In this document: one piece after another, positions 1 to 64,000 of the stretch
Position numbering within the stretch: position 1 is the first letter of the stretch
Layout of the letters: each line of letters begins with the position of its first letter
Origin: Gammaproteobacteria bacterium
Lineage (GTDB): Bacteria > Pseudomonadota > Gammaproteobacteria > Eutrophobiales > Eutrophobiaceae
Assembly (NCBI GenBank): GCA_963422205.2
Contig: CAXMWX010000009.1
Location: forward strand, 160,001-224,000
Reading direction: 5' to 3'
DNA: 64,000 nt
Translations under genes and position numbers: made by a program
Notes under the pieces: model-generated
Databases searched by the model: none
What the model was told of the DNA's origin: nothing
What the model saw: the letters and a program-made list of their open reading frames with translations, nothing else

Positions 1-260
1 TCCTGCCGGCAGAGCGCGCCTGGATGGACAAAGTGTTTGGAGAGTTGGGCATGGTGGATGCCTTCAGGCAGGTCAATCAAGAGGCGGAACAGTATACCTG
101 GTGGTCAAATCGGGGCCAATCCTGGGCGAAGAACATTGGCTGGCGTATTGACTATCAGGTGGTAACGCCGGGCCTTGCAGGGTGTATCAAAACGGCATCG
201 ATCTACAAGACCGAGCGCTTCTCCGATCATGCGCCGTTGATCATCGAGTATGATATTTGA
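1..260 (+). CDS. xth: Exodeoxyribonuclease III (AP endonuclease), 3' part; the gene starts before the window
   Basis: C-terminal ExoIII motifs YTWWSNRG, GWRIDY and SDHAP. Confidence 0.9.
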   Translation, partial: LPAERAWMDKVFGELGMVDAFRQVNQEAEQYTWWSNRGQSWAKNIGWRIDYQVVTPGLAGCIKTASIYKTERFSDHAPLIIEYDI

Positions 261-382
261 GTTAGCCTCATACCAAACGCCGGGATAGCATTGTCTACAC
301 CGATACTGCGTTTGCCCGGAAGAAATCAAACATGTCCTGAATAACTCATGCGTGAATCCTCAAAGCGCGATAAGCAAAAATG

Positions 383-886
383 TCATAAATCTAAAATTTC
401 CTTAAAGTGGGCTGACTGCAACAATTCAGGGTTCATAGAGCTTGCCTTAGCCAGCGTTACTTCGTAACAGGCAAAGGTCAGCAGGGCCAGCAGTTTGGCG
501 AAATAATCGGTCTTCTCCCGCTCCATCATATAAAAAGTTGCAACCAGTGTAAGCAGGGACACGGCAATCAACACCACGACCTGTAGCGCTGTCGAAAACA
601 ATCCTCAGTAGCGATAAAACAGGAAGAACACGCTGATCGCCAGCGCCAGTCGCCAAGAAAAGACGCCATATTCATTCCCAGAGAGAATGGTTTTTCCTTG
701 TGACCGACATCGATATCTAAAGGCATCGGCGGCATACTCGGCGAGCAATCGCTGATGATGGAAATCAATGGCCGATGTTTGCGCCTCCGCCAACCCCACT
801 GCGCCTGCCGATTGCGACTCCGTCAGTTCCTCCTTAAATGCGGCAATCCGAAGGGGTTCAATGTTCCCAAGGCAGACGGATGGCAT
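383..886 (-). pseudogene. Fragmented DUF2157-like membrane protein
   Basis: Pieces in different frames join into one reading: HHQRLLAEYA / DIDVGHKEKPFSLGMNMASFLG / LALAISVFFLFYRY* / MFSTALQVVVLI...YFAKLLALLTFAC. It has frameshifts, an internal TGA and a truncated 3' end. Confidence 0.6.
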
Positions 887-900
887 CTACAGACCAGGGT

Positions 901-2331
901 TTATTTGATTAACGACTTGATTGTCACTGGCTTGACCGGGAAGCGGGCAGTAAAGGGGCCGATATCCTGCTCGCTCAAGGCGCCATGTTCACTGAGGATT
1001 TTTGTCATGTAATAGTGGCAATAACGTCCCTGACACAGCCCCATTCCGGTACGCGAAAATAATTTAGCAGCGCCTGCGTTGCTGATATGATGATGCTCCA
1101 CCAGCTTCTGTTTAAATTCACCCAATGTGATTTTTTCACATTTACATAATATAGATTCTTCGGTTGCCAGTTGTGACAGTAATTTTCCACCTGGATAGGA
1201 AAGGTATTTTAAGATGTTGGCGAATTGATTCAAATGCTGTAGACGCCTGTGGGTTTTTTTAAAGAGAGGCAAAGCGGCCTGTGAACCAGGTCTTCCCAGA
1301 TATTGAGCGATACCCAATCCCGCCAGCCTGCCTTCTGCGGCTGCGACTTCCGCTCCAGCGACCCCGGTTATCTCACCCGCCACATACACGCCAGCAACGC
1401 CAGTGCTCATCCATTCATCGTGTTTTATTACCCAGCCACCGCCTGCACTTGACCATGAGTAATCGGCGCCGTATTGGCGTGCCAGTTCAGAAGAGGCGAG
1501 AAAACCAAAACAAATACCAAGACGATCACATAAAATTTCTCGAACGGTATCTTTTTTAATATCGCCTGATCTGTCAATAGCACCGATACTGACGCTTGCT
1601 AATCTTGCTTTGCCATTTGCCTGTATCAACGTTTCGGAAAAACGAATCGGGATGCCGGCCTTTATCAGGCGAAGTAAAACGCCTGCAAGGTATAAAAATT
1701 TTCCGGCATGACGAATAAGCACGGAGGGTGATCTTAAAATAGCAAACACTTGAGAGAAGCGCTGGGCAAATATCATGCCCACCACCTCGCCACCCGCCTG
1801 CACGATCTGATCGGCGACGATAAGCTGTAAAGGGTGGGTGCCTGCAAATAAAAATCGTTCCCCCGGAATAAGCTGCTGGCTTTTTACCAGGGTTTGAATA
1901 CCCCCTGTCGCCATTACCCCGGGTAAATGACATCCTGGAAACACGATGGACATGTCATGACATCCCGGCGTAATCAGAAGTGATTTTGTTTGTATGTCTT
2001 GTATGCCCTTACGGTTACATGTCGTTATTTTGTGTGGATAGTTTGTTTCATTGTCATCGCTTTGCGTTATTCCCAGAACCGTTGTTTGTGTTAACCAATT
2101 TATTTTTTTATTTTCTGAAACCTTTTTCAGCAGACTTTTACCATTTTTATAGATGCGGGAAGACAGCCAGTTGTCGACTTTGAATGCATGTGGCGGTTGG
2201 CGATATATCTGGCCTCCCGGACTAGCTTGTTCATCAATGATCAGGATATCCAGATCATAATCGATGAGTTGTTCGGCCGCTGCCATTCCGGCCGGGCCTG
2301 CGCCAATAATGACAACTTCAGCCGTTCTCAT
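901..2331 (-). CDS. FAD/NAD(P)-binding oxidoreductase with C-terminal BFD-like [2Fe-2S] domain (HcnB/OoxA-type subunit)
   Basis: GAGPAG dinucleotide motif, VYVAGEITG, C-terminal CKCE...RTGMGLCQGRYC and ARFPVKPV. Confidence 0.9.
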   Translation of the reverse strand: MRTAEVVIIGAGPAGMAAAEQLIDYDLDILIIDEQASPGGQIYRQPPHAFKVDNWLSSRIYKNGKSLLKKVSENKKINWLTQTTVLGITQSDDNETNYPHKITTCNRKGIQDIQTKSLLITPGCHDMSIVFPGCHLPGVMATGGIQTLVKSQQLIPGERFLFAGTHPLQLIVADQIVQAGGEVVGMIFAQRFSQVFAILRSPSVLIRHAGKFLYLAGVLLRLIKAGIPIRFSETLIQANGKARLASVSIGAIDRSGDIKKDTVREILCDRLGICFGFLASSELARQYGADYSWSSAGGGWVIKHDEWMSTGVAGVYVAGEITGVAGAEVAAAEGRLAGLGIAQYLGRPGSQAALPLFKKTHRRLQHLNQFANILKYLSYPGGKLLSQLATEESILCKCEKITLGEFKQKLVEHHHISNAGAAKLFSRTGMGLCQGRYCHYYMTKILSEHGALSEQDIGPFTARFPVKPVTIKSLIK

Positions 2332-2650
2332 GTGAGTTATGTTTACTGTTTATCTGATGCCCGGTTTCAATAAGCATGTCCTGTTCCACTTCAGTCATGC
2401 AGGCACGCACCCAGGCTGGAGAGTCACTGCAATGCCTGCGTTTGACATAGACCAGACACTCAAAGCAAGTACCCATATTGCAGAAAGGCGCATGCCCCTG
2501 AGCATCATCGGTCTTATAGAAAACATGAATATCTTCAGCAAACAGCAGGGTAGCAACAGTCTCGCCAGCATAGGCGGAGACGGTCTCACCGTTAAGGATA
2601 AGTGTGAGAGCATCGGGGCGCTCTACATTCCTGGTCAGTCTTATTGCCAT
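2318..2650 (-). CDS. [2Fe-2S]-binding subunit (HcnA-type)
   Basis: GETVAT, FCNMGTCFECLV and RACM cysteine pattern; overlaps the downstream gene. Confidence 0.9.
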   Translation of the reverse strand: MAIRLTRNVERPDALTLILNGETVSAYAGETVATLLFAEDIHVFYKTDDAQGHAPFCNMGTCFECLVYVKRRHCSDSPAWVRACMTEVEQDMLIETGHQINSKHNSHENG

Positions 2651-2661
2651 GATAGGTTTGC

Positions 2662-3837
2662 CTATTGAAAACGACTCGCCGCATAAGGGGCGATTGGAAA
2701 AGAGGTTGAGCTGGTCAGAATAAGTTCGCTTATCAGGCGAGCATAAGTCGGGCCATAAGTAAAAGCCGAACCACCGGCAGCGATATAAAAGCCGGAGGCC
2801 TTATCTACCGCCCCTAAGATGGGTAACTGATCCGGTGCGAGTGCAGTCATGCCTGTCCAGGTTCTTATTAAGTGCAGGTCTCTTACAAATGGGACAATGC
2901 TCGCAGCAGTACGCAGATTCTCCTTTACAGTGTCCGTATGAATCAATGCCGGGCGTTCAGAATGCCATTTTCCATCTTGATGTTGCAGCTTTGCCAGCCA
3001 GCCGCCTCCTATCAGGACATTGCCGTCATTAACTTGTTTCATGGACAGTTTACGTCCGACATGTTGAATGAGATGATGAATGACTTTGGGTATTTTTTCA
3101 GTGACATTCATGATCAGACCAACGGGCAGTAGCGGCAGATCAACAGAAGCTAACAGGCCAACCTCATTAGCCCAAACCCCGGCGGCATTTAAAACCATCT
3201 CTGCGATAACAGCGTCGCCATTTTTGTTGATTTGATTATTGGTGAATTTGATCTGCCACCTCCCTTGTTTTTTATAGAGTCCCGTAACATTTTTATTGGT
3301 CAGAATTTCCACCTTGTTCGCCGCCGCGCCTCTGGCATAAGCGGGTGTTAAGAGACGCGGGTTACAATGACCTTCATGAGGACAAAACAGAGCCGCCTGT
3401 ACTTTGTCGCTGAGGTAGGGCGCAAGTTTATGGATATCCTTTCTCTCAAGCAGCTCTACGGTCAGTCCCTGGGCCTTCTCGATTGCAGATTTCTCTTCCA
3501 GCAGTCTCGTCTCATCGTCTGTTTCTGCGACCATAAAGCCGCCCTCCATGACCACTTCCAGATCGCAGTTCAATTCCTGCTCTATGTTCCGCCAATGGTC
3601 AATGGCAATCTGAGTCAGGGCAACATAATGTTCAAGCGCTTCGGCAAGTTCCTGCCTGTGTTTGACGAGACGTTGTTCCAGTTGGAAGTGCAGGGAACCG
3701 GCGTTTCGTCCAGACGCGCCTTCGTTTATCTGACCACGTTCAAGCAGAATAACATCAGCGCCCGATTGGGAAAGGTAGTAGGCTGATGCACAGCCGACTA
3801 ATCCCCCGCCAATGACTGCAACATCATATTTTTGCAT
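2662..3837 (-). CDS. FAD-dependent D-amino acid/opine dehydrogenase catalytic subunit (DAO family, HcnC/OoxB-type)
   Basis: GGGLVG, GASGRNAGSLH, IRTWTG, PDQLPILG, FTYGP. Confidence 0.9.
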   Translation of the reverse strand: MQKYDVAVIGGGLVGCASAYYLSQSGADVILLERGQINEGASGRNAGSLHFQLEQRLVKHRQELAEALEHYVALTQIAIDHWRNIEQELNCDLEVVMEGGFMVAETDDETRLLEEKSAIEKAQGLTVELLERKDIHKLAPYLSDKVQAALFCPHEGHCNPRLLTPAYARGAAANKVEILTNKNVTGLYKKQGRWQIKFTNNQINKNGDAVIAEMVLNAAGVWANEVGLLASVDLPLLPVGLIMNVTEKIPKVIHHLIQHVGRKLSMKQVNDGNVLIGGGWLAKLQHQDGKWHSERPALIHTDTVKENLRTAASIVPFVRDLHLIRTWTGMTALAPDQLPILGAVDKASGFYIAAGGSAFTYGPTYARLISELILTSSTSFPIAPYAASRFQ

Positions 3838-3838
3838 T

Positions 3839-4762
3839 CTACGCCTGGATTTTACCGAGTTCTATCAGTGTTGCCCTGATCTGTTGAACGCCCTCATCGC
3901 ATAACGGCAGTATTGGTGGCCTTGGATACCCCCCCGGCAGGCCCTGTTGATTTAAGGCTTCTTTAAAGATGGCCTGCGCTGAACCAAACTTGCCGGTGTA
4001 GTCTGCTTTGAACCAGGCCTGCATATAAGCCTGATCACGCTTACCCATTGATTTTGCTGTTTCGATATCATTCCTCCAGATGGCATTAAAAAACTCTGGA
4101 TGATCGCGGCCCAGAATGCCACCAGCGCCCATGGTACCGTCCGCGCTATGGTGTTGCACCAGCGTAATTCCTAACTCGTTCATCGGCACACCAAAGATAC
4201 GCACTTTATCTTTCAAGGCAAAAAATACGTCTAGGAAATGAGTCATATCCGCAGTAGAGTTTTTTATAGCGACAACCTTGTCCAATTCAGCAAGCCTTAA
4301 AAATAAACCAAGCGACATATCAACATTGGTACCCGGTGGCCAGTTATAAATACAGACAGGAAGAGCAGTAGCTGAGTTTATATCCTGGTAGTATTGAAAA
4401 ATTTCTTCTTCCGTGGGCATTATATATGGGGGAGGAGTCACCAGGACACCATCAAAACCGCTGCTCGCCGCAATAGCCGTATTTTCGATGACCTCATTCG
4501 CAGTATATGCGTTACAGCCAGCAATCAATGTCAGCTTTCCTTTTAACAACTTCCCGGCAAGCTCAAGCAGTTTGATCTTTTCCTCTTTTGTTAGACTAAA
4601 CCACTCGCCTTGTGTGCCAAGAATATTCACACCATGCATATTCTGTTCAGCCATCCAGTTCAGGAGATGTTTTGCAGCATCGATATCCAGGACGCCATCT
4701 TCAGTGAACGGTGTAGTAACAGCGGGAATGTAGCCTCGCCAGTTAACGGAATGTCTATCCAT
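3839..4762 (-). CDS. Dihydrodipicolinate synthase/NAL-family lyase or deaminase (not housekeeping DapA)
   Basis: PAVTTPF, GTQGE (variant of GTTGE), TPPPY, IYNWP, Schiff-base lysine in VAIKNS. Confidence 0.88.
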   Translation of the reverse strand: MDRHSVNWRGYIPAVTTPFTEDGVLDIDAAKHLLNWMAEQNMHGVNILGTQGEWFSLTKEEKIKLLELAGKLLKGKLTLIAGCNAYTANEVIENTAIAASSGFDGVLVTPPPYIMPTEEEIFQYYQDINSATALPVCIYNWPPGTNVDMSLGLFLRLAELDKVVAIKNSTADMTHFLDVFFALKDKVRIFGVPMNELGITLVQHHSADGTMGAGGILGRDHPEFFNAIWRNDIETAKSMGKRDQAYMQAWFKADYTGKFGSAQAIFKEALNQQGLPGGYPRPPILPLCDEGVQQIRATLIELGKIQA

Positions 4763-4866
4763 ACCAAGGTATCTCCAGTCGGCTGTTTTTATTTCTTTTG
4801 ATTTGAGATTTTAGAGAATGCTGATTATCCGCACGAAAGCCAGCAAGCTACAATTATTTGCTATCT

Positions 4867-4910
4867 GTTTCAATAACAATATATTATGATTTTCGTTGCA
4901 TTCTGTGCAA
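4867..4910 (-). promoter_or_regulatory. LysR operator and promoter 1 (lyase-dehydrogenase operon)
   Basis: Minus strand TTGCACAGAATGCAA (T-N11-A dyad), 17 nt, TGTTATTGAAAC; TTGAAA-17 nt-TAGCTT follows as a plausible -35/-10. Confidence 0.7.
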
Positions 4911-4949
4911 ATAGTAAAAACGCCAATCACAAATCTGTCTTATATAATA

Positions 4950-5864
4950 ATGCCAAGTGATACCCGCCTGCGCTATTTATATGAATCAGCCTGCCTTGGA
5001 ACGATGCGGGCCGCCAGTGAAAAACTGGACGTGGCGACATCCTCTATCAGCCGACAGATAGGGGCATTGGAAACAGAGTTAGGTCTTGCACTTATCGAAA
5101 AAGGTCGGCGCAGGATAAAATTAACAGAAGCGGGAGAGGCGGCATGTTCGTATTACAGAGAAAGAATCTCACAGGAAGAGGCCTTCCTGTCCAGGGTTGG
5201 AGAGCTTAAAAGCATACGCACGGGTAAAATTTTATTGGCGGTGGGAGAGGCCTTTGTAACACAACAGTTCAGTGACATGTTGCAGGCATTCATGCAGCAC
5301 TACACCGGCATGAAAGTGCAGGCAGTCGTCACCAATACAAACAGTGTCGTAGATCTGGTGCGTGAAGATGAGGCACACATGGGTTTGATCTTTGATGTAC
5401 CCAGAGATCCGAAGATTCGCGCCCGCCTTACTTTGCCGCAGCCGCTCAAGGTGATCGTCAACAAAAAGCATCCTTTTAGTCGCAAAAAGTCCACGACACT
5501 CTCGGCGCTGGCCGGAGAGAATATCGGCTTGCCGGAAGAGGATTATCGTATTCGCCAGCTTATTCATATTGCAGAGCGGGAAGAGGGCGTGTTTCTTGAG
5601 GCAGCGATGATCACAAACTCACTCGCCCTGATTACTGATTTCGTCAAGTCTGGCAGAGGGGTAAGCATTATGCCGGAGTTGGTGGTGCAACAGGAACTAA
5701 TCAACGGTGAGCTGAAGGCATTACCAACTGAAAGTAACACCTTAAACTCTACGCAAACCAGCCTGATCACCCGGATTGGCAGGCAATTACCCATCGGTGC
5801 CTACCGCTTATTATTAAGCATTGAGACCTATCTGAGATCTGTTATACAGACAAGTCTCCCCTGA
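4950..5864 (+). CDS. LysR-family transcriptional regulator
   Basis: N-terminal HTH (TMRAASEKLDVATSSISRQIGALETELG, LTEAG) and substrate-binding domain; ATG at 4950 preferred over TTG at 4896; divergent from the catabolic operon. Confidence 0.93.
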   Translation: MPSDTRLRYLYESACLGTMRAASEKLDVATSSISRQIGALETELGLALIEKGRRRIKLTEAGEAACSYYRERISQEEAFLSRVGELKSIRTGKILLAVGEAFVTQQFSDMLQAFMQHYTGMKVQAVVTNTNSVVDLVREDEAHMGLIFDVPRDPKIRARLTLPQPLKVIVNKKHPFSRKKSTTLSALAGENIGLPEEDYRIRQLIHIAEREEGVFLEAAMITNSLALITDFVKSGRGVSIMPELVVQQELINGELKALPTESNTLNSTQTSLITRIGRQLPIGAYRLLLSIETYLRSVIQTSLP

Positions 5865-5932
5865 GCCAGGGTCAAGCCCGGCCCCGACCGCTTTAAAATC
5901 CTGCATTACACGTCCTTACCTTCCGGTTTAAT

Positions 5933-5976
5933 TTGCCTGTAAAGCAACAAAATGTATCAATCACTGTCATTGAAAC
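5933..5976 (+). promoter_or_regulatory. LysR operator and promoter 2 (SnoaL-TBDR operon)
   Basis: TTGCCTGTAAAGCAA, 17 nt, TGTCATTGAAAC; same architecture as the sites at 4867-4910 and 14462-14505. Confidence 0.7.
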
Positions 5977-6101
5977 AATTATTCAATTTTAGTGAAATTC
6001 AATCCTGTGCAGAGTACCGGCTGGGGCATCGCTTTTCCCGTCAGCAGATAAAGACTTAGCGCACTGTGCTTTTTTATCGTCTGTATAACGGGGGGCATTG
6101 A

Positions 6102-6578
6102 GTGAAAAGAGCAATCAGGATCATGGTAATAGCGTCATTGTGTCAATTTGTCGGCACGGCTGTTGCTGCTGATGAGAACGACAATGTGCTGGTACACATG
6201 TTCGCCTGGTGGAACGCTGCAATAAAAGACTCGGACGGTTTTACGGAGCAGGCATTTCGCCGTTATTACACCGAGGATGCGACCATTGTAATTAATGGTG
6301 CTGAGCGTGTCAGCGGAATCAAAAACCTGGTTGAACACTTCAGAAAAATTCAGCAGCGAGTTGAGTCTGTCGAAATCGTGCTGCCTTTTGAAGAGGGTTT
6401 CCAGTCAGGCAATCGGATATTTACCTATCACAAAATCCGCTCCCGTGCTGACGGGCAGGACAGCCTGTCCCATGTTATGGGCTATGCCGTGATTGAGAAC
6501 GGAAAAATAGCCCTGGTTGATTTTCTTAGCTATGAGGATCCTAAGGCTGATGAAGTAAAGGCCGGGAATGAGCAGTGA
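6102..6578 (+). CDS. Secreted SnoaL/NTF2-like protein
   Basis: Signal peptide (MKRAIR...AVAA); NTF2-like pattern RRYYTEDATIVING...ENGKIA. Confidence 0.7.
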   Translation: MKRAIRIMVIASLCQFVGTAVAADENDNVLVHMFAWWNAAIKDSDGFTEQAFRRYYTEDATIVINGAERVSGIKNLVEHFRKIQQRVESVEIVLPFEEGFQSGNRIFTYHKIRSRADGQDSLSHVMGYAVIENGKIALVDFLSYEDPKADEVKAGNEQ

Positions 6579-6628
6579 GTCATCATCATGTTAGAAATTG
6601 ATAGAGCCGCCTATGAGGAGTGAGAGTT

Positions 6629-8842
6629 ATGAAAAGTAATAGCAAAATCATCACGTACTTTATGTTTGCGAGTTTGATTTCGAGTTTGAGCCTGACGCAC
6701 AAGGCCATTGCACAGGATGGCCTGATGCTGGAAGAGGTGGTCGTGACTGCACAGCGCCGAGAGCAATCGCTACAGAATGTGCCGATCAGTATCAGTGCGT
6801 TCACTACAGAAGCGATCGATAAATTCATGTTCAATGATGTGGGTGATTATATTATCCGTTCACCCAATGCCAGTTTCACAACAGATGGTGCAAAATCACG
6901 GCGTCGACTCAGTATTCGCGGGGTTACTGACTTCTTAGCTATCAACAATCCACTCAAACCTTCCACCTTCGGGTTTTATGTGGACGACTTCAGTGTCTCT
7001 GCCAGCACCTCTAATCCGCCGATCTTTGATATAGAACGTATTGAAATACTGCGCGGCCCGCAGGCCACCTACTTTGGGCAGAATGCGCTGGGGGGCGGGA
7101 TCAGCGTGACGTCTAAAAAAGCAGATGCGACCAGGTATGCAGGGGAAATTATGTTCGACTACTCAAACTTTGATACCCGGGATGTTGAGGTGATGGGGAA
7201 TGTGCCAGTCATCAAGGATGTGTTAGCTGTGCGGGCAAATATAAAATATTCACAGTCCGATGGAAACATAAAAAATATCAACCCCGCCTGTAACTGTGAT
7301 GGCAATGCCTCAAAATATCAGTATGGCAAGCTGGCCATACGCTACACGCCAACGCATGATTTAACGGTAGATGTGGTTGCCAGCATTATGGATGAGGAGG
7401 TGGGTATGCGCGAAGGTGTGCCAACCGGTGTCTTCTCAACCTTTGCCGGCGGTACGTTATTTGCCAACCTGCCGGACACCGATGGCGATGGTGCGGCTGA
7501 TCCAACGCCGGACGGAGTCGGCTTTTATCCCGATAACAGGACACGAGTCAACAGCGATTTCCCGCAGGATGTTGGCACCGCCTATCGTAATATTATTGGC
7601 CGGATCGATTATGATATTGCCGACCTTAGAATAACCAGTATCACCGGCACCATAAGCTCTGATTTTAGCCTGGCCGGAGATATTGACGGCAGCAGCATTG
7701 ATGCCTTCAGAGAGTTCAGAAATATTGAGCGCCAGAGTTTTAGCACAGAGCTTCGAATCAAGAATACGGATGCCGGGCGCTGGCAGTGGAATATCGGGGC
7801 AATCTATGCCGATAATGATGCGACCATCTGGAATCGAACCTTTGCCAGGCCGGGCAGCAGGTTTCCTCCCCAACTCATCGACAGTCAGGACGACAGTGCG
7901 AGTGCGGATAGCTGGGCCTTGTTCGGGGAGGGTAAATATGCAATAACTGACCGCTTGACCGCCTCCATCGGTGGTCGTTACAGTGAAGAAATTATCAACA
8001 CAGATATTGCCGGTTTTTCCGGTGGCTTTGTGCAGGTATTGTCTGCGAAAAATAAATTCAAGGATTTCTCGCCTCACTTCTCGGCTAACTATCAGTTCAC
8101 CGATGAGATAAATGCTTATGCCACGATCTCCAGGGGCTTCAAGTCGGGCGGGACACAGATCAGCCCTCTCCCCGGGACGGATGCGGATTTTTATGATCCG
8201 GAAATCATGTGGAATTATGAGCTGGGTGTAAAAGGCGATTTCTTTAATGACAGGTTGCGTGTGAACGCCGCCCTGTTTTATATGCAATGGTCTGATTTAC
8301 AGACGAACTTTCAGCAGTCCGGTATCAATGCTGATGGCGAATTCGAGTTGTTTGCCGGCACTGACAATGCAGAATCAGCAACCTCAAAGGGGGTGGAATT
8401 AGTTGCTACCGCCCTGCTGATTGATAACCTGATTGTCAATTTCAATGTGGGTTATCTGAACGCACAGTTTGATAAATTCGTCACCTTTATTGATGGCATG
8501 AATAGAACACTGGATGGGACATCAATACCCCTGTCGCCAAAATGGACTGTCTCTGCCGATGCGGAATACACGTTTCCTGTCATGGATGGGTATGATGGTT
8601 TTGCCCGTGTGGAATACAGTTATCGACATCAGACAAAAACCCTGATTGCTGGCCTGATACAAGAGGGTTTTCCCTGGCGAGAGCATAAGGATTTCACCCT
8701 GGTGGCTTATGCGGAAAACCTGTTTGATGAGAAGTACTATACCAATGCCTATCAGAAGGCGTTTGCCGGTGGGCTTTTTGCCGAGCCATCATTCAGAAGT
8801 TATGGTGTGCGGATAAACTATACGTTCGACAAGCCACTATAA
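6629..8842 (+). CDS. TonB-dependent outer membrane receptor
   Basis: Signal peptide, TonB box LEEVVVTAQRRE, plug motif IERIEILRGPQATYFG, GFKSGG, NYELGVK, ENLFDEKYY, RSYGVRINYTF. Confidence 0.93.
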   Translation: MKSNSKIITYFMFASLISSLSLTHKAIAQDGLMLEEVVVTAQRREQSLQNVPISISAFTTEAIDKFMFNDVGDYIIRSPNASFTTDGAKSRRRLSIRGVTDFLAINNPLKPSTFGFYVDDFSVSASTSNPPIFDIERIEILRGPQATYFGQNALGGGISVTSKKADATRYAGEIMFDYSNFDTRDVEVMGNVPVIKDVLAVRANIKYSQSDGNIKNINPACNCDGNASKYQYGKLAIRYTPTHDLTVDVVASIMDEEVGMREGVPTGVFSTFAGGTLFANLPDTDGDGAADPTPDGVGFYPDNRTRVNSDFPQDVGTAYRNIIGRIDYDIADLRITSITGTISSDFSLAGDIDGSSIDAFREFRNIERQSFSTELRIKNTDAGRWQWNIGAIYADNDATIWNRTFARPGSRFPPQLIDSQDDSASADSWALFGEGKYAITDRLTASIGGRYSEEIINTDIAGFSGGFVQVLSAKNKFKDFSPHFSANYQFTDEINAYATISRGFKSGGTQISPLPGTDADFYDPEIMWNYELGVKGDFFNDRLRVNAALFYMQWSDLQTNFQQSGINADGEFELFAGTDNAESATSKGVELVATALLIDNLIVNFNVGYLNAQFDKFVTFIDGMNRTLDGTSIPLSPKWTVSADAEYTFPVMDGYDGFARVEYSYRHQTKTLIAGLIQEGFPWREHKDFTLVAYAENLFDEKYYTNAYQKAFAGGLFAEPSFRSYGVRINYTFDKPL

Positions 8843-8854
8843 CTGTTTCCACAG

Positions 8855-8907
8855 ACGACCCTCCTGCATCATCTCCTCTTAATGTAGATACAGAAGGGTC
8901 GTTTTTT
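8855..8907 (+). terminator. Stem-loop with T-tract downstream of the receptor gene
   Basis: ACGACCCT...AGGGTCGT stem, extended by CTG/CAG and ATC/GAT pairs, followed by a T run. Confidence 0.6.
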
Positions 8908-8914
8908 ATTTGCA

Positions 8915-10762
8915 ATGAGAGCTGGCTCGCTCATGTTCAACAAAGGTCATACATATCCTGCCCCTGGTGTATTTTTAGCCGTCCTTTTATTCATCCCGTC
9001 TCTGGTTCACGCAGGTGAATTCAAACCTGATGAGACTGTGTGTCTGGCTGATTTTTTGCAGGGCATATACGACAGAACGTTGTCGCAGGATCCGGAATTA
9101 GCCTTTAAATCAGGGCAGAGAAAACACTTTGCTCAATGGCATGATCGATCAATCAAACAAAGCAATGAAGCGCTGCGACAAAACTGGCTGGACCTTTATA
9201 CATTGCATAATGACTTCGATTATTCAAGGTTAAATGCTGAAGGGAAATTAAACTATCGCGCCTTTGAAGCGGATCTGAAACTGCGGATTGAACGTCATGC
9301 CTGGCGTTACCATCTCAGCCCGGTCAATCAGATCGTCGGCATACACCTGGAAATACCGGGCTTGTTAACCGGGTCATTTAAAATAAATACAGCAGCAGAT
9401 GCCCGTGCCTATATTGCTGCCATGAAAACAGTGGACGTGCCCATTGATCAATTTATCGAACTTTTTAAGGACCGGGAAGGCAGGGGATTTCTATTGGCAG
9501 AAAGTGTCGTACCACGATTAGTTCAGGCAGCAAAATCAGTCATATCAGGTACGCTGCAAGGCGAGGATGACAATAATATTTTGTTAGCGGATTTCAAACG
9601 AAAATTAACAGATGTTGATGCAGATGATAAAACAATACACAGTCTTCTGACGGATTTTAAGGTAACGATGCAAAATGATTTTATGCCTGCCTATCAGCGT
9701 TTAATTGATACGTTTGAACAACACGGCAGGATAAAACACATCAGCGATGATGGTCTCTGGCGCTATCCTGATGGCGCAGAATTTTATCAGTTTTTATTAA
9801 GGCAATATACAACAACGGCTATCAGTGCTGACCAAATCCATCCCCTGGGCTTAAAAGAAGTCGCACGTATTCATAAGGAAATGAACCGGATCAAACAGGA
9901 GCTTGGGTTTAAAGGTGACTTAAAAGCATTTTTTTCTTACCTGAAGACCGCCCCTGAATTCTATTATCCAAATACACGTCAAGGGCGTGAACAATATCTA
10001 AAACGGGCCCATGACATCATTGAGAAGGCTAAAAGTCGTATTCACGATATCCTCCCAATGGATTTGGCACATGAACTTGTGCCGAGACGAATAGAAGCCT
10101 ATCGAGAGCAGTCCGCACCAGCCGGTTTCTATGCCGCGGGCACAGCGGACGGCAGCGTACCGGGGACGGTTTTTCTTGGGATGTATAACATGGCAAGTAA
10201 CGCCGTCTATGATCTCAATGCACTGCTCGCCCATGAAGGTATTCCCGGCCACCATTTACAATTATCGGTGATGCAATCACAGCAACACATCCCCGACATT
10301 CGCAAATATTATATCTGGTGGTCGAACACCGCTTTTACCGAAGGGTGGGCCTTGTATGCTGAATATCTTGCAGAGGAGATGGGCCTGTATCCTGATCCCT
10401 ATACGGAATTTGGCAGGCTTGCAGGAGAGTTATGGCGTGCCTGTCGTTTAGTTGTCGATAGCGGCCTGCATGCTGAAAAATGGAGTCGTCAACAGGCCAT
10501 TGATTACTTAAATAAGAACACCGCCAGTTCGGTGGAGCATAATATACGTGCTGTTGACAGGTATCTGGCTGTGCCCGGTCAGGCAACGGCATTTAAGATT
10601 GGGATGATAAAAATCCTTCAATTAAGAGAAAAGGCACAGGCCGTTTTAGGCGATGATTTTGATATTCGTGAATTCCACTATGCTGTGCTGAAAAATGGCC
10701 CGCTTCCTTTATCACTTGTTGCAGAAGAAGTGGATGCGTGGGTGTTGAGTAAACAAAAATAG
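8915..10762 (+). CDS. DUF885-family secreted putative metallopeptidase
   Basis: HEGIPGHHLQ, AFTEGWALYAE, LWRACRLVVDSGLH, RYLAVPGQATAFKIG; signal peptide ending VHA. Confidence 0.9.
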   Translation: MRAGSLMFNKGHTYPAPGVFLAVLLFIPSLVHAGEFKPDETVCLADFLQGIYDRTLSQDPELAFKSGQRKHFAQWHDRSIKQSNEALRQNWLDLYTLHNDFDYSRLNAEGKLNYRAFEADLKLRIERHAWRYHLSPVNQIVGIHLEIPGLLTGSFKINTAADARAYIAAMKTVDVPIDQFIELFKDREGRGFLLAESVVPRLVQAAKSVISGTLQGEDDNNILLADFKRKLTDVDADDKTIHSLLTDFKVTMQNDFMPAYQRLIDTFEQHGRIKHISDDGLWRYPDGAEFYQFLLRQYTTTAISADQIHPLGLKEVARIHKEMNRIKQELGFKGDLKAFFSYLKTAPEFYYPNTRQGREQYLKRAHDIIEKAKSRIHDILPMDLAHELVPRRIEAYREQSAPAGFYAAGTADGSVPGTVFLGMYNMASNAVYDLNALLAHEGIPGHHLQLSVMQSQQHIPDIRKYYIWWSNTAFTEGWALYAEYLAEEMGLYPDPYTEFGRLAGELWRACRLVVDSGLHAEKWSRQQAIDYLNKNTASSVEHNIRAVDRYLAVPGQATAFKIGMIKILQLREKAQAVLGDDFDIREFHYAVLKNGPLPLSLVAEEVDAWVLSKQK

Positions 10763-10804
10763 CCATTATCGATGTAATCATTTTTGAAATAAGAGGAAAT
10801 TGAC

Positions 10805-12100
10805 ATGAATAAAACCTGCATACCCATCAGCCTGATTGTCCTGCTGCTGATGACCGTATCTGCTCAAGCCACAGAGCCTGCGAAGATCACGGCCATTGTT
10901 GGCGGCACAATCGTTGACCTTGATGGGAAATCTCCGCTTGAGAATGCGGTTATTCTTATCAGCGGTGAGCGGATTTCAGCAACAGGCAGTGCTGATGAGA
11001 TAACAGTCCCTGCCGATGCTGATATCATCGCTGCCAAAAGCACATGGCTGATCCCCGGGCTGATGAATATGCACGTGCATCTGGGGTTGAAATTGCCTGG
11101 AAAAATGCAGGCGGAACTGGCCAATGAAACCGAAGGCGAGTTGGTGCTGCGTATGGCTGATAACGCCCGCAGGACATTACTGGCGGGTATTACAACGATA
11201 CGCCTGCCCGGTGATGACAGGTGGGGAGACCTGGCCCTGGATAAGGCAATCAGGAAAGGACAGGCAATTGGCCCGCGTATTTTCAGCGCAGGAGAAGCGC
11301 TCGCCATAACGGCAGGACATGGCGCAGAAAAAGGTCAGGTTTACCATGACGGCCCTGATGAGCTGGTAAAAGCGGCACGTCAACAGATCAGTGCTGGTGC
11401 TACGTGGGTCAAGATTTTGATTTCAGGCGGTATCGCTACGGATGGTGGCGATATTGCCGAAGCATTAATGACACCGGAAGAAATCAGCGCGGTTATTGAT
11501 GCTGCCCATCGTTTTGGCATAAAGGTTGCCGCGCATTCCGGCTCTCCCGAGGCCACCAATACAGCAATCGATGCCGGTATCGACAGCATTGAACATGGTT
11601 ATTTTCTTGATCGTAAAACCTTACGCCGGATGAGGAAAGAAGGCACCTGGTTGGTGCCGACTATTTTAGTCAGCCAGCCGGCTTTAGCTCCCTTCTTCGA
11701 AGAAATTGGCACACCTAAATGGTATATGACACGTCGCGAATCAGTCGGCGAGCACCACTGGAGGGCCTTACAGATGGCCATAGAAGAGGGGGTGAGTATC
11801 GCTTTGGGGACGGATCAGTTACCCGCAGCGCCGACTGATGGAACCACCGCCACTGTACGTGAAGCTGAGTATTATGTTGAAGCAGGTATGACGCCCCTGC
11901 AGGCACTTCGCTCAGCCACTATAGAAACGGCAAGATTACTGGACGCCGAAAAAGACCTCGGTTCACTGGCAGCAGGCAAGTATGCAGATATTTTGGCTTT
12001 TGCGAGCGATCCGGTGAAAGACATCAAGGCCCTGCGTAATATTCTGCTCATCATGAAAGGCGGCACCGTGTACAGAAATGAATTAACAACGGGCAACTAA
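10805..12100 (+). CDS. Secreted metal-dependent amidohydrolase (Xaa-Pro dipeptidase-like subgroup)
   Basis: PGLMNMHVH, WVKILISGG, VAAH, SIEHG, GTD, GSLAAGKYAD; signal peptide. Confidence 0.9.
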   Translation: MNKTCIPISLIVLLLMTVSAQATEPAKITAIVGGTIVDLDGKSPLENAVILISGERISATGSADEITVPADADIIAAKSTWLIPGLMNMHVHLGLKLPGKMQAELANETEGELVLRMADNARRTLLAGITTIRLPGDDRWGDLALDKAIRKGQAIGPRIFSAGEALAITAGHGAEKGQVYHDGPDELVKAARQQISAGATWVKILISGGIATDGGDIAEALMTPEEISAVIDAAHRFGIKVAAHSGSPEATNTAIDAGIDSIEHGYFLDRKTLRRMRKEGTWLVPTILVSQPALAPFFEEIGTPKWYMTRRESVGEHHWRALQMAIEEGVSIALGTDQLPAAPTDGTTATVREAEYYVEAGMTPLQALRSATIETARLLDAEKDLGSLAAGKYADILAFASDPVKDIKALRNILLIMKGGTVYRNELTTGN

Positions 12101-12141
12101 AGGGGGAGAGGTTCAAAGGCTGATGTTTGCAGGCAGAATAA

Positions 12142-12546
12142 TCAGCCTAACTCGGCAGTGACCTCAATTTCGATCAGAAACTCTGGCAGCGCCAGGCTTT
12201 GCACACCTATCCAGGTATTTGCAGCAGGTGTCACATCGCCATAAAATTCACCCAGCGCCATGCCAACAGGTTCCAGGTATTCAGGTTTATGGCCAACCAC
12301 GTAAGTGTGCATACGCACGATATCAGCCACACTGGCACCGGCTTCAGCAAGCACGGTCTTAATATTATTGAGCGCCTGGCGGGCCTGGGCGCCGATATCA
12401 TCAACACCAATCACATTGTAATCTTTGTCCCAGGCAACCTGACCGGCACAGTAGATGGTTGATTTACCATCGGCCTTTATCGCCTGAGAAAAACCATATT
12501 GAATACTTCCATACATGGATTTCGGATTGATCGCTTCACGTCTCAT
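12142..12546 (-). CDS. Rid (YjgF/YER057c/UK114) family protein
   Basis: FSQA, IYCAGQV, QARQALNNIKTVLAEAG, LIEIEVTA. Confidence 0.9.
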   Translation of the reverse strand: MRREAINPKSMYGSIQYGFSQAIKADGKSTIYCAGQVAWDKDYNVIGVDDIGAQARQALNNIKTVLAEAGASVADIVRMHTYVVGHKPEYLEPVGMALGEFYGDVTPAANTWIGVQSLALPEFLIEIEVTAELG

Positions 12547-12559
12547 TTTAATTCTCCGT

Positions 12560-13051
12560 TCATATATACTCTACCAGTTCCAGTTGATTGCCAAAAGGAT
12601 CCAGCACATACCAGGAGTGTGATGCCGGACAGGGGCCATTGTCCATAGTGATAGGGCCACTCATTGCCTTGCAACCGTTTTCTTCAAGGAAAGTAATCGC
12701 CAGTTGGATATTATCAACTTCTATACACAGGTGGCGGCTGCCGATGTCACAGTTTCTCGGTGGAGTTTGATTTGTATCACCGGGTCTTTCATATTGGAAT
12801 AACTCCATCCCAAAGTTATCGCCCAGGCGTAACATGGCAATTTCCAGGCGGGCGCCCTTGACATTGATATGGGCCTCGCTCCAGTCCCGACCATCCTCCT
12901 CAGCAGGCATGTCAGCAGAATCAAACGGCCCCATGCGGTATGCCAATTCGGCATCCATCACGTCGGTATAAAATTGAATAGCCGCATCCAGATTGGCTAC
13001 TGTGAGTGAAACATGGTCGGGTCGTTTGAATACAGGTTTTTTTAAGCTCAT
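12560..13051 (-). CDS. VOC/glyoxalase-family metalloprotein
   Basis: DHVSLTV, ELFQY, RHLCIEV, DPFGNQLEL (H-E-H-E metal ligands). Confidence 0.9.
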   Translation of the reverse strand: MSLKKPVFKRPDHVSLTVANLDAAIQFYTDVMDAELAYRMGPFDSADMPAEEDGRDWSEAHINVKGARLEIAMLRLGDNFGMELFQYERPGDTNQTPPRNCDIGSRHLCIEVDNIQLAITFLEENGCKAMSGPITMDNGPCPASHSWYVLDPFGNQLELVEYI

Positions 13052-13076
13052 GGGTTATACCTCGTTTTATCAGGCG

Positions 13077-14411
13077 TCAGTCCGCAATATAATCCTGCAC
13101 GTTTTCCGTTGCCAAGACCAGCGACAAGACAAGTCCAGCCAGGATAATCAGATTACGCCACCACTCAGCCCGGTGATGTTGTACGACACTGGTCTGATTC
13201 AACATATAAAGAACGATGATAAACACCAGCGGGATCACAATCACATTCACCCCCATCAGCAGCACCACCTTCAATAAGGCCGGAAAACTCCAGAAGGGTG
13301 TCAGCAGGGCGGGAATCATCAGAAAAGATGCCAGCAGATAATGGTACGGTTTGTTGTCCGCAGAAAAACGCCAGGGCTGCTTAAACATATCCAGACAAAA
13401 ATACGTGCAAAACTGTGCGGCCACGATCATGGTCGTCATTGCCGCCATGATAACGCCAAGAGAAAAAATCAGCGGGCCAATACCAGCGATGCTCCCAGGG
13501 AAGGCATGCACCAGCACGTTACTCGCTTCATGTACCGTGTCTATCTGTGCATGGTGTTGCAGTGGATACAATGCATAGCCTCCGGCGATGATGATAAAGC
13601 TGGCATAACAGCCAAAGATGAGCCCCAGATTCAACAGGGACTTATGGAAATCCTGTTTTAACGTGCTCGCATCCGCCTGTGCATCAGTAGAGAGATAGGG
13701 CATACCCAGCAAGGCAGCGGGGGCTAAGGCACTGCCGACAATCGCAATCATGGATGTGTTGGCCAGACGCCAGCCGTCCGTCCCCGGGATCGGCAAATCC
13801 GCAGGAATACTGGGCATGAACCCCTTGATAATATCCGCTATTTCGCTGAAGCCACGCAGGGCAACAATAAAGAAGCAGGCAAACATCAGGACCATGAGTA
13901 GGCTCATGGCCTTTTGCATACGCTCGTAGCCCTGGGATAATATCAGCCAGAGTATGCCGCCGGCACAGACCAGGGACAGCAGCACCTCAGCCCACAGATA
14001 CGCCTGAATAGACTGCGCTGCTGCATTGGCTTGTGGCGGGTAAAAACCAAATAGAGACAAAACTGAGGATGTCATCACCGACATCTGTCCCATGATAATC
14101 AGCAGGTGTACCGGAATATTCACAGCAAGCAGCAGCCAGGCGATGCCGGGATGCACCTGCTGGCAGATCAGGGAGAACATGCCATGTTCGTGATTAAGCG
14201 CACCAATGCGAGATGAACTATCTACGGCGACCACGAAGACCGGCAGCATAATCAGCATCACCCACAGCAGTTCATAACGAAACCAGGCCCCGGCGAGGAT
14301 GAAAGAGGCGACTGCGCCTGCGCCCATAGTACCAGCAGCCATGACAGCCGTCGGCCCAATGACACTTTTAAACAGGTTAATGAGCCAGTTCATTGGTTTT
14401 AAGCTAAGCAA
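13077..14411 (-). CDS. Nramp-related (APC-fold) membrane transporter
   Basis: About 11 hydrophobic segments; GPTAVMAAGTMGAG...AGAWFRYELLWV resembles the Nramp/MntH N-terminus; true start may be the ATG at 14393. Confidence 0.75.
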   Translation of the reverse strand: MLSLKPMNWLINLFKSVIGPTAVMAAGTMGAGAVASFILAGAWFRYELLWVMLIMLPVFVVAVDSSSRIGALNHEHGMFSLICQQVHPGIAWLLLAVNIPVHLLIIMGQMSVMTSSVLSLFGFYPPQANAAAQSIQAYLWAEVLLSLVCAGGILWLILSQGYERMQKAMSLLMVLMFACFFIVALRGFSEIADIIKGFMPSIPADLPIPGTDGWRLANTSMIAIVGSALAPAALLGMPYLSTDAQADASTLKQDFHKSLLNLGLIFGCYASFIIIAGGYALYPLQHHAQIDTVHEASNVLVHAFPGSIAGIGPLIFSLGVIMAAMTTMIVAAQFCTYFCLDMFKQPWRFSADNKPYHYLLASFLMIPALLTPFWSFPALLKVVLLMGVNVIVIPLVFIIVLYMLNQTSVVQHHRAEWWRNLIILAGLVLSLVLATENVQDYIAD

Positions 14412-14461
14412 AAGTTAGCGTGTTACAGAATTATACGCCCAGAGTAGCCCTGCCATAATTC

Positions 14462-14505
14462 GATTCAATAACATCAAAGAAACATTTTTGTTGCTTATAT
14501 AACAA
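14462..14505 (-). promoter_or_regulatory. LysR operator and promoter 3 (transporter-VOC-Rid operon)
   Basis: Minus strand TTGTTATATAAGCAA, 17 nt, TGTTATTGAATC; extended dyad TTTGTTG...CAACAAA at 14487-14509. Confidence 0.7.
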
Positions 14506-14760
14506 CAAAGCAGCCGGTCATCGTATTAGCAGGCGGGTATCGCTGATCCCATCGGGCAAGACTGCCTTCAGGTGTCGCTGTGCGTGGTAGAGGTAAAAAG
14601 TTTTGACATCCCGGAACCGTTATGAGCTGAAGGGGATAAGCCTCGCCATACTTCAAAAAATGACTGCTCAAAGAGTAATTTTGCAAAGCTATTATTTTGA
14701 ATATAATCAAATATATTTTATTGTTTTAATCTTTAAACACTTGCGTTTACTATCTGTTGC

Positions 14761-15147
14761 TCACAGTTTATGGTTCATTGAAGAGACGTCCAGGTGATAC
14801 TTAACTTGTTTTTCTTCAGGTATCAGATTTTTCTCCTTTAACAGGGTTTTATCAAAGTCAATAGTACATACAGGTTGAGGGATATTGAAAAATTTCGATA
14901 GACTGTTCCAATCCTTGTTTCTTATGGTTATTGCCTCATTCAAATAAAAACTCACCCAGCTATTTCCTATTTTATGGTTAGGTTTAGTGGCTTCAAGTTT
15001 CGCTTCTGAAATAGCTATATAAGACTCATCTATCTCAAACCCAATATATTTTCTCCCCAGCCTTTTTGCCGAAATTGCCGTTGTGCCAGTGCCTGAAAAA
15101 GGATCCAATACCCTATCATTTTCCTCTGTAGAAAGAAGTATCAACAC
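14761..15147 (-). pseudogene. C-terminal remnant of an N4/N6 DNA methyltransferase
   Basis: VLDPFSGTGTT...GRKYIGFEID (SAM-binding motif I); the N-terminal catalytic part is absent. Confidence 0.8.
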
Positions 15148-15532
15148 TTTTTATAAGTTGTAAAATTGCATCATCAGACCACTCCTGAGCATTTTCAGGT
15201 ACGGTTTTATCGCACCACAAGTCTTTGTAGACCGATCTGTTTAATTCAGGAATGTCGACGATTCGGATGATGGTGATTAAGCGCTTTAGATATTCATTTT
15301 AAAAGCCTGATAGCGCCAGTAATGCCCTCAGCCCATTTTCTTTTTCAGCAATAAGATCTTCAAATATCTTTTTTCTTAATCCCTCTGTTTCAACTCTATT
15401 TTTAACATTCAGCAGGGTTTCCTTTAAGGCATTTATATACCCCTCATAGTCCTCTTCAAACTTGGGATTGAAAAAGTAAAAAGTGTTTTTATTTATTACA
15501 GTGTTAAATTTGCTTTCTATTGATTGCATCAT
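15148..15532 (-). pseudogene. N-terminal remnant of a probable restriction endonuclease
   Basis: Lies between two MTase genes; reading continues past an in-frame TAA at 15299-15301 (SGF*NEYLKRLITIIRIVDIPEL...WSDDAILQLIK), then runs into the MTase remnant. Confidence 0.55.
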
Positions 15533-16777
15533 CTGCGGTTTTCTCAAAGATCAAGATATACTCTTCCCTCATCGTATTTCGCATTCCCTTTATCGGCTTC
15601 AAAATGCTATGAACCAGCAACAGCCCATGATTTTCAGCAGATTTTATTACCTTCTCCTCCAACCTTATGCCTCCGGTTTGATTAGTATTTGAGCCAATTA
15701 TAATCACCATGTATTTTTCTTTTTTCAATATGCGGGCGGCCTCACCGCAAAACTTGTCCATATCTCTAAAGTAGATTTCTATTTTTTCCGCTTTCTTTCC
15801 CCCCTTTAATCCGATGAGTTTATTTTTCAAATCTGTGGGATCGTAGCCAAGATACTCTAACTGTTCCTTGTCATTTTCCACGTAGTCAATGGCAAATGAA
15901 TACGAGGGCGATGTAATTATCGCATCTACTGAGTTATTATCTAATTGTATATCCAGAGCGCTGGATTCGGGGAGAATCCAGAGTTCGCCCAAGGTGCTTT
16001 GGTTGATATGCTTGTTCTCCAGTAGATTTTTAACGGTTTCCATATACCTTCTCAGCACTTTGGCAAATAATTGCTCATGATTTGAGCGCATGACGCGTTT
16101 GGAGTAGCCGAGTGCATCTAAAAATGCCAAGAGAGCAAGATGGGATATTTTTTGTTTTTCTTTACTGGTTTTTGCGATCTTTTCAACCGGGTTTCCCCGA
16201 TTAAAAAAAGAAAAGAGTTTCTCGGGCTTTAATTCTATTTCGGATAGAAGTTTTTTATCAATGCTCAAAGCATCATACTTGGCTCTTATCATTAATTGGC
16301 AAAACGGACTAACATCTATGGCGTAAGAATTAATACCCATTAGCGCCGCCTCAATGTTGGTGGTGCCACTTCCTGCCATTGGGTCAATAATAATGTCATT
16401 CTTTTTGATACCTAAGACATTAATAAGCCCTTTAATCTCAACTGCGGATGGAATTTTCCCCGATACGGAAACAGGCTGTGGGTGGCATAACCTGTAGAGA
16501 ATTGCCCATTCTGAAAATATAAATTCGTTATTGTTGATCTGTTCTTACTTACAGTTTTGGCAACGTCAGCATGAGCTAAGAAATGCTTACTGAGTTTGCC
16601 GTTCTTACTTTTACCGTAAGCTGTCCGGCTCAAGTAGTCTTTTTCCGCCAGTATGCTGTATTCAAGGTACGCCAAGTGAAGCTCGAATAACTCATTAACA
16701 GTAGGTAGTAGAGTCACTTTTTTGCTAAAAAGCACTTCCAGGGGCGTGTTAATGTTATAAAATTTTTCACTTACCAT
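15504..16777 (-). pseudogene. Frameshifted N4-cytosine-type DNA methyltransferase
   Basis: YATHSLFPYRGKFHPQL, frameshift near 16437, IKGLINVLGIKKNDIIIDPMAGSGTT; catalytic motif reads TSPSY instead of TSPPY. Confidence 0.85.
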
Positions 16778-16913
16778 TATTATATGAAAAACCCGGTGAC
16801 CGGTAAACGCCAGCCAAATCTCGCACAAGGGACGTCCATCGCTTCCCTGTCTGCCACGCTTGGCGGCACAGGCAGATGACGGGCGGGACAGGAATGAAAT
16901 TATCTTTGTATGA

Positions 16914-17390
16914 CTACTCAGTAAAGAATTGCTGCCTGAAGCTGAAATTCAGCGCAGCATCCTCGCCCTGGGGGGTGATATTGAGTTCAAATTCCAGAGT
17001 CTCTTCATGGCTGATGCGTACCTCGCCGAGATAGTAGACCGCATATTCAACCTGTATCTCTTTCAGGCTGACCTTGCGTAACTGCTGGTTTAAGTTAGTG
17101 GCGGTCGCCTCAACCTTTGCCTTGACCGACTGGCCGGTCGTGCCCATGTGTTTTTTCAACACCGAGATATTGATGAGCGCACGGTTTTTACTGCGTTTAA
17201 TCTTGTAGTTTTTCGCCACGTCCGGGCTAAGCAAATCTGAGGGGAAGACAGAGAAATGCACAGTGTAATCGCCGAAGGTTCTGGATTGTTCAGCATGCAC
17301 AGCAGCACCACACAGCAGCGAAGTAAACAGCATCAGGGGCATAAACGATTTAATCATCACAGCGCTCCTTATCTTTAAGTTTAGCGGCAT
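16914..17390 (-). CDS. DUF4426-family periplasmic protein
   Basis: Signal peptide, VHFSVFPSDLLSPDVA, ALINISV, YYLGE, FRQQF; usual neighbour of yggT. Confidence 0.85.
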   Translation of the reverse strand: MPLNLKIRSAVMIKSFMPLMLFTSLLCGAAVHAEQSRTFGDYTVHFSVFPSDLLSPDVAKNYKIKRSKNRALINISVLKKHMGTTGQSVKAKVEATATNLNQQLRKVSLKEIQVEYAVYYLGEVRISHEETLEFELNITPQGEDAALNFSFRQQFFTE

Positions 17391-17436
17391 TTGTGTCAGG
17401 TCATTATACTGAACAAAGCAATAAAGTCTGGCATTT

Positions 17437-18012
17437 TTATAAGGATCTCGACAGGATCACCAGCGGCTCAACCAGCAGGTAAAACAGCAGCGGCAGGGCG
17501 ATCAACACAATCAAGGCAGAAAAATCAACACCGGCCACAGGCGGGACATGGCGTCTGACCGGTCGTAACAAAGGCTCGCTCAGTTTATACAATAACACAG
17601 TGATAGGGTTATATGCCCCCGGGTGGATCCAGCTGCTTAATGCCTGAATGAAGATGATCACGATATACATATAGATAAACAGCCGGACAAGTTCAGCCAC
17701 CGCCAGCACCAGCAGACCAGGCAGGCTTGGCAGCGGTCGGTCCAGCAGCAGGTGAGCCAGGCCGATCTCCAGTATTTGCAGCAGCAGCATCAACACAAGG
17801 GATGCCCCGTCTATGCGGGCAAAATTCAGCAGCAATCGGCGCAGCGGCAGCAGTGCCGGGGTGGTGATTTTCACCAGCAGTTGCGATACCGGATTGTAGA
17901 AATCCGCCCGCACCAGTTGCAGCAAAAATCGCAGGGCAACGGCGATAATATACAGGCCAATCAAGGTGCTGATGAGGTAATGTGCCGCTTGTGCTGGCAG
18001 GCTGCCCGTCAT
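17437..18012 (-). CDS. yggT: YggT-family membrane protein
   Basis: LQLVRADFYNPVSQ, EPLLRPVRR, GVDFS. Confidence 0.92.
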   Translation of the reverse strand: MTGSLPAQAAHYLISTLIGLYIIAVALRFLLQLVRADFYNPVSQLLVKITTPALLPLRRLLLNFARIDGASLVLMLLLQILEIGLAHLLLDRPLPSLPGLLVLAVAELVRLFIYMYIVIIFIQALSSWIHPGAYNPITVLLYKLSEPLLRPVRRHVPPVAGVDFSALIVLIALPLLFYLLVEPLVILSRSL

Positions 18013-18013
18013 G

Positions 18014-18841
18014 TCAGCTGTTGCCTGCTTGTTGGGAAAGCTCGATCGAGCGATTGAGGGCGGCTGTTACTGCCTCTCGCAATAGCTGCTCCAGCCGGCC
18101 GTCCATCAATACCTGTAAAGCCCGCTCGGTGGTGCCGCCGGGCGAGGTCACCTGGGCGCGCAATGCTGCCGGTGTTTGCCCTGCCTGGCTGACCATAGTC
18201 GCCGCGCCCAGGGCGGTTTGTGTCGTCAGCGCCCTGGCGTTGGCCGCATCCAGCCCCAATTCACGGGCGATTTTCTCCAGCAGTTCGATATAAAAAAAGA
18301 AATACGCTGGCCCGGTGCCCGAGACCGCCGTCACCGCATCAAGCAACTCTTCCTGTTCCAGCCACACGGCAAGCCCCACCGACTCCATAATAAAATTGGC
18401 CCGTTGTTTTTGCTGCTCGCTGACATGGGCATTGGCGAACAGGGCGGCGGCGCCTTGTTGCAGCAGCGAGGGGGTGTTCGGCATCACCCGGACAATGGCC
18501 GCTTCGGGATACAGCCCGGCGGCGATGGCAGCCGTTTTGATGCCAGCGGCAACGGAGATGAACAGCGGCATGGTGGCGGTGAACAGGTCTTGCAGTTGTG
18601 CCAGCGTGGTGGACATCATTTGCGGTTTGACCGCCAGGATAACCACCATGCACTCGGACAGGGTGGCATCGGTCTCGGCCGATACGTGAATGCCCAAGCG
18701 CGCGGCGGCCTGCCGTTGCTCCCCGGCCGGGTCTATGCCGTAGATGAGATCAGCCGGATAACCATTGGCGATCAGCCCGCCTATCAGGCTGTGCCCCATG
18801 TTACCGCAACCGATAACAGCAATTTTTCCCTGCTGGTTCAT
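18014..18841 (-). CDS. proC: Pyrroline-5-carboxylate reductase
   Basis: IGCGNMG, LAVKPQ, RVMPNTP, TAVSGTGPAY, VTSPGGTT. Confidence 0.97.
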   Translation of the reverse strand: MNQQGKIAVIGCGNMGHSLIGGLIANGYPADLIYGIDPAGEQRQAAARLGIHVSAETDATLSECMVVILAVKPQMMSTTLAQLQDLFTATMPLFISVAAGIKTAAIAAGLYPEAAIVRVMPNTPSLLQQGAAALFANAHVSEQQKQRANFIMESVGLAVWLEQEELLDAVTAVSGTGPAYFFFYIELLEKIARELGLDAANARALTTQTALGAATMVSQAGQTPAALRAQVTSPGGTTERALQVLMDGRLEQLLREAVTAALNRSIELSQQAGNS

Positions 18842-18880
18842 GAACTTTTATGCAGATTATAACAAGATGCCGCCGACAGG

Positions 18881-19564
18881 CTAGTCCCTCGGCCCGAACA
18901 GGGCAGTACCGATACGCACCATCGTCGCCCCTTCAGCGATAGCGGCCTCCAGGTCGTGGCTGGTACCCATCGACAGAGTATCTACCGCATGGCCGGCGGC
19001 TTGCAGCTCTGCATACAATTCCCGCAATCGGGCGAAGGCCCGGCGCTGGCGGGCGAGATCATCGGTCGGTGCGGGCAGGGCCATCAGCCCGCGCAGCCGT
19101 ACGCCCGGCAAGGGACTGATGCTGGCCGCCAATGAGGCAATCTTGTCGGCATCCGCCCCCGATTTACTGGCTTCACCGCTGATATTGACTTGCAGGCAAA
19201 TATTCAAGGCAGCCTGCCCGGGCGCCCTGGCCTGGCTCAGGCGGCGGGCGATTTTTTCCCGATCAACACTGTGAACCCAGTCAAACAAGCGGGCTATCGG
19301 GCCGGTCTTGTTGGCCTGCACCGGCCCGATAAAGTGCCAGTTCAGCCGCTCATCGGCCAGGGCGGCGATCTTGCCAGCCGCCTCCTGTAAGTAATTTTCG
19401 GCAAAATCCTGTTGTCCACAGTCAATGAGCTGCTGTAACTCTTGAAGCTGGCGTGTTTTGCTGACGGCAATCAGCCTGACACTGTGCCGGGGGCGGCCAA
19501 ATCGCTGTTCTGCCGAGGCAATTTCATCTTTGATAGCCTGATAGGCGGCCTGAATATTTTTCAT
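18881..19564 (-). CDS. yggS: PLP homeostasis protein
   Basis: LIAVSKT, ENYLQE, WHFIGPVQANK, LSMGTS, VRIGTALFG. Confidence 0.96.
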   Translation of the reverse strand: MKNIQAAYQAIKDEIASAEQRFGRPRHSVRLIAVSKTRQLQELQQLIDCGQQDFAENYLQEAAGKIAALADERLNWHFIGPVQANKTGPIARLFDWVHSVDREKIARRLSQARAPGQAALNICLQVNISGEASKSGADADKIASLAASISPLPGVRLRGLMALPAPTDDLARQRRAFARLRELYAELQAAGHAVDTLSMGTSHDLEAAIAEGATMVRIGTALFGPRD

Positions 19565-19719
19565 GATCGGGTAGTCTGTGGCAAAATAAGGCCGGTAACA
19601 TGTACGCCTGATTTACGGTTTGCTGGTATGATACCAGTATCCCCATGCAGCATGACACTTGTCATTAACGCAAACTACAATAGACTTTAGTCAAATTTAT
19701 AACTTGCTGGAGGTTATAT

Positions 19720-20754
19720 ATGGATATCGGTGAATTGCTCGCCTTTGGCGTGAAAAACGGCTGCTCGGATTTACATCTGTCAGCAGGTATGCCGCCCATG
19801 ATGCGGATTGATGGCAACATGAAAAAAATCAATGCCCCGCCCATGGATCACAAAGCAGTGCATGATCTGGTGTACGACATCATGAATGACAAGCAGCGCA
19901 AGGATTATGAGGAATTTCTGGAATGTGACTTCTCTTTTGAGGTGCCTGATCTGGCCCGTTTTCGTGTGAATGCGGCGAATCAGAACCGCGGCTCGTTTGC
20001 CGTGTTTCGGACAATCCCCTCAGAAATCCTGTCGCTGGAGACGCTGAACGCCCCGTCCATCTTCAAAGACATCTCCGAGTATCCCCGTGGCGTGGTGCTG
20101 GTGACCGGGCCCACCGGCTCAGGTAAATCAACCACGCTGGCGGCCATGATTAATTACAAAAATGAGACCGAGCGCGGCCATATCCTCACCCTGGAAGACC
20201 CGATTGAGTTTGTCCATCAAAGCAAAAAATGCCTGATCAACCAGCGGGAAATTCATCGTGACACACTGGGGTTTTCCGAGGCACTGCGCTCGGCCTTGAG
20301 GGAAGACCCGGATGTCATTTTAGTGGGCGAGATGCGTGATCTGGAGACTATCCGGCTGGCCCTGGAAGCGGCCGAGACCGGCCACGTTGTCTTTGGCACC
20401 CTGCACACCAGTTCCGCCGCCAAGACCATTGATCGGATTGTGGATGTCTTCCCGGCGGCGGAGAAAGACATGGTGCGGGCGATGATGTCCGAATCGTTGC
20501 GTGCCGTGATCTCACAGACATTACTACGCAAGAAGGGCGGTGGTCGTGTGGCTGCCCATGAGATTATGATCGGCACCCCCGCCATCAGAAACCTGATCCG
20601 TGAAAACAAGATTGCACAGATGTACTCAGCTATTCAAACCGGCCAGTCGTTTGGTATGCAGACCCTGGATCAGAACCTGCAAGCGCTGGTACAAAAGGGC
20701 CTGGTTGACCGGGAAGAGGCACGCTCAAAGGCCGCCAATAAAGATAACTTCTAA
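19720..20754 (+). CDS. pilT: Type IV pilus retraction ATPase PilT
   Basis: GPTGSGKST, LREDPDVILVGEMRD, TLHT, AIRNLIRE motif. Confidence 0.98.
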   Translation: MDIGELLAFGVKNGCSDLHLSAGMPPMMRIDGNMKKINAPPMDHKAVHDLVYDIMNDKQRKDYEEFLECDFSFEVPDLARFRVNAANQNRGSFAVFRTIPSEILSLETLNAPSIFKDISEYPRGVVLVTGPTGSGKSTTLAAMINYKNETERGHILTLEDPIEFVHQSKKCLINQREIHRDTLGFSEALRSALREDPDVILVGEMRDLETIRLALEAAETGHVVFGTLHTSSAAKTIDRIVDVFPAAEKDMVRAMMSESLRAVISQTLLRKKGGGRVAAHEIMIGTPAIRNLIRENKIAQMYSAIQTGQSFGMQTLDQNLQALVQKGLVDREEARSKAANKDNF

Positions 20755-20792
20755 CTTATCAATGCAGCATTTACCTGTGGAGTAAGCACGCT

Positions 20793-21956
20793 ATGGAGAG
20801 AGAACAAGCGATAAAATTCATGCGCGATTTATTAAAGCTCATGATCGATAAAAAAGGCTCGGATTTATTCATCACCGTCGGTTTCCCCCCCGCCATGAAG
20901 ATACAGGGCAAGATGACGCCGGTATCCAAAACAGCACTGACGGCGGACAATACCAAGGCCATGTGTTATGCCATCATGAACGACCGGCAGCTAAAAGAAT
21001 TTGAAGCCACCAAGGAATGCAACTTTGCTGTTGCGCCCACCGGCATCGGACGTTTCCGTGCCAATGCCTTTGTGCAGCAGAGTTTTTGTGGCATGGTGCT
21101 GCGGGTGATTGAAACCGAAGTGCCGAACATTGACAAGCTGAAGCTGCCGGAGGTGTTAAAAGAGGTGGTGATGACCAAGAACGGGCTGATCATCATGGTC
21201 GGCGGCACCGGCTCTGGCAAGTCGACCTCGCTGGCCGCCATGATCGACTACCGTAACCAGAACAGTCACGGCCATATCATCACCATTGAAGACCCCATTG
21301 AGTATGTTCATCCGCACAAGAATTGCGTCATCATGCAGCGCGAAGTGGGGGTGGATACCGATGACTGGGAAATCGCCCTGAAAAATACCTTGCGCCAGTC
21401 GCCGGATGTGATCCTGCTGGGTGAGATTCGCGATCGGGAGACCATGGAGTTTGGCATCGCCTTTGCCGAGACCGGCCACCTGGCGATGGCCACCTTGCAC
21501 GCCAACAGCTCAAACCAGGCGCTGGATCGCATCATCAACTTCTTCCCCGAAGAGCGCAAGGCGCAGCTGCTGATGGATCTCTCGCTGAACTTAAAATCAG
21601 TGATCTCACAGCGCCTGTTGCGTACCCCGGATGGCAAGGGCCGGGTGGCGGCGATCGAGATCCTGCTCAACTCGCCATTGATATCTGATTTGATCCTGAA
21701 AGGCGATGTACACGAGGTCAAGAGCATCATGGGCAAGTCCAACGAATTAGGCATGAAGACCTTTGATCAGGCGCTGTTTGACCTGTACGAAGCCGACCGG
21801 ATTGGCTATGAGGAAGCCTTACGCAGTGCAGACTCCATGAACGAGTTGCGCCTTCGTATCAAGCTGGAAGGCAAGGCGGCGAAAAGCAAAGGGGCGATGG
21901 ACGGGCTGGATCACTTGAGCCTGAAAGAAGACGAAGAAGATGCGGGCATGATGTAG
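20793..21956 (+). CDS. pilU: Twitching motility ATPase PilU
   Basis: SDLFITVG, GGTGSGKSTSLAAM, QREVGVDT, GMKTFDQALF. Confidence 0.95.
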   Translation: MEREQAIKFMRDLLKLMIDKKGSDLFITVGFPPAMKIQGKMTPVSKTALTADNTKAMCYAIMNDRQLKEFEATKECNFAVAPTGIGRFRANAFVQQSFCGMVLRVIETEVPNIDKLKLPEVLKEVVMTKNGLIIMVGGTGSGKSTSLAAMIDYRNQNSHGHIITIEDPIEYVHPHKNCVIMQREVGVDTDDWEIALKNTLRQSPDVILLGEIRDRETMEFGIAFAETGHLAMATLHANSSNQALDRIINFFPEERKAQLLMDLSLNLKSVISQRLLRTPDGKGRVAAIEILLNSPLISDLILKGDVHEVKSIMGKSNELGMKTFDQALFDLYEADRIGYEEALRSADSMNELRLRIKLEGKAAKSKGAMDGLDHLSLKEDEEDAGMM

Positions 21957-22018
21957 TCGTGGCAGGGGCTGTTGCTGTTAAAAAACCGAGATAAAGAGCA
22001 AATGGGGTTTGCATTGTA

Positions 22019-23077
22019 ATGGATATTATGCCGTATCTAAAACTGATGATTGACAGGGGCGCATCGGATCTGTTCTTCACCACCAATTCACCCGTGAAGA
22101 TCAAAATGGAGGGGAAGATCAGCAATGTCGGCAGAACGGTACTGCGTGGCGAACTCACCAGGGCCGCCGCCTATGGCATCATGAATAAAAGCCAGATCAG
22201 CAAGTTTGAAGAAACCAATGATGTGGATTTTGCCATTGCCATGCCCGATGGTTCCGGGCGGTTTCGGGTGAATGTGTTCAGGCAGCGCGGTGAGCCGGGC
22301 ATGGTGCTGCGCCGTATCCCCTCAGAAATCCCCACCATTGAACAACTGGCCGTGCCCGAGGTGTTAAAAGACCTGATCAATCACAAGCGTGGCCTGATCC
22401 TGATGGTCGGTGCTACCGGCTCCGGTAAATCAACCACCCTGGCCGCCATGATGAACCACCGCAATGAAACCCAGGCCGGGCATATCCTCACCATTGAGGA
22501 TCCGGTGGAGTTCTCGCACCCGAATCTGAGGTCGATCATCAACCAGCGAGAGGTTGGCGTGGACACCGAATCTTATCGAACCGCACTGAAGGCATCGCTG
22601 CGCGAGGCCCCTGATGTCATATTGATTGGCGAGATTCGTGAGCGCGAGACCATGGAAGCGGCGCTGGAGTTGGCTAATACCGGCCATCTGGCCATCTCCA
22701 CCCTGCACGCCAATAACGCTAATCAGGCGATGGAGCGGGTGATCAATATGTTCCCGTCTGAGTTGCACAAGCAGTTGTTCATGGATTTGTCGCTGAATAT
22801 TCAAGCCGTGATTTCACAACGTCTGGTCATCGGTGTGGATGGCAAGCGCTGTGCCGCCATTGAAATCTTGATCAACACACCACACATCGCTGACTTGATC
22901 CTCAAAGGTCAGCTGGATGAGATCAAGGAAGCGATGGCCGAGAGTGGTCAGCGCGGTATGCAGACCTTCGATATGGCCTTGCATGACCTGTACAGAGAGG
23001 GGCGGATTGAACTGGAAGAGGCGCTGAATAATGCCGACTCCCGAACCAACCTGGAAGCCAAGATCAATTTTGGCTAG
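22019..23077 (+). CDS. Second PilU-like ATPase
   Basis: GATGSGKSTTLAAM, LREAPDVILIGEIR, GMQTFD. Confidence 0.92.
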   Translation: MDIMPYLKLMIDRGASDLFFTTNSPVKIKMEGKISNVGRTVLRGELTRAAAYGIMNKSQISKFEETNDVDFAIAMPDGSGRFRVNVFRQRGEPGMVLRRIPSEIPTIEQLAVPEVLKDLINHKRGLILMVGATGSGKSTTLAAMMNHRNETQAGHILTIEDPVEFSHPNLRSIINQREVGVDTESYRTALKASLREAPDVILIGEIRERETMEAALELANTGHLAISTLHANNANQAMERVINMFPSELHKQLFMDLSLNIQAVISQRLVIGVDGKRCAAIEILINTPHIADLILKGQLDEIKEAMAESGQRGMQTFDMALHDLYREGRIELEEALNNADSRTNLEAKINFG

Positions 23078-23146
23078 TGTTGTTAGCCCCTGCCCGCCGC
23101 CTCAAAATAAACCACGGATGAGCAGCGATTGCCCGATGAGATAAAA

Positions 23147-23174
23147 GGCAAGTGTTAATCGGCAAGTGTTAATC
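23147..23174. repeat. Perfect 14-bp tandem duplication
   Basis: GGCAAGTGTTAATC twice in direct succession. Confidence 0.9.
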
Positions 23175-23213
23175 GCCTGTACCATCGAGGGCTGACGATA
23201 AAAAAAGCACCAT

Positions 23214-23239
23214 AAAAAAGGGGCGTTGACGCCCCTTTT
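23214..23239. terminator. Intrinsic terminator for pqqA, probably bidirectional
   Basis: AAAAAAGGGGCG-TTGA-CGCCCCTTTT hairpin; U6 tail on the minus strand. Confidence 0.85.
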
Positions 23240-23257
23240 CTGGCTAAGAGAAGGCTC

Positions 23258-23332
23258 TTATTTGTTGTTGATGTACATGGTGACTTCAAAGCCGAAGCGA
23301 ATGTCATTGTACTGTGGTGTATCCCATTTCAT
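23258..23332 (-). CDS. pqqA: PQQ precursor peptide, MKWDTPQYNDIRFGFEVTMYINNK
   Basis: 24 aa with the E-x-x-x-Y core (EVTMY) and RFGFE; AGAGG RBS upstream; terminator downstream; below the ORF-track cutoff. Confidence 0.95.
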   Translation of the reverse strand: MKWDTPQYNDIRFGFEVTMYINNK

Positions 23333-23472
23333 GATCGTATCCTCTTACAGGTTGAGTGAATTGATGGTTAAAACCTCTGCTGCTACGCTCTGAACATATT
23401 GCATAGACCATGCCATGTTTGCCGGACAATCAATTTTTCCGGCAAATAGTTTTATAAAACAATCGCTTAAAC

Positions 23473-24216
23473 TCATGCAGAAACCAAGGTGGGCGATAGC
23501 GTGTTATTTTCCCTTCGATGATTGGCTACAGAGAACCGGGGATGCTGGCTACTGACAGCCAGACAACGGTATAACTGCTGGCCGCTGGCGGCATACTTGC
23601 ACTCAAACGGGCTGAGGAAAGGCGGTGCGGGCGTCATCGTTGCCATCTCGGTCACATAGTCAGTGTAATGTCTGAAGCTGGCAATAAATTCGCTGGCATA
23701 GAGCGCCCAGTTGCAGCGTAACTCAATCTTGCCGCCAAGCTGTATGATCCAGGGGAATACAGCATGGGCATACCAGCGCCGCTGAACGTGCCGGGCCTTG
23801 GGCCAGGGATTGGGATAAAGGAAATACTGCTGCTCTGCCTGCCACGTATGGCTTACCGCCAGCGGATAGAAATCTTCCAGCTTCATGCAGAGCAGCACAC
23901 AATTATCCTGCCAGATGAGATCGCCCTGCAACCCGGCACGGGCGAGCCGGTGAGCCGACTTGTCAATCCCGATGACCCAGTGATCGGGATAGCGGCGAGC
24001 CAGCATCCGGCTGCTGACCCCTGTGCCACAGCCGGCATCAATAATCACCGGCGCCGACTGCCCTGCCAGGATCTGTGCCAGCCTGGCAAAACACGCCCTG
24101 GTGCGCGCCGTGACCGGACGCCGCACCGGCTGCTGCTGGTGTTTACCGACCAGCAGGTGCAACCGGGGATGCAGGCACTGCTGATCGCTGATCACCGTGC
24201 GTGAATTAGCGAACAT
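23473..24216 (-). CDS. TrmB-like SAM-dependent methyltransferase
   Basis: IDAGCGTG, VIGIDKS, LYPNPWPK, RRWYAH, LSPFECKY; start at MFANSR. Confidence 0.8.
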   Translation of the reverse strand: MFANSRTVISDQQCLHPRLHLLVGKHQQQPVRRPVTARTRACFARLAQILAGQSAPVIIDAGCGTGVSSRMLARRYPDHWVIGIDKSAHRLARAGLQGDLIWQDNCVLLCMKLEDFYPLAVSHTWQAEQQYFLYPNPWPKARHVQRRWYAHAVFPWIIQLGGKIELRCNWALYASEFIASFRHYTDYVTEMATMTPAPPFLSPFECKYAASGQQLYRCLAVSSQHPRFSVANHRRENNTLSPTLVSA

Positions 24217-25108
24217 CGCCTTGCCCTGAAGCCGTGGCAGGGAATACCTGGCTGGCCGCAAACACTGGCCCGTCAACACAGACGCGCTGCATTTCGCTTA
24301 ATCGGCCCTCATCGTAGATGGGAACAGTGCAGCCAGCACACCCGCCCACGGCGCAGGCCATGTACTCTTCCAGTGATACCTGGCAGGGCAGGGCATACGC
24401 CTCGGCCAGTGCCGCTACAGCTTTTAGCATGGGGGTGGGGCCGCAACTGAAGATCTCCACTTGTCGCCGTTCGTCGGCCGTCAGGCCAGCCAGCCAAATG
24501 TCGGCCAGCTCGGTCACATAGCCGTTAAAGCAGCCGGTGTAGTCGTTCAGGCTGGTCAGGCGGCTGGCGATGCCCCAGTCCTCCATTAACGGCATACAGG
24601 CAATCACCTCAGCCGGCAGCTGCCCGATCATGATTTGTGAAGGCTTGGGGATGAACGGAAACGGCACTTCTGATCCCATGATCACCAGCGGGGCCAGGGC
24701 GGGCATGAAGGTACGCAGATGCTCCGCCAGAAAGATCATCGGCGGAATGCCCACCCCACCGCCAATCAACAAAGGCCGCGCCTGATAGCCTGCCAGCTTG
24801 AACGGCCTGCCGATCGGCCCGAGGATGCTTAACCGATCACCAACGGCCTGCTGTGCCAGTAACCCACTGCCAAGGCCCTGCACCTTGTAGAGTATGTCAA
24901 TCCAGCCCTGTTCAGCATTCGCCCGCATGATCGACATGGGGCGGCGCATGGGCAGGCTGGCATGACAGCGGATGTGGACAAAATTGCCCGGCAGGGCGCG
25001 GGCGGCTATCTGTGGTGCCTGCAAACGCATCAGGTATTGCCCCGCCGCCAGGCTATCGTGCTGTAGCACTGGCGCCTCTTCCAGCAGGATGGTATCACGC
25101 CGGGGCAT
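24206..25108 (-). CDS. pyrK: Dihydroorotate dehydrogenase electron-transfer subunit
   Basis: PGNFVH, RRPMS, GGGVGIPP, CGPTPM, EEYMACAVGGCAGC, RVCVDGPVF. Confidence 0.9.
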   Translation of the reverse strand: MPRRDTILLEEAPVLQHDSLAAGQYLMRLQAPQIAARALPGNFVHIRCHASLPMRRPMSIMRANAEQGWIDILYKVQGLGSGLLAQQAVGDRLSILGPIGRPFKLAGYQARPLLIGGGVGIPPMIFLAEHLRTFMPALAPLVIMGSEVPFPFIPKPSQIMIGQLPAEVIACMPLMEDWGIASRLTSLNDYTGCFNGYVTELADIWLAGLTADERRQVEIFSCGPTPMLKAVAALAEAYALPCQVSLEEYMACAVGGCAGCTVPIYDEGRLSEMQRVCVDGPVFAASQVFPATASGQGDVR

Positions 25109-26369
25109 GGACAAGCTCGCCATCAATGAAGGTATAATGCGCTCGGCCGGGCATCTCCCAACCACGAAAACAGGTGTTTTTCCCCCGGCTCTGCAAGGTG
25201 TCATTGTTCACCGTCCAGCCGGTATCGGCGAAGATAAACAGATCCGCCACCTCGCCCGCGGCAATCCGCCCGCGGTCAAGCGTGAGTATCCGTGCCGGAT
25301 TGCAGGTGATGGCGGCAATGCCCTGCCGGTAGCTTAACTGCTGCTGTTCAATCAGATTGATGGTCAACGGGATCAGCAAGTCAATCGCAGAAGCCCCCGG
25401 TGCGGTCTCGCCAAACGGCGCTGCCTTGGCATCGGCATCGTGCGGTTGATGGTCTGAGCAGATCGCCGCAATCGTACCATCGCCTACCCCGGCCAGCAGG
25501 GCGGTGCGATCGCTGCTGCAACGCAGTGGCGGCGCCAGATGACAGTCCGCATTGAAGCCATCCACGTCAATTTCAGTCAGGTACAGGTTGTTGATGCTCA
25601 CATCGGCGCTGACCGGCAGGCCCTGGCTGTGGGCAGCACGGAGCAGTTCAACGCTTTGCGCGCAACTCAGCTTGGAGAAATGCGCCCGCACGCCGGTTTG
25701 CTCAACCAGCATCAGGCATTGGCTGAGCGCAACTATCTCGGCGGTGGCGGGTATGCCGGGCAGCCCCAGCCGGGTGCTGATCTGTCCCTCGTGCATAAGC
25801 CCGTTGTTTCTCAGGCCCGGCTCTTCGGGCTGGATGAATACCGGCAGGTTGAAGCTCGCCGCATATTCGAACGCCCGCCGCATGATGTCCAGATTATCAA
25901 ACGCCCGGCGGGCATTGGACAAGGCGATGCAGCCGGCCTGTTTCAGTGCGGCAATCTCACTTAACTGCCGGCCTGACAAGCCCGAGGTCAAGGCCCCCAG
26001 GGGATAAATGCGACTGCCACCGGCCTGTGCGGCACGTTGATGGATCAACTCCACCACGGCGGCGGTGTCGATTACAGGCTGGGTGTGCGGCGTCAGCACC
26101 ACGCCAGTCACGCCCGCACTGGCCGCGGCATGCGATTCACTGGCAATCGTTGCCTTGTGTTCCTGACCGGGTTCACGAAAATCCGCCAGCAGATCAATCG
26201 CGCCCGGGCAGAGCAGACCGCCGCCCGCATCAATCTGCTGCTCGGCCTGAAAATCCGGCGCTGGCCCGGGCACAGAGACAATCCGGCCAGCCGCGATACA
26301 GACATCGCCAGTGCAATCAAGATCATCTGCCGGGCTGATGATGCGTGCATTGCTGATTCGGATACGCAT
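25095..26369 (-). CDS. pyrC: Dihydroorotase-like protein, probably the inactive PyrC' partner of ATCase
   Basis: DHOase fold (REPG, PPLR, SDHQPH), but the metal-binding HxH motif reads DLLAD. Confidence 0.9.
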   Translation of the reverse strand: MRIRISNARIISPADDLDCTGDVCIAAGRIVSVPGPAPDFQAEQQIDAGGGLLCPGAIDLLADFREPGQEHKATIASESHAAASAGVTGVVLTPHTQPVIDTAAVVELIHQRAAQAGGSRIYPLGALTSGLSGRQLSEIAALKQAGCIALSNARRAFDNLDIMRRAFEYAASFNLPVFIQPEEPGLRNNGLMHEGQISTRLGLPGIPATAEIVALSQCLMLVEQTGVRAHFSKLSCAQSVELLRAAHSQGLPVSADVSINNLYLTEIDVDGFNADCHLAPPLRCSSDRTALLAGVGDGTIAAICSDHQPHDADAKAAPFGETAPGASAIDLLIPLTINLIEQQQLSYRQGIAAITCNPARILTLDRGRIAAGEVADLFIFADTGWTVNNDTLQSRGKNTCFRGWEMPGRAHYTFIDGELVHAPA

Positions 26370-27340
26370 CAGGCGGGCACCTCGGTATGCACGCCCATTA
26401 TCATCGCCATCACGGCCATACGCACGGCGATGCCGTGACTGACCTGTTGCAAGATGACCGAGTGTGCGCTGTCGGCCACCTGTGAGTCAATTTCCACACC
26501 ACGATTGACCGGCCCGGGGTGCATCACGATGGCATCGGGCTTGGCCGCCTGCAATCTGCTCTTAGTCAGGCCGTAGCACTGAAAGTATTCCTGCTCGCCT
26601 GGCAGCAGCGCCGATTGCATGCGCTCCCGCTGCAATCGCAACATAATCACGACATCCACATCGGCCAGGCCATCGTTGAGATCATGACATGCCTTAACAC
26701 CAAGCGTTTCAATCTGCACCGGCAGCAGGGTCTTTGGGGCAATCACCCGAATATCGCTCACGCCCAGGATATTCAGCGCGTGAATCTCGGATCGGGCGAC
26801 CCTGGAATGGGCGATATCGCCAACAATGGCCACGCCGAGTGAGGCAAAGTCGGGCTTGTGCTGCCTGATAGTAAACATGTCCAGCATGGCCTGGGTGGGG
26901 TGGGCATGGCGGCCATCGCCGGCATTGATGACATGCACATCGGCGGCGACATGCCGGGCGATAAAGTGGGCGGCGCCGCTCTCGGCATGGCGGACGATGA
27001 ACATATCGCTGTGCATGGCTTGCAGCGTTCGCAGGGTATCCAGCAAGGATTCGCCTTTATGGGTGGCCGAGGTGGCGACATTCACGGTCAATACATCGGC
27101 AGATAAGCGTTTGGCCGCCAGTTCAAACGTGGTGCGGGTGCGGGTGCTGGGTTCAAAGAACAGGTTGACGATGGTCTTGCCACGTAACAGCGGCACTTTT
27201 TTTACCGCCCGCCCGGTGACATTGGCAAAGGATTCGGCGGTATTGAGTATGTCCAGGAGAATGTGGCGGGGCAGGGATTCTGTGGAGAGGAAATGTTGCA
27301 GTTTGCCGCTCTCATCCAGTTGACTGGTTAAATCCGTCAT
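26369..27340 (-). CDS. pyrB: Aspartate carbamoyltransferase catalytic subunit
   Basis: [26 protein letters not shown]. Confidence 0.98.
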
Positions 27341-27846
27341 GCCGTTGCCGTCAACTCCAGCGTCAGGGGTGTCGGGCCACAGAGCTTCAGATGTTCACTG
27401 GGCTTGAGCCTTAGCGTTGCCGCAACGGCATCGGCCCTGACCGGCAGTTCATGGCCGCCACGGTCGATCAAGACGGCCAGCGTGATACTGGCCGGGCGAC
27501 CGTAATCAAACAACTCATTCATGGCGGCACGGACTGTGCGCCCGGTATGCAGCACATCGTCCACCAGAATCACATGCCGGTCTTCGATGGTGAACGGCAG
27601 CTCGGACGGGGTGACCCGGGGGTGCAGGCCGATGCGGCTGAAATCATCCCGATAAAAGGCGATATTCAGCCGGCCCAAGGGGGTTGGCAGTGCAAGATGC
27701 GTATGCAGGTGTTCAGCAATCCAGACGCCGCCCGTGTGGATGCCGACAATCACCGGATCGGTGCGCTGGTTTTGCTTTAGCAGGGCCTTCAGATCGCCTT
27801 GCAGCTTGCTGAGGCTGTGTTGTATGTCGATGTGGCCTGTGTCCAT
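27337..27846 (-). CDS. pyrR: Pyrimidine regulator/uracil phosphoribosyltransferase
   Basis: [24 protein letters not shown]. Confidence 0.96.
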
Positions 27847-27911
27847 GCGTCAGTCTGACCGGTGAGTCTGCCCTGTCAACTTACGTATGCCAGGCCAGCA
27901 GCAGCGTAACA

Positions 27912-28316
27912 TCATCCCGTGGCGTGTTGTTGTGCAAGCCAGCCCTCCAGAATGATCTGGGCGGCAATATCATCACGTTTGTCCTTGCCGCCATGACGGC
28001 TGGCGGCTTCTCTGGAGCTAAGCCGTTCCTCGGCACGTGCAACGGTGAGCTTGAAGCGACCGGCCAACTGGCGGCTGAATCTGTCTGCCGCCTCAGTCAG
28101 GGGCTGGCGGCCATCCTGCATGGTCAGCGGGTCGCCGACAATCAGGGCCTGGGGTTGCCACTGTCTGATCAGGGCGTCGATGCGGTGCCAATCAGGGCGG
28201 TTATGACTGACAGCAACGGTGGCCAGCGGCGTGGCGGTGCCGGTGAGTGTCTGACCAACGGCAACACCAATCCGCTTCAATCCATAATCGAAACAGAGCA
28301 GTGTCGCTGGCCTCAC
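27912..28316 (-). CDS. yqgF: YqgF/RuvX pre-16S rRNA nuclease
   Basis: FDYGLKRIGVAVG, EERLSS, AAQIILE. Confidence 0.95.
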   Translation of the reverse strand: MRPATLLCFDYGLKRIGVAVGQTLTGTATPLATVAVSHNRPDWHRIDALIRQWQPQALIVGDPLTMQDGRQPLTEAADRFSRQLAGRFKLTVARAEERLSSREAASRHGGKDKRDDIAAQIILEGWLAQQHATG

Positions 28317-28876
28317 GCGTGGCCGACCTCCGTTGATATTTGGTGGCTGTCAAAACCCAGCAGGGAGGTGGCCGAAGTCCAGCGATGTTTGCACGGTGTG
28401 TTGAAGATGATCTCGGCATCCACCGGGCCGCTTAACCAGGCGTTGCCCTTGATCTCGGCTTCCAGCTGTCCTGAGGCCCAGCCAGCATAGCCCAGGGCGA
28501 TGAGCAGATGTTTCGGCCCCTCGCCGGCGGCAATGGCCTCCAGGATATCGCACGAGGTGGTCATGCCCAGATCATCGCTGATCTGGATGGAGGAAGCCCA
28601 GGTCTCATTCGGATGATGCAACACGAATCCTCGTTCGATTTGCACCGGGCCGCCATGGTAGACCGGCAGATGTTCAATCTCTTCATTCACCGATTCCAGT
28701 TCCATTTGCTGAATGATCTCGCCGAATTCCAACTCCAGCGGGCGGTTGATGACAATACCCATGGCGCCCTCTTCATTATGAGCGCAGATATAGGTCACCG
28801 TATGGTGGAAGTTCGGATCGGCCAGGGTAGGCATGGCGATCAGGAACTGGTTGGTCAGGTTGCTGCTGTTCATCAT
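28313..28876 (-). CDS. yqgE: YqgE/AlgH-family protein
   Basis: FLIAMP, GAMGIVINRP, GGPV, LGYAGW. Confidence 0.95.
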   Translation of the reverse strand: MMNSSNLTNQFLIAMPTLADPNFHHTVTYICAHNEEGAMGIVINRPLELEFGEIIQQMELESVNEEIEHLPVYHGGPVQIERGFVLHHPNETWASSIQISDDLGMTTSCDILEAIAAGEGPKHLLIALGYAGWASGQLEAEIKGNAWLSGPVDAEIIFNTPCKHRWTSATSLLGFDSHQISTEVGHA

Positions 28877-28953
28877 CGCTATAGTAGCGGGATCTGCGAT
28901 AAAAGACTATCCATGATTGCTGGCCGCTTTGATATGAATAAAATTTATGCTTT

Positions 28954-29943
28954 TTATCGAAAGCCGCGATTGTTAAGAAACTGCCAGGTACGGGTGATGT
29001 GCAAGATGTCAATGTCCTTTCTGATGGCCGGTGGGAATGGTGCGAATGGTGCCGCCAGCTTGACAATACGTATGGCGGCATCGTCCAGTAATTTATGCCC
29101 GGATGAGCGGCGGATCACGATTTGGTTGACGCTGCCATCGGGGTTCAGGGCGACATCCAGGATCAGGCTGCCGCTGATGTTGCGCCTTCTCGCCTCTTCC
29201 GGGTAGTTCAGGTTGCCCACTCGCTCCACCTTGGCGCGCCATCCTTCCATGTAGGCGGCATATTTATATTCCCTCGTGCTGGCGGAGACAAATTTACGCT
29301 TTGGCCGGTCCGCCTTGGTTTTAAGTTTTTGTTTGATCTCGGCGCTCAGCGCGGCGATTTTGAAGCTGTTAGTGAGCAGTGCGGTGGCACTGGGACGTTT
29401 TCTCTGTTCGGGCTTGCTGGTCTGCTCATCCTTCACCGCCTCGGGTGCAGGCGCCGGTTGTGCCTCTGCCACCTCGGTGGCTGCCTGTTCTGCTTCCGTA
29501 TTTTCGACAGCGATCTGATCAAGCTGCTCGGACGGCGGCCTGGCTTCCGGCGTTGCCTGCTGCACAGCTTCTGTCGCCGCTGGCGCCGGTTGTGCCTCGC
29601 TCGGTGGCGGTGCCGCCAGTTCCGGCTGATTGTCCGGGAAAGGCGGCGGCAGCGGTGTTGCCGGGCGGCTGTTCTCCTCAGTGATCTCGCCGCCCCCATC
29701 CAGGCTGGCCTGTGCCAGCACTTTTGCCTCATCATCGCTCTGGCTTTGCTGCTGTACCAGCACGATCTCCATCGATTCATAACGTGGCGGCGGGTCATCC
29801 TCGGGGGCAAAAGTCACGCCCAGGATGATAACGCCGTGCAGAATAAGCGCCAGACACAGGGTCATGCTGAGCCGGTCAGTCGGCGTGATTTCAGGTGGGG
29901 TTTCGAGACTCGCCCGGGGGCTTATGGCTACGGTGGCACTCAC
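28954..29943 (-). CDS. tonB: TonB-family energy transducer
   Basis: N-terminal TM helix, Pro/Ala-rich linker, GNLNYP, SSGHKLLDDAA, ITRTWQF; GTG start inferred. Confidence 0.88.
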   Translation of the reverse strand: MSATVAISPRASLETPPEITPTDRLSMTLCLALILHGVIILGVTFAPEDDPPPRYESMEIVLVQQQSQSDDEAKVLAQASLDGGGEITEENSRPATPLPPPFPDNQPELAAPPPSEAQPAPAATEAVQQATPEARPPSEQLDQIAVENTEAEQAATEVAEAQPAPAPEAVKDEQTSKPEQRKRPSATALLTNSFKIAALSAEIKQKLKTKADRPKRKFVSASTREYKYAAYMEGWRAKVERVGNLNYPEEARRRNISGSLILDVALNPDGSVNQIVIRRSSGHKLLDDAAIRIVKLAAPFAPFPPAIRKDIDILHITRTWQFLNNRGFR

Positions 29944-30064
29944 GTTATCCGGTCTTTGCTTCGGCAGGGGCTTTAGTATAATTGCAACATGATAGAAAAC
30001 TAAAATGATTTCTATATGGTTACATTGACAATGCCCTGTCATCCAACAAGTCAGGCTATCTCTA

Positions 30065-30730
30065 TGATCGAAGCATTCGCCAAAAATATCCCATCGCAAC
30101 CCTTAAAGACATCAGGATCGGTTTTTTATTCTGGGCGAGACGCCTTCTCATGCAAAGCAGATTACTACCTGTTAGGTATTAATCCGGGTGGAGATCCGGG
30201 CAAGATAAGCAAGCGAGACTATTGAATGGCATACCAGGCGGGTGTTGCAATCTGACCCTGATGATTGGTCAGCGTATCGTGATGAATCATGGAAAGGTCT
30301 CCCCCCGGGCACATCAGGATTGCAGCAAAGGGTATTGCACGTGTTTAATCGGCTTGGCTATCAGGCAGGTGTAGTTCCAGCAAGCCATGTTGTCTTTCCA
30401 AGGTCCAAGCGCGAAAATGATATTACGCATGAGTTTCGGCGATTAGCCGAGGAATGCTGGCCGCCTCATCAAGCGGTAATAGATAAATTGGAACCCAGGG
30501 CTATCTTATGTCTCGGAAAACGCGCTGGAGAGATTGTGCGAGAAAGAGTTGCCGCCAACCGCCAGATAGATGAATTCATTGAAAACTATGATAAACGTAG
30601 CTGGGGCAGCCGGGCTTATCAAAGTGCTGATGGCAGTAAAGTCATCGTGCTCACACATCCGGGCCGGGCGGATTGGACTGCACCTGAGGCAGACCCAACG
30701 GCAATGATCCGCCGGGTCATCAAGGCTTAA
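30065..30730 (+). pseudogene. Frameshifted uracil-DNA glycosylase-superfamily-like gene
   Basis: GSVFYSG...LLGINPGGDP, frameshift near 30210, ETIEWHTRRVL...ILCLG...VLTHP; the GxNPG and C-terminal HP motifs are UDG-like. Confidence 0.55.
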
Positions 30731-31668
30731 CCCCGCTTGTCGGCCAGCAGATCCATCAACTGACCGCCGATATCCAGACCATACAGGGCATCCAGTTCTC
30801 GTATGCAGGTGGGGCTGGTGACGTTGATCTCGGTTAAATACTCGCCAATCACGTCCAGCCCGACGAACACCAGGCCCATGGCTTTTAGGCGGGGGCCGAC
30901 CTGCTGGCAAATCCAGCGATCATGGGCAGACAGGGCAACGCCTTCGCCGTGTCCGCCGGCGGCCAGGTTGCCACGACTCTCGCCCGGCCTTGGGATGCGC
31001 GCCAGGGCGTAGTCCAGGGGCTGCCCGTCCAGCAATAAAATACGTTTATCGCCAGCGCTGATCTCCGGTATGAATTTTTGCGCCATGGCGAACCGGGAGG
31101 CATGTGCTGTGACTGTTTCAATGATGACATTGGTATTCAGATCGCCCGCATTGATCCTGAACACAGAAGCACCGCCCATGCCGCCCAGCGGCTTTAATAC
31201 GATCTGTTTATGCTCGGCAAGAAATGCCTTGATGCGCCAGGCCGACCGGCTGATCAGCGTGGGGGCGATACAGTGTGGAAACTGTTTGATGAAAAATTTC
31301 TCGTTGACCGTACGCAGGCTGGCGGGATTGTTGACGATCAGGGTGCCTGCCGCTGCCACATATTCCAGCAGGTAGCTGGCATAGATATACTCCATGTCAA
31401 ACGGCGGGTCTTTACGCATGAGAATGATATCAAGCTCGGCCAGTGCGATATCTGTCTCATCGATAAATTCATGCCAGCACTGAAGGTCGGCCATCACCTT
31501 GAGCCGTCTCGCCATCGCCCTTGGTACATCAGCGGCAAATGTCAAATCGCCCAGTTCCATGTAGAACAACTCCCAGCCACGTGATTGTGCCGCCAGCAGC
31601 ATCGCCAGGCTGCTATCTTTGTGGTAATTGATCCCGGCAATGGGATCCATAATGATGCCCAGCTTCAT
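30727..31668 (-). CDS. gshB: Glutathione synthetase
   Basis: MDPI, KDSS, MRKDPPFD, RGNLAAGG, EINVTSPT. Confidence 0.98.
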   Translation of the reverse strand: MKLGIIMDPIAGINYHKDSSLAMLLAAQSRGWELFYMELGDLTFAADVPRAMARRLKVMADLQCWHEFIDETDIALAELDIILMRKDPPFDMEYIYASYLLEYVAAAGTLIVNNPASLRTVNEKFFIKQFPHCIAPTLISRSAWRIKAFLAEHKQIVLKPLGGMGGASVFRINAGDLNTNVIIETVTAHASRFAMAQKFIPEISAGDKRILLLDGQPLDYALARIPRPGESRGNLAAGGHGEGVALSAHDRWICQQVGPRLKAMGLVFVGLDVIGEYLTEINVTSPTCIRELDALYGLDIGGQLMDLLADKRG

Positions 31669-31767
31669 CGGCTTGCTGTGCGTATGTCAGTTTTCCGGTT
31701 GAGGTGCTGGCGTTTCGGCATTAGTGTAAGCATGATGGCGGGGACATGGTAAGAGTCTATCGTAATC

Positions 31768-32703
31768 ATGCCAAAGAAAACATTACGTATCGTCAGTCGG
31801 GAAAGCCCGCTTGCTCTATGGCAGGCGGGCCATGTCCGCACGCATTTACTGACCCACCACCCGGGGCTTGAGATCAGCATTATCGGCATCAGCACAGCCG
31901 CCGATCGTTTTCTTGACCGAAGCCTGGCAAGCATGGGCGGTAAAGGCGTGTTTGTGAAAGAGCTGGAACAGGCCCTCCTGGCGGGCGATGCAGACATGGC
32001 GGTGCATTCGATGAAGGATGTCACGGTGGATTTGCCAGCACAGCTGGCCCTGCCCGTGATCATGCGGCGGGAAGACCCGACCGATGTGCTGGTATCGAAC
32101 CAGTTCAGCACCTTATCTGCCTTGCCGGAAGGGGCGTGTATCGGCACGTCCAGTTTGCGCCGACAATGCCAGCTCAAGGCCTGGCGTCCTGATCTGCGGT
32201 TTGTGGGCATACGCGGCAATATCGCGACCCGGCTGGCGCGGCTGGATGCCGGTGATTATGATGCCCTGATCCTGGCGGCGGCCGGGCTGAAGCGTCTTAA
32301 CTTGCAGCACCGTATTCAAGAGCATATCGCCGTGGATGTCCTCCTGCCAGCGGTTGGGCAGGGGGCGCTGGGTATCGAAACCCGGGCGGATGATGAGCAG
32401 ACACAGGCACTGATAGCCGTATTACATGACAGCCGGACGGCGACATGCGTGACTGCCGAGCGGGCGTTTAGCCGTTGTCTTTATGGCGGCTGTCATTTGC
32501 CCATTGCCGCGTATGCCACCCTTTTGCAGGATAAGCTCATGCTCCGTGGCCTGGTTGGCAGGCCGGATGGTTCGGAGGTGATCCGGCAGACGGCGACTGG
32601 CGGACGGGCGGCTGAAAGACTGGGGGCTGTTCTTGGTCGGCGGCTGCTGGAGCAGGGGGCGGATAACATTCTCCAAGGGCTTGGGGTAGATGCAGATCGA
32701 TGA
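31768..32703 (+). CDS. hemC: Porphobilinogen deaminase
   Basis: RESPLALWQA, GGKGVFVKELE, AVHSMKD, GTSSLRR, GGCHLPI. Confidence 0.98.
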   Translation: MPKKTLRIVSRESPLALWQAGHVRTHLLTHHPGLEISIIGISTAADRFLDRSLASMGGKGVFVKELEQALLAGDADMAVHSMKDVTVDLPAQLALPVIMRREDPTDVLVSNQFSTLSALPEGACIGTSSLRRQCQLKAWRPDLRFVGIRGNIATRLARLDAGDYDALILAAAGLKRLNLQHRIQEHIAVDVLLPAVGQGALGIETRADDEQTQALIAVLHDSRTATCVTAERAFSRCLYGGCHLPIAAYATLLQDKLMLRGLVGRPDGSEVIRQTATGGRAAERLGAVLGRRLLEQGADNILQGLGVDADR

Positions 32704-33499
32704 CACTGCGCTTGCTGGCCGCTGCGTACTGGTCACTCGGCCTGAGTCTCAGGCGAGCGGCCTGTGTCAGTTGATTGAGCAATCAGGCGGCCGTGCGATA
32801 CGCTTGCCGACCATTGCCATCAGGGCGCGGCAATTATCGGCTGAACAGCACCAGGCGGCACTCAAACAGATTGCTGACAGCGAGCTGATCATCTTCATCA
32901 GCCAAACCGCCGTACAGCAGTTTGAGCGGCAGTTTGCCGGACAGCTTGCTGCATTACAGGGCAAGCAGCTTGTGGCCATGGGCGATAGCACCCGAACGCA
33001 TCTGGCCAAGCATCACATCGGCGATGTGCTGTCAGTTGAATCGGGCATGGGCAGCGAGGCGCTGCTGGATTTGCCGCCATTAGCTGCCCATGCCGTAGTG
33101 GCAAAGCGGATTTTGATTGTGAAGGGCGATGGCGGCCGGGCGTTGCTGTACGATAGCCTGCATGAGCGTGGTGCCAGTTTGCACACGCTGGAGTTATACC
33201 GGCGAGATAAACCACAGACAAGCCGCCTGCAATTAACTACAATCTGGAATCACTCAAGGCCCGACAGCATGATTTTTACCAGTGGTGAAGGCATGGCTAA
33301 TTTCCTTGAGATGACCGCGGCGGTTGATCTTGCCGGCCTGTACAGAACACCGGCACTGGTCTTTGGCGGGCGCATCGCCGCCCTGGCACAGGCGGCCGGT
33401 TTTGCCCATGTCAGGCAGGTGGATATGGCCAGTGATGATGCCTTGTTGCGGGCCTTGTATCAATTACACAGGGTAGAGAATTCTAAGGTAGAGAATTAA
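32690..33499 (+). CDS. hemD: Uroporphyrinogen-III synthase
   Basis: VLVTRP, IFIS, SEALL, GDGGR, FTS; follows hemC. Confidence 0.92.
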   Translation: MQIDDTALAGRCVLVTRPESQASGLCQLIEQSGGRAIRLPTIAIRARQLSAEQHQAALKQIADSELIIFISQTAVQQFERQFAGQLAALQGKQLVAMGDSTRTHLAKHHIGDVLSVESGMGSEALLDLPPLAAHAVVAKRILIVKGDGGRALLYDSLHERGASLHTLELYRRDKPQTSRLQLTTIWNHSRPDSMIFTSGEGMANFLEMTAAVDLAGLYRTPALVFGGRIAALAQAAGFAHVRQVDMASDDALLRALYQLHRVENSKVEN

Positions 33500-34563
33500 T
33501 GCAGACAGATGTTATCAGCACAGAAGAGGCCAATGTGAAAGGACAAGACAACACGGCTGAAGAGCCGCCCGGCCCCAGGCGCTGGCCGGTGCTTGTGCTG
33601 CTGCTTTTGCTGCTCATCGGGGCCAGCGGTTATTTTTATTTACAGTTGCGATCATCACAGGCCGGTGTCGATGAGCAGTCGGCACAGGTGCGAGCGCCGT
33701 TGTCGAACACCACAGAGCAACTGGCCGGTCTAAAACAGCAAACCGACTCCCTGGCAATGAGTCTACAGGCCATGGATGCACGGCTGGATAAATTGCGCCT
33801 GGATTTTGCCGCCCTGCATCAGCATAACAACAGCGATGCAGGCTGGGCGCTGGCCGAGGTGAGGCATTTGCTGGTGATGGCCTCGCACCGTTTGCTGCTG
33901 GAGAGAGACATCACCGCCGCCCTGCCGGCATTGCAAACCGCCGATCAGCAGTTGCAGCAGCTGCCTGATCCCGCCTTGCTTGCCGTCCGGCAACCGCTTA
34001 TGACCACCATCAACGACTTAATAGCCATCGAGCAGATTGATATACCGGCTTTGAGTCTGTTCTTGGGTGATTTGGCGCATCGCACACACCGCCTGCCGCT
34101 GAACACCATGATCCTGACGGCAAGTGAAACCATCGCCGTGCAGACAGATGAATCGCCGCCGGCATCAGGCTGGTGGGATTTGCCCGGCCTTATCTGGCAG
34201 GAGTTGAAATCGCTGGTGCATGTCAGCCGGGCTGGCGAACAGGCCGTTGCCACGTTACTGCCTGAACAGCGTTATTTTCTGTATCAGAATCTGCGCCTGC
34301 AAGCCGAGTCGGCCCGGCTGGCGGTATTGCTGGGAGATGAGCCTGCCTTCAAAGATGCCGTGCAGTTGATTATTAGCTGGTTACAGCAGTATTTTGATAC
34401 GCAGGATAATGAGGTGCTTGCGGCGCTTGATTCGCTGGAGAGAATGCTGGTGATGGAGCTTGACTATGCAGTGCCTAGCCTCTCTCATGCCATCGCTGCA
34501 CTGGATGCGTATATTGCCAGCCAGTCAGAGCAGCGCCGGTCGATGACAGCAACTGACGAATGA
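33499..34563 (+). CDS. hemX: HemX-family membrane protein
   Basis: TM helix and coiled coil, WALAEVRHL, FLYQNLRL, WLQQYFD. Confidence 0.9.
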   Translation: MQTDVISTEEANVKGQDNTAEEPPGPRRWPVLVLLLLLLIGASGYFYLQLRSSQAGVDEQSAQVRAPLSNTTEQLAGLKQQTDSLAMSLQAMDARLDKLRLDFAALHQHNNSDAGWALAEVRHLLVMASHRLLLERDITAALPALQTADQQLQQLPDPALLAVRQPLMTTINDLIAIEQIDIPALSLFLGDLAHRTHRLPLNTMILTASETIAVQTDESPPASGWWDLPGLIWQELKSLVHVSRAGEQAVATLLPEQRYFLYQNLRLQAESARLAVLLGDEPAFKDAVQLIISWLQQYFDTQDNEVLAALDSLERMLVMELDYAVPSLSHAIAALDAYIASQSEQRRSMTATDE

Positions 34564-35828
34564 AATTTCTGTTAATCGTACTCGCCGGGCTGCTCATTGC
34601 GCTGCTGCTGGGCAATACCTTCGCTGCCGATCCTGGCCATATCGTCTTTACCTGGGGTGAGTGGCTGATTCAAACCAGTCTGGGGGTGTTTGTCTTTGCC
34701 TTCGTGTCGTTGCTGCTGGTTTGCAGCTATCTCTTTATCTTTGTCGGTCGCCTGTTGGCCTTGCCCCGGCGGTATGCCCGCTGGCGTGAATACAAAAATC
34801 ACAGACAGGCTGAACACTACCTGAGTAACGGCATGTTATCCATGCTGGAGGGCAACTGGTGGCAGGCCGAGGTGGCGTTTCGCAAAGCGGCGCGCTACAG
34901 CAAAAAACCGGTAGCGAATTATCTGGGGGCGGCACGTGCAGCACAGTTGCAAGGGCAGATCGAACGGCGTGATCATTATCTTCGTATGGCACAGGCGGGG
35001 GATGATAATCCCCCCTTGGCCGTGGCCTTGACCCAGGCTGAATTGCAGCTGGGTCAGAAACAGTACCGGGAGGCCCACGCTACCTTAAAAAAACTCAGCA
35101 CGGCAAGCCCTCGGCATGAACAGGTCAAGTTGTTATTGTTGGATGCGACCACGGCATTAAAACACTGGCAACAGGCGGTTGAACTGCTGCAACAGTTCGG
35201 CGGCAGAAGCCTGTTATCTGCTGATGAGATAAAGGCCCGGCAGGTGGCCGCCTATGTCGGCCTGCTACAGGAAACCGGAATGCAGCATGGCCGGGAAGGA
35301 TTACAGCAGCTTTGGCAGGCCATCCCGGCCCGGCTGCGACAGGACAGCTATCTGCTGGCAAGCTATGTGCAGGAGCGTCTGCGCTTTGGTGAGACGCTGG
35401 ACTGTGAAGCCATGCTGCACAAAGCGATTAAAAAGCACTGGGAGCCGGAATTGGTCCGGCTGTTCGGTCTGGTGAATGGCAAAAATCCCGGTGCCCAGCT
35501 TGCCTCCATGGAAAAATTTCTCACACCGCACCCGCAGGATGCCGTGCTGCTGTTAAGCCTGGGGCGCTTGAGCGGGAAAAATAATCTGTGGGGCAAGGCC
35601 AGGGCATATCTGGAGCAGAGCATTGCTGCACAACCCAATCCGGAGGCCTATCAGGAACTTGCCGACCTACTGCAACGCCAGGGGGATGCAGCCGCCGCCC
35701 AATACTACCAGGCGGGGCTGGCTGTCGCTACACAACTGTCAAATCAGCCGGACAGCACCGCCATCGCCCCTCTGGCAGAGGAGGCGGCTGTTGCGGGCGG
35801 CGAGGTTGAAGGTAACTCAAAAGCCTAG
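34560..35828 (+). CDS. hemY: HemY-family TPR membrane protein
   Basis: DPGHI, EGNW, RDHYL, LWGKARAYLE; position in hemCDXY. Confidence 0.9.
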   Translation: MKFLLIVLAGLLIALLLGNTFAADPGHIVFTWGEWLIQTSLGVFVFAFVSLLLVCSYLFIFVGRLLALPRRYARWREYKNHRQAEHYLSNGMLSMLEGNWWQAEVAFRKAARYSKKPVANYLGAARAAQLQGQIERRDHYLRMAQAGDDNPPLAVALTQAELQLGQKQYREAHATLKKLSTASPRHEQVKLLLLDATTALKHWQQAVELLQQFGGRSLLSADEIKARQVAAYVGLLQETGMQHGREGLQQLWQAIPARLRQDSYLLASYVQERLRFGETLDCEAMLHKAIKKHWEPELVRLFGLVNGKNPGAQLASMEKFLTPHPQDAVLLLSLGRLSGKNNLWGKARAYLEQSIAAQPNPEAYQELADLLQRQGDAAAAQYYQAGLAVATQLSNQPDSTAIAPLAEEAAVAGGEVEGNSKA

Positions 35829-36493
35829 CCAGGCATACTGCGGCTGCTCTTCAGCCAGCGCAGCAGAGGCTCCCACTGCTCTCTGTCATACAGGGTCTTT
35901 GAGGGGGAAAATTCAAATATCGTGATCCCCCTCTCTGCCGCTTTGATATAGTTCTGGCTTGCCCGCAGCAGGGTGATAAAGGGGAGTTTTTGTCCGCCCG
36001 GCAGCGTGATATCGTGCAGATAGTTCTCCAGCTTTGCGGCGGCAATCGTATCTTCACGCACACGATTGGCGACCGTGGCCAGCTTGATTTTTTTATTGAT
36101 CAGCCTTCTATGTCCATATAATTCAGCGATGAAGTGTTCAGCCGCACGTATGTCCAGCGGCGAGGCCATCATCGGAATAACAGCCGTTTCCGCCAGCTTG
36201 ACGTAATTGGCGAGCCTTCCCCCGCGCACCGAGGCGGGCGTGTCAATCACCAGCATGTCGGGCCTTGCCTTGCCCTGGCCCTGAATCTGAATTTTATCGC
36301 CGCTGATCCTGACGGGGCGGATGAGCGGTACATCGGCTGGCCGTGCCGCCAGCCAGTCATTGCAGGATGATTGCGGGTCGCAGTCGGCCAGGGCGACTTT
36401 CTTGCCCTGTGTCGCAAAATAGCCGGCGATATTCATGGCGAGTGTGCTTTTGCCACACCCCCCCTTGGCGTTGAGAATCAGGATGGAGCGCAT
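35825..36493 (-). CDS. Orphan short ParA/MinD-family ATPase
   Basis: NAKGGCGKST, DCDPQ, VIDTP; no parB partner adjacent. Confidence 0.9.
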   Translation of the reverse strand: MRSILILNAKGGCGKSTLAMNIAGYFATQGKKVALADCDPQSSCNDWLAARPADVPLIRPVRISGDKIQIQGQGKARPDMLVIDTPASVRGGRLANYVKLAETAVIPMMASPLDIRAAEHFIAELYGHRRLINKKIKLATVANRVREDTIAAAKLENYLHDITLPGGQKLPFITLLRASQNYIKAAERGITIFEFSPSKTLYDREQWEPLLRWLKSSRSMPG

Positions 36494-36602
36494 GGTGTCT
36501 CCTTAAATCATGGTTCTGTTCTATGGTGACTGTCTTAATACTGGTACGCTGGCGGGTTTGTCAACTCCAATTCCAGAAATCGCCGTTATTGCATTGCACA
36601 AT

Positions 36603-37487
36603 TTAACCGCCTGCTGCTGTGCGTTGTTCCGCCACCAGCCCTTTGATAAGGGGATCCATGATCAACTGAATGGATAAATCCGTTTTGCCGGCGGGTACGA
36701 CAATCGTGTACGGCGTGGACATGAACGAGCCGTTGATCATCTTCAGCAGATAAAGAAAATCGATGTGGCATTTCTGCCGGTTGCGGATATGGATGACGGT
36801 AAAGCTCTCATCATTGGTCGGGATCTGCACCGCACCGAAGGGGTTGGCGGTATCAACAGTCGGCACCCGCTGAAAATTGATGTCGGTGCGGGAGAACTGC
36901 GGCGTGATGTAGTGGACGTAATCGTGCATGCGCTCAAGGATCATATTGGTGGCATCTTCGGCGCTGTAGCCACGCACGTCTTTGTCTCGGTAGATCTTCT
37001 GTATCCATTCCAGGTTGATGATCGGGGTCACGCCGATCAGCAGGTCGGCATACTGATGAATGTCGTGCTCTGCTGTCACCAGGCCGCCGTGCAGCCCCTC
37101 ATAAAATAACAAATCCGTGGGCACCGGCAGACTCTGCCAGGGCGTCAGGGTTCCGGGCGGGTGGCCGTAGGCTGCCGCCTCGGCATCATTGTGGATATAA
37201 TGTCGCCGCCTGCCGGTACCGCTTTCACCATAGCCCCTGAACAGCGCCTCCAGCTCGCTGAACAGATTGCCCTCCGGGCCGAAATGCGTCACGCTCCTCC
37301 CCTCCCGGGCAGCGGCCGCAACCACTTTGTCCATCTGCTCACGATCATGGCGGTGAAAGCTGTCGCCCTGGATCAGTGCGGCGGTCAAGCCCTGGCGGCG
37401 AAAGATGTGTTCAAAGGCCACGGTGACGCTGCTGGTGCCGGCCCCTGATGAGCCGGTGACGGCAATGATTGGGTGTCTGGTTGACAT
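36603..37487 (-). CDS. prkB: Phosphoribulokinase, proteobacterial type
   Basis: HPIIAVTGSSGAGT, GDSFHR, YEGLHG, INLEWIQK, NFQRVPTVDT. Confidence 0.95.
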   Translation of the reverse strand: MSTRHPIIAVTGSSGAGTSSVTVAFEHIFRRQGLTAALIQGDSFHRHDREQMDKVVAAAAREGRSVTHFGPEGNLFSELEALFRGYGESGTGRRRHYIHNDAEAAAYGHPPGTLTPWQSLPVPTDLLFYEGLHGGLVTAEHDIHQYADLLIGVTPIINLEWIQKIYRDKDVRGYSAEDATNMILERMHDYVHYITPQFSRTDINFQRVPTVDTANPFGAVQIPTNDESFTVIHIRNRQKCHIDFLYLLKMINGSFMSTPYTIVVPAGKTDLSIQLIMDPLIKGLVAEQRTAAGG

Positions 37488-37658
37488 GCTTGATGCGTAA
37501 ATCCTGAAGGCGGCTTGTGCTGGGGCACCCGTTAAGTCACTAATGCACCAAGTATCGCACAATTAGCGGGCATAATCAGCCGGCCAGCCGGCATGGGTTT
37601 GAGATTTTGATATTGTATACTTTTAAGTTGCCTAACCGGAGCGAAAGTCCGTCTGAAT

Positions 37659-39425
37659 ATGTCAGCATCACCAGAGAGAAATGACCTTGTTCTGTATTTA
37701 CGGTTATTGTCTTATGTCAAAGTGTATTGGCACGGGTTTTGTGTTGCCATCATTGCCATGGTCGTGCTGGCCTTTATCACACCGGCCATCGCCGCCCTGT
37801 TTAAATACATCACCGCAGGCGTATTCATCCAGCAGGAAACCGAACTTGTTCGTTTGATCATTTTGCCCGTGCTGGTGTTATTTGCGGTTGCCAGTATCGC
37901 CTCCTATGTCAGCGAGTTTGCCATGTTCTGGGTAGCGAACAGGGTCATTATGGACTTGCGTATTGCCATGTTTGAGCGGCTGCTCATGCTGCCATGTGCC
38001 CGCCTGGATGCCGTCAACCCGGGCACGCTGACGGCCAAGTTCACCTTTGATGTTTTGCAATTAAAAGAGGCGGCAACCACCGCCCTGACGACAGCCGTAA
38101 AAGATACTTTAAGCATTGTCGGTCTCCTGGCCTGGATGTTGTATCTTGATCCGGCGATGACCCTGGTGGTGATACTGGCCGGCCCGTTTATCTCCATGGT
38201 GTTAATGATCATCAGAAAACGCCTGCGTAAAATGGGGCGAGAGGTGCAGGAATCCATGGGCGATATACACCACATACTGGATGAGTCCATCAGCGCCCAT
38301 CGCATCATCAAGATCTATGGTGGCCAGCCACAGGCACTGAAACGCTTCACCCGCCAGGCCAATAAAAACCGCTTGCAAAACATGAAATTCAGCATCGCTG
38401 CTGCGGCCAGCTCGCCTGTTATACAGATCATCACCGCCTTTGCGCTGGCGGCGATCATCACCCTTGCCGCCGCCAGTGCGGCCAGCGGCGAGATGCAGGT
38501 TGATGAGTTCAATTCCTTTTTTGCCGCCTTGCTGATGATCTTAAGCCCAATCAAACGCTTATCCCGCATTAACGAACACATCCAGCGTGGTCTGGCGGCC
38601 TGTGAGAGCGTCTTTGGTTTTATCGATCAGCCGGCAGAGAAAGACGAACCAAAGATACGCCCTGTGGAGGTTGGCGGGCATTTGCAGTGCCGAGGGCTTG
38701 GCTTTCGTTATGCCGACAGCAAGGCACCGGTTCTGGAGGATATCTCTATCACGATTAAGCCGGGCATGACAGTGGCGCTGGTAGGGCACTCTGGCAGCGG
38801 GAAAAGCACGCTGGTGAATCTGCTCCCGCGTTTGTATGATTATGCCACAGGGGAGATCCTGCTGGATGGAAGCGACATCCGTTCTCTGCCTTTACGTCAG
38901 TTGCGTAGTGCCATTGCCTATGTCAGCCAGGATATTATTCTGTTTAATGATACGGTCAGAAACAATATTGCCTATGGTGCTACGGCTGATGCTACCGAGG
39001 CCATGATTATCAAGGCGGCCGAGAAGGCCAATGCGTTGCCGTTTATCCAGGCCCTGCCGCAGGGCTTTGATACGCTGGTGGGTAACCGCGGCGCACGTCT
39101 GTCCGGCGGTCAGCAACAGCGGATTGCGCTGGCGAGAGCATTTCTAAAAGATGCCCCGCTGCTGATTCTGGATGAGGCCACCTCAGCACTGGACACAGAA
39201 TCTGAGTGCCTGATTCGAAAGGCCATGGAGGCGATCAAAAAAGATCGCACCTGTCTAATTGTTGCCCATCGTTTGTCGACTATTGAATCGGCTGATCATA
39301 TCTTTGTGTTGGCCGATGGCCGTCTCGTTGATCAGGGCAGGCACAGCGATTTAATCAGCAGGGGCGGTGTGTATGCACGCCTGCATCAGTCAATACACGA
39401 GAAACAAAACGCAACCAGCGCTTAA
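37659..39425 (+). CDS. msbA: Lipid A export ABC transporter (MsbA family)
   Basis: TM domain plus GHSGSGKS, LSGGQ, LILDEATSALD; QRGLAACES. Confidence 0.85.
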   Translation: MSASPERNDLVLYLRLLSYVKVYWHGFCVAIIAMVVLAFITPAIAALFKYITAGVFIQQETELVRLIILPVLVLFAVASIASYVSEFAMFWVANRVIMDLRIAMFERLLMLPCARLDAVNPGTLTAKFTFDVLQLKEAATTALTTAVKDTLSIVGLLAWMLYLDPAMTLVVILAGPFISMVLMIIRKRLRKMGREVQESMGDIHHILDESISAHRIIKIYGGQPQALKRFTRQANKNRLQNMKFSIAAAASSPVIQIITAFALAAIITLAAASAASGEMQVDEFNSFFAALLMILSPIKRLSRINEHIQRGLAACESVFGFIDQPAEKDEPKIRPVEVGGHLQCRGLGFRYADSKAPVLEDISITIKPGMTVALVGHSGSGKSTLVNLLPRLYDYATGEILLDGSDIRSLPLRQLRSAIAYVSQDIILFNDTVRNNIAYGATADATEAMIIKAAEKANALPFIQALPQGFDTLVGNRGARLSGGQQQRIALARAFLKDAPLLILDEATSALDTESECLIRKAMEAIKKDRTCLIVAHRLSTIESADHIFVLADGRLVDQGRHSDLISRGGVYARLHQSIHEKQNATSA

Positions 39426-39540
39426 ATGATACACTTCGGGCTAACGCATAATTTACAATACTTTACTTGATTTTTAATAATAGCCTAACGATGCGGGCGT
39501 ATGATGTCGCTGAACAATAATAAAAAGGCGTGAAACCACC

Positions 39541-40725
39541 GTGATGAATCCAGGGCTTGCTCATCTTAGTTTTTTGCTTGTTGATGATGATGTGTCGTCT
39601 TATTTGCTCACGGAGAGGTTGTTGCAAAGGATAGGCATCACCGAAATCATCGCTGCCGTTAATGGCAAGGACGCCATAGAAAAGCTGATCCATGCCAGTC
39701 GTCCCTTTGATGTGATCATTTGCGATCTGAACATGCCGGTCATGGACGGGATCCAGTTTCTACGGCATCTGGCCGTGATAAAATACGCAGGCACCATCAT
39801 CTTCCTGAGTGGTGAGGATGAGCGCATATTATCCTCCGCCTGCCAGTTAGCAGAGGCACATAAGTTAAAAATCCTCACCGCCATCTCAAAGCCGGTCTCA
39901 AAAGCACAGCTACTGGATCGGCTGGCCGAGCTCAAACAGCAGGCGGATGGCCGGCTGGGGATGGCGGCAGTGCCGATCGATAAAGATGAGTTAATTACCG
40001 GACTAAAGCAAGATGCGCTGGAATTTGTCTTGCAGCCAAAGGTTGAGATCAGCTCCGGGAAGACCACCGGGGCAGAGGTGCTGGCACGCTGGAATCATTC
40101 AAGCCGCGGCTTGCTGGAGCCTGGCTCGTTTATTCCCCTGGCGGAGGAGATCGGCGCCATCAATGAATTGACCCGGCTGATCTACCGGAAGGCGATTGAG
40201 CAGGTCAAGCAATGGCAGCAGAAGAACATCGATATGAAGGTGTCTGTCAATATTCCCATGCACTCGCTGGAAGAGTTGTCATTTTTTGATTTTATTATTG
40301 CCTCGATAGAGGCCGAACACATTGATCCCCGTGTGTTGATCCTGGAAGTGACCGAGACACAGATCATGCAGAACGTAGCCAGCGCCCTGGAGACCCTGAC
40401 CCGTCTGGGTATGAGGAAGCTGGGTTTGTCCATTGATGATTTCGGTACCGGCTACTCCTCGATGGAGCAATTAAAGCAGATTCCGTTTACGGAACTAAAG
40501 GTCGATCGGGCCTTTGTCTTCGGTGCTGACAAGGATACGGCCATGCAGGCTATTTTGGAGTCCAGCATTGATCTGGCGCACAAGTTAAACCTGGAGATCG
40601 TCGCCGAAGGCGTGGAGACACAGGCCGAGTGTGAGTTGTTATCGGAGTTAGGCTGTGATTGCGCGCAGGGCTATTATTATGCCAAGCCGATGAGCAGCGA
40701 TGAGTTTGAAGCCTGGTTAAGGTAG
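39541..40725 (+). CDS. Response regulator with EAL c-di-GMP phosphodiesterase domain
   Basis: REC domain (LLVDDD, CDLNMPVMDG) and EAL domain (QPK, AEVLARW, IDDFGTGYSS, EGVE, QGY). Confidence 0.93.
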   Translation: MMNPGLAHLSFLLVDDDVSSYLLTERLLQRIGITEIIAAVNGKDAIEKLIHASRPFDVIICDLNMPVMDGIQFLRHLAVIKYAGTIIFLSGEDERILSSACQLAEAHKLKILTAISKPVSKAQLLDRLAELKQQADGRLGMAAVPIDKDELITGLKQDALEFVLQPKVEISSGKTTGAEVLARWNHSSRGLLEPGSFIPLAEEIGAINELTRLIYRKAIEQVKQWQQKNIDMKVSVNIPMHSLEELSFFDFIIASIEAEHIDPRVLILEVTETQIMQNVASALETLTRLGMRKLGLSIDDFGTGYSSMEQLKQIPFTELKVDRAFVFGADKDTAMQAILESSIDLAHKLNLEIVAEGVETQAECELLSELGCDCAQGYYYAKPMSSDEFEAWLR

Positions 40726-40914
40726 TCAGGTCAGGCAAGTTTCAGGCAAATCTCCGCCGGGCGGGTTGGCCATAAAAAGCCGGCATCTCTCCATGGGGGA
40801 TGAGGAGAATGTCTGTGCTGGTGATAAGCTCATACCCACCCCCGTGGCCTTGCCCTGCCAGTGAACCGAGGTTCTGATATACTGCCCCCCAGTCAATTCT
40901 GATGCCGCCCCCCC

Positions 40915-41632
40915 GTATCTGATTCCTTGTTTAAGCTGGTCGTGTCGAAGTTTGGTTGTATCGGTGTGGCCCCTTTGCTTGATCTATACTCAATGAGTGT
41001 GCTGACCGGCAGAGGACCTGGAGGCAAGAGCGTTTACCAGTGGCGCGAAACTTGCCCCGGATTCCTGTCAGGCGATCGTTGAGTCGTTGCTTGCTTATCG
41101 GCAAGGATAAAAGAATACAACATGACGGACATGACCCCGACCAACCGGGGCTATCTTATCCTGCCCTTTGATCCGATGTTAGGTGTGCGCCGGGAATTTA
41201 TCGATCCTGCTGAAATGAGCTTGTTCAATGCTGACATCATTGAGGTGCTGGCAGCCCCGGTGCAGTACACTACATACAAGGGCTGCTGGATGGCGTTATT
41301 GCGGCACTGCCGAAGATCGTTGCCGATGCCGGGACTGTCGTGGCGGCGGCAGAGTTCAGCAATCCTTACGCTGCCGCCAAAGCCCTGGCTGCACTCACGC
41401 TGTTCGAGACGGTCGCCAGGCCCACCACCCGGACCTGTTTTATGGTGCAGGAGTCGGCGCGGTATATTCCGCTTGCCGCTGCCGGCCATGGAGTTTTGTG
41501 CATGGCAGCGGGGCTGGCCGTGCCGCCCGTGAAATGGAAAAGGCTGGCGATACGGTGTATCGTCGCTCTCAACCGCCCGATGGCCAGCCTCGTCGTAACA
41601 AAAAACTGCTGGACAAACCCGTATTCGAATAG
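40915..41632 (+). pseudogene. mtd: F420-dependent methylenetetrahydromethanopterin dehydrogenase (archaeal-type Mtd), degraded
   Basis: Joined frames give KFGCIGVAPLLDL / ILNECADR / EDLEARAFTSGAKL ... GYLILPFDPMLGVRREFIDPAEMSLFNADIIEVLA / EFSNPYAAAKALAA...CFMVQESARYIPLAAAGH / AREMEKAGDTVYR...KLLDKP, colinear with Mtd motifs. Confidence 0.85.
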
Positions 41633-41808
41633 GCTGGCCAGCAAATTCACCAGAATATCTGCCCAGAAGTATTCGCCCCAGGAATATCTTCATCAGAAAT
41701 AGCTGCTCAGGAAATGACCGCTGGCATGACTTTCTGCACCTTAGATGCCAGCAGCAGACCAATATGCCATAATGACCAGGCGGGCATCGGTGATGCAGGG
41801 ATAAACTT

Positions 41809-42582
41809 ATGACAAAAATCATTGCGGTGGCAAATCAGAAGGGCGGGGTAGGCAAGACCACCACCAGCGTCAATCTGGCCGCCTCCATAGCGGCGACTCG
41901 GCGCACAACCCTGCTGATTGATCTGGACCCGCAGGGCAATGCCACGATGGGCAGCGGCGTGGATAAGGGCCGGGTTAAGTTAAGCAGTTATGATGTACTG
42001 ATGACGGAGAGGGGCCTGTCGGAGGCCGTGGTGGCCGCACCGGGGGGTGATTTTGATTTACTGCCGGGCAATGCCGACCTGACCGGCGCTGAGGTGGCCT
42101 TGCTGGAAGAGATAGCACGGGAGGTTCGCCTACGCAGGGCGATTGAGGCCATCAAAAACCCGTATGATTTTATCTTCATTGACTGCCCCCCCGCCTTGAA
42201 CATGCTGACAATCAACGCCCTGGTGGCTGCAGATGCGGTCATCATCCCCATGCAGTGTGAGTATTATGCCTTGGAAGGGTTGGCCGCATTGCAGCAGACG
42301 ATTAAAAAAATACGCCGGTTTCTGAATCCGCATCTGAAGGTGGAAGGGCTGTTACGCACCATGTATGACCCGCGCAATAACTTAGCTAACGAGGTTTCAG
42401 CCGAGTTGCTGGAGCGCTACGGTGACAAGGTCTATCGCACCATCATCCCGCGCAATGTGCGCCTGGCCGAGGCCCCCAGCTACGGCCTGCCGGTGATCAG
42501 ATACGATAAGAGCTCGCGCGGCGCCTTGGCCTATCTGGCACTGGCCGGCGAGATGCTCAACCGCGAGGAAAAGGCTGCCTGA
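41809..42582 (+). CDS. parA: Chromosome partitioning ATPase Soj/ParA
   Basis: NQKGGVGKTT, DLDPQGNAT, QCEYYALEG, IPRNVRLAEAPS. Confidence 0.97.
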   Translation: MTKIIAVANQKGGVGKTTTSVNLAASIAATRRTTLLIDLDPQGNATMGSGVDKGRVKLSSYDVLMTERGLSEAVVAAPGGDFDLLPGNADLTGAEVALLEEIAREVRLRRAIEAIKNPYDFIFIDCPPALNMLTINALVAADAVIIPMQCEYYALEGLAALQQTIKKIRRFLNPHLKVEGLLRTMYDPRNNLANEVSAELLERYGDKVYRTIIPRNVRLAEAPSYGLPVIRYDKSSRGALAYLALAGEMLNREEKAA

Positions 42583-42628
42583 GGGCGCATCTCCTCACCA
42601 CACACAACCAACGATAGACTGATATCCT

Positions 42629-43513
42629 ATGGCGGCGAGAAAACGCGGCTTGGGTAAGGGCCTGGATGCCTTGTTAGGCCCGAACACGGCCACGGATTTT
42701 ACCAGCGTGGACGGGGCGGAGGAGTTGCGACATATTCCGGTCGATCTGCTCCAGCGCAGCACCTGCCAGCCCCGGACTGAGTTTGATAAAGACAGCTTGC
42801 AGGAATTGTCCGAATCCATCCGCCAGCAAGGCGTGGTGCAGCCGGTCATCGTGCGTCCGCTGGCAAACAGCGAGAAATTCGAAATTATTGCCGGCGAGCG
42901 GCGCTGGCGGGCAGCGCAAATGGCGGCCCTGCATGAAGTACCCGCCATCGTAAGGCAGATGGATGATCAGGCCTGCATGTGCCTCGCCCTGATTGAGAAT
43001 ATTCAGCGAGAGGACTTAAACCCCCTGGATACGGCCGCTGGCCTGGCCCGCCTGATTGATGAGTTTGCCATGACCCATGAGCAGGTGTCACAGGCTGTGG
43101 GGCGTTCCAGGGCAGCGGTGAGTAATCTGTTACGTCTGCTGGAATTGGCCTCGCCAGTAAAACAGCTGCTGCTGGCCGGCAAGCTGGATATGGGACATGC
43201 CCGTGCTTTGCTGAGCCTGCCCGCCGCCCGGCAGCTTGCCGCTGCCCGGCAGATTGTCCGCCAGGGGCTGACCGTCAGGGCCGCAGAAGCATTGGCTAAA
43301 GATCAGCAAGGGACTGAAGATAAAAAGAAAAAGAGGGCGCAAAAGAAAGACCCGGATATTCAAAGACTGGAAAACGCGCTGGCCGAACAGCTGGGTGCAG
43401 AAACCGCCATCAGGCACCAGAAAAACGGCAGGGGCGTGTTGCGGATTCGTTATAATTCAGTGCATGAACTGGACGGGATCCTGGCCCGGATGGGTAATAA
43501 ACTGCCCGAATAA
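42629..43513 (+). CDS. parB: Chromosome partitioning protein ParB
   Basis: RGLGKGLDALL, QPR, AGERRWRA, LIENIQREDL. Confidence 0.97.
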   Translation: MAARKRGLGKGLDALLGPNTATDFTSVDGAEELRHIPVDLLQRSTCQPRTEFDKDSLQELSESIRQQGVVQPVIVRPLANSEKFEIIAGERRWRAAQMAALHEVPAIVRQMDDQACMCLALIENIQREDLNPLDTAAGLARLIDEFAMTHEQVSQAVGRSRAAVSNLLRLLELASPVKQLLLAGKLDMGHARALLSLPAARQLAAARQIVRQGLTVRAAEALAKDQQGTEDKKKKRAQKKDPDIQRLENALAEQLGAETAIRHQKNGRGVLRIRYNSVHELDGILARMGNKLPE

Positions 43514-43730
43514 ATTGACCAGAGACAGTGGTCAGGGCGCAGTCGTTTGTGCATTGCGGCATATTGATTCAACCCGCATAAATCTTTATACTTGGACGCC
43601 AACGCATCATCTGCTGGCGGAATAAGGGAGGCAATGCAAGCCAAAAGCAGATAGCCCCGATAAGCGAATAGTCAAGCGACGGGTTGGAAAATCAGGCACA
43701 GAATATGCTTATAGATGATGCTGGCCGGGG

Positions 43731-45341
<1,611 letters not shown>

Positions 45342-45378
45342 CTGCCACCACAAGCCGCGACACCATGAGGTCACCAAC

Positions 45379-45849
45379 GTGAATTTTAATGCCACTTTGT
45401 TCGGGCAAACCATTGCGTTTGCCATCTTTGTCTGGTTCACCATGAAATACATCTGGCCGCTTTTGCTAAAGCAGATGCAGGACCGGGAAGCGCGCATTGC
45501 CGATGGCTTGGCAGCTGCTCAAAAAGGCCAGGAAATGCTGGCCGAGGCCGAGGCCAGGATGATCGAGCTGGTTGATGAGGGTAAGCAACAGGCGGCCAGC
45601 ATTGTTGCCCAGGGGCAAAGGCGGCATGATGAGTTGGTTGAGGAGGCCAAGCAGGATGCCAGCCGGGAGCGCGAGCAGATCCTCGCCGCCGCCAAGGCGG
45701 AAATTGAGCAGGAGAAGACGCAGGCCAGAGAGCAACTGCGTACCGAGGTCGTTGCCCTGGCGCTGGCCGGCGTCAAGCAGATCCTCCTGCGGGAAGTTGA
45801 CCGCAATGCCCATAACGATGTGCTGAACAGGATTAGCAGCGAGTTGTAG
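45379..45849 (+). CDS. atpF: ATP synthase F0 subunit b
   Basis: NATLFGQ, MKYIWP, IADGL. Confidence 0.97.
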   Translation: MNFNATLFGQTIAFAIFVWFTMKYIWPLLLKQMQDREARIADGLAAAQKGQEMLAEAEARMIELVDEGKQQAASIVAQGQRRHDELVEEAKQDASREREQILAAAKAEIEQEKTQAREQLRTEVVALALAGVKQILLREVDRNAHNDVLNRISSEL

Positions 45850-45864
45850 CGGGCGCCGGGAAAT

Positions 45865-46398
45865 ATGTCTGAAAAATCCACCCTCGCTCGCCCCTATGCA
45901 CAGGCGGTATTTGAATTATCGCAACAGACGGCAGCTGCCGGGCAATGGTCACAGAGCCTGGCCTTGCTGAATCGTATCGTGGCCGATGAGCAGATGTCTG
46001 CCCTGCTGAATAACCCGAAAGTGACCCGCCAGCAGATTCTCGATATCATCACAGAAATCGGCAGCGAGCATCTGGCGCCACAGGCAATCAACTTCGTCAA
46101 GGTACTGCTTGCCGCTGGCCGTTTGCAGTACCTGCCGGAAATTGTCAGCTTGTTTGAATCCATGCGTGCTGGTGCTGAGGGTAAGGCGGATGTGGAGATC
46201 ATTGCCGCCTATGCGTTGGATGCGGCCCAAAGGGATGCCATCGCCCGCCGCATCAGTCAGCGTCTGGGCAAGGAGGTCAGCATCACGACCAGCGTGGATA
46301 AATCCCTGATCGGCGGGGCGATCATCCGCACCGGCGATTCAGTGATTGATGCCTCTCTCAGCGGTCAGCTACAGAAACTGGGGCTTAGGCTTGCTTGA
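45865..46398 (+). CDS. atpH: ATP synthase F1 subunit delta
   Basis: TLARPYAQA, LIGG, VIDAS. Confidence 0.97.
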   Translation: MSEKSTLARPYAQAVFELSQQTAAAGQWSQSLALLNRIVADEQMSALLNNPKVTRQQILDIITEIGSEHLAPQAINFVKVLLAAGRLQYLPEIVSLFESMRAGAEGKADVEIIAAYALDAAQRDAIARRISQRLGKEVSITTSVDKSLIGGAIIRTGDSVIDASLSGQLQKLGLRLA

Positions 46399-46553
46399 AG
46401 GGAAAATAAATAAAAATTCTGCCATCGCCAGGGATGGAGTGCATACCAGGCAAGCCTCGGGAACGATGGCGGCCTTTCCTGTTTTGACAGCTCCTGGACG
46501 GACTGATGCAAAACATAAAATGACGTTTAATTTTGGTAAAGTGAGGAACAGCG

Positions 46554-48095
46554 ATGTCAATCAGCGCAACAGAAATCAGTGAACTTATCAAGAAAAAGAT
46601 TCAGGATTTCGACTTGGACACGGAAGCCCGCACCGAAGGCACGGTGGTCAGCCTGTCTGATGGTATTACCCGCATTCACGGCTTGAGCGATGCCATGCAG
46701 GGCGAGATGATCGAGTTTCCCGGCAACACCTATGGTCTTGCGCTGAACCTGGAGCGCGATTCCGTGGGCGCGGTCATCCTGGGTAACTATGAGCATATCA
46801 GTGAGGGGGATACCGCCAAGTGCACCAAGCGTATCCTTGAGGTGCCGGTAGGCGAGGCCATGCTGGGCCGGGTGGTGAATTCACTTGGCAGCCCGATCGA
46901 TGGCAAGGGCGACATCAACGCAACGCACTCCTCGCCGATAGAGAAGATCGCCCCCGGGGTGATTGCCAGGCAGTCAGTTGCACAGCCAGTGCAGACCGGG
47001 CTGAAATCGATTGACTCCATGGTGCCGATTGGTCGCGGTCAGCGTGAGTTGATCATCGGCGACCGGCAGACGGGCAAGACGGCGGTGGCGGTGGACACCA
47101 TCATCAGCCAGAAGGGCACCGGCATCAAGTGTATCTATGTGGCGATCGGCCAGAAGGCGTCTTCTATTAACGTGGTGATTCGCAAGCTGGAAGAGCACGG
47201 GGCGATGGAACACACGATCATTGTGGCCGCCACTGCCTCCGATTCAGCCGCCATGCAGTACATCGCACCTTACGCCGGCTGTGCCATGGGTGAATACTTC
47301 CGCGACCGTGGCGAGGATGCCTTGATCATCTACGATGACTTGACCAAGCAGGCCTGGGCCTATCGCCAGGTTTCCCTGCTGCTGAAACGCCCGCCGGGGC
47401 GTGAAGCCTATCCGGGCGATGTGTTTTATCTGCATTCCCGTCTGCTGGAGCGCGCTGCACGTATCAATGCGGACGAGGTTGAGAAGCTCACTGATGGTAA
47501 AGTGAAAGGCCAGACCGGCTCGCTCACCGCCCTGCCGATCATTGAAACCCAGGCCGGCGATGTGTCTGCTTTTGTGCCGACCAACGTGATCTCCATCACC
47601 GATGGCCAGATCTATCTGGAGACCGATCTGTTTAACTCCGGCTTTCGTCCGGCGATCAACGCCGGGCTATCGGTCTCTCGCGTGGGCGGGGCGGCGCAGA
47701 CCAGGATCATCAAAAAACTGGGGGGCGGGATTCGCCTCGCGCTGGCGCAGTATCGCGAGCTGGCCGCTTTTGCCCAGTTCGCCTCCGATCTGGACGAGGC
47801 CACCCGCAAGCAGCTGGAACGTGGGCAGCGCGTCATGGAATTGATGAAGCAAAAACAATACACGCCGCTGAGCATGGCCGCTATGGCGGTCAGCCTGTAT
47901 GCGGTTGAGCATGGTTTCCTGGACGATGTTGAACTAGAGAAAGTGGGCGACTTTGAAGCGGCACTACATGCCTATATGCATGGCGAGCAGAAAGACCTGA
48001 TCAGCAGGATCAATGAATCCGGCGATTATGATGATGACATTGAAGCGGCCTTGAAATCGTCTATTGAAGGTTTCATTAAAAACAGCACCTGGTAA
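46554..48095 (+). CDS. atpA: ATP synthase F1 subunit alpha
   Basis: [18 protein letters not shown]. Confidence 0.99.
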
Positions 48096-48101
48096 GGATA
48101 C

Positions 48102-48965
48102 ATGGCCGTCGGCAAAGAAATACGCACCAAGATCGCCAGCGTTAAAAATACGCAGAAGATCACCAAGGCGATGGAGATGGTGGCTGCCAGCAAGATGCGT
48201 AAGGCTCAAGATCGCATGCGCGCCGCCCAGCCCTATGCCGACAAGATCAGAAATGTGATGGCGCATCTGGGCGCCGCCCACCCGGAATACAAACATCCCT
48301 ACCTGCAACCTCGGTCAGAGGTGAAGCGGGTCGGTCTCATCGTCATCTCCACCGACCGGGGGTTATGCGGCGGTTTGAACAGCAATCTGTTTCGTGATCT
48401 GCTGAAGCGGATGCAAAACTGGGACAGTCAGGGAATAGAAATTGATCTGAGTATCATCGGCAACAAGGCGGTGGGGTTTTTCTCTCGCATTAAATCCAAC
48501 ATCGTTGCACAGAAGGCGCACATTGGCGATGAGCCAGGATTGGACATGCTGATCGGCACTGTCAAGATCATGCTGGATTCTTACACAGAAGAGAAGATTG
48601 ATGCGTTGTACATTGCCTCGAATCATTTTGTCAATTCCATGACGCAGTCACCCGTGGTGGAGCAGTTGGTGCCGATCCGGGCAACAGAAGATAAAGATCT
48701 GCGTCATCACTGGGATTATATCTATGAGCCGGATGCCAAAGAGGTGCTGGATCAGCTGCTGCAACGTTATGTCGAATCACTGGTGTATCAAAACGTCGTG
48801 GAGAACATAGCCTGTGAGCAGGCGGCCAGGATGGTGGCCATGAAGAGTGCTTCGGATAATGCCGGTACGCTCATCGATGAGTTGCAACTGGTCTATAACA
48901 AGGCGCGCCAGGCGGCGATTACCCAGGAGCTGTCGGAAATCGTTGGCGGGGCGGCAGCCGTTTAA
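48102..48965 (+). CDS. atpG: ATP synthase F1 subunit gamma
   Basis: [24 protein letters not shown]. Confidence 0.99.
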
Positions 48966-48992
48966 TGAACATTTTATCGAGACGTCAACTGA

Positions 48993-50408
<1,416 letters not shown>

Positions 50409-50423
50409 GGCAGCGAGAGCACG

Positions 50424-50846
50424 ATGCCCACAATTCAGGTTGATATCGTCAGTGCCGAGCGTGAGATTTTCTCCGGTGAAGCGGCTATGGTGTTTGCACC
50501 GGCGGTGCTTGGTGAGATGGGGATCGCCCCTGGCCATACGCCCCTGGTCACCCGCTTGGCCCCCGGCGAAGTGCGCGTGAAACAGACCGATGGCAGCGAG
50601 GCCGGGTTTTATGTCTCCGGCGGTATGCTGGAAGTCCAGCCCAAGGTGGTGACCGTGCTTTCCGACACCGCCACGCGCGCCGAGGATCTCGACGAGGCGG
50701 CGGTGCTCAAGGCCAAGGCCGAGGCCGAGAGACAGCTGCATGATCGTGAGGCCAGCATCGATTTTGCCACCGCCCTGGCGGAGAATGCTGAACTGGCCGC
50801 CCAACTGCAAGCGATCCGGCGGTTAAAGAAACGCGCCGGACGTTAA
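50424..50846 (+). CDS. atpC: ATP synthase F1 subunit epsilon
   Basis: DIVSAE, GIAPGHTPL, SGGMLEVQP. Confidence 0.98.
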   Translation: MPTIQVDIVSAEREIFSGEAAMVFAPAVLGEMGIAPGHTPLVTRLAPGEVRVKQTDGSEAGFYVSGGMLEVQPKVVTVLSDTATRAEDLDEAAVLKAKAEAERQLHDREASIDFATALAENAELAAQLQAIRRLKKRAGR

Positions 50847-50929
50847 CCAACCATCACCATCAGGTAAAACAGGGCTGACAAGGCGATCGCCATTGACGGC
50901 TGGTACATGCACGCCAGGGAGATCCCGCC

Positions 50930-52330
50930 ATGAGCCTTAGCATTGTTATCCTCGCTGCCGGTAAAGGCAGGCGCATGCACTCCCGTCTGCCCAAGGTATT
51001 GCACCAGCTTGCCGATAAACCCCTGCTGGAACATGTCATCAATGCCGCCTCAGGGCTGCCCCATAACGCCATCTACCTGGTTTATGGGCATGGTGGTGAG
51101 CAGCTAAGGGCGTGTTTCCCTCGTGCAGAGTTGGCTTGGGCAGAGTTGGTTTGGGTTGAGCAGGCCGAGCCGCTTGGCACCGGTCATGCCGTTGCCCAGG
51201 TGATCGATCGCCTTCCTGTTACCGATGATGTGTTGATCCTGTACGGCGATATTCCGTTGATAAGCCATAGAACACTGGCGCATCTGGTTGCCGCCGTGGC
51301 TGAGACCGGCATTGCCTTATTGGTCGCCAGACTGGCTGATGCCAGCGGCTACGGGCGCATCGTGCGGGATGCGGCGGGGGAGGTCGTTGGCATCATCGAG
51401 GAGCCAGATGCCAGTGCCGAGCAACGCCGCATCACTGAGGTAAACACCGGCATGATGGTGGTCAAAGCCAAGTGGCTGCGGCGCTGGCTGGCTGCCCTGG
51501 ATAATGCCAATGCACAGGCGGAGTATTACCTGACGGATGTTGTTGCGGCGGCGGTGGCCGAGAAAATCCTGATCACCACGGTGATGGCCGAAGATGAACA
51601 GGAGATAAAAGGCGTCAATGACAGGGCGCAATTAGCCGAGTTGGAGCGCCATTATCAACTGCGCCAAGCGCAGACGTTAATGCGACAGGGCGTCAGTCTG
51701 CGCGATCCGGCGCGCTTTGATTGCCGCGGCAGCTTGACCACTGGCAGTGATGTGATGATCGATATCAATGCCGTGTTTAGCGGTGAGGTTATCCTGGGCA
51801 GCCATGTGACCATTGAGCCAGGTTGCCAGATAAGCCATTCCACGATTGGCGATCACGTCACCATCAAGGCCAATACCCTGATTGAGGATGCGGTCATTGG
51901 CGATCACTGTACTGTCGGCCCGTTTGCCCGTATCCGACCACAAACGGTGCTGGCCGAACATGTCCGAGTCGGTAATTTTGTCGAGATTAAAAAATCCACC
52001 ATACAACGCAATACCCGGATTAACCACCTGTCCTATGTCGGCGATAGTGAGGTGGGCGAGGCTGTCAATATCGGTGCCGGGACGATTACCTGTAACTATG
52101 ACGGGCTCAACAAGCATAAAACCGTGATCGGCAAGCATGTATTTATCGGCTCCAATGCTGCGCTGATCGCACCGCTTGTCATCGGTGATCATGCCACGGT
52201 GGCTGCTGGCACCACGGTGACCGAAGATGTCAAGCCAAACAGTTTGGCGTTGAACCGGCTGGAGAGAAAAGTCGTGGAAGACTGGCGGCGGCCCGAGGGA
52301 AGAGAACAAGGCGAGAGTGAGAACAACTAG
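50930..52330 (+). CDS. glmU: Bifunctional UDP-GlcNAc pyrophosphorylase/acetyltransferase
   Basis: LAAGKGRRM, PKVLH, LGTGHA, hexapeptide repeats, GNFVEIK, HLSYVGD. Confidence 0.98.
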   Translation: MSLSIVILAAGKGRRMHSRLPKVLHQLADKPLLEHVINAASGLPHNAIYLVYGHGGEQLRACFPRAELAWAELVWVEQAEPLGTGHAVAQVIDRLPVTDDVLILYGDIPLISHRTLAHLVAAVAETGIALLVARLADASGYGRIVRDAAGEVVGIIEEPDASAEQRRITEVNTGMMVVKAKWLRRWLAALDNANAQAEYYLTDVVAAAVAEKILITTVMAEDEQEIKGVNDRAQLAELERHYQLRQAQTLMRQGVSLRDPARFDCRGSLTTGSDVMIDINAVFSGEVILGSHVTIEPGCQISHSTIGDHVTIKANTLIEDAVIGDHCTVGPFARIRPQTVLAEHVRVGNFVEIKKSTIQRNTRINHLSYVGDSEVGEAVNIGAGTITCNYDGLNKHKTVIGKHVFIGSNAALIAPLVIGDHATVAAGTTVTEDVKPNSLALNRLERKVVEDWRRPEGREQGESENN

Positions 52331-52810
52331 ATGACGCCTACCACCGCCGATTTATATGATGAGCACGAAGGCAAGGTGCAGGTGTTGTCGGTCTTGTTGC
52401 AGACCTATGGCAAAAAGCCCTGTTTCAGCGGTGCGGTGGCCACAGTCAAATGCCACGAAGACAACACGCAGGTCAAGGCCGCATTGGAAACCCCGGGCCT
52501 CGGCCGAGTCCTGGTGGTTGATGGCGGCGCCTCAATCCGCTGTGCCCTGATGGGGGATAAGCTGGCACGGATGGCCGTACAGCATGGTTGGCAGGGCATC
52601 ATCGTCAACGGCTGCATTCGGGATTCTGTGCTTGTCAACACCATCGATATCGGCATTAAGGCATTAGGCACCAATCCCAAAAAGAGCGTAAAAAAAGGGG
52701 CGGGCGATAAGGACATTCCGGTGCGGTTCGGTGATGTGGTTTTCACGCCGGGCGCCTGGTTGTATGCCGATGCAGACGGCGTTTTACTGTGCAATGAAAG
52801 ACTGTGCTAG
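52331..52810 (+). CDS. rraA: RraA-family protein (HMG aldolase-like)
   Basis: TADLYD, KCHEDN, VLVVDGG, GCIRD, YADADG. Confidence 0.93.
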   Translation: MTPTTADLYDEHEGKVQVLSVLLQTYGKKPCFSGAVATVKCHEDNTQVKAALETPGLGRVLVVDGGASIRCALMGDKLARMAVQHGWQGIIVNGCIRDSVLVNTIDIGIKALGTNPKKSVKKGAGDKDIPVRFGDVVFTPGAWLYADADGVLLCNERLC

Positions 52811-52901
52811 TTTGTCACTTTTCTTATAATCAGCGTGCTAACATCCTTTGTCATTGAGTTGAGCCAAATGAGTCTTGTCGCCATCCGCCGCTATTGATGC
52901 C

Positions 52902-53288
52902 ATGTCAGCACCCGTTGTCTCTGAGCAGACCATTGAGCATCTCGTGCGCCACTTCTACGCCCGAATTCGCATGGACGATGAACTCGGCCCGATATTTGCG
53001 GAGGTGATCCCCGATGGTGACTGGGAGCCACACCTGCAAACCATGATGGCGTTCTGGTCTTCGCTCATGTTGCGGACAAATCGTTACCGGGGCAATCCGC
53101 TGGTCAAGCATCAGGCCCTGGCCGCTGTCCGGCCAGCCCACTTCGACCGCTGGCTTTTGCTGTTTGAAGAGAGCGCCTCTGCCGTCTTCCCACCGGATAC
53201 CGCGGCGATGTTCGTTGACCGCGCCCAACGGGTTGCCGACAGCCTGAAGCTCGCCATGTTCGGTGTGCCGGGTCTGCGCCCCGAATGA
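52902..53288 (+). CDS. Group III truncated hemoglobin
   Basis: LVRHFYARIRMDDELGPIF, WEPHL, FWSS, YRGNPLVKH, HFDRWL. Confidence 0.9.
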   Translation: MSAPVVSEQTIEHLVRHFYARIRMDDELGPIFAEVIPDGDWEPHLQTMMAFWSSLMLRTNRYRGNPLVKHQALAAVRPAHFDRWLLLFEESASAVFPPDTAAMFVDRAQRVADSLKLAMFGVPGLRPE

Positions 53289-53557
53289 AACATCTGCCAA
53301 GCGGCGTGACGGCATACCGCCGGACGCCGTCTTTTGATGAGACCTCGATTCCCGATGCGCTCACCAAGGACCACCAGACGAAGCCGGGGGTCTGGGCGGT
53401 GATCACCGTTGAGTCTGGCGAGCTTCGCTACGACATCACGGAATCGGGCGAGAGCCACGTGCTCTGCCCGGGCACCCCTGGAGTGATTGAACCTGCCGTG
53501 CTGCATCGAGTGATGCCGCTGGGCAAAACCACGTTCTTCGTGGAGTTCTACCGCTGA
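53285..53557 (+). CDS. DUF1971-family cupin-like protein (TehB N-terminal-like)
   Basis: YRRTPSFDETSIP, HQTKPGVWA, GELRY, HRV, FFVEFYR; ATGA overlap with the globin gene. Confidence 0.85.
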   Translation: MKHLPSGVTAYRRTPSFDETSIPDALTKDHQTKPGVWAVITVESGELRYDITESGESHVLCPGTPGVIEPAVLHRVMPLGKTTFFVEFYR

Positions 53558-53686
53558 GCGATAAGGTTGTTCCTAAGCCAATGTCAGTGTGGTCTCGTTG
53601 ATAATATTAAAAGGGGCATCCTGCATGATTGGCAGTTGAGATATTTTATCCGTCATGCTGATCTCAACTTGTTAAAATAGCCGCAA

Positions 53687-54418
53687 ATGGCCATCGATTA
53701 CTCCATCATCATCCCGGCTTATAATGAGCAGCCGTATCTGCCTGCAACGCTGGCCGCTATTGCCACCGCCAGGGCAACGATCACGCTGCAAGGCGAGGTC
53801 ATCGTTGTTGATAATAATTCGCATGATGATACTGCCCGGATTGCCAGGGCGGCGGGCGCTGAGGTGGTATTTGAACCAATCAATCAGATCTCCCGGGCAA
53901 GAAATGCCGGCGCACATCGGGCGAAAGGCAGGTATCTGATTTTCATTGATGCAGATACGCTGGTCAGCGCCGAGCTTATGCAAACAGCGCTGGATAATCT
54001 TGTGCAGAGAGAATGTGTCGGTGGCGGGGCTGTTGTGGCAGCGGACAAGCCCATGCCGCCTGCCATGAGGTGTCTATTGGCCGCCTGGAACTGGGCCGGC
54101 AAAACCTGCAAACTCGCCGCCGGTTGTTTCATCTATTGTCGGGCGGATGCCTTTCATGCCGTCAATGGGTTTAGTGAGCATGTCTATGCCAGTGAGGAGT
54201 TGTGGTTTTCCCGGGCGATCAAGCGCTGGGGCCGAGAACAGGCGATGGCTTTTATCATGTTGACAAACAACCCGGTGGTATCTTCAACACGAAAAGTCGA
54301 CTGGTATTCAAGCTGGAAGATCATGGGGTGGTTTGTGTTGCTTATCCTGCTGCCCGTTGCAGTACGCTTCCGATGCCTTTGCTCGCCCTGGTATGAGCGC
54401 CCTGTCATTGATGAGTAA
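53687..54418 (+). CDS. Glycosyltransferase family 2
   Basis: SIIIPAYNE, VVDNNSHD, ARNAGA, FIDAD. Confidence 0.9.
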   Translation: MAIDYSIIIPAYNEQPYLPATLAAIATARATITLQGEVIVVDNNSHDDTARIARAAGAEVVFEPINQISRARNAGAHRAKGRYLIFIDADTLVSAELMQTALDNLVQRECVGGGAVVAADKPMPPAMRCLLAAWNWAGKTCKLAAGCFIYCRADAFHAVNGFSEHVYASEELWFSRAIKRWGREQAMAFIMLTNNPVVSSTRKVDWYSSWKIMGWFVLLILLPVAVRFRCLCSPWYERPVIDE

Positions 54419-54488
54419 CATATGCAATATTCGGCTCGCCAATCATCCGCGCTAAAGCTAATATAGGGCGTATTTTCACCGACTGCCA

Positions 54489-55160
54489 TTGATGAGATTC
54501 CATACCATGAATTTCCATAAAATCGCTAAGGCCATCGGCTGCATGCAGCAGCAATACAGTCGCCTTCGGGACTGGCTGCCATTGCCGCCCATGTGTGATC
54601 ATGCTGTTACGATCGAGTCGATGACGCCGGAGACATACCGGCGTGACGGCCAAAACCTGCATATAGCCTATGGCATTCATGACACGCTGTTTGGCAAGGT
54701 ATTGCTCGCCCAGACCGGCAAAAAAATCTGCTGGCTGTCATTTTTGGATTCGCCGGATAAAGGCAAGGCGCCGGATGAGTTGCACCAATGGTGGTCGCTG
54801 TCAGAACGTGTTGCCGATCACACTGCAACGGCAAACACGGTGAAGAGAATTTTCTCCCATCAACCGAAAAAGTTTACCTTACTGGTGCAAGGCAAAGATT
54901 CGCAGATCAGGGTCTGGAATGCGCTGATTAAAATTCCCCACGGCCAGACGACAACCTACGGAGATGTTGCCAAATCCATAGGCCAGCCTGGCAGCGCTCA
55001 GGCGGTTGGTGGCGCCCTCTCTGGAAACAACATCGCTTGCCTCATCCCCTGCCATCGGGTGATAAAAAGCACGGGCGAGCCTGGCGGTTATCGCTGGGGG
55101 CTGGATAGAAAGCTGGCCCTGTTGGCCGCCGAGGCACTACAGCCGGCCGGCACGTCATGA
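54489..55160 (+). CDS. Methylated-DNA--protein-cysteine methyltransferase (Ada-like, N-terminal HTH apparently deleted)
   Basis: QIRVWNALIKIPHG, TYGDVA, AVGGA, active site IPCHRV, GGYRWG. Confidence 0.88.
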   Translation: MMRFHTMNFHKIAKAIGCMQQQYSRLRDWLPLPPMCDHAVTIESMTPETYRRDGQNLHIAYGIHDTLFGKVLLAQTGKKICWLSFLDSPDKGKAPDELHQWWSLSERVADHTATANTVKRIFSHQPKKFTLLVQGKDSQIRVWNALIKIPHGQTTTYGDVAKSIGQPGSAQAVGGALSGNNIACLIPCHRVIKSTGEPGGYRWGLDRKLALLAAEALQPAGTS

Positions 55161-56338
55161 TCAAAAAATCGATCCAGGAATTTTTACGTCTGGAATCGGC
55201 CAGCGGCATTTTACTGATCATTGCGGCAATCCTGGCCATGTTGGCGGAGAACTCGCCCGCCAAGCCGCTGTACGATGCGTTGTTATCCACTCCGGTCGAA
55301 ATACGCTTGGGCGCATTACACATCGCCAAACCCCTGTTGCTCTGGGTCAATGATGGTTTGATGGCCGTGTTCTTCTTTCTGGTCGGGCTGGAGTTGAAAC
55401 GGGAAATGCTGCAAGGCGAGCTTTCCAACCGTGAACAGATCATCTTGCCGGCGGTGGGTGCTTTTGCCGGCATGGTATGCCCGGCACTGATCTATATGTA
55501 TTTTAATTTTTCTGATCCGGTTGCCATGCGAGGGTGGGCGATCCCCTCGGCAACCGACATTGCCTTTGCCCTGGGCGTGTTGTCTTTGCTGGGCGATCGT
55601 GTGCCAACGCCGTTAAAATTATTTCTACTTACCCTGGCAATCATTGACGATTTGGGAGCGATCATCATCATCGCCCTTTTCTATACCAGTAACTTATCGC
55701 TTGCTTCATTGTTGTTCGCCCTTGCCTGCCTTGCCGTCTTATTTATATTGAACAAGCGCAGGGTCTACGCATTAACGCCTTACATCGTTGTCGGCATGAT
55801 ACTCTGGATATCGGTATTAAAATCCGGCGTACATGCCACGCTGGCGGGCGTGATCCTGGCCTTTTTTATTCCATTGAAAACCGGCGATGAGAATTTCTCA
55901 CCGTTGAAGAATCTGGAACATGATCTGCACCCGACCGTGGCTTTTTTTATCCTGCCGGTATTTGCCTTTGCCAACACCGGCGTCAGCCTGTCCGGTTTGG
56001 GCATGGAATCCATCCTCTCGCCCGTGCCTATGGGGATCGCCGCCGGTCTGTTTTTAGGCAACCAGATTGGCATCTTTGTTCTATGCTGGCTGACGGTGAA
56101 GCTGGGTTTTGCCCGGCTGCCCGACTCCGTCAACTGGGCACAATTATACGGCACCGGCGTGTTATGCGGCATTGGTTTTACCATGAGCCTGTTTATCAGC
56201 TCGCTGGCATTTGAAGCCGGGGCGATCGACTATGCCGTTGATGATCGGCTGGGTATCTTGCTGGGGTCAATACTCTCCGCCATCACGGGATGGTATATCC
56301 TGCACAGGAGTCTGCCGAAAGCCGCTGTCAATGACTGA
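55157..56338 (+). CDS. nhaA: Na+/H+ antiporter NhaA
   Basis: WVNDGLMA, ATDIAF, AIIDDLGA, KSGVHAT, GIGFTMS. Confidence 0.97.
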   Translation: MIKKSIQEFLRLESASGILLIIAAILAMLAENSPAKPLYDALLSTPVEIRLGALHIAKPLLLWVNDGLMAVFFFLVGLELKREMLQGELSNREQIILPAVGAFAGMVCPALIYMYFNFSDPVAMRGWAIPSATDIAFALGVLSLLGDRVPTPLKLFLLTLAIIDDLGAIIIIALFYTSNLSLASLLFALACLAVLFILNKRRVYALTPYIVVGMILWISVLKSGVHATLAGVILAFFIPLKTGDENFSPLKNLEHDLHPTVAFFILPVFAFANTGVSLSGLGMESILSPVPMGIAAGLFLGNQIGIFVLCWLTVKLGFARLPDSVNWAQLYGTGVLCGIGFTMSLFISSLAFEAGAIDYAVDDRLGILLGSILSAITGWYILHRSLPKAAVND

Positions 56339-57074
56339 GCAAGCCGGCCTGCGTTTTGTGTTGGTGCATGGGGCGATGCACGATGGTTCCTGCTGGCAGC
56401 AGGTCATGGCACACTTAAACCGCCTGGGTCATGCGTGTTATGCCCCGACCATGGCCGGCCACGGTGAGCAGGCGGGCGAATACATCAGCAAAGAGGATTG
56501 CGTGCAGTCTCTGGTTGAATATATCGAACAGCATGACATTCATGATTTTGTTATCGTCGGGCACAGTTTTGCTGGCATCATACTGCCTGATGTCAGCGTC
56601 AGGCTGGCGGATCGCATCCGGTGCGTTGTCTTTCAAAATGCCATGATCATGCAGCATGGTGAATGTATCTATGATGTCTTGCCGCCGGTACACCAGCGGA
56701 TGTTTGATGCTGTGATCAGAAAAGCAGGCGAGCACGGCAGGTGGCTGTTGCCTTTTAACCTCTTCCGTGAATGCTTCATCAATACGGCAGACCTGGCGAC
56801 TGCAAAAATGGTTTATGCAAAGCTGCGAGCCGTCTGCATAAAACCGCAGTTGGAGGAGATCGCGATGCGGGAATTTCTCCGCTTGACCATCCCCAGAAGT
56901 TTTATCAATTTTACCGACGATAAGGCCCTGCCACCGGGTGCGTATGGCTGGTATCCACGTATGGCACAACGCCTGGGTGTCTATCGTCTGGTACAACGGC
57001 CGGGCGATCATGAAGCCTGCTATACCTGCCCTGAGATCCTGGCCGAGGCCCTGGTGGAAGCCGCCCGTCCTTAA
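56331..57074 (+). CDS. Alpha/beta-hydrolase (esterase-like)
   Basis: VLVHGAMH, nucleophile motif GHSFAG, C-terminal GDHE. Confidence 0.88.
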   Translation: MTEQAGLRFVLVHGAMHDGSCWQQVMAHLNRLGHACYAPTMAGHGEQAGEYISKEDCVQSLVEYIEQHDIHDFVIVGHSFAGIILPDVSVRLADRIRCVVFQNAMIMQHGECIYDVLPPVHQRMFDAVIRKAGEHGRWLLPFNLFRECFINTADLATAKMVYAKLRAVCIKPQLEEIAMREFLRLTIPRSFINFTDDKALPPGAYGWYPRMAQRLGVYRLVQRPGDHEACYTCPEILAEALVEAARP

Positions 57075-57160
57075 AACAGATCGGGGATATCGTCATCTCG
57101 CATAGACATGATTGCCTGGGACAGTATCCTTAGGGCCGGTTAATCACGATGGGAGATCGC

Positions 57161-58612
57161 TTATTGCTTGACCCATAAATCCACAAACTCATTGACCGGC
57201 ATGGCTTCAAGCCTGGCCTGGTCTTCACAGGCGGCCAGTATGTCGGCCTGTTGTGCAGCATCAAAGCGGGTGCCGACTGCCCGTTTGAATTTATCGAGCA
57301 GCAGCGGGATCCCCTCCTCACGCCGCCGCCGATGGCCGATGGGATATTCCACAGTCACCTTATCTGTGCTGCTGCCATCTTGAAAGAACACCTGCACGGC
57401 ATTGCCGATCGCACGTTTATCCGCTGCCATATAATTCATGCTGAATTGTTGACTCTCCAGCACCTCCATTTTCTCACGCAAGGCATCGATGCGCGGATCA
57501 TGTGCAACCTCATCCTCATAGTCATCCGCTGTCAGGCGACCAAAGATCAACGGAACGGCGGTCATGTATTGAATGCAGTGATCACGATCGGCCGGGTTGG
57601 CCAGCGGCCCGGTTTTATCGATGATCCTGATCGCTGCCTCCTGTGTCTCGATGGTGATCCTGGCAATATCGTCCAGCCGGTCTTTGACTTTTGAATGCAG
57701 GCCGAGGGCCGCTTCCACCGCAGTTTGTGCATGGAACTCTGCCGGGAAGGCAATCTTGAACAAGACGTTTTCCATGACGTAGGAGGCAAACGGCCTTTCG
57801 GCCAGCACGTGATTACCATTGAACAGGACATCCTGAAACCCCCAGTGCTCGGCTGATAATGCCGAGGGGTAGCCCATCTCTCCTGTCAGGGCGATGAGCG
57901 CATGACGTACCGCACGGGAGGTGGCATCGCCCGCCGCCCAGCTTTTCCGTGAGCCGGTGTTGGGCGCATGTCGGTAGGTACGCAAAGCCGCCCCGTCAAT
58001 CCATGCATTGGATACTGCGTTGATGATCTGTTCACGACTGCCGCCCAGCATACGCATGACGACCGCCGTGCTGGCGATGCGTACCAGCAGCACGTGATCC
58101 AGGCCGACCCCATTGAAACTGTTTTGCAATGCCAGCACGCCCTGGATTTCATGCGCTTGAATCATGGCAGTGAGTACATCGGCGATCACCATCGGATCAT
58201 TACCCGCACGCACATTTTTCAGGCTCAGGTAATCCGCAACGGCCAGAATACCGCCCAGATTATCTGAAGGATGTCCCCATTCAGCCGCCAGCCAGGTGTC
58301 GTTAAAGTCCAGCCAGCGCACCATCGCACCGATGTTAAATGCTGCCATGACAGGCTCCAGTTGATAAGGGAGCCCGGGCACTCTGGCGCCACCGTGCATC
58401 TCTGCCCCGGGCACCGATGGCCCCAGCAGCCGGGTGCAGGCGGGGTAATTCAGCGCCAGCATGGCACAGCCCAGCGTGTCAAGCAGGCAATGAAAAGCCG
58501 TGGCGCGCGCCAGTTCGCCATCGGCCTTGAAGTCGATCACATAATCGGCGATGTCCTGGAGCAGCTGATCGGGGGCAGGTCGTCTGGCATCTCGGATACC
58601 CCGGTTGGTCAT
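57161..58612 (-). CDS. prpD: 2-methylcitrate dehydratase
   Basis: [37 protein letters not shown]; AAGGAG RBS. Confidence 0.97.
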
Positions 58613-59207
58613 TGTATTATCTCCTTTTGTTCAGTGGTTGGTAGATCGTATGTGCAACCAGCGGCTGGATGGTCAAGCTGAATGCAGGTAATAAATTCCG
58701 TAACCCGTGCCCGTATGGCTGCATTAACAGCAGGTACTTTGTTACGTATTGAGCGTAGACTTTTTGTTTTCACCAGTTTGCTTTCCAACAAGGCTTTGCA
58801 AAACGCCATAGCCTTATGGCCTGCCTGCTGTGGCCTTGGAAATCCAGAGATCATGCCGTTCCAGACAATAAGCGGTAACGCCGTTAGTGCCGGGTGTTTT
58901 GTATGGCACCAGCCTGTTTTTCCATCCGGTCGGAAGCATTGCCGTTTTGACAGTCACGCCTTGTGCATACATAGCCAAACGTTTCCTGAAACAGGGAAAA
59001 CTCACCAATAGAGCCATCGAGCAGATCTGCCATGCTGCCGTTCTTATCCTGAAAACTGGCAATATCTGTCTCGATAGAACGTTCAGCTTTGGGGATGGTG
59101 TGTTTAACCGATGCGTGCATTGCCTGACTGCCGATGATGAGCACCTTATGCTCATCAAGAATAGCACCTGCGGCGCACACCGTGTGTTCACATTGTTTTC
59201 CGTTCAT
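58613..59207 (-). pseudogene. Frameshifted DUF6036-like putative nucleotidyltransferase (toxin-like)
   Basis: IIGSQA...SIETDI...DGSIGEFSLFQETFGY / YAQGVT...LPTGWKNRL...CLERHDLWISKATAGR / FCKALL in three frames. Confidence 0.7.
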
Positions 59208-59707
59208 GGTTTGTAGTCCGTTTGAAATTGGCGCAATATCCGTATTCTGTCTGCCGGACTTAAAGGCCCTGAAAAAGGCGAAGCCTGGCGCATTTCCCGT
59301 GCTTCCAATTCAAAATCAAGCATCTTTGCAATCAATTCGTCAGTGTTTAACTCCAGCCATTTCTCCCAACGCCTGAAAAGGGACCTGGCACCTCGATGAG
59401 TCTGGGACAGCTTGCTTAGGTTACACCGGGCGTGGTTAATAACTGTTGCCGGGTCTTTACGAAGAAGCTCCGCAATCGCCCGATGATACGCCAGGCTTCT
59501 CTCATCTTCCCGGGTGAATGCCGGGATATAGGTTACGATCAGGTTCAACCCTGTCGCTTGCGCTAAGTTTTCAATGGTGCGTAACGTGGGTGATTTTTTT
59601 CCAGACTCATAAGCAGCGATTGTTGGCTGCGAAGTTCCGGCCAGAGCCGCCAGCTCCTGCTGGGTTACGCCCGCTGTTTCTCTGAGTAAACGTATGAGGT
59701 TCATCAT
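59204..59707 (-). CDS. XRE-type HTH protein (antitoxin-like)
   Basis: TQQELAALAGTSQPTIAAYESG, C-terminal RQASPF; 4-nt overlap with the downstream pseudogene. Confidence 0.85.
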   Translation of the reverse strand: MMNLIRLLRETAGVTQQELAALAGTSQPTIAAYESGKKSPTLRTIENLAQATGLNLIVTYIPAFTREDERSLAYHRAIAELLRKDPATVINHARCNLSKLSQTHRGARSLFRRWEKWLELNTDELIAKMLDFELEAREMRQASPFSGPLSPADRIRILRQFQTDYKP

Positions 59708-59981
59708 AACGTATTATACCCCATCAGATATAATAACAAATTCGCAACCAAACCCATTGAGAGATTGAAAAATTTCTTTGTCCATCTCATCGTAAACAAT
59801 GATAAAAGAAGTTTTTACCGATGCTGATAATTCTGGAGTAAAGCTGCCCTATCTATTGCTCTCGGCTGCTTTGAGGATAACCAAAAGGATTAAAAATTGC
59901 TCCATTTGGACAGGGCAATTTTACCGCCTTTGATATTCATTAAACATACAAATGCCAGGCCGATAAATTTCAGCAAATACT

Positions 59982-61130
59982 TTATCGATCCTGTATTGGC
60001 GTGAATGTTTGCTCATCCGGGCCAGTGTAGTTGGCGCTGGGACGGATGATCTTGCCGTCTTGGCGCTGTTCAATCACATGTGCTGCCCAGCCACAGACCC
60101 GTGACATCACGAATATCGGGGTAAAGAGCGCCATGGGTATGCCCATCATGCTGTATGAGACGGCTGAGAACCAGTCCAGGTTAGGGAACATTTGCTTTAA
60201 CTCCCACATAACGCGCTCAATGCGCTCGGCGACATCGTATAACAGCATGTCGTTGTTTTGTTCTGATAATTGCTGTGCTACTTTTTTTATCACCTCATTG
60301 CGGGGATCGGCAATGGTATAGACCGGATGACCAAACCCGATCACGATCTCCTTCTGTGCCATGCGTTGTTTGATATCGGCCTCGGCCTCATCTGCCGAGC
60401 GATAGCGTTGCTGGACGGCCAGCGCCATTTCATTCGCCCCGCCATGTTTGGGGCCGCGCAGGGCGCCGATCGCCCCTGTCACGGCGGAATACATGTCGGC
60501 GCCCGTGCCAGCGATCACCCGGCCGGTAAATGTTGAGGCATTGAATTCATGCTCGGCATACAGGATCAGCGAAGTGTGCATTGCCCTGATCCATGATTCT
60601 TGCGGCACCTCGCCATGCAGCAGGTGCAGAAAATGACCGCCGATAGAATCATCCTCGGTCTGCTCATCAATGCGCGTGTTGCCGTGGCTGTAGTGATACC
60701 AGTACACCAGCATGGCGCCGAAGCTGGCGAGTAGACGATCGGCGATATTCCGAGCCTGGGCGGCGGATTGTTCGGCTGACTCCGGCAGGATCGTACCGAG
60801 AATGGAGCAGCCGCTGCGTAATACATCCATCGGGTGGGCGCTTGCTGGGATGACCTCCAGGGCGGTCTTGACCTGCTGTGGCAGGCGACGCAGCTCTTTC
60901 AGCCTGGCTTTATAGGCGTCCAACTCTGCCTGGGTTGGCAGCTTTTCATGCACCAGCAGATGGGCAATCTCTTCAAACTCACAAGCCTCTGCAAGGTCCA
61001 GAATATTATACCCCCGATAGGCGAGATCATTGCCCGTTTTGCCCACCGTACACAAGGCGGTGTTGCCTGCCGGCACCCCGGACAGGGCAACCGATTTCTT
61101 TGGCTTGAAACCCTTGTTATGCTCGCTCAT
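59982..61130 (-). CDS. prpC: 2-methylcitrate synthase
   Basis: [41 protein letters not shown]. Confidence 0.97.
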
Positions 61131-61145
61131 CAGTTATTCCCCTAA

Positions 61146-62066
61146 TTAATCGTTTTTTGGGTAATCATTTTGTTGGGTGATGGTTTCGGGCGATGGTCTG
61201 GCAAACAGCGCATCCAGTTTTTGTTCATAGTCGTGATAGCCGAGTATGTCATACATCTCTTCCCGGGTTTGCATCATGGCAATGACATCACGCTGGTGTC
61301 CCTGTTTCAGCACGGTTTCATAAAATACCATGGCGCCCTTGTTCATTGCACGGTAAGCACCACAACAATACAGCACGATATCCACGCCTGCCCCGGCCAG
61401 TTCCTGACTGGAAAATAAAGGCGTTTTACCAAACTCGGTGATGTTGGCCAGCAATGGTACGGACAGGGCGGCGCGCAACTGCCGATATTGCGCCAGCGAA
61501 TCCAGCGCCTCCGGGAAGATCATATCCGCACCGGCCTCAATACAGACCGCCGCCCGTTCAATGGCAGATTCCATGCCTTCCACCGCCAGGGCATCCGTGC
61601 GCGCCATGATCACGAACTCTGCATCCGTGCGGGCATCCACGGCGGCTTTGATCCGGTCTGCCATCTCATCCTGGGAGACGATCGCCTTGTTTGGCCGGTG
61701 TCCACAGCGCTTTGTGGCGATCTGATCTTCAATGTGCATGGCCGCTGCCCCCGCTTTGATAAGGCTGCGGGTGGTACGGGCGATATTAAACGCCCCGCCG
61801 AAACCGGTATCCACGTCGACCAGCAGGGGCAGCTCACACACATCGGTAATACGGCGAATATCAATCAGCAGATCCTCCAGCGCACTGATCCCCAGATCAG
61901 GCAGCCCTAAGGAATTGGCCGCCAGGCCGCCGCCGGAGAGGTAGATGGCCTTGTGACCCGCCCGCTCGGCCATCCTTGCCGCCAGCGCTGTGATGGTGCC
62001 GACCACCTGCAAGGGTTGGTTTTCCTTAACCGCCAGACGAAAACGCTGACCGGCAGAATCGGTCAT
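61146..62066 (-). CDS. prpB: Methylisocitrate lyase
   Basis: YLSGGG, DVDTGFG, KRCGHRP, ANITEFG. Confidence 0.97.
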
Positions 62067-62758
62067 GCGGTTGCCTCTGTTTGCGAGAGCATGGCGTGAT
62101 GATTTTTTTCTATCACCTGTCGGGCGGTGCTGATATGTCGGCGCATCAGCATCTCGGCAAATTCGCCATCACGCTGCTCGATGGCGGCGAGAATATGACG
62201 ATGCTCATGCAGGGCTGCCTGTGGTCGTTCCGGCGACTGGCTACAGCGGTAGCGGTACATTCGGATAAGGTGGTAGAGCTCGCCGCACAGCAACTCCATC
62301 AAACGCGCATTCCTGCTGCCCTGAATGATGCGGTAATGAATATCAAGATCGCCGCCTTCCTGAAAATAATCGCATCTCCCCGACTGCTTGATGTCCGCCT
62401 CATGCAGGTTCAGCAGGCGATACAGGGCGCTGATCTCCGCTTGGCTCATGTGCACCGCTGCCAGCCTGGCCGCCATGCCCTCCAGCGCCTCACGCACATG
62501 GTAGATTTCAAGCAACTCCTCAGCGCCCAGCGAGACCACCCGCGCGCCCACATGCGGGATACGAACCACCAGGCGCAGGCCCTCCAGCCGCCTGATGGCC
62601 TCCCGCAAAGGGCCGCGGCTGATCTGATAGGCCCTCGCCAGTTCCGGTTCATTGATCTTGCTGCCGGAGGGGATCTGCCCCTTCACTATCGCCTTGATCA
62701 ACTCCTCGCTCAGGCGATCAGCAATGGTCAAGCTGTCTTTAGGATAGAGTGGCTGCAT
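62063..62758 (-). CDS. prpR: GntR/FadR-family regulator of the prp operon
   Basis: w[18 protein letters not shown] and FCD domain; first gene of the prp operon. Confidence 0.9.
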
Positions 62759-62772
62759 GAGTCCGTGCGGTA

Positions 62773-62846
62773 ATTGTCAACAAAACAAGCAGGTAAAGCG
62801 CACAAGTATAGATATTTTGACTTATTTTTCAATGATTGTCGACAAT
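62773..62846. promoter_or_regulatory. Two putative PrpR (GntR) operators
   Basis: Perfect palindrome ATTGTCGACAAT at 62835-62846 and variant ATTGTCAACAAA at 62773-62784, upstream of prpR. Confidence 0.75.
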
Positions 62847-62950
62847 ATGGGAAAGAGACGGGCTGGCAATGCGGCATGACATGGCTGCATTGCATTATGG
62901 CCTGATTGGATTATGCTGGCGGGCGGATATTCAAACCCAAAGAGGCAAAC

Positions 62951-63955
62951 ATGAAGGCAGTTGTGCTGGAAGAGGTGGGCGGGCCGGAGAAATTACGCCT
63001 TAAAGATGTGGCTGACCCTGCACCAGGCGCCGGAGAGGTGCGGGTGGCATTGCAGAACTCTGCGCTTAACCGGCGTGATTACTGGATCACCCTGGGTCAG
63101 TACGCCGACATGCGCCTGCCCTGCATTGCCGGCTCTGACGGGGCCGGCATCGTCGATGCGGTGGGTGCGGGCGTTGATGTGGGTTTGACGGGTAATGAGG
63201 TGGTGGTCTACCCGGCGCGTGCCTGGGGCGATGAGCAGGCGGCATTCGGCCCGGATTTTCGGGTGCTGGGTATGCCCGATCAAGGCACGTTTGCTGAGTA
63301 TATCTGTGTGCCGGCGACCGACATTTATGCCAAGCCTGAGCACCTGAGTTGGCCGCAGGCGGCGGCGGTGCCGCTGGCCGGGTTGACCGCCTGGCGTGCT
63401 GTGGTTACGCAAGGTGAGGTGGCCGCTGGTCATAAGGTGCTGGTGACGGGGGCGGGCAGCGGTGTCTCCACCTTTGCCATGCTCTGGGCGGTCAATCTGG
63501 GCGCCGAGGTGTGGGTGAGCAGCGGCAGTGATGAGAAGATTGAAAAAGCCCGAACGATGGGCGCCGCTGGCGGTGTCAGCTACCGGCAGGCCGAGTTTCA
63601 GAAAACGCTGAAAAAAGCCTCCGGAGGGTTTGATGTAATCATCGACAGTGCGGGCGGGGCGGGCATGAATGCCGTGCTGGATACGCTCAAGCCTGCCGGG
63701 CGGTATGTGTTCTTCGGGGCGACCACGGGCAATCCTCCGGCGGGGCTGGCGCTGGCGAAGTTATTTTTTCGTCATATCCGCATCCAGGGCACCACGATGG
63801 GATCGAATAAGGAGTTCAGCGACATGCTGGATTTCGTCAATGAGAAAAAACTCAAACCCCTGGTCGATCGGGTGTTGCCATTGGATGAGATCATTGCCGC
63901 ACATAACCTTATGGCGGATTTTCAGCAGATGGGCAAGATTGTGTTGCAGCATTAG
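62951..63955 (+). CDS. MDR-superfamily quinone oxidoreductase-like dehydrogenase
   Basis: MKAVV, ALNRRD, GSDGAG, LTAWRA, GAGSGV, GTTMG, GKIVL; GAGG RBS before ATG 62951. Confidence 0.9.
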   Translation: MKAVVLEEVGGPEKLRLKDVADPAPGAGEVRVALQNSALNRRDYWITLGQYADMRLPCIAGSDGAGIVDAVGAGVDVGLTGNEVVVYPARAWGDEQAAFGPDFRVLGMPDQGTFAEYICVPATDIYAKPEHLSWPQAAAVPLAGLTAWRAVVTQGEVAAGHKVLVTGAGSGVSTFAMLWAVNLGAEVWVSSGSDEKIEKARTMGAAGGVSYRQAEFQKTLKKASGGFDVIIDSAGGAGMNAVLDTLKPAGRYVFFGATTGNPPAGLALAKLFFRHIRIQGTTMGSNKEFSDMLDFVNEKKLKPLVDRVLPLDEIIAAHNLMADFQQMGKIVLQH

Positions 63956-64000
63956 GCCATATACTGGATGGCGAATCCGGGCGCTTCAGTATATAGACCT

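Follow-up and report, generated by a model that had tools for sequence, protein, structure and literature searches.

The window, a stretch of 64,000 nucleotides from a gammaproteobacterium, contains a 16.65-kb block that was inserted in a single piece between two genes that are direct neighbors in three relatives. The block carries 12 genes in three operons around one LysR gene (window positions 901-14411), as identified from open reading frames, Pfam and NCBIfam, and all 12 were found at the places given in the original prediction. In operon 1 each gene overlaps or abuts the next. The whole is best explained as a horizontally acquired, self-regulated nutrient-scavenging island through which a peptide-derived, amino-acid-like compound, referred to here as X, would be imported and degraded, an explanation that we regard as reasonably probable. 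The features are as follows.

261..16913, no strand: inserted island, flanked by xthA (ends at 260) and a DUF4426 gene (16914-17390)
901..2331, minus, operon 1: alpha subunit, FAD/NAD-fold with BFD-like 2Fe-2S (Pfam Pyr_redox_2, Fer2_BFD, SO_alpha_A3)
2318..2650, minus, operon 1: gamma (2Fe-2S) subunit (Pfam Fer2_4, E 4e-18)
2662..3837, minus, operon 1: beta subunit, catalytic, DAO-type FAD (Pfam DAO, E 2e-65)
3839..4762, minus, first gene of operon 1: DHDPS-family Schiff-base enzyme (Pfam DHDPS, E 3e-43)
4869..4899, minus: putative operator 1, in the LysR/DHDPS divergent promoter gap
4950..5864, plus: LysR-type regulator, divergent from operon 1 (Pfam HTH_1 and LysR_substrate)
5944..5974, plus: putative operator 2, 128 nt upstream of operon 2
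6102..6578, plus, operon 2: secreted NTF2-like (SnoaL-like) 158-aa protein, accessory, named from its predicted fold
6620..8842, plus, operon 2: TonB-dependent outer-membrane receptor (Pfam Plug and TonB_dep_Rec_b-barrel)
8915..10762, plus, operon 2: periplasmic DUF885 protein (Pfam DUF885, E 1e-149)
10805..12100, plus, operon 2: periplasmic amidohydrolase-superfamily carboxypeptidase/dipeptidase (best PDB match 2qs8, E 6e-60; 3mtw, E 6e-52)
12142..12546, minus, operon 3: Rid-family protein without the catalytic arginine, Rid5/6-like (best PDB match 5v4f, E 2e-37)
12560..13051, minus, operon 3: VOC (glyoxalase-fold) core protein (Pfam Glyoxalase)
13077..14411, minus, operon 3: Nramp-fold inner-membrane carrier without metal site (Pfam Nramp, just 76 bits)
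14464..14494, minus: putative operator 3, 53 nt upstream of operon 3

Insertion, linkage and a shared operator

The gap between xthA and the DUF4426 gene is 16.65 kb in the window genome, compared with 6-160 nt in three of the five relatives searched (G416, which belongs to the same genus, G420 and G410). A search for a flanking direct repeat of at least 12 nt at the island ends found none. Among 125 genomes of the order, 2 had an ortholog of the DHDPS gene, a sample of 400 other genomes of the phylum had none, and in the tree the window copy nests among copies from Cellvibrionaceae/Halieaceae. The adjacency of the flanking genes in relatives, this sparse distribution and this nesting together suggest that the block is mobile.

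The three operons, which the original prediction had treated as one module, do co-occur in other genomes, where 98 related loci contain the cluster genes in rearranged order. Among the 46 related loci of at least 8 kb, in which gene order varies widely, the DHDPS ortholog is accompanied by beta in 40, gamma in 38, alpha in 37, LysR in 34, VOC in 29, Rid in 27, the amidohydrolase in 20, the receptor in 17, the Nramp-fold protein in 13 and DUF885 in 12, and the beta gene lies directly downstream of the DHDPS gene in 40 of the 64 loci with room for it. The conserved unit is LysR, DHDPS, beta/gamma/alpha, VOC and Rid, and these genes are contiguous in Novosphingobium in the order LysR-DHDPS-beta-gamma-alpha-VOC-Rid. 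The uptake and hydrolase genes are swapped from lineage to lineage. For instance, an SNF, MFS, APC or unnamed 484-aa carrier takes the place of the Nramp-fold carrier elsewhere, and members of a cluster of other TonB-dependent receptors (TBDRs) are located inside the gene cluster or no more than 2.5 kb from it in 24 loci.

One identical type of a 31-bp putative operator, GCAACGAA-N13-TGTTATTGAA, is located before each of the three operons. The pattern has 3 sites in the window against 0.01 expected, and it was first taken from the window itself; free of this circularity are a pattern built solely from other loci, which returned the same 3 window sites against 0 expected, and the footprints in orthologous gaps and in related loci. 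Operator 1 is at the same position in 11 orthologous gaps and also occurs in many metagenome loci, equivalents of operator 2 were found upstream of TBDR/SnoaL operons in ten loci (L004, L005, L008, L010, L011 and L013-L017), and the 98 loci contain 69 operator sites, nearly all in gaps flanking cluster genes, versus 2 for the reversed pattern. Across the 2.99-Mb genome no site without mismatch was found outside the three promoters; there were the three sites and one match with 2 mismatches, and a control pattern gave 1. The LysR reading frame was called from 4896, and ATG 4950 is its likely start, given that residue 24 is where the HTH begins and that 4896 lies within the operator. The LysR protein presumably binds the operator, and since the three operons carry one operator, their co-induction is predicted.

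Protein families and the route that they suggest

We infer the reactions, the direction of transport and the identity of X, and with them a complete route with the following sequence of steps. The TonB-dependent receptor, whose top NCBIfam match is a siderophore-receptor subfamily (E 1e-40, under the cut-off), would import short peptides or other amide conjugates. In the periplasm, the oligopeptidase-like DUF885 protein and the amidohydrolase-superfamily carboxypeptidase would then free X. The DUF885 protein is a probable zinc oligopeptidase: its HE..PGHH and EGW...E motifs are invariant in 10 of 10 sequences, and a Foldseek search with its model (pLDDT 85.6) returned DUF885 structures first and thereafter only M3/M2/M32 peptidases. 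The HxH, K, H, H and D motifs of the amidohydrolase are conserved in 15 sequences, and it belongs to the same family as the carboxypeptidases Sgx9355e (2qs8) and Cc2672 (3mtw), with metal-ligand motifs conserved; the specificity of these two is set by the C-terminal residue (PMC11342369). Its score against the nearest NCBIfam equivalog is 285, with a cut-off of 500.

This layout fits the N-termini as read by eye, which are signal-peptide-like in the receptor, the DUF885 protein, the amidohydrolase and the 158-aa protein and not in the six core proteins. Among the amidohydrolase orthologs, 11 of 12 have such N-termini, and the twelfth (L061) is cut off. The secreted SnoaL protein of the original prediction was supported by Foldseek matches of its AlphaFold model (mean pLDDT 64) to NTF2-like/SnoaL/limonene-epoxide-hydrolase folds, but a Pfam search gave no match to it, and with a presence in 5 of the 46 loci it is an accessory component. 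Similarly, the Nramp-fold transporter is present as proposed, but in the alignment with 8ont the reference DPSN is GAGA here, and the metal-binding Asp/Asn are absent; this carrier would move X into the cell.

Inside the cell, the beta/gamma/alpha flavin/Fe-S dehydrogenase would oxidize a C-N bond of X. The beta subunit, which among other PDB entries matches the beta chain of L-proline dehydrogenase (1y56_B, E 1.5e-23), keeps the Arg-x-Trp motif described in PMC4575208, with R..W invariant in 21 of 21 sequences, and its best plasmid-borne Agrobacterium homolog is ~35% identical. Gamma has four cysteines (C-x4-C-x2-C...C) that do not vary among 21 sequences, and CxC...CQGRyC of alpha is conserved in 20. 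The top PDB match of alpha is 1y56_A (E 6e-11), followed by the sarcosine oxidase alpha subunit. The 1y56 chains belong to the archaeal L-proline dehydrogenase complex PDH1, in which alpha and the gamma-like part form one fused chain (PMC4575208, Fig. 6 legend) and whose sequence similarity to the island proteins is low.

The DHDPS-clade enzyme, through its Schiff-base lysine, would act on the 2-imino/2-oxo acid, probably with release of pyruvate. All 24 sequences compared retain K167, Y139 and the GT.GEW motif, and the protein scores under every NCBIfam equivalog cut-off. In the tree it is placed with support 100/100 in a clade made up of 26 cluster-linked proteins; two epimerase-linked LhpC candidates (28% identical), an Azospirillum homolog and the genome's own DapA fall outside this clade, and judged from these sequences it belongs to a new DHDPS-family clade. 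Cleavage that releases pyruvate is favored because an aldehyde dehydrogenase was absent from all of about 46 loci and no 2,5-dioxopentanoate dehydrogenase was found genome-wide, the best of the genome's four aldehyde dehydrogenases scoring 376 bits against a cut-off of 770.

As a guess, the VOC metalloprotein and the Rid protein may handle the leftover fragment or reactive intermediates. The PDB matches of VOC are weak, the best (3ey7, "biphenyl-2,3-diol dioxygenase III-related", E 6e-7) covering half of the protein, and its His/Glu positions are conserved in 15 sequences in a pattern that does not separate dioxygenase from isomerase. The predicted Rid gene is present, but in 4 of 4 cluster Rids an Asn replaces the Arg of the genome's own RidA, which is required for imine hydrolysis, and Rid subfamilies without this arginine have no known activity (PMC4433059). 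Finally, the LysR protein would sense X or a product and activate the three operons through the common operator.

Identity of X and comparison with known systems

Our leading guess for X, which is a tentative one, is a hydroxylated (imino) amino acid resembling proline, for instance 4-hydroxyproline, that would be used without any epimerase. A DHDPS enzyme is not known to accompany a dehydrogenase of this type in any described system other than that for hydroxyproline. Hints toward a proline-like X are the genes in related loci for DPP-IV (flanked by VOC and Rid in L016 and L017, with a blast cluster that covers 3 loci), for a cyclophilin (adjoining alpha in three Haliea loci) and for S33-type hydrolases (L003/L007), as well as the best matches of alpha and beta to the P. 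horikoshii L-proline dehydrogenase chains. PutA for proline is already present in 5 of 5 other carriers. A proline-like or peptide reading is opposed by the preference of the nearest solved relative of the amidohydrolase, which cleaves Xaa-hydrophobic and not Xaa-Pro dipeptides (PMC11342369). Furthermore, the Woeseia loci, which contain the DHDPS gene (twice), VOC and Rid with no beta/gamma/alpha within reach, speak against the proposed explanation, and in sphingomonad-type variants a GH3 glycosidase and an esterase within the regulon replace the peptidases. This would require X to exist in glycoside or ester form as well, and the peptide story alone is insufficient.

The island is unlikely to be just another version of the known L-hydroxyproline pathway of bacteria (LhpA epimerase, LhpBEF, LhpC deaminase, LhpD/G aldehyde dehydrogenase). 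The subunit types and the tandem beta-gamma-alpha order are those of LhpBEF (PMC4575208), a DHDPS-family gene adjoins them, and a transcription factor and uptake genes are close by. In addition, according to the accessible part of its description, the collagen-utilization cluster of Colwellia couples the canonical pathway with peptidases and a TonB receptor (PMC7883544), sharing with the island a marine gammaproteobacterial combination of these with a transporter and imino-acid enzymes. However, the M9 collagenase, PepQ, epimerase, homomeric D-amino-acid dehydrogenase and aldehyde dehydrogenase listed there are all absent from the island. No Pro_racemase-family epimerase was found in the window genome (98% complete), and in 5 of 5 other carriers none exceeded the cut-off; a gene of this family does occur elsewhere in one carrier genome (G643) and in an Embleya record, which is a point against our main explanation. 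The separate DHDPS clade and the missing aldehyde dehydrogenase likewise oppose the canonical pathway, which we rejected. Moreover, the island has a LysR regulator, places its receptor and periplasmic peptidases under the same operator, and has VOC and arginine-less Rid as conserved core members, which have no role in that pathway.

Degradation of an opine-like secondary amine is quite improbable. By this explanation the receptor would import an N-carboxyalkyl amino acid (octopine, strombine, alanopine) or an opine-type metal chelator, as its siderophore-receptor match might suggest, and a flavin-containing opine dehydrogenase would cleave it to an amino acid plus a keto acid. The nopaline and octopine dehydrogenases OdhABC are of this dehydrogenase type, and the OdhABC/NoxAB/OoxAB enzymes share the subunit set, the B-C-A order, Arg-x-Trp and the two 2Fe-2S motifs (PMC4575208). 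A linear imine product would need hydrolysis, in which a Rid-like protein might assist, but the Rid here has lost the arginine. Opine clusters contain binding-protein transporters, none of which was found in any locus, and need no lyase, since opine cleavage already gives central metabolites; in the island the tightest link is that to the DHDPS gene, and the two or three periplasmic peptidases that feed the system would be superfluous. Overall, as the original prediction had supposed, no characterized hydroxyproline, opine or HCN system (PMC4575208) matches the cluster one-to-one.

A hydroxylated aromatic (DOPA-/tyrosine-like) amino acid derived from peptides, glycosides or esters is a decidedly doubtful candidate for X. 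VOC would then be a small ring-cleaving dioxygenase, as the annotation of 3ey7 suggests, and the DHDPS enzyme either a hydratase-aldolase or a lyase whose substrate is a cyclized, dipicolinate-like product. The nearest relatives of the amidohydrolase act on C-terminal hydrophobic/aromatic residues and ochratoxin (PMC11342369), the regulon of soil variants includes a GH3 enzyme of the beta-glucosidase type together with a BD-FAE/Abhydrolase_3 esterase, and the accessible part of PMC7221256 links a related Rid of another bacterium to aromatic amino-acid metabolism. However, the VOC match is weak and partial and its conserved His/Glu pattern would suit an isomerase equally, the dehydrogenase type is known to act on secondary amines or on glycine (PMC4575208), and DPP-IV and the cyclophilin point to another substrate. 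That the three operons are unrelated neighbors juxtaposed by chance is hardly credible even though the receptor, Nramp-fold and DUF885 genes are so often missing, because the operator restricted to the three promoters, the linkage kept despite rearrangement and the insertion as one piece contradict it, and the grouping far exceeds chance.

We therefore return to the scavenging island, whose enzyme set matches no described pathway. One regulator apparently switches on the whole block, which apparently captures small peptides and frees and degrades one amino-acid-like compound.

Gene organization, insertion, and a predicted shared operator

The twelve genes named in the original prediction were confirmed by the ORF list, Pfam, and NCBIfam, and are arranged in three operons around one LysR gene.

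Genes of the cluster (window coordinates)
901-2331, minus strand, Pyr_redox_2/BFD alpha subunit (Pfam), operon 1
2318-2650, minus strand, Fer2_4 gamma subunit (Pfam), operon 1
2662-3837, minus strand, DAO-type beta subunit (Pfam), operon 1
3839-4762, minus strand, DHDPS-family protein, operon 1
4950 (probable start ATG), divergent from operon 1, LysR regulator
6102-6578, plus strand, 158-aa protein, operon 2
6620-8842, plus strand, TonB-dependent receptor, operon 2
8915-10762, plus strand, DUF885 protein, operon 2
10805-12100, plus strand, amidohydrolase, operon 2
12142-12546, minus strand, Rid protein, operon 3
12560-13051, minus strand, VOC protein, operon 3
13077-14411, minus strand, Nramp-fold protein, operon 3

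According to the ORF calls, the beta, gamma, and alpha genes abut or overlap (3837-2662, 2650-2318, and 2331-901). When the translations were judged by eye, signal-peptide-like N-termini were found in all four proteins of operon 2 and were absent from the cytoplasmic enzymes. The 158-aa protein had no match in the Pfam search, and its model, which is of medium confidence (mean pLDDT 64), resembles NTF2-like, SnoaL-like, and limonene-epoxide-hydrolase structures.

The cluster is flanked on the left by radC, coaBC, an algC-like gene, slmA, pyrE, and xthA, and on the right by a DUF4426 gene, yggT, proC, and yggS, followed by pilT-like genes. The xthA and DUF4426 genes adjoin each other in three of the five relatives searched, one belonging to the same genus and two more to the family, and are separated by 16.65 kb in the window; the cluster was inserted between them as one block. 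Direct repeats of at least 12 nt were not found at the borders of this island, nor was a tRNA gene found in the window. Inside the left junction, which is 640 nt long, a 93-aa ORF (605-886, minus strand) has no family match and may be a remnant or a non-gene. The region that separates the cluster from the DUF4426 gene has 33-42% G+C and contains one N6/N4 DNA methyltransferase in two minus-strand fragments (14761-15147, profile positions 174-220, and 15504-16379, profile positions 1-110); these resemble a second island cargo that has been broken. Past the yggS-proC-yggT-DUF4426 block, three T2SSE-family ATPase genes (pilT/pilU-like) follow in succession at 19720-23077.

A common sequence, GCAACRAA-N13-TGTYATTGAA, is located at 4869-4899, 5944-5974, and 14464-14494, once in the promoter gap of each of the three operons (three matches in the window, 0.01 expected), and in the gap between the LysR and DHDPS genes it forms a footprint kept in 11 orthologous gaps. 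Since the first pattern was taken from the window itself, the scan was repeated with a pattern derived from the other loci only, which recovered the same three sites in the window and none in 100 shuffles. In the entire 2.99-Mb genome, only these three sites and one match with two mismatches were found, and a control pattern had one match. Among 98 related loci, a relaxed form of the operator had 69 sites, versus 2 for the reversed pattern, most of them in recognisable promoter gaps: the one between LysR and DHDPS, the one preceding the operon of the receptor or the 158-aa gene, and those ahead of extra receptors located after alpha. A generic promoter and terminator scan was uninformative (38 promoter-like sites, 27.7 expected). 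With a regulator divergent from one target operon and a predicted operator common to the targets, the cluster would constitute a LysR-type regulon.

Co-occurrence, conserved core, and distribution

When the DHDPS-family protein was scanned against one genome per species, 19 loci were obtained from Halieaceae, Exilibacterium, Pseudomaricurvus, Woeseia, and other Gammaproteobacteria. The beta, gamma, and alpha genes are next to the DHDPS gene in 16 of them; in L021, one of the remaining three loci, the contig stops 97 nt past the DHDPS gene. LysR was found in 17 of the 19 loci, the amidohydrolase and the Nramp-fold protein in 13 each, the receptor in 13 (with one further match at 26% identity), DUF885 and VOC in 11 each, Rid in 10, and the 158-aa gene in 3, in varying gene order. 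A scan of one metagenome collection with the clade alignment yielded 199 DHDPS relatives, from which 79 loci were retained, for a total of 98 loci, 46 of them at least 8 kb long. These 46 contain beta (40), gamma (38), alpha (37), LysR (34), VOC (29), Rid (27), amidohydrolase (20), receptor (17), Nramp-fold (13), DUF885 (12), and 158-aa (5) genes. A cluster of other TonB receptors is represented inside the gene locus or at most 2.5 kb away from it in 24 loci, and more distant DUF885 copies in 12. The expectation that the operons occur together in other genomes was thus borne out by the 19 genome loci and the metagenome loci, and three independent lines of observation, namely co-occurrence, the shared operator, and insertion as one block, establish that the twelve genes belong together.

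Two Novosphingobium megaplasmids contain an uninterrupted LysR-DHDPS-beta-gamma-alpha-VOC-Rid series, and the same six genes are found in metagenome loci in other orders, such as VOC-Rid-DHDPS-beta-gamma-alpha; the genes around this conserved core are exchanged between loci. In the Woeseia locus L007, the new DHDPS clade is represented by two paralogues (7843-8775 and 10001-10918), and genes for LysR, VOC, Rid, an S33-type hydrolase, and an APC permease are also found; no beta, gamma, or alpha gene was present inside the 12.5 kb examined. The gene contexts in Bradyrhizobium and Embleya added little. One genome, G643, has the whole cluster twice, as diverged copies (loci L011 and L016) about 840 kb apart on one contig, one with DPP-IV and an M1 peptidase and the other with a distant copy of DUF885. 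In 12 related loci (L013:14569-15300, L017:248-973, L113:5874-6671, and nine others), the cluster comes with a protein of roughly 243 aa that looks secreted or lipoprotein-like, has no Pfam match, and is without a counterpart in the window.

A sample of 400 other genomes of the phylum had no match to the marker enzyme, the DHDPS-family protein of operon 1, and 2 of 125 genomes of the order had one; in the tree the copy from the window is placed among copies from Cellvibrionaceae and Halieaceae. In addition to the metagenome relatives, 818 protein clusters were related to it at E ≤1e-20. The marker enzyme is therefore not rare in nature, yet patchy among genomes, a distribution suggesting that the trait is traded and directed at a compound both specific and widespread.

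Predicted functions of the enzymes and the carrier

The Pfam assignments of the tandem beta, gamma, and alpha genes (DAO-type, small 2Fe-2S, and Pyr_redox) are those of the three-subunit dehydrogenases LhpBEF, OdhABC, and HcnABC. R.W in beta, C-x4-C-x2-C...C in gamma, and CxC...C-x4-C in alpha are kept in 20-21 orthologues; the Arg-x-Trp (FMN) and cysteine motifs are given for the LhpBEF/OdhABC group by Watanabe et al. (PMC4575208). The last gamma cysteine follows at a spacing of 18 here, compared with the x11-12 stated there, and the alpha cysteine pairs are 34 apart, compared with x15-20. Among solved structures, chains of the Pyrococcus horikoshii L-proline dehydrogenase were the best match for alpha and a near-best match for beta, followed by sarcosine oxidase. 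It is likely from these features that beta, gamma, and alpha form a heterotrimeric flavin/Fe-S amine dehydrogenase, an enzyme type characterised by dye-linked activity and by an alpha4beta4gamma4 complex containing FAD, FMN, and 2Fe-2S.

In the DHDPS-family protein, K167, Y139, and GT.GEW, which we take to be the catalytic Schiff-base lysine, the tyrosine, and the associated motif, are invariant in all 24 sequences, and the superfamily motif GxxGE is present. The protein scores below the cutoff of every curated NCBIfam equivalog. It is not a true DapA, because it reaches 140 bits with TIGR00674 (cutoff, 206 bits) and has YNWPPGT in place of the DapA arginine, which is presumably the residue that binds aspartate semialdehyde; a separate DapA-like gene with GTTGES is present in the same genome. 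In the tree, from which two duplicate rows had been removed beforehand, 26 cluster-linked proteins form one clade with 100/100 support, a long stem, and long branches, apart from the epimerase-adjacent references. The protein is 28% identical to two DHDPS proteins whose genes adjoin a hydroxyproline-epimerase-type gene; gene context alone defines these references. Of the five epimerase loci collected as references, four had no adjoining DHDPS gene. The source names of 120 close relatives were generic throughout, and atlas look-ups returned family names only, except for one cluster automatically labelled 'putative 4-hydroxy-2-oxoglutarate aldolase', a name that can serve as no more than a lead.

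The Rid protein resembles PDB 5v4f. It lacks the active-site arginine of RidA: in all four cluster Rids, an asparagine is aligned with the catalytic arginine (RidA Arg105) of the genome's own RidA, which rules out a classical RidA imine deaminase, and the TIGR00004 score is 49 bits (cutoff, 106 bits). Its features fit the arginine-less Rid5/6 proteins as described in PMC4433059, and subfamilies without the arginine have no known activity according to PMC4433059 and PMC7221256. The Nramp-fold protein belongs to the fold family as predicted and lacks its metal-binding Asp/Asn: GAGA is aligned with DPSN of the first helix of 8ont, ruling out a metal transporter, and the MntH model gave 20.6 bits (cutoff, 430 bits). 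Other loci have different inner-membrane carriers, with Nramp-fold proteins in 13 of the 46 longer loci, SNF proteins in 8 loci, MFS proteins in 7, an APC permease in Woeseia, and, in Novosphingobium and four metagenome loci, a membrane protein (about 484 aa, 10-13 hydrophobic segments) that has no Pfam match at E 0.01. This last protein replaces the Nramp-fold carrier at, for example, L026:13304-14758 (plus strand), L024:12110-13687 (minus strand), and L098:7630-9405, and its N-terminal motif appears to us reminiscent of sodium:solute symporters.

The amidohydrolase matched 2qs8 (E 6e-60) and 3mtw (E 6e-52) over its full length, and its conserved motifs mHvH, K, AHSG, EHg, and GtD are presumably binuclear-metal ligands. 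It probably belongs with the Cc2672/Sgx9355e peptidase group, in which its nearest relatives are an Xaa-hydrophobic dipeptidase (Sgx9355e) and an Arg/Lys carboxypeptidase (Cc2672) (PMC11342369). It looks periplasmic in 11 of 12 orthologues, the twelfth sequence being truncated. The DUF885 protein retains HE..PGHH and a downstream glutamate (H440, E441, H446, and E476 do not vary among the 10 sequences compared), and with its model (pLDDT 85.6) Foldseek detected, beyond DUF885 structures, only oligopeptidases and carboxypeptidases of the M3, M2, and M32 families at a low TM of about 0.3. HE...H plus Glu and a two-lobed helical fold are gluzincin features, by which DUF885 would be a gluzincin, and the family has been placed in clan MA (gluzincin oligopeptidases; PMC12572635); no characterisation of DUF885 was found in the literature searched. 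The hydrolases of the marine loci are DUF885, the amidohydrolase, and at times DPP-IV, and those of sphingomonad-type loci are a GH3 enzyme and an esterase within the same operons. The GH3 glycosidase has a PA14 domain and lies near the core in the sphingomonad-type variants L073-L075, L101, L024, and L026; in L073-L075 its gene separates Rid from beta within the cluster. A BD-FAE/Abhydrolase_3 esterase often accompanies it, as does an operator site ahead of the adjoining receptor.

The substrate and a candidate route

The canonical L-hydroxyproline (Lhp) pathway is an improbable reading of the cluster, because neither the epimerase nor the 2,5-dioxopentanoate (alpha-ketoglutarate semialdehyde) dehydrogenase was identified in this genome, which is rated 98% complete. 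A Pro_racemase-family gene (4-hydroxyproline 2-epimerase) had no match in it and none above the cutoff in five other carriers; in G643 and the Embleya record, such a gene is present elsewhere than in the cluster. No Aldedh gene was found in the loci examined, and the four Aldedh proteins of the genome (HpaE, a methylmalonate-semialdehyde type, a succinic-semialdehyde-like protein, and PaaZ) reached at best 376 and 356 bits with two 2,5-dioxopentanoate dehydrogenase models, whose cutoffs are 770 and 750 bits. The genome also has no Pro_dh/PutA match, which is unusual among gammaproteobacteria. However, PutA is present in all five other carriers, which rules out the cluster as a substitute for the missing proline dehydrogenase and makes proline itself an unlikely substrate.

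Several genes hint at a proline-like compound: DPP-IV between VOC and Rid in loci L016 and L017, a cyclophilin-type peptidyl-prolyl isomerase gene directly after alpha in three Haliea loci (L020:14001-14516 on the minus strand, with L018 and L019 matching in position), and S33-type hydrolases in Woeseiaceae. The variants with GH3 and an esterase suggest that the compound also carries a glycosylatable or esterifiable group. A hydroxylated imino acid fits both sets of observations, and we tentatively infer that it is a possible substrate; the competing explanations are that the cluster acts on an opine-like or on an aromatic compound instead. It is rather improbable, but conceivable, that the six-gene core handles a hydroxylated imino acid, 4-hydroxyproline for instance, by an undescribed route that proceeds without an epimerase or an aldehyde dehydrogenase. 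In such a route, the beta/gamma/alpha enzyme would oxidise the L-form directly to a cyclic 2-imine, the enzyme of the new DHDPS clade would cleave the opened ring to pyruvate and a two-carbon amino-aldehyde, and the VOC metalloenzyme and the arginine-less Rid would convert the two-carbon fragment to a harmless product and ammonia. Searches of the freely accessible literature returned no description of this gene combination. If this route for a hydroxylated imino acid is correct, it would provide the first physiological role for the Rid5/6 subfamily and for DUF885 as a periplasmic oligopeptidase.

Because the regulon is defined, its operator predicted, and several carriers cultured, this orphan pathway is directly testable. 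Solving it would assign functions to three protein groups that are poorly understood (DUF885, arginine-less Rid proteins, and metal-free Nramp-fold carriers), would add a new branch to the DHDPS family, and would possibly reveal a missing turnover route of peptide-bound, modified amino acids in the sea and in soil.

Follow-up and report, generated by a model that had tools for sequence, protein, structure and literature searches.

As shown in Table 1, it was found that a broken gene of the MTD family (PF01993) lies at positions 40915-41632 on the plus strand of the window, the whole stretch of 64,000 nucleotides of gammaproteobacterial DNA that was analysed. The family is that of the F420-dependent methylenetetrahydromethanopterin dehydrogenase (Mtd) of archaea. 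The best overall explanation, to which I give a probability of about 0.85, is a non-functional relic of a vertically inherited MTD-family gene from a bacterial clade of 288-290-residue proteins. The gene would have been inactivated and would have been drifting since, and its role was presumably linked to F420 and tetrahydromethanopterin (H4MPT). In several relatives the gene is intact, and in one of them it adjoins genes for F420 synthesis.

A broken mtd gene and its decay

The region 40900-41640 was cut into five frame pieces for a profile scan. The three C-terminal pieces matched PF01993 significantly and in colinear order along the profile (Table 1). Two of them lie above the gathering score of 25 bits, and the third reaches 23.4 bits. 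NF002162, the NCBIfam equivalog model of F420-dependent Mtd, matches the same three pieces with 53.5, 74.4, and 20.7 bits, all under its cut-off of 297. The two N-terminal pieces (21 and 35 aa) had no Pfam match when scanned alone; by tblastn, they are 82% and 72% identical to an intact orthologue. Apart from a weak aminoglycoside acetyltransferase match (E 0.025), the pieces matched no other family, including Mpt_N (PF09176), the family of MtdA/MtdB, and an Rfam scan of the whole window gave no match. The relic is the sole MTD match in the genome of the window (G000; 2,988,056 bases in 14 contigs, 97.97% complete). It shares the PF01993 profile colinearly with the archaeal Mtd of Methanopyrus kandleri (PDB 1qv9/3iqe), the difference being that the present copy is dead. 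A preliminary description of the window had already assigned the region to F420-dependent Mtd from motifs and had called it a pseudogene. All of the motifs quoted there are present in three forward frames of 40900-41640, and both the assignment and the pseudogene status hold.

The breaks were located with the intact orthologue of a genus-mate (G001, 290 codons) as the reference, in a DNA alignment with a mean column identity of 77%. It was revealed that the relic has five frameshifts, a 131-nt deletion, and an in-frame 24-nt deletion, and that GTA stands in place of the orthologue's ATG. Thus, the relic no longer has a start codon followed by about 270-290 uninterrupted codons. The starts of the successive pieces (40915, 40986, 41012, 41097, 41119, 41259, and 41522) fall in frames 1, 0, 2, 0, 1, 0, and 2, consistent with the indels. 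Four frameshifts, near 40985, 41010, 41258, and 41518, and an internal deletion had been proposed before, and the alignment recovered every one of them; the +1 shift near 41112-41118, the 24-nt deletion, and the missing start codon are additional. The original stop codon, TAG at 41630-41632, remains. The 131-nt deletion takes out orthologue residues 62-104. According to the predicted structure (pLDDT 94), the orthologue has two strand-helix units of its N-terminal alpha/beta core in this segment.

Table 1. Features of the window and of two compared loci. Positions without a prefix are those of the window; orthologue numbering is that of G001, and breaks were placed by DNA alignment to the G001 orthologue.
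Feature	Position	Strand	Evidence or remark
Response regulator with EAL domain	39541..40725	+	intact, upstream neighbour
Piece 1, frame 1	40915..40986	+	orthologue residues ~1-24; 82% identity, 22 aa
Frameshift, -1 nt	near 40985	+	
Piece 2, frame 0	40986..41009	+	ILNECADR stretch with D27N and R29C; alignment
Frameshift, +2 nt	near 41010	+	
Piece 3, frame 2	41012..41098	+	orthologue residues 33-61, ends at the 131-nt deletion; 72%, 29 aa
Deletion, 131 nt (43 codons + 2 nt)	near 41095-41098	+	
Deletion junction, then IGKDK piece and 1-nt insertion	41095..41118	+	alignment
IGKDK short piece, frame 0	41097-41111	+	
Frameshift, +1 nt	near 41112-41118	+	
Piece 4, frame 1	41119..41256	+	MTD profile 101-143, E 2.1e-15 (scanned as 41119-41283); 73%, 44 aa
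Open frame, 223 codons, over relic and start of parA	41151..41822	-	no family match
Frameshift, -1 nt	near 41258	+	
Piece 5, frame 0	41259..41519	+	MTD profile 159-238, E 3.8e-21 (scanned as 41256-41516); holds the 24-nt deletion
In-frame deletion, 24 nt	near 41293	+	
Frameshift, -1 nt	near 41518	+	
Piece 6, frame 2	41522..41632	+	MTD profile 241-273, E 4.4e-5 (scanned as 41516-41629)
parA	41809-42582	+	intact, downstream
parB	42629-43513	+	intact, downstream
atpI	43731-44117	+	intact, downstream
Second mtd relic, other genus	L050:1504-1623 (G140:C25:51901-52023)		40 residues, orthologue positions 239-278, C-terminal
F420-class LLM gene near mtd, genus g17	L005:2789-3826	-	same gene in L011, L012, L014, L048, L049, L058

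The sequence of the relic has drifted as well. Of the columns with at least 95% conservation among 122 intact relatives, the relic covers 84 and is changed at 14 of them; the intact clade members (n=122) have at most five changes each at the same 84 columns, with a median of 1. Changes at residues conserved family-wide are D27N, A134V, L139I, and H271Q, and P71 is gone with the deletion (two alignments were combined by residue number for this statement). The dN values to two outgroups are 0.346 and 0.340 for the relic versus 0.288 and 0.269 for the G001 orthologue. Thus, the non-synonymous branch of the relic is about twice that of the orthologue. Since synonymous sites are saturated (pS about 0.74), dN/dS is not usable and the timing is rough. 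Judging from these sequences, the relic and the gene of the genus-mate seem to have diverged largely under constraint, and the decay is the younger part of the divergence. It had been proposed that the lineage recently carried an F420/H4MPT-linked step. The carriage is borne out by the intact relatives; "recently" can be kept only in the rough sense that the doubled branch and the saturation allow.

The locus and the soundness of the assembly

The relic is flanked by intact genes (Table 1), and an ABC transporter gene is a further intact neighbour. Since the gene of the EAL-domain response regulator is intact, the assembly is not generally frameshifted near the relic. The antisense frame of 223 codons is probably a chance open frame. 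Promoter-like sites around the relic (2 versus 0.9 expected) and terminator-like sites (2 versus 1.1 expected) are at chance level. The sister species G001 (locus L004) has its genes in the order mnmG-rsmG-mtd-atpI. The corresponding order in the window is EAL-relic-parA-parB-atpI, with mnmG-rsmG on a different contig (G000 C5:135253-136615). The downstream side, with atpI, is common to the two loci, and the upstream side is rearranged. Since the sister species has its intact orthologue beside atpI, the relic was vertically inherited within the genus.

Could the gene in fact be intact in the organism, and could errors of sequencing or assembly account for the frameshifts? Errors are most often single-base indels, and four of the five frameshifts are of this kind; the available comparison is one of contigs, not of raw reads. 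However, deletions of 131 and 24 nt are atypical of read errors, substitutions have accumulated at conserved columns, and the neighbouring genes are intact. In addition, the contigs of two public runs are identical over 40600-42000 (no differences, no gaps; word depths of 6.95 and 573). These two runs were assembled independently. They come from one study and are possibly the source of the assembly, so their agreement gives limited independent support. Taken together, I consider such errors extremely improbable as the explanation. Another idea is that the relic never worked as a gene of this lineage, being recently transferred foreign (archaeal) DNA that was dead on arrival, or part of a contig that was binned wrongly. 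The family is otherwise archaeal, and its presence in only 9/126 genomes of the host family is patchy. On the other hand, the relic sits inside a contig of 326,720 bases between bacterial genes, and the GC content resembles that of the genome as a whole. The gene most closely related to it is the intact same-genus one on the same side of atpI, and it falls in the bacterial 288-aa clade, apart from the other representatives. A foreign origin of this kind is therefore very unlikely, and a vertically inherited gene that was later inactivated is the preferred reading.

Intact mtd genes and their link to F420

How is mtd distributed among the relatives? An MTD match was found in 4 of 61 genomes (G000 and 60 relatives) and, at the level of the family, in nine of 126 genomes: G000, G001, G014, five genomes of the genus g17, and G140. 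The order-level genome set consists of the same 126 genomes. An intact copy in relatives had been predicted, and seven of the nine genomes do have a full-length mtd: G001 (290 aa) and six more, among them all five g17 genomes. The remaining two are the relic of G000 and a C-terminal remnant in G140, which belongs to another genus. Because both G000 and G140 hold relics, mtd has been lost at least twice in the family. The metagenome-assembled genome G014 has three or four mtd copies or fragments (L056 = C2, C266, C217, and L057 = C174), which may be due to strain mixture. At the level of the class, a full-length mtd turned up in three further genomes, from two other families, among 400 that were sampled. 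The weak MTD matches of G276 and G438 (19.9 and 18.9 bits) are under the cut-off and were dismissed as chance.

The intact proteins resemble the archaeal enzyme closely. Three of them (P0001, P0002, and P0003) score 341.8, 335.4, and 348.5 bits against NF002162 and thus pass the equivalog cut-off of 297. The clade matches the M. kandleri Mtd with an E-value of 2.7e-67 over nearly the full length. The predicted structure of the G001 orthologue (pLDDT 94) superposes on 1qv9_A with TM scores of 0.89/0.92 and an rmsd of 2.3 A; the next structural match has a TM score of 0.28-0.31. In 24 non-clade representatives, 31 columns reach at least 90% conservation. At 30 of the 31, at least 90% of 122 clade members keep the same residue, and the exception is a change from Tyr to Phe. 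The clade also differs from other Mtd proteins in an insertion of nine residues (orthologue residues 111-119).

Among 1.84 billion representatives, 161 proteins match at E <= 0.001. At 50% identity, the 288-aa group falls into a single cluster, with the next representative at 48%; the best 120 matches of a word-indexed search have 58-100% identity. Among the matches listed, the proteins that have a name in their source are called F420-dependent methylenetetrahydromethanopterin dehydrogenase and come mostly from metagenome-assembled Gammaproteobacteria, with one labelled as Planctomycetota and one as Thorarchaeota. The clade proteins, 288-290 aa in length, occur mainly in gammaproteobacterial genomes with the H4MPT formaldehyde-oxidation pathway. 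In contrast to the archaeal Mtd, the host here is a bacterium with the aerobic-methylotroph set Fae/Mch/MtdA. A quick tree was made of 41 rows, of which 17 are clade members and 24 are further representatives (255-300 aa); P0142 and P0163 were omitted because of their length. In this tree, the clade is a single branch (SH-aLRT 100) whose sister consists of two representatives (support 89). Two clusters (P0049 and P0113) labelled by several depositors as Candidatus Thorarchaeota sit within the clade. Mis-binning may account for them, or they may be left from a transfer between Asgard archaea and bacteria, for which the tree gives no direction.

In G014, the genes cofD-cofE-cofC-fbiC-mtd follow one another on one strand of a contig, and the four biosynthesis genes score above the NCBIfam cut-offs. 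A second arrangement, fbiC-mtd / mtd-cofE-cofD, is found on C266 and C217 of this genome. A gene of a KamA-family radical SAM protein lies upstream of cofD in G014. The mtd gene of each of the five g17 genomes has an F420-class LLM gene and/or a SnoaL-like gene as a neighbour; in one of them the LLM gene is about 1.4 kb off, and the contig of another begins just ahead of the SnoaL-like gene. The g17 LLM protein belongs to TIGR03559 (F420_Rv3520c; 354.7 bits versus a cut-off of 335). The solved structures that match it best all belong to Mer (E about 2e-21), but with 104.7 bits it stays far under the cut-off of the Mer equivalog model (348.7). No F420 gene is adjacent to the G001 mtd.

The F420 biosynthesis gene fbiC was found in 39 of the 126 family genomes (E <= 1e-60), in 38 of them above the cut-off. 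It is present in 9/9 MTD-bearing genomes of the family versus 30/117 of the others. Both FbiC and Mch are present in G140 and in the three MTD-bearing genomes of other families. Thus, the genomes with Mtd form a subset of the F420 producers. FbiC is also present in 21 of the 23 genomes of the genus g30, which has no Mtd. Therefore, F420 has other uses there, and the co-occurrence alone is weak evidence.

Does the clade then use F420? It may be that the relic is genuine, and that the enzymes of its clade use a different pterin than H4MPT, or a hydride carrier other than F420, such as NADP or FO. The nine-residue insertion and the Tyr-to-Phe change set these enzymes apart, and the G001 mtd has no F420 gene near it. 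The G014 operon with the full set for F420 biosynthesis speaks against another cofactor, as do the adjoining F420-class LLM genes in g17, the confinement of Mtd to FbiC-positive and Mch-positive genomes, the 30 family-wide residues that are kept, and the bit scores above the equivalog cut-off. Thus, I think a different cofactor unlikely. Gene linkage, co-occurrence, and the residues that are conserved point to F420 as the probable cofactor of the bacterial enzyme.

C1 and F420 genes kept by the genome, and what the relic points to

Characterised proteobacterial methylotrophs use MtdA/MtdB. These enzymes catalyse the same reaction step as Mtd in H4MPT-linked formaldehyde oxidation, but they have an unrelated fold (Mpt_N) and a nicotinamide cofactor. 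Pathway genes were compared in five genomes (G000, G001, G014, G017, and G061; G061 and G146 appear to be the same genome, with equal coordinates). All five have Mch, Fae, an Mpt_N-type dehydrogenase, CofD-family and CofE-family proteins, and FbiC. Mch was found in 107 of the 126 family genomes, and therefore the family largely carries the H4MPT pathway. A search for pmoA (PF02461) gave no match in any of the five genomes, and none in the control genomes either, so that an absence of methanotrophy does not follow from it.

In G000, the sole Mpt_N match lies at C7:365429-365668, and the protein matches the Methylorubrum MtdA structures (1lu9, 6tge) with an E-value of 4.9e-94. This MtdA-type gene is likely a functional replacement of the relic, not a homologue. 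CofD and CofE of G000 are above the equivalog cut-offs, and Fno is above its cut-off. The fbiC gene seemed to be split. It was revealed that the last 290 bases of contig C6 are the reverse complement of the last 290 bases of C9, with 100% identity. Thus, the split is an assembly break, and fbiC read across the overlap is one intact frame of 804 codons. A CofC-like gene adjoins Fno; it was assigned without a family-model score and is 31% identical to the CofC of the G014 operon. G000 also has an LLM orthologue, away from the relic, with 56% identity to the mtd-adjacent LLM of g17. Fno, the CofC-like gene, an LLM-family gene, and fbiC lie within about 22 kb of C6 (15716-16967, 27844-28740, and 35531 to the contig end), which looks like a loose F420 neighbourhood. 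Of the C1 and F420 proteins, G000 thus has Fae, Mch, an MtdA-type enzyme, FbiC, CofD, CofE, and Fno. Since these are kept, G000 has lost only the Mtd step, that is, the F420-linked C1 step.

A possible route can be drawn from these data. Fae would make methylene-H4MPT from formaldehyde, and an intact Mtd would oxidise it to methenyl-H4MPT, the substrate of Mch. The hydride of methylene-H4MPT would go to F420, and the resulting F420H2 would pass it to NADP via Fno or be used by F420-dependent LLM enzymes. In G000, the mtd gene would have been inactivated by the 131-nt deletion and several frameshifts and would have drifted since, so that the NADP-dependent MtdA-type enzyme must presumably carry the same step now. 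F420 synthesis and other F420 enzymes would have been kept. It is proposed that the loss was tolerated because the MtdA-type enzyme made Mtd redundant.

The family assignment is not new, because databases already name these proteins. In a 2021 review on F420, Mtd is given for archaea only, and the reason why Proteobacteria make F420 is called an open question (PMC8498797). The mentions of F420 or Mtd in PMC5765558, PMC8547001, PMC8141765, PMC5023235, PMC10974252, and bioRxiv 10.1101/2023.07.16.546273 concern other enzymes or archaea. No paper on bacterial Mtd was found in the openly accessible full texts that were searched. This literature seems to have no description of the bacterial clade, of its link to F420 synthesis in an operon, or of its decay in some lineages.

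On balance, I lean towards a broader picture. Methylotrophic Gammaproteobacteria would have a seemingly undescribed clade of bacterial, F420-dependent Mtd, through which the H4MPT-linked oxidation of formaldehyde would reduce F420, and G000, having kept F420 synthesis, would be a natural knockout. The clade may also record a crossing between Asgard archaea and bacteria, and in the genus g17 the Mer-like LLM protein encoded near mtd might extend the route to methyl-H4MPT. As an object, the relic is ordinary and inactive. Its use is to direct attention to an F420-linked C1 enzyme of the methanogen type that several genera of bacterial methylotrophs have, apparently in working form. G000, with its dead Mtd and retained F420 genes, and its genus-mate G001, with an intact Mtd, offer a ready-made comparison. 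If the enzyme has the role proposed here, some of the reducing power that these bacteria gain from formaldehyde oxidation enters the cell as F420H2 and not as NAD(P)H. This would matter for the energetics of methylotrophy and for how the H4MPT pathway evolved between the domains. F420 would then have a central catabolic role in these Proteobacteria, and for this group the question of why Proteobacteria make F420 would be answered.
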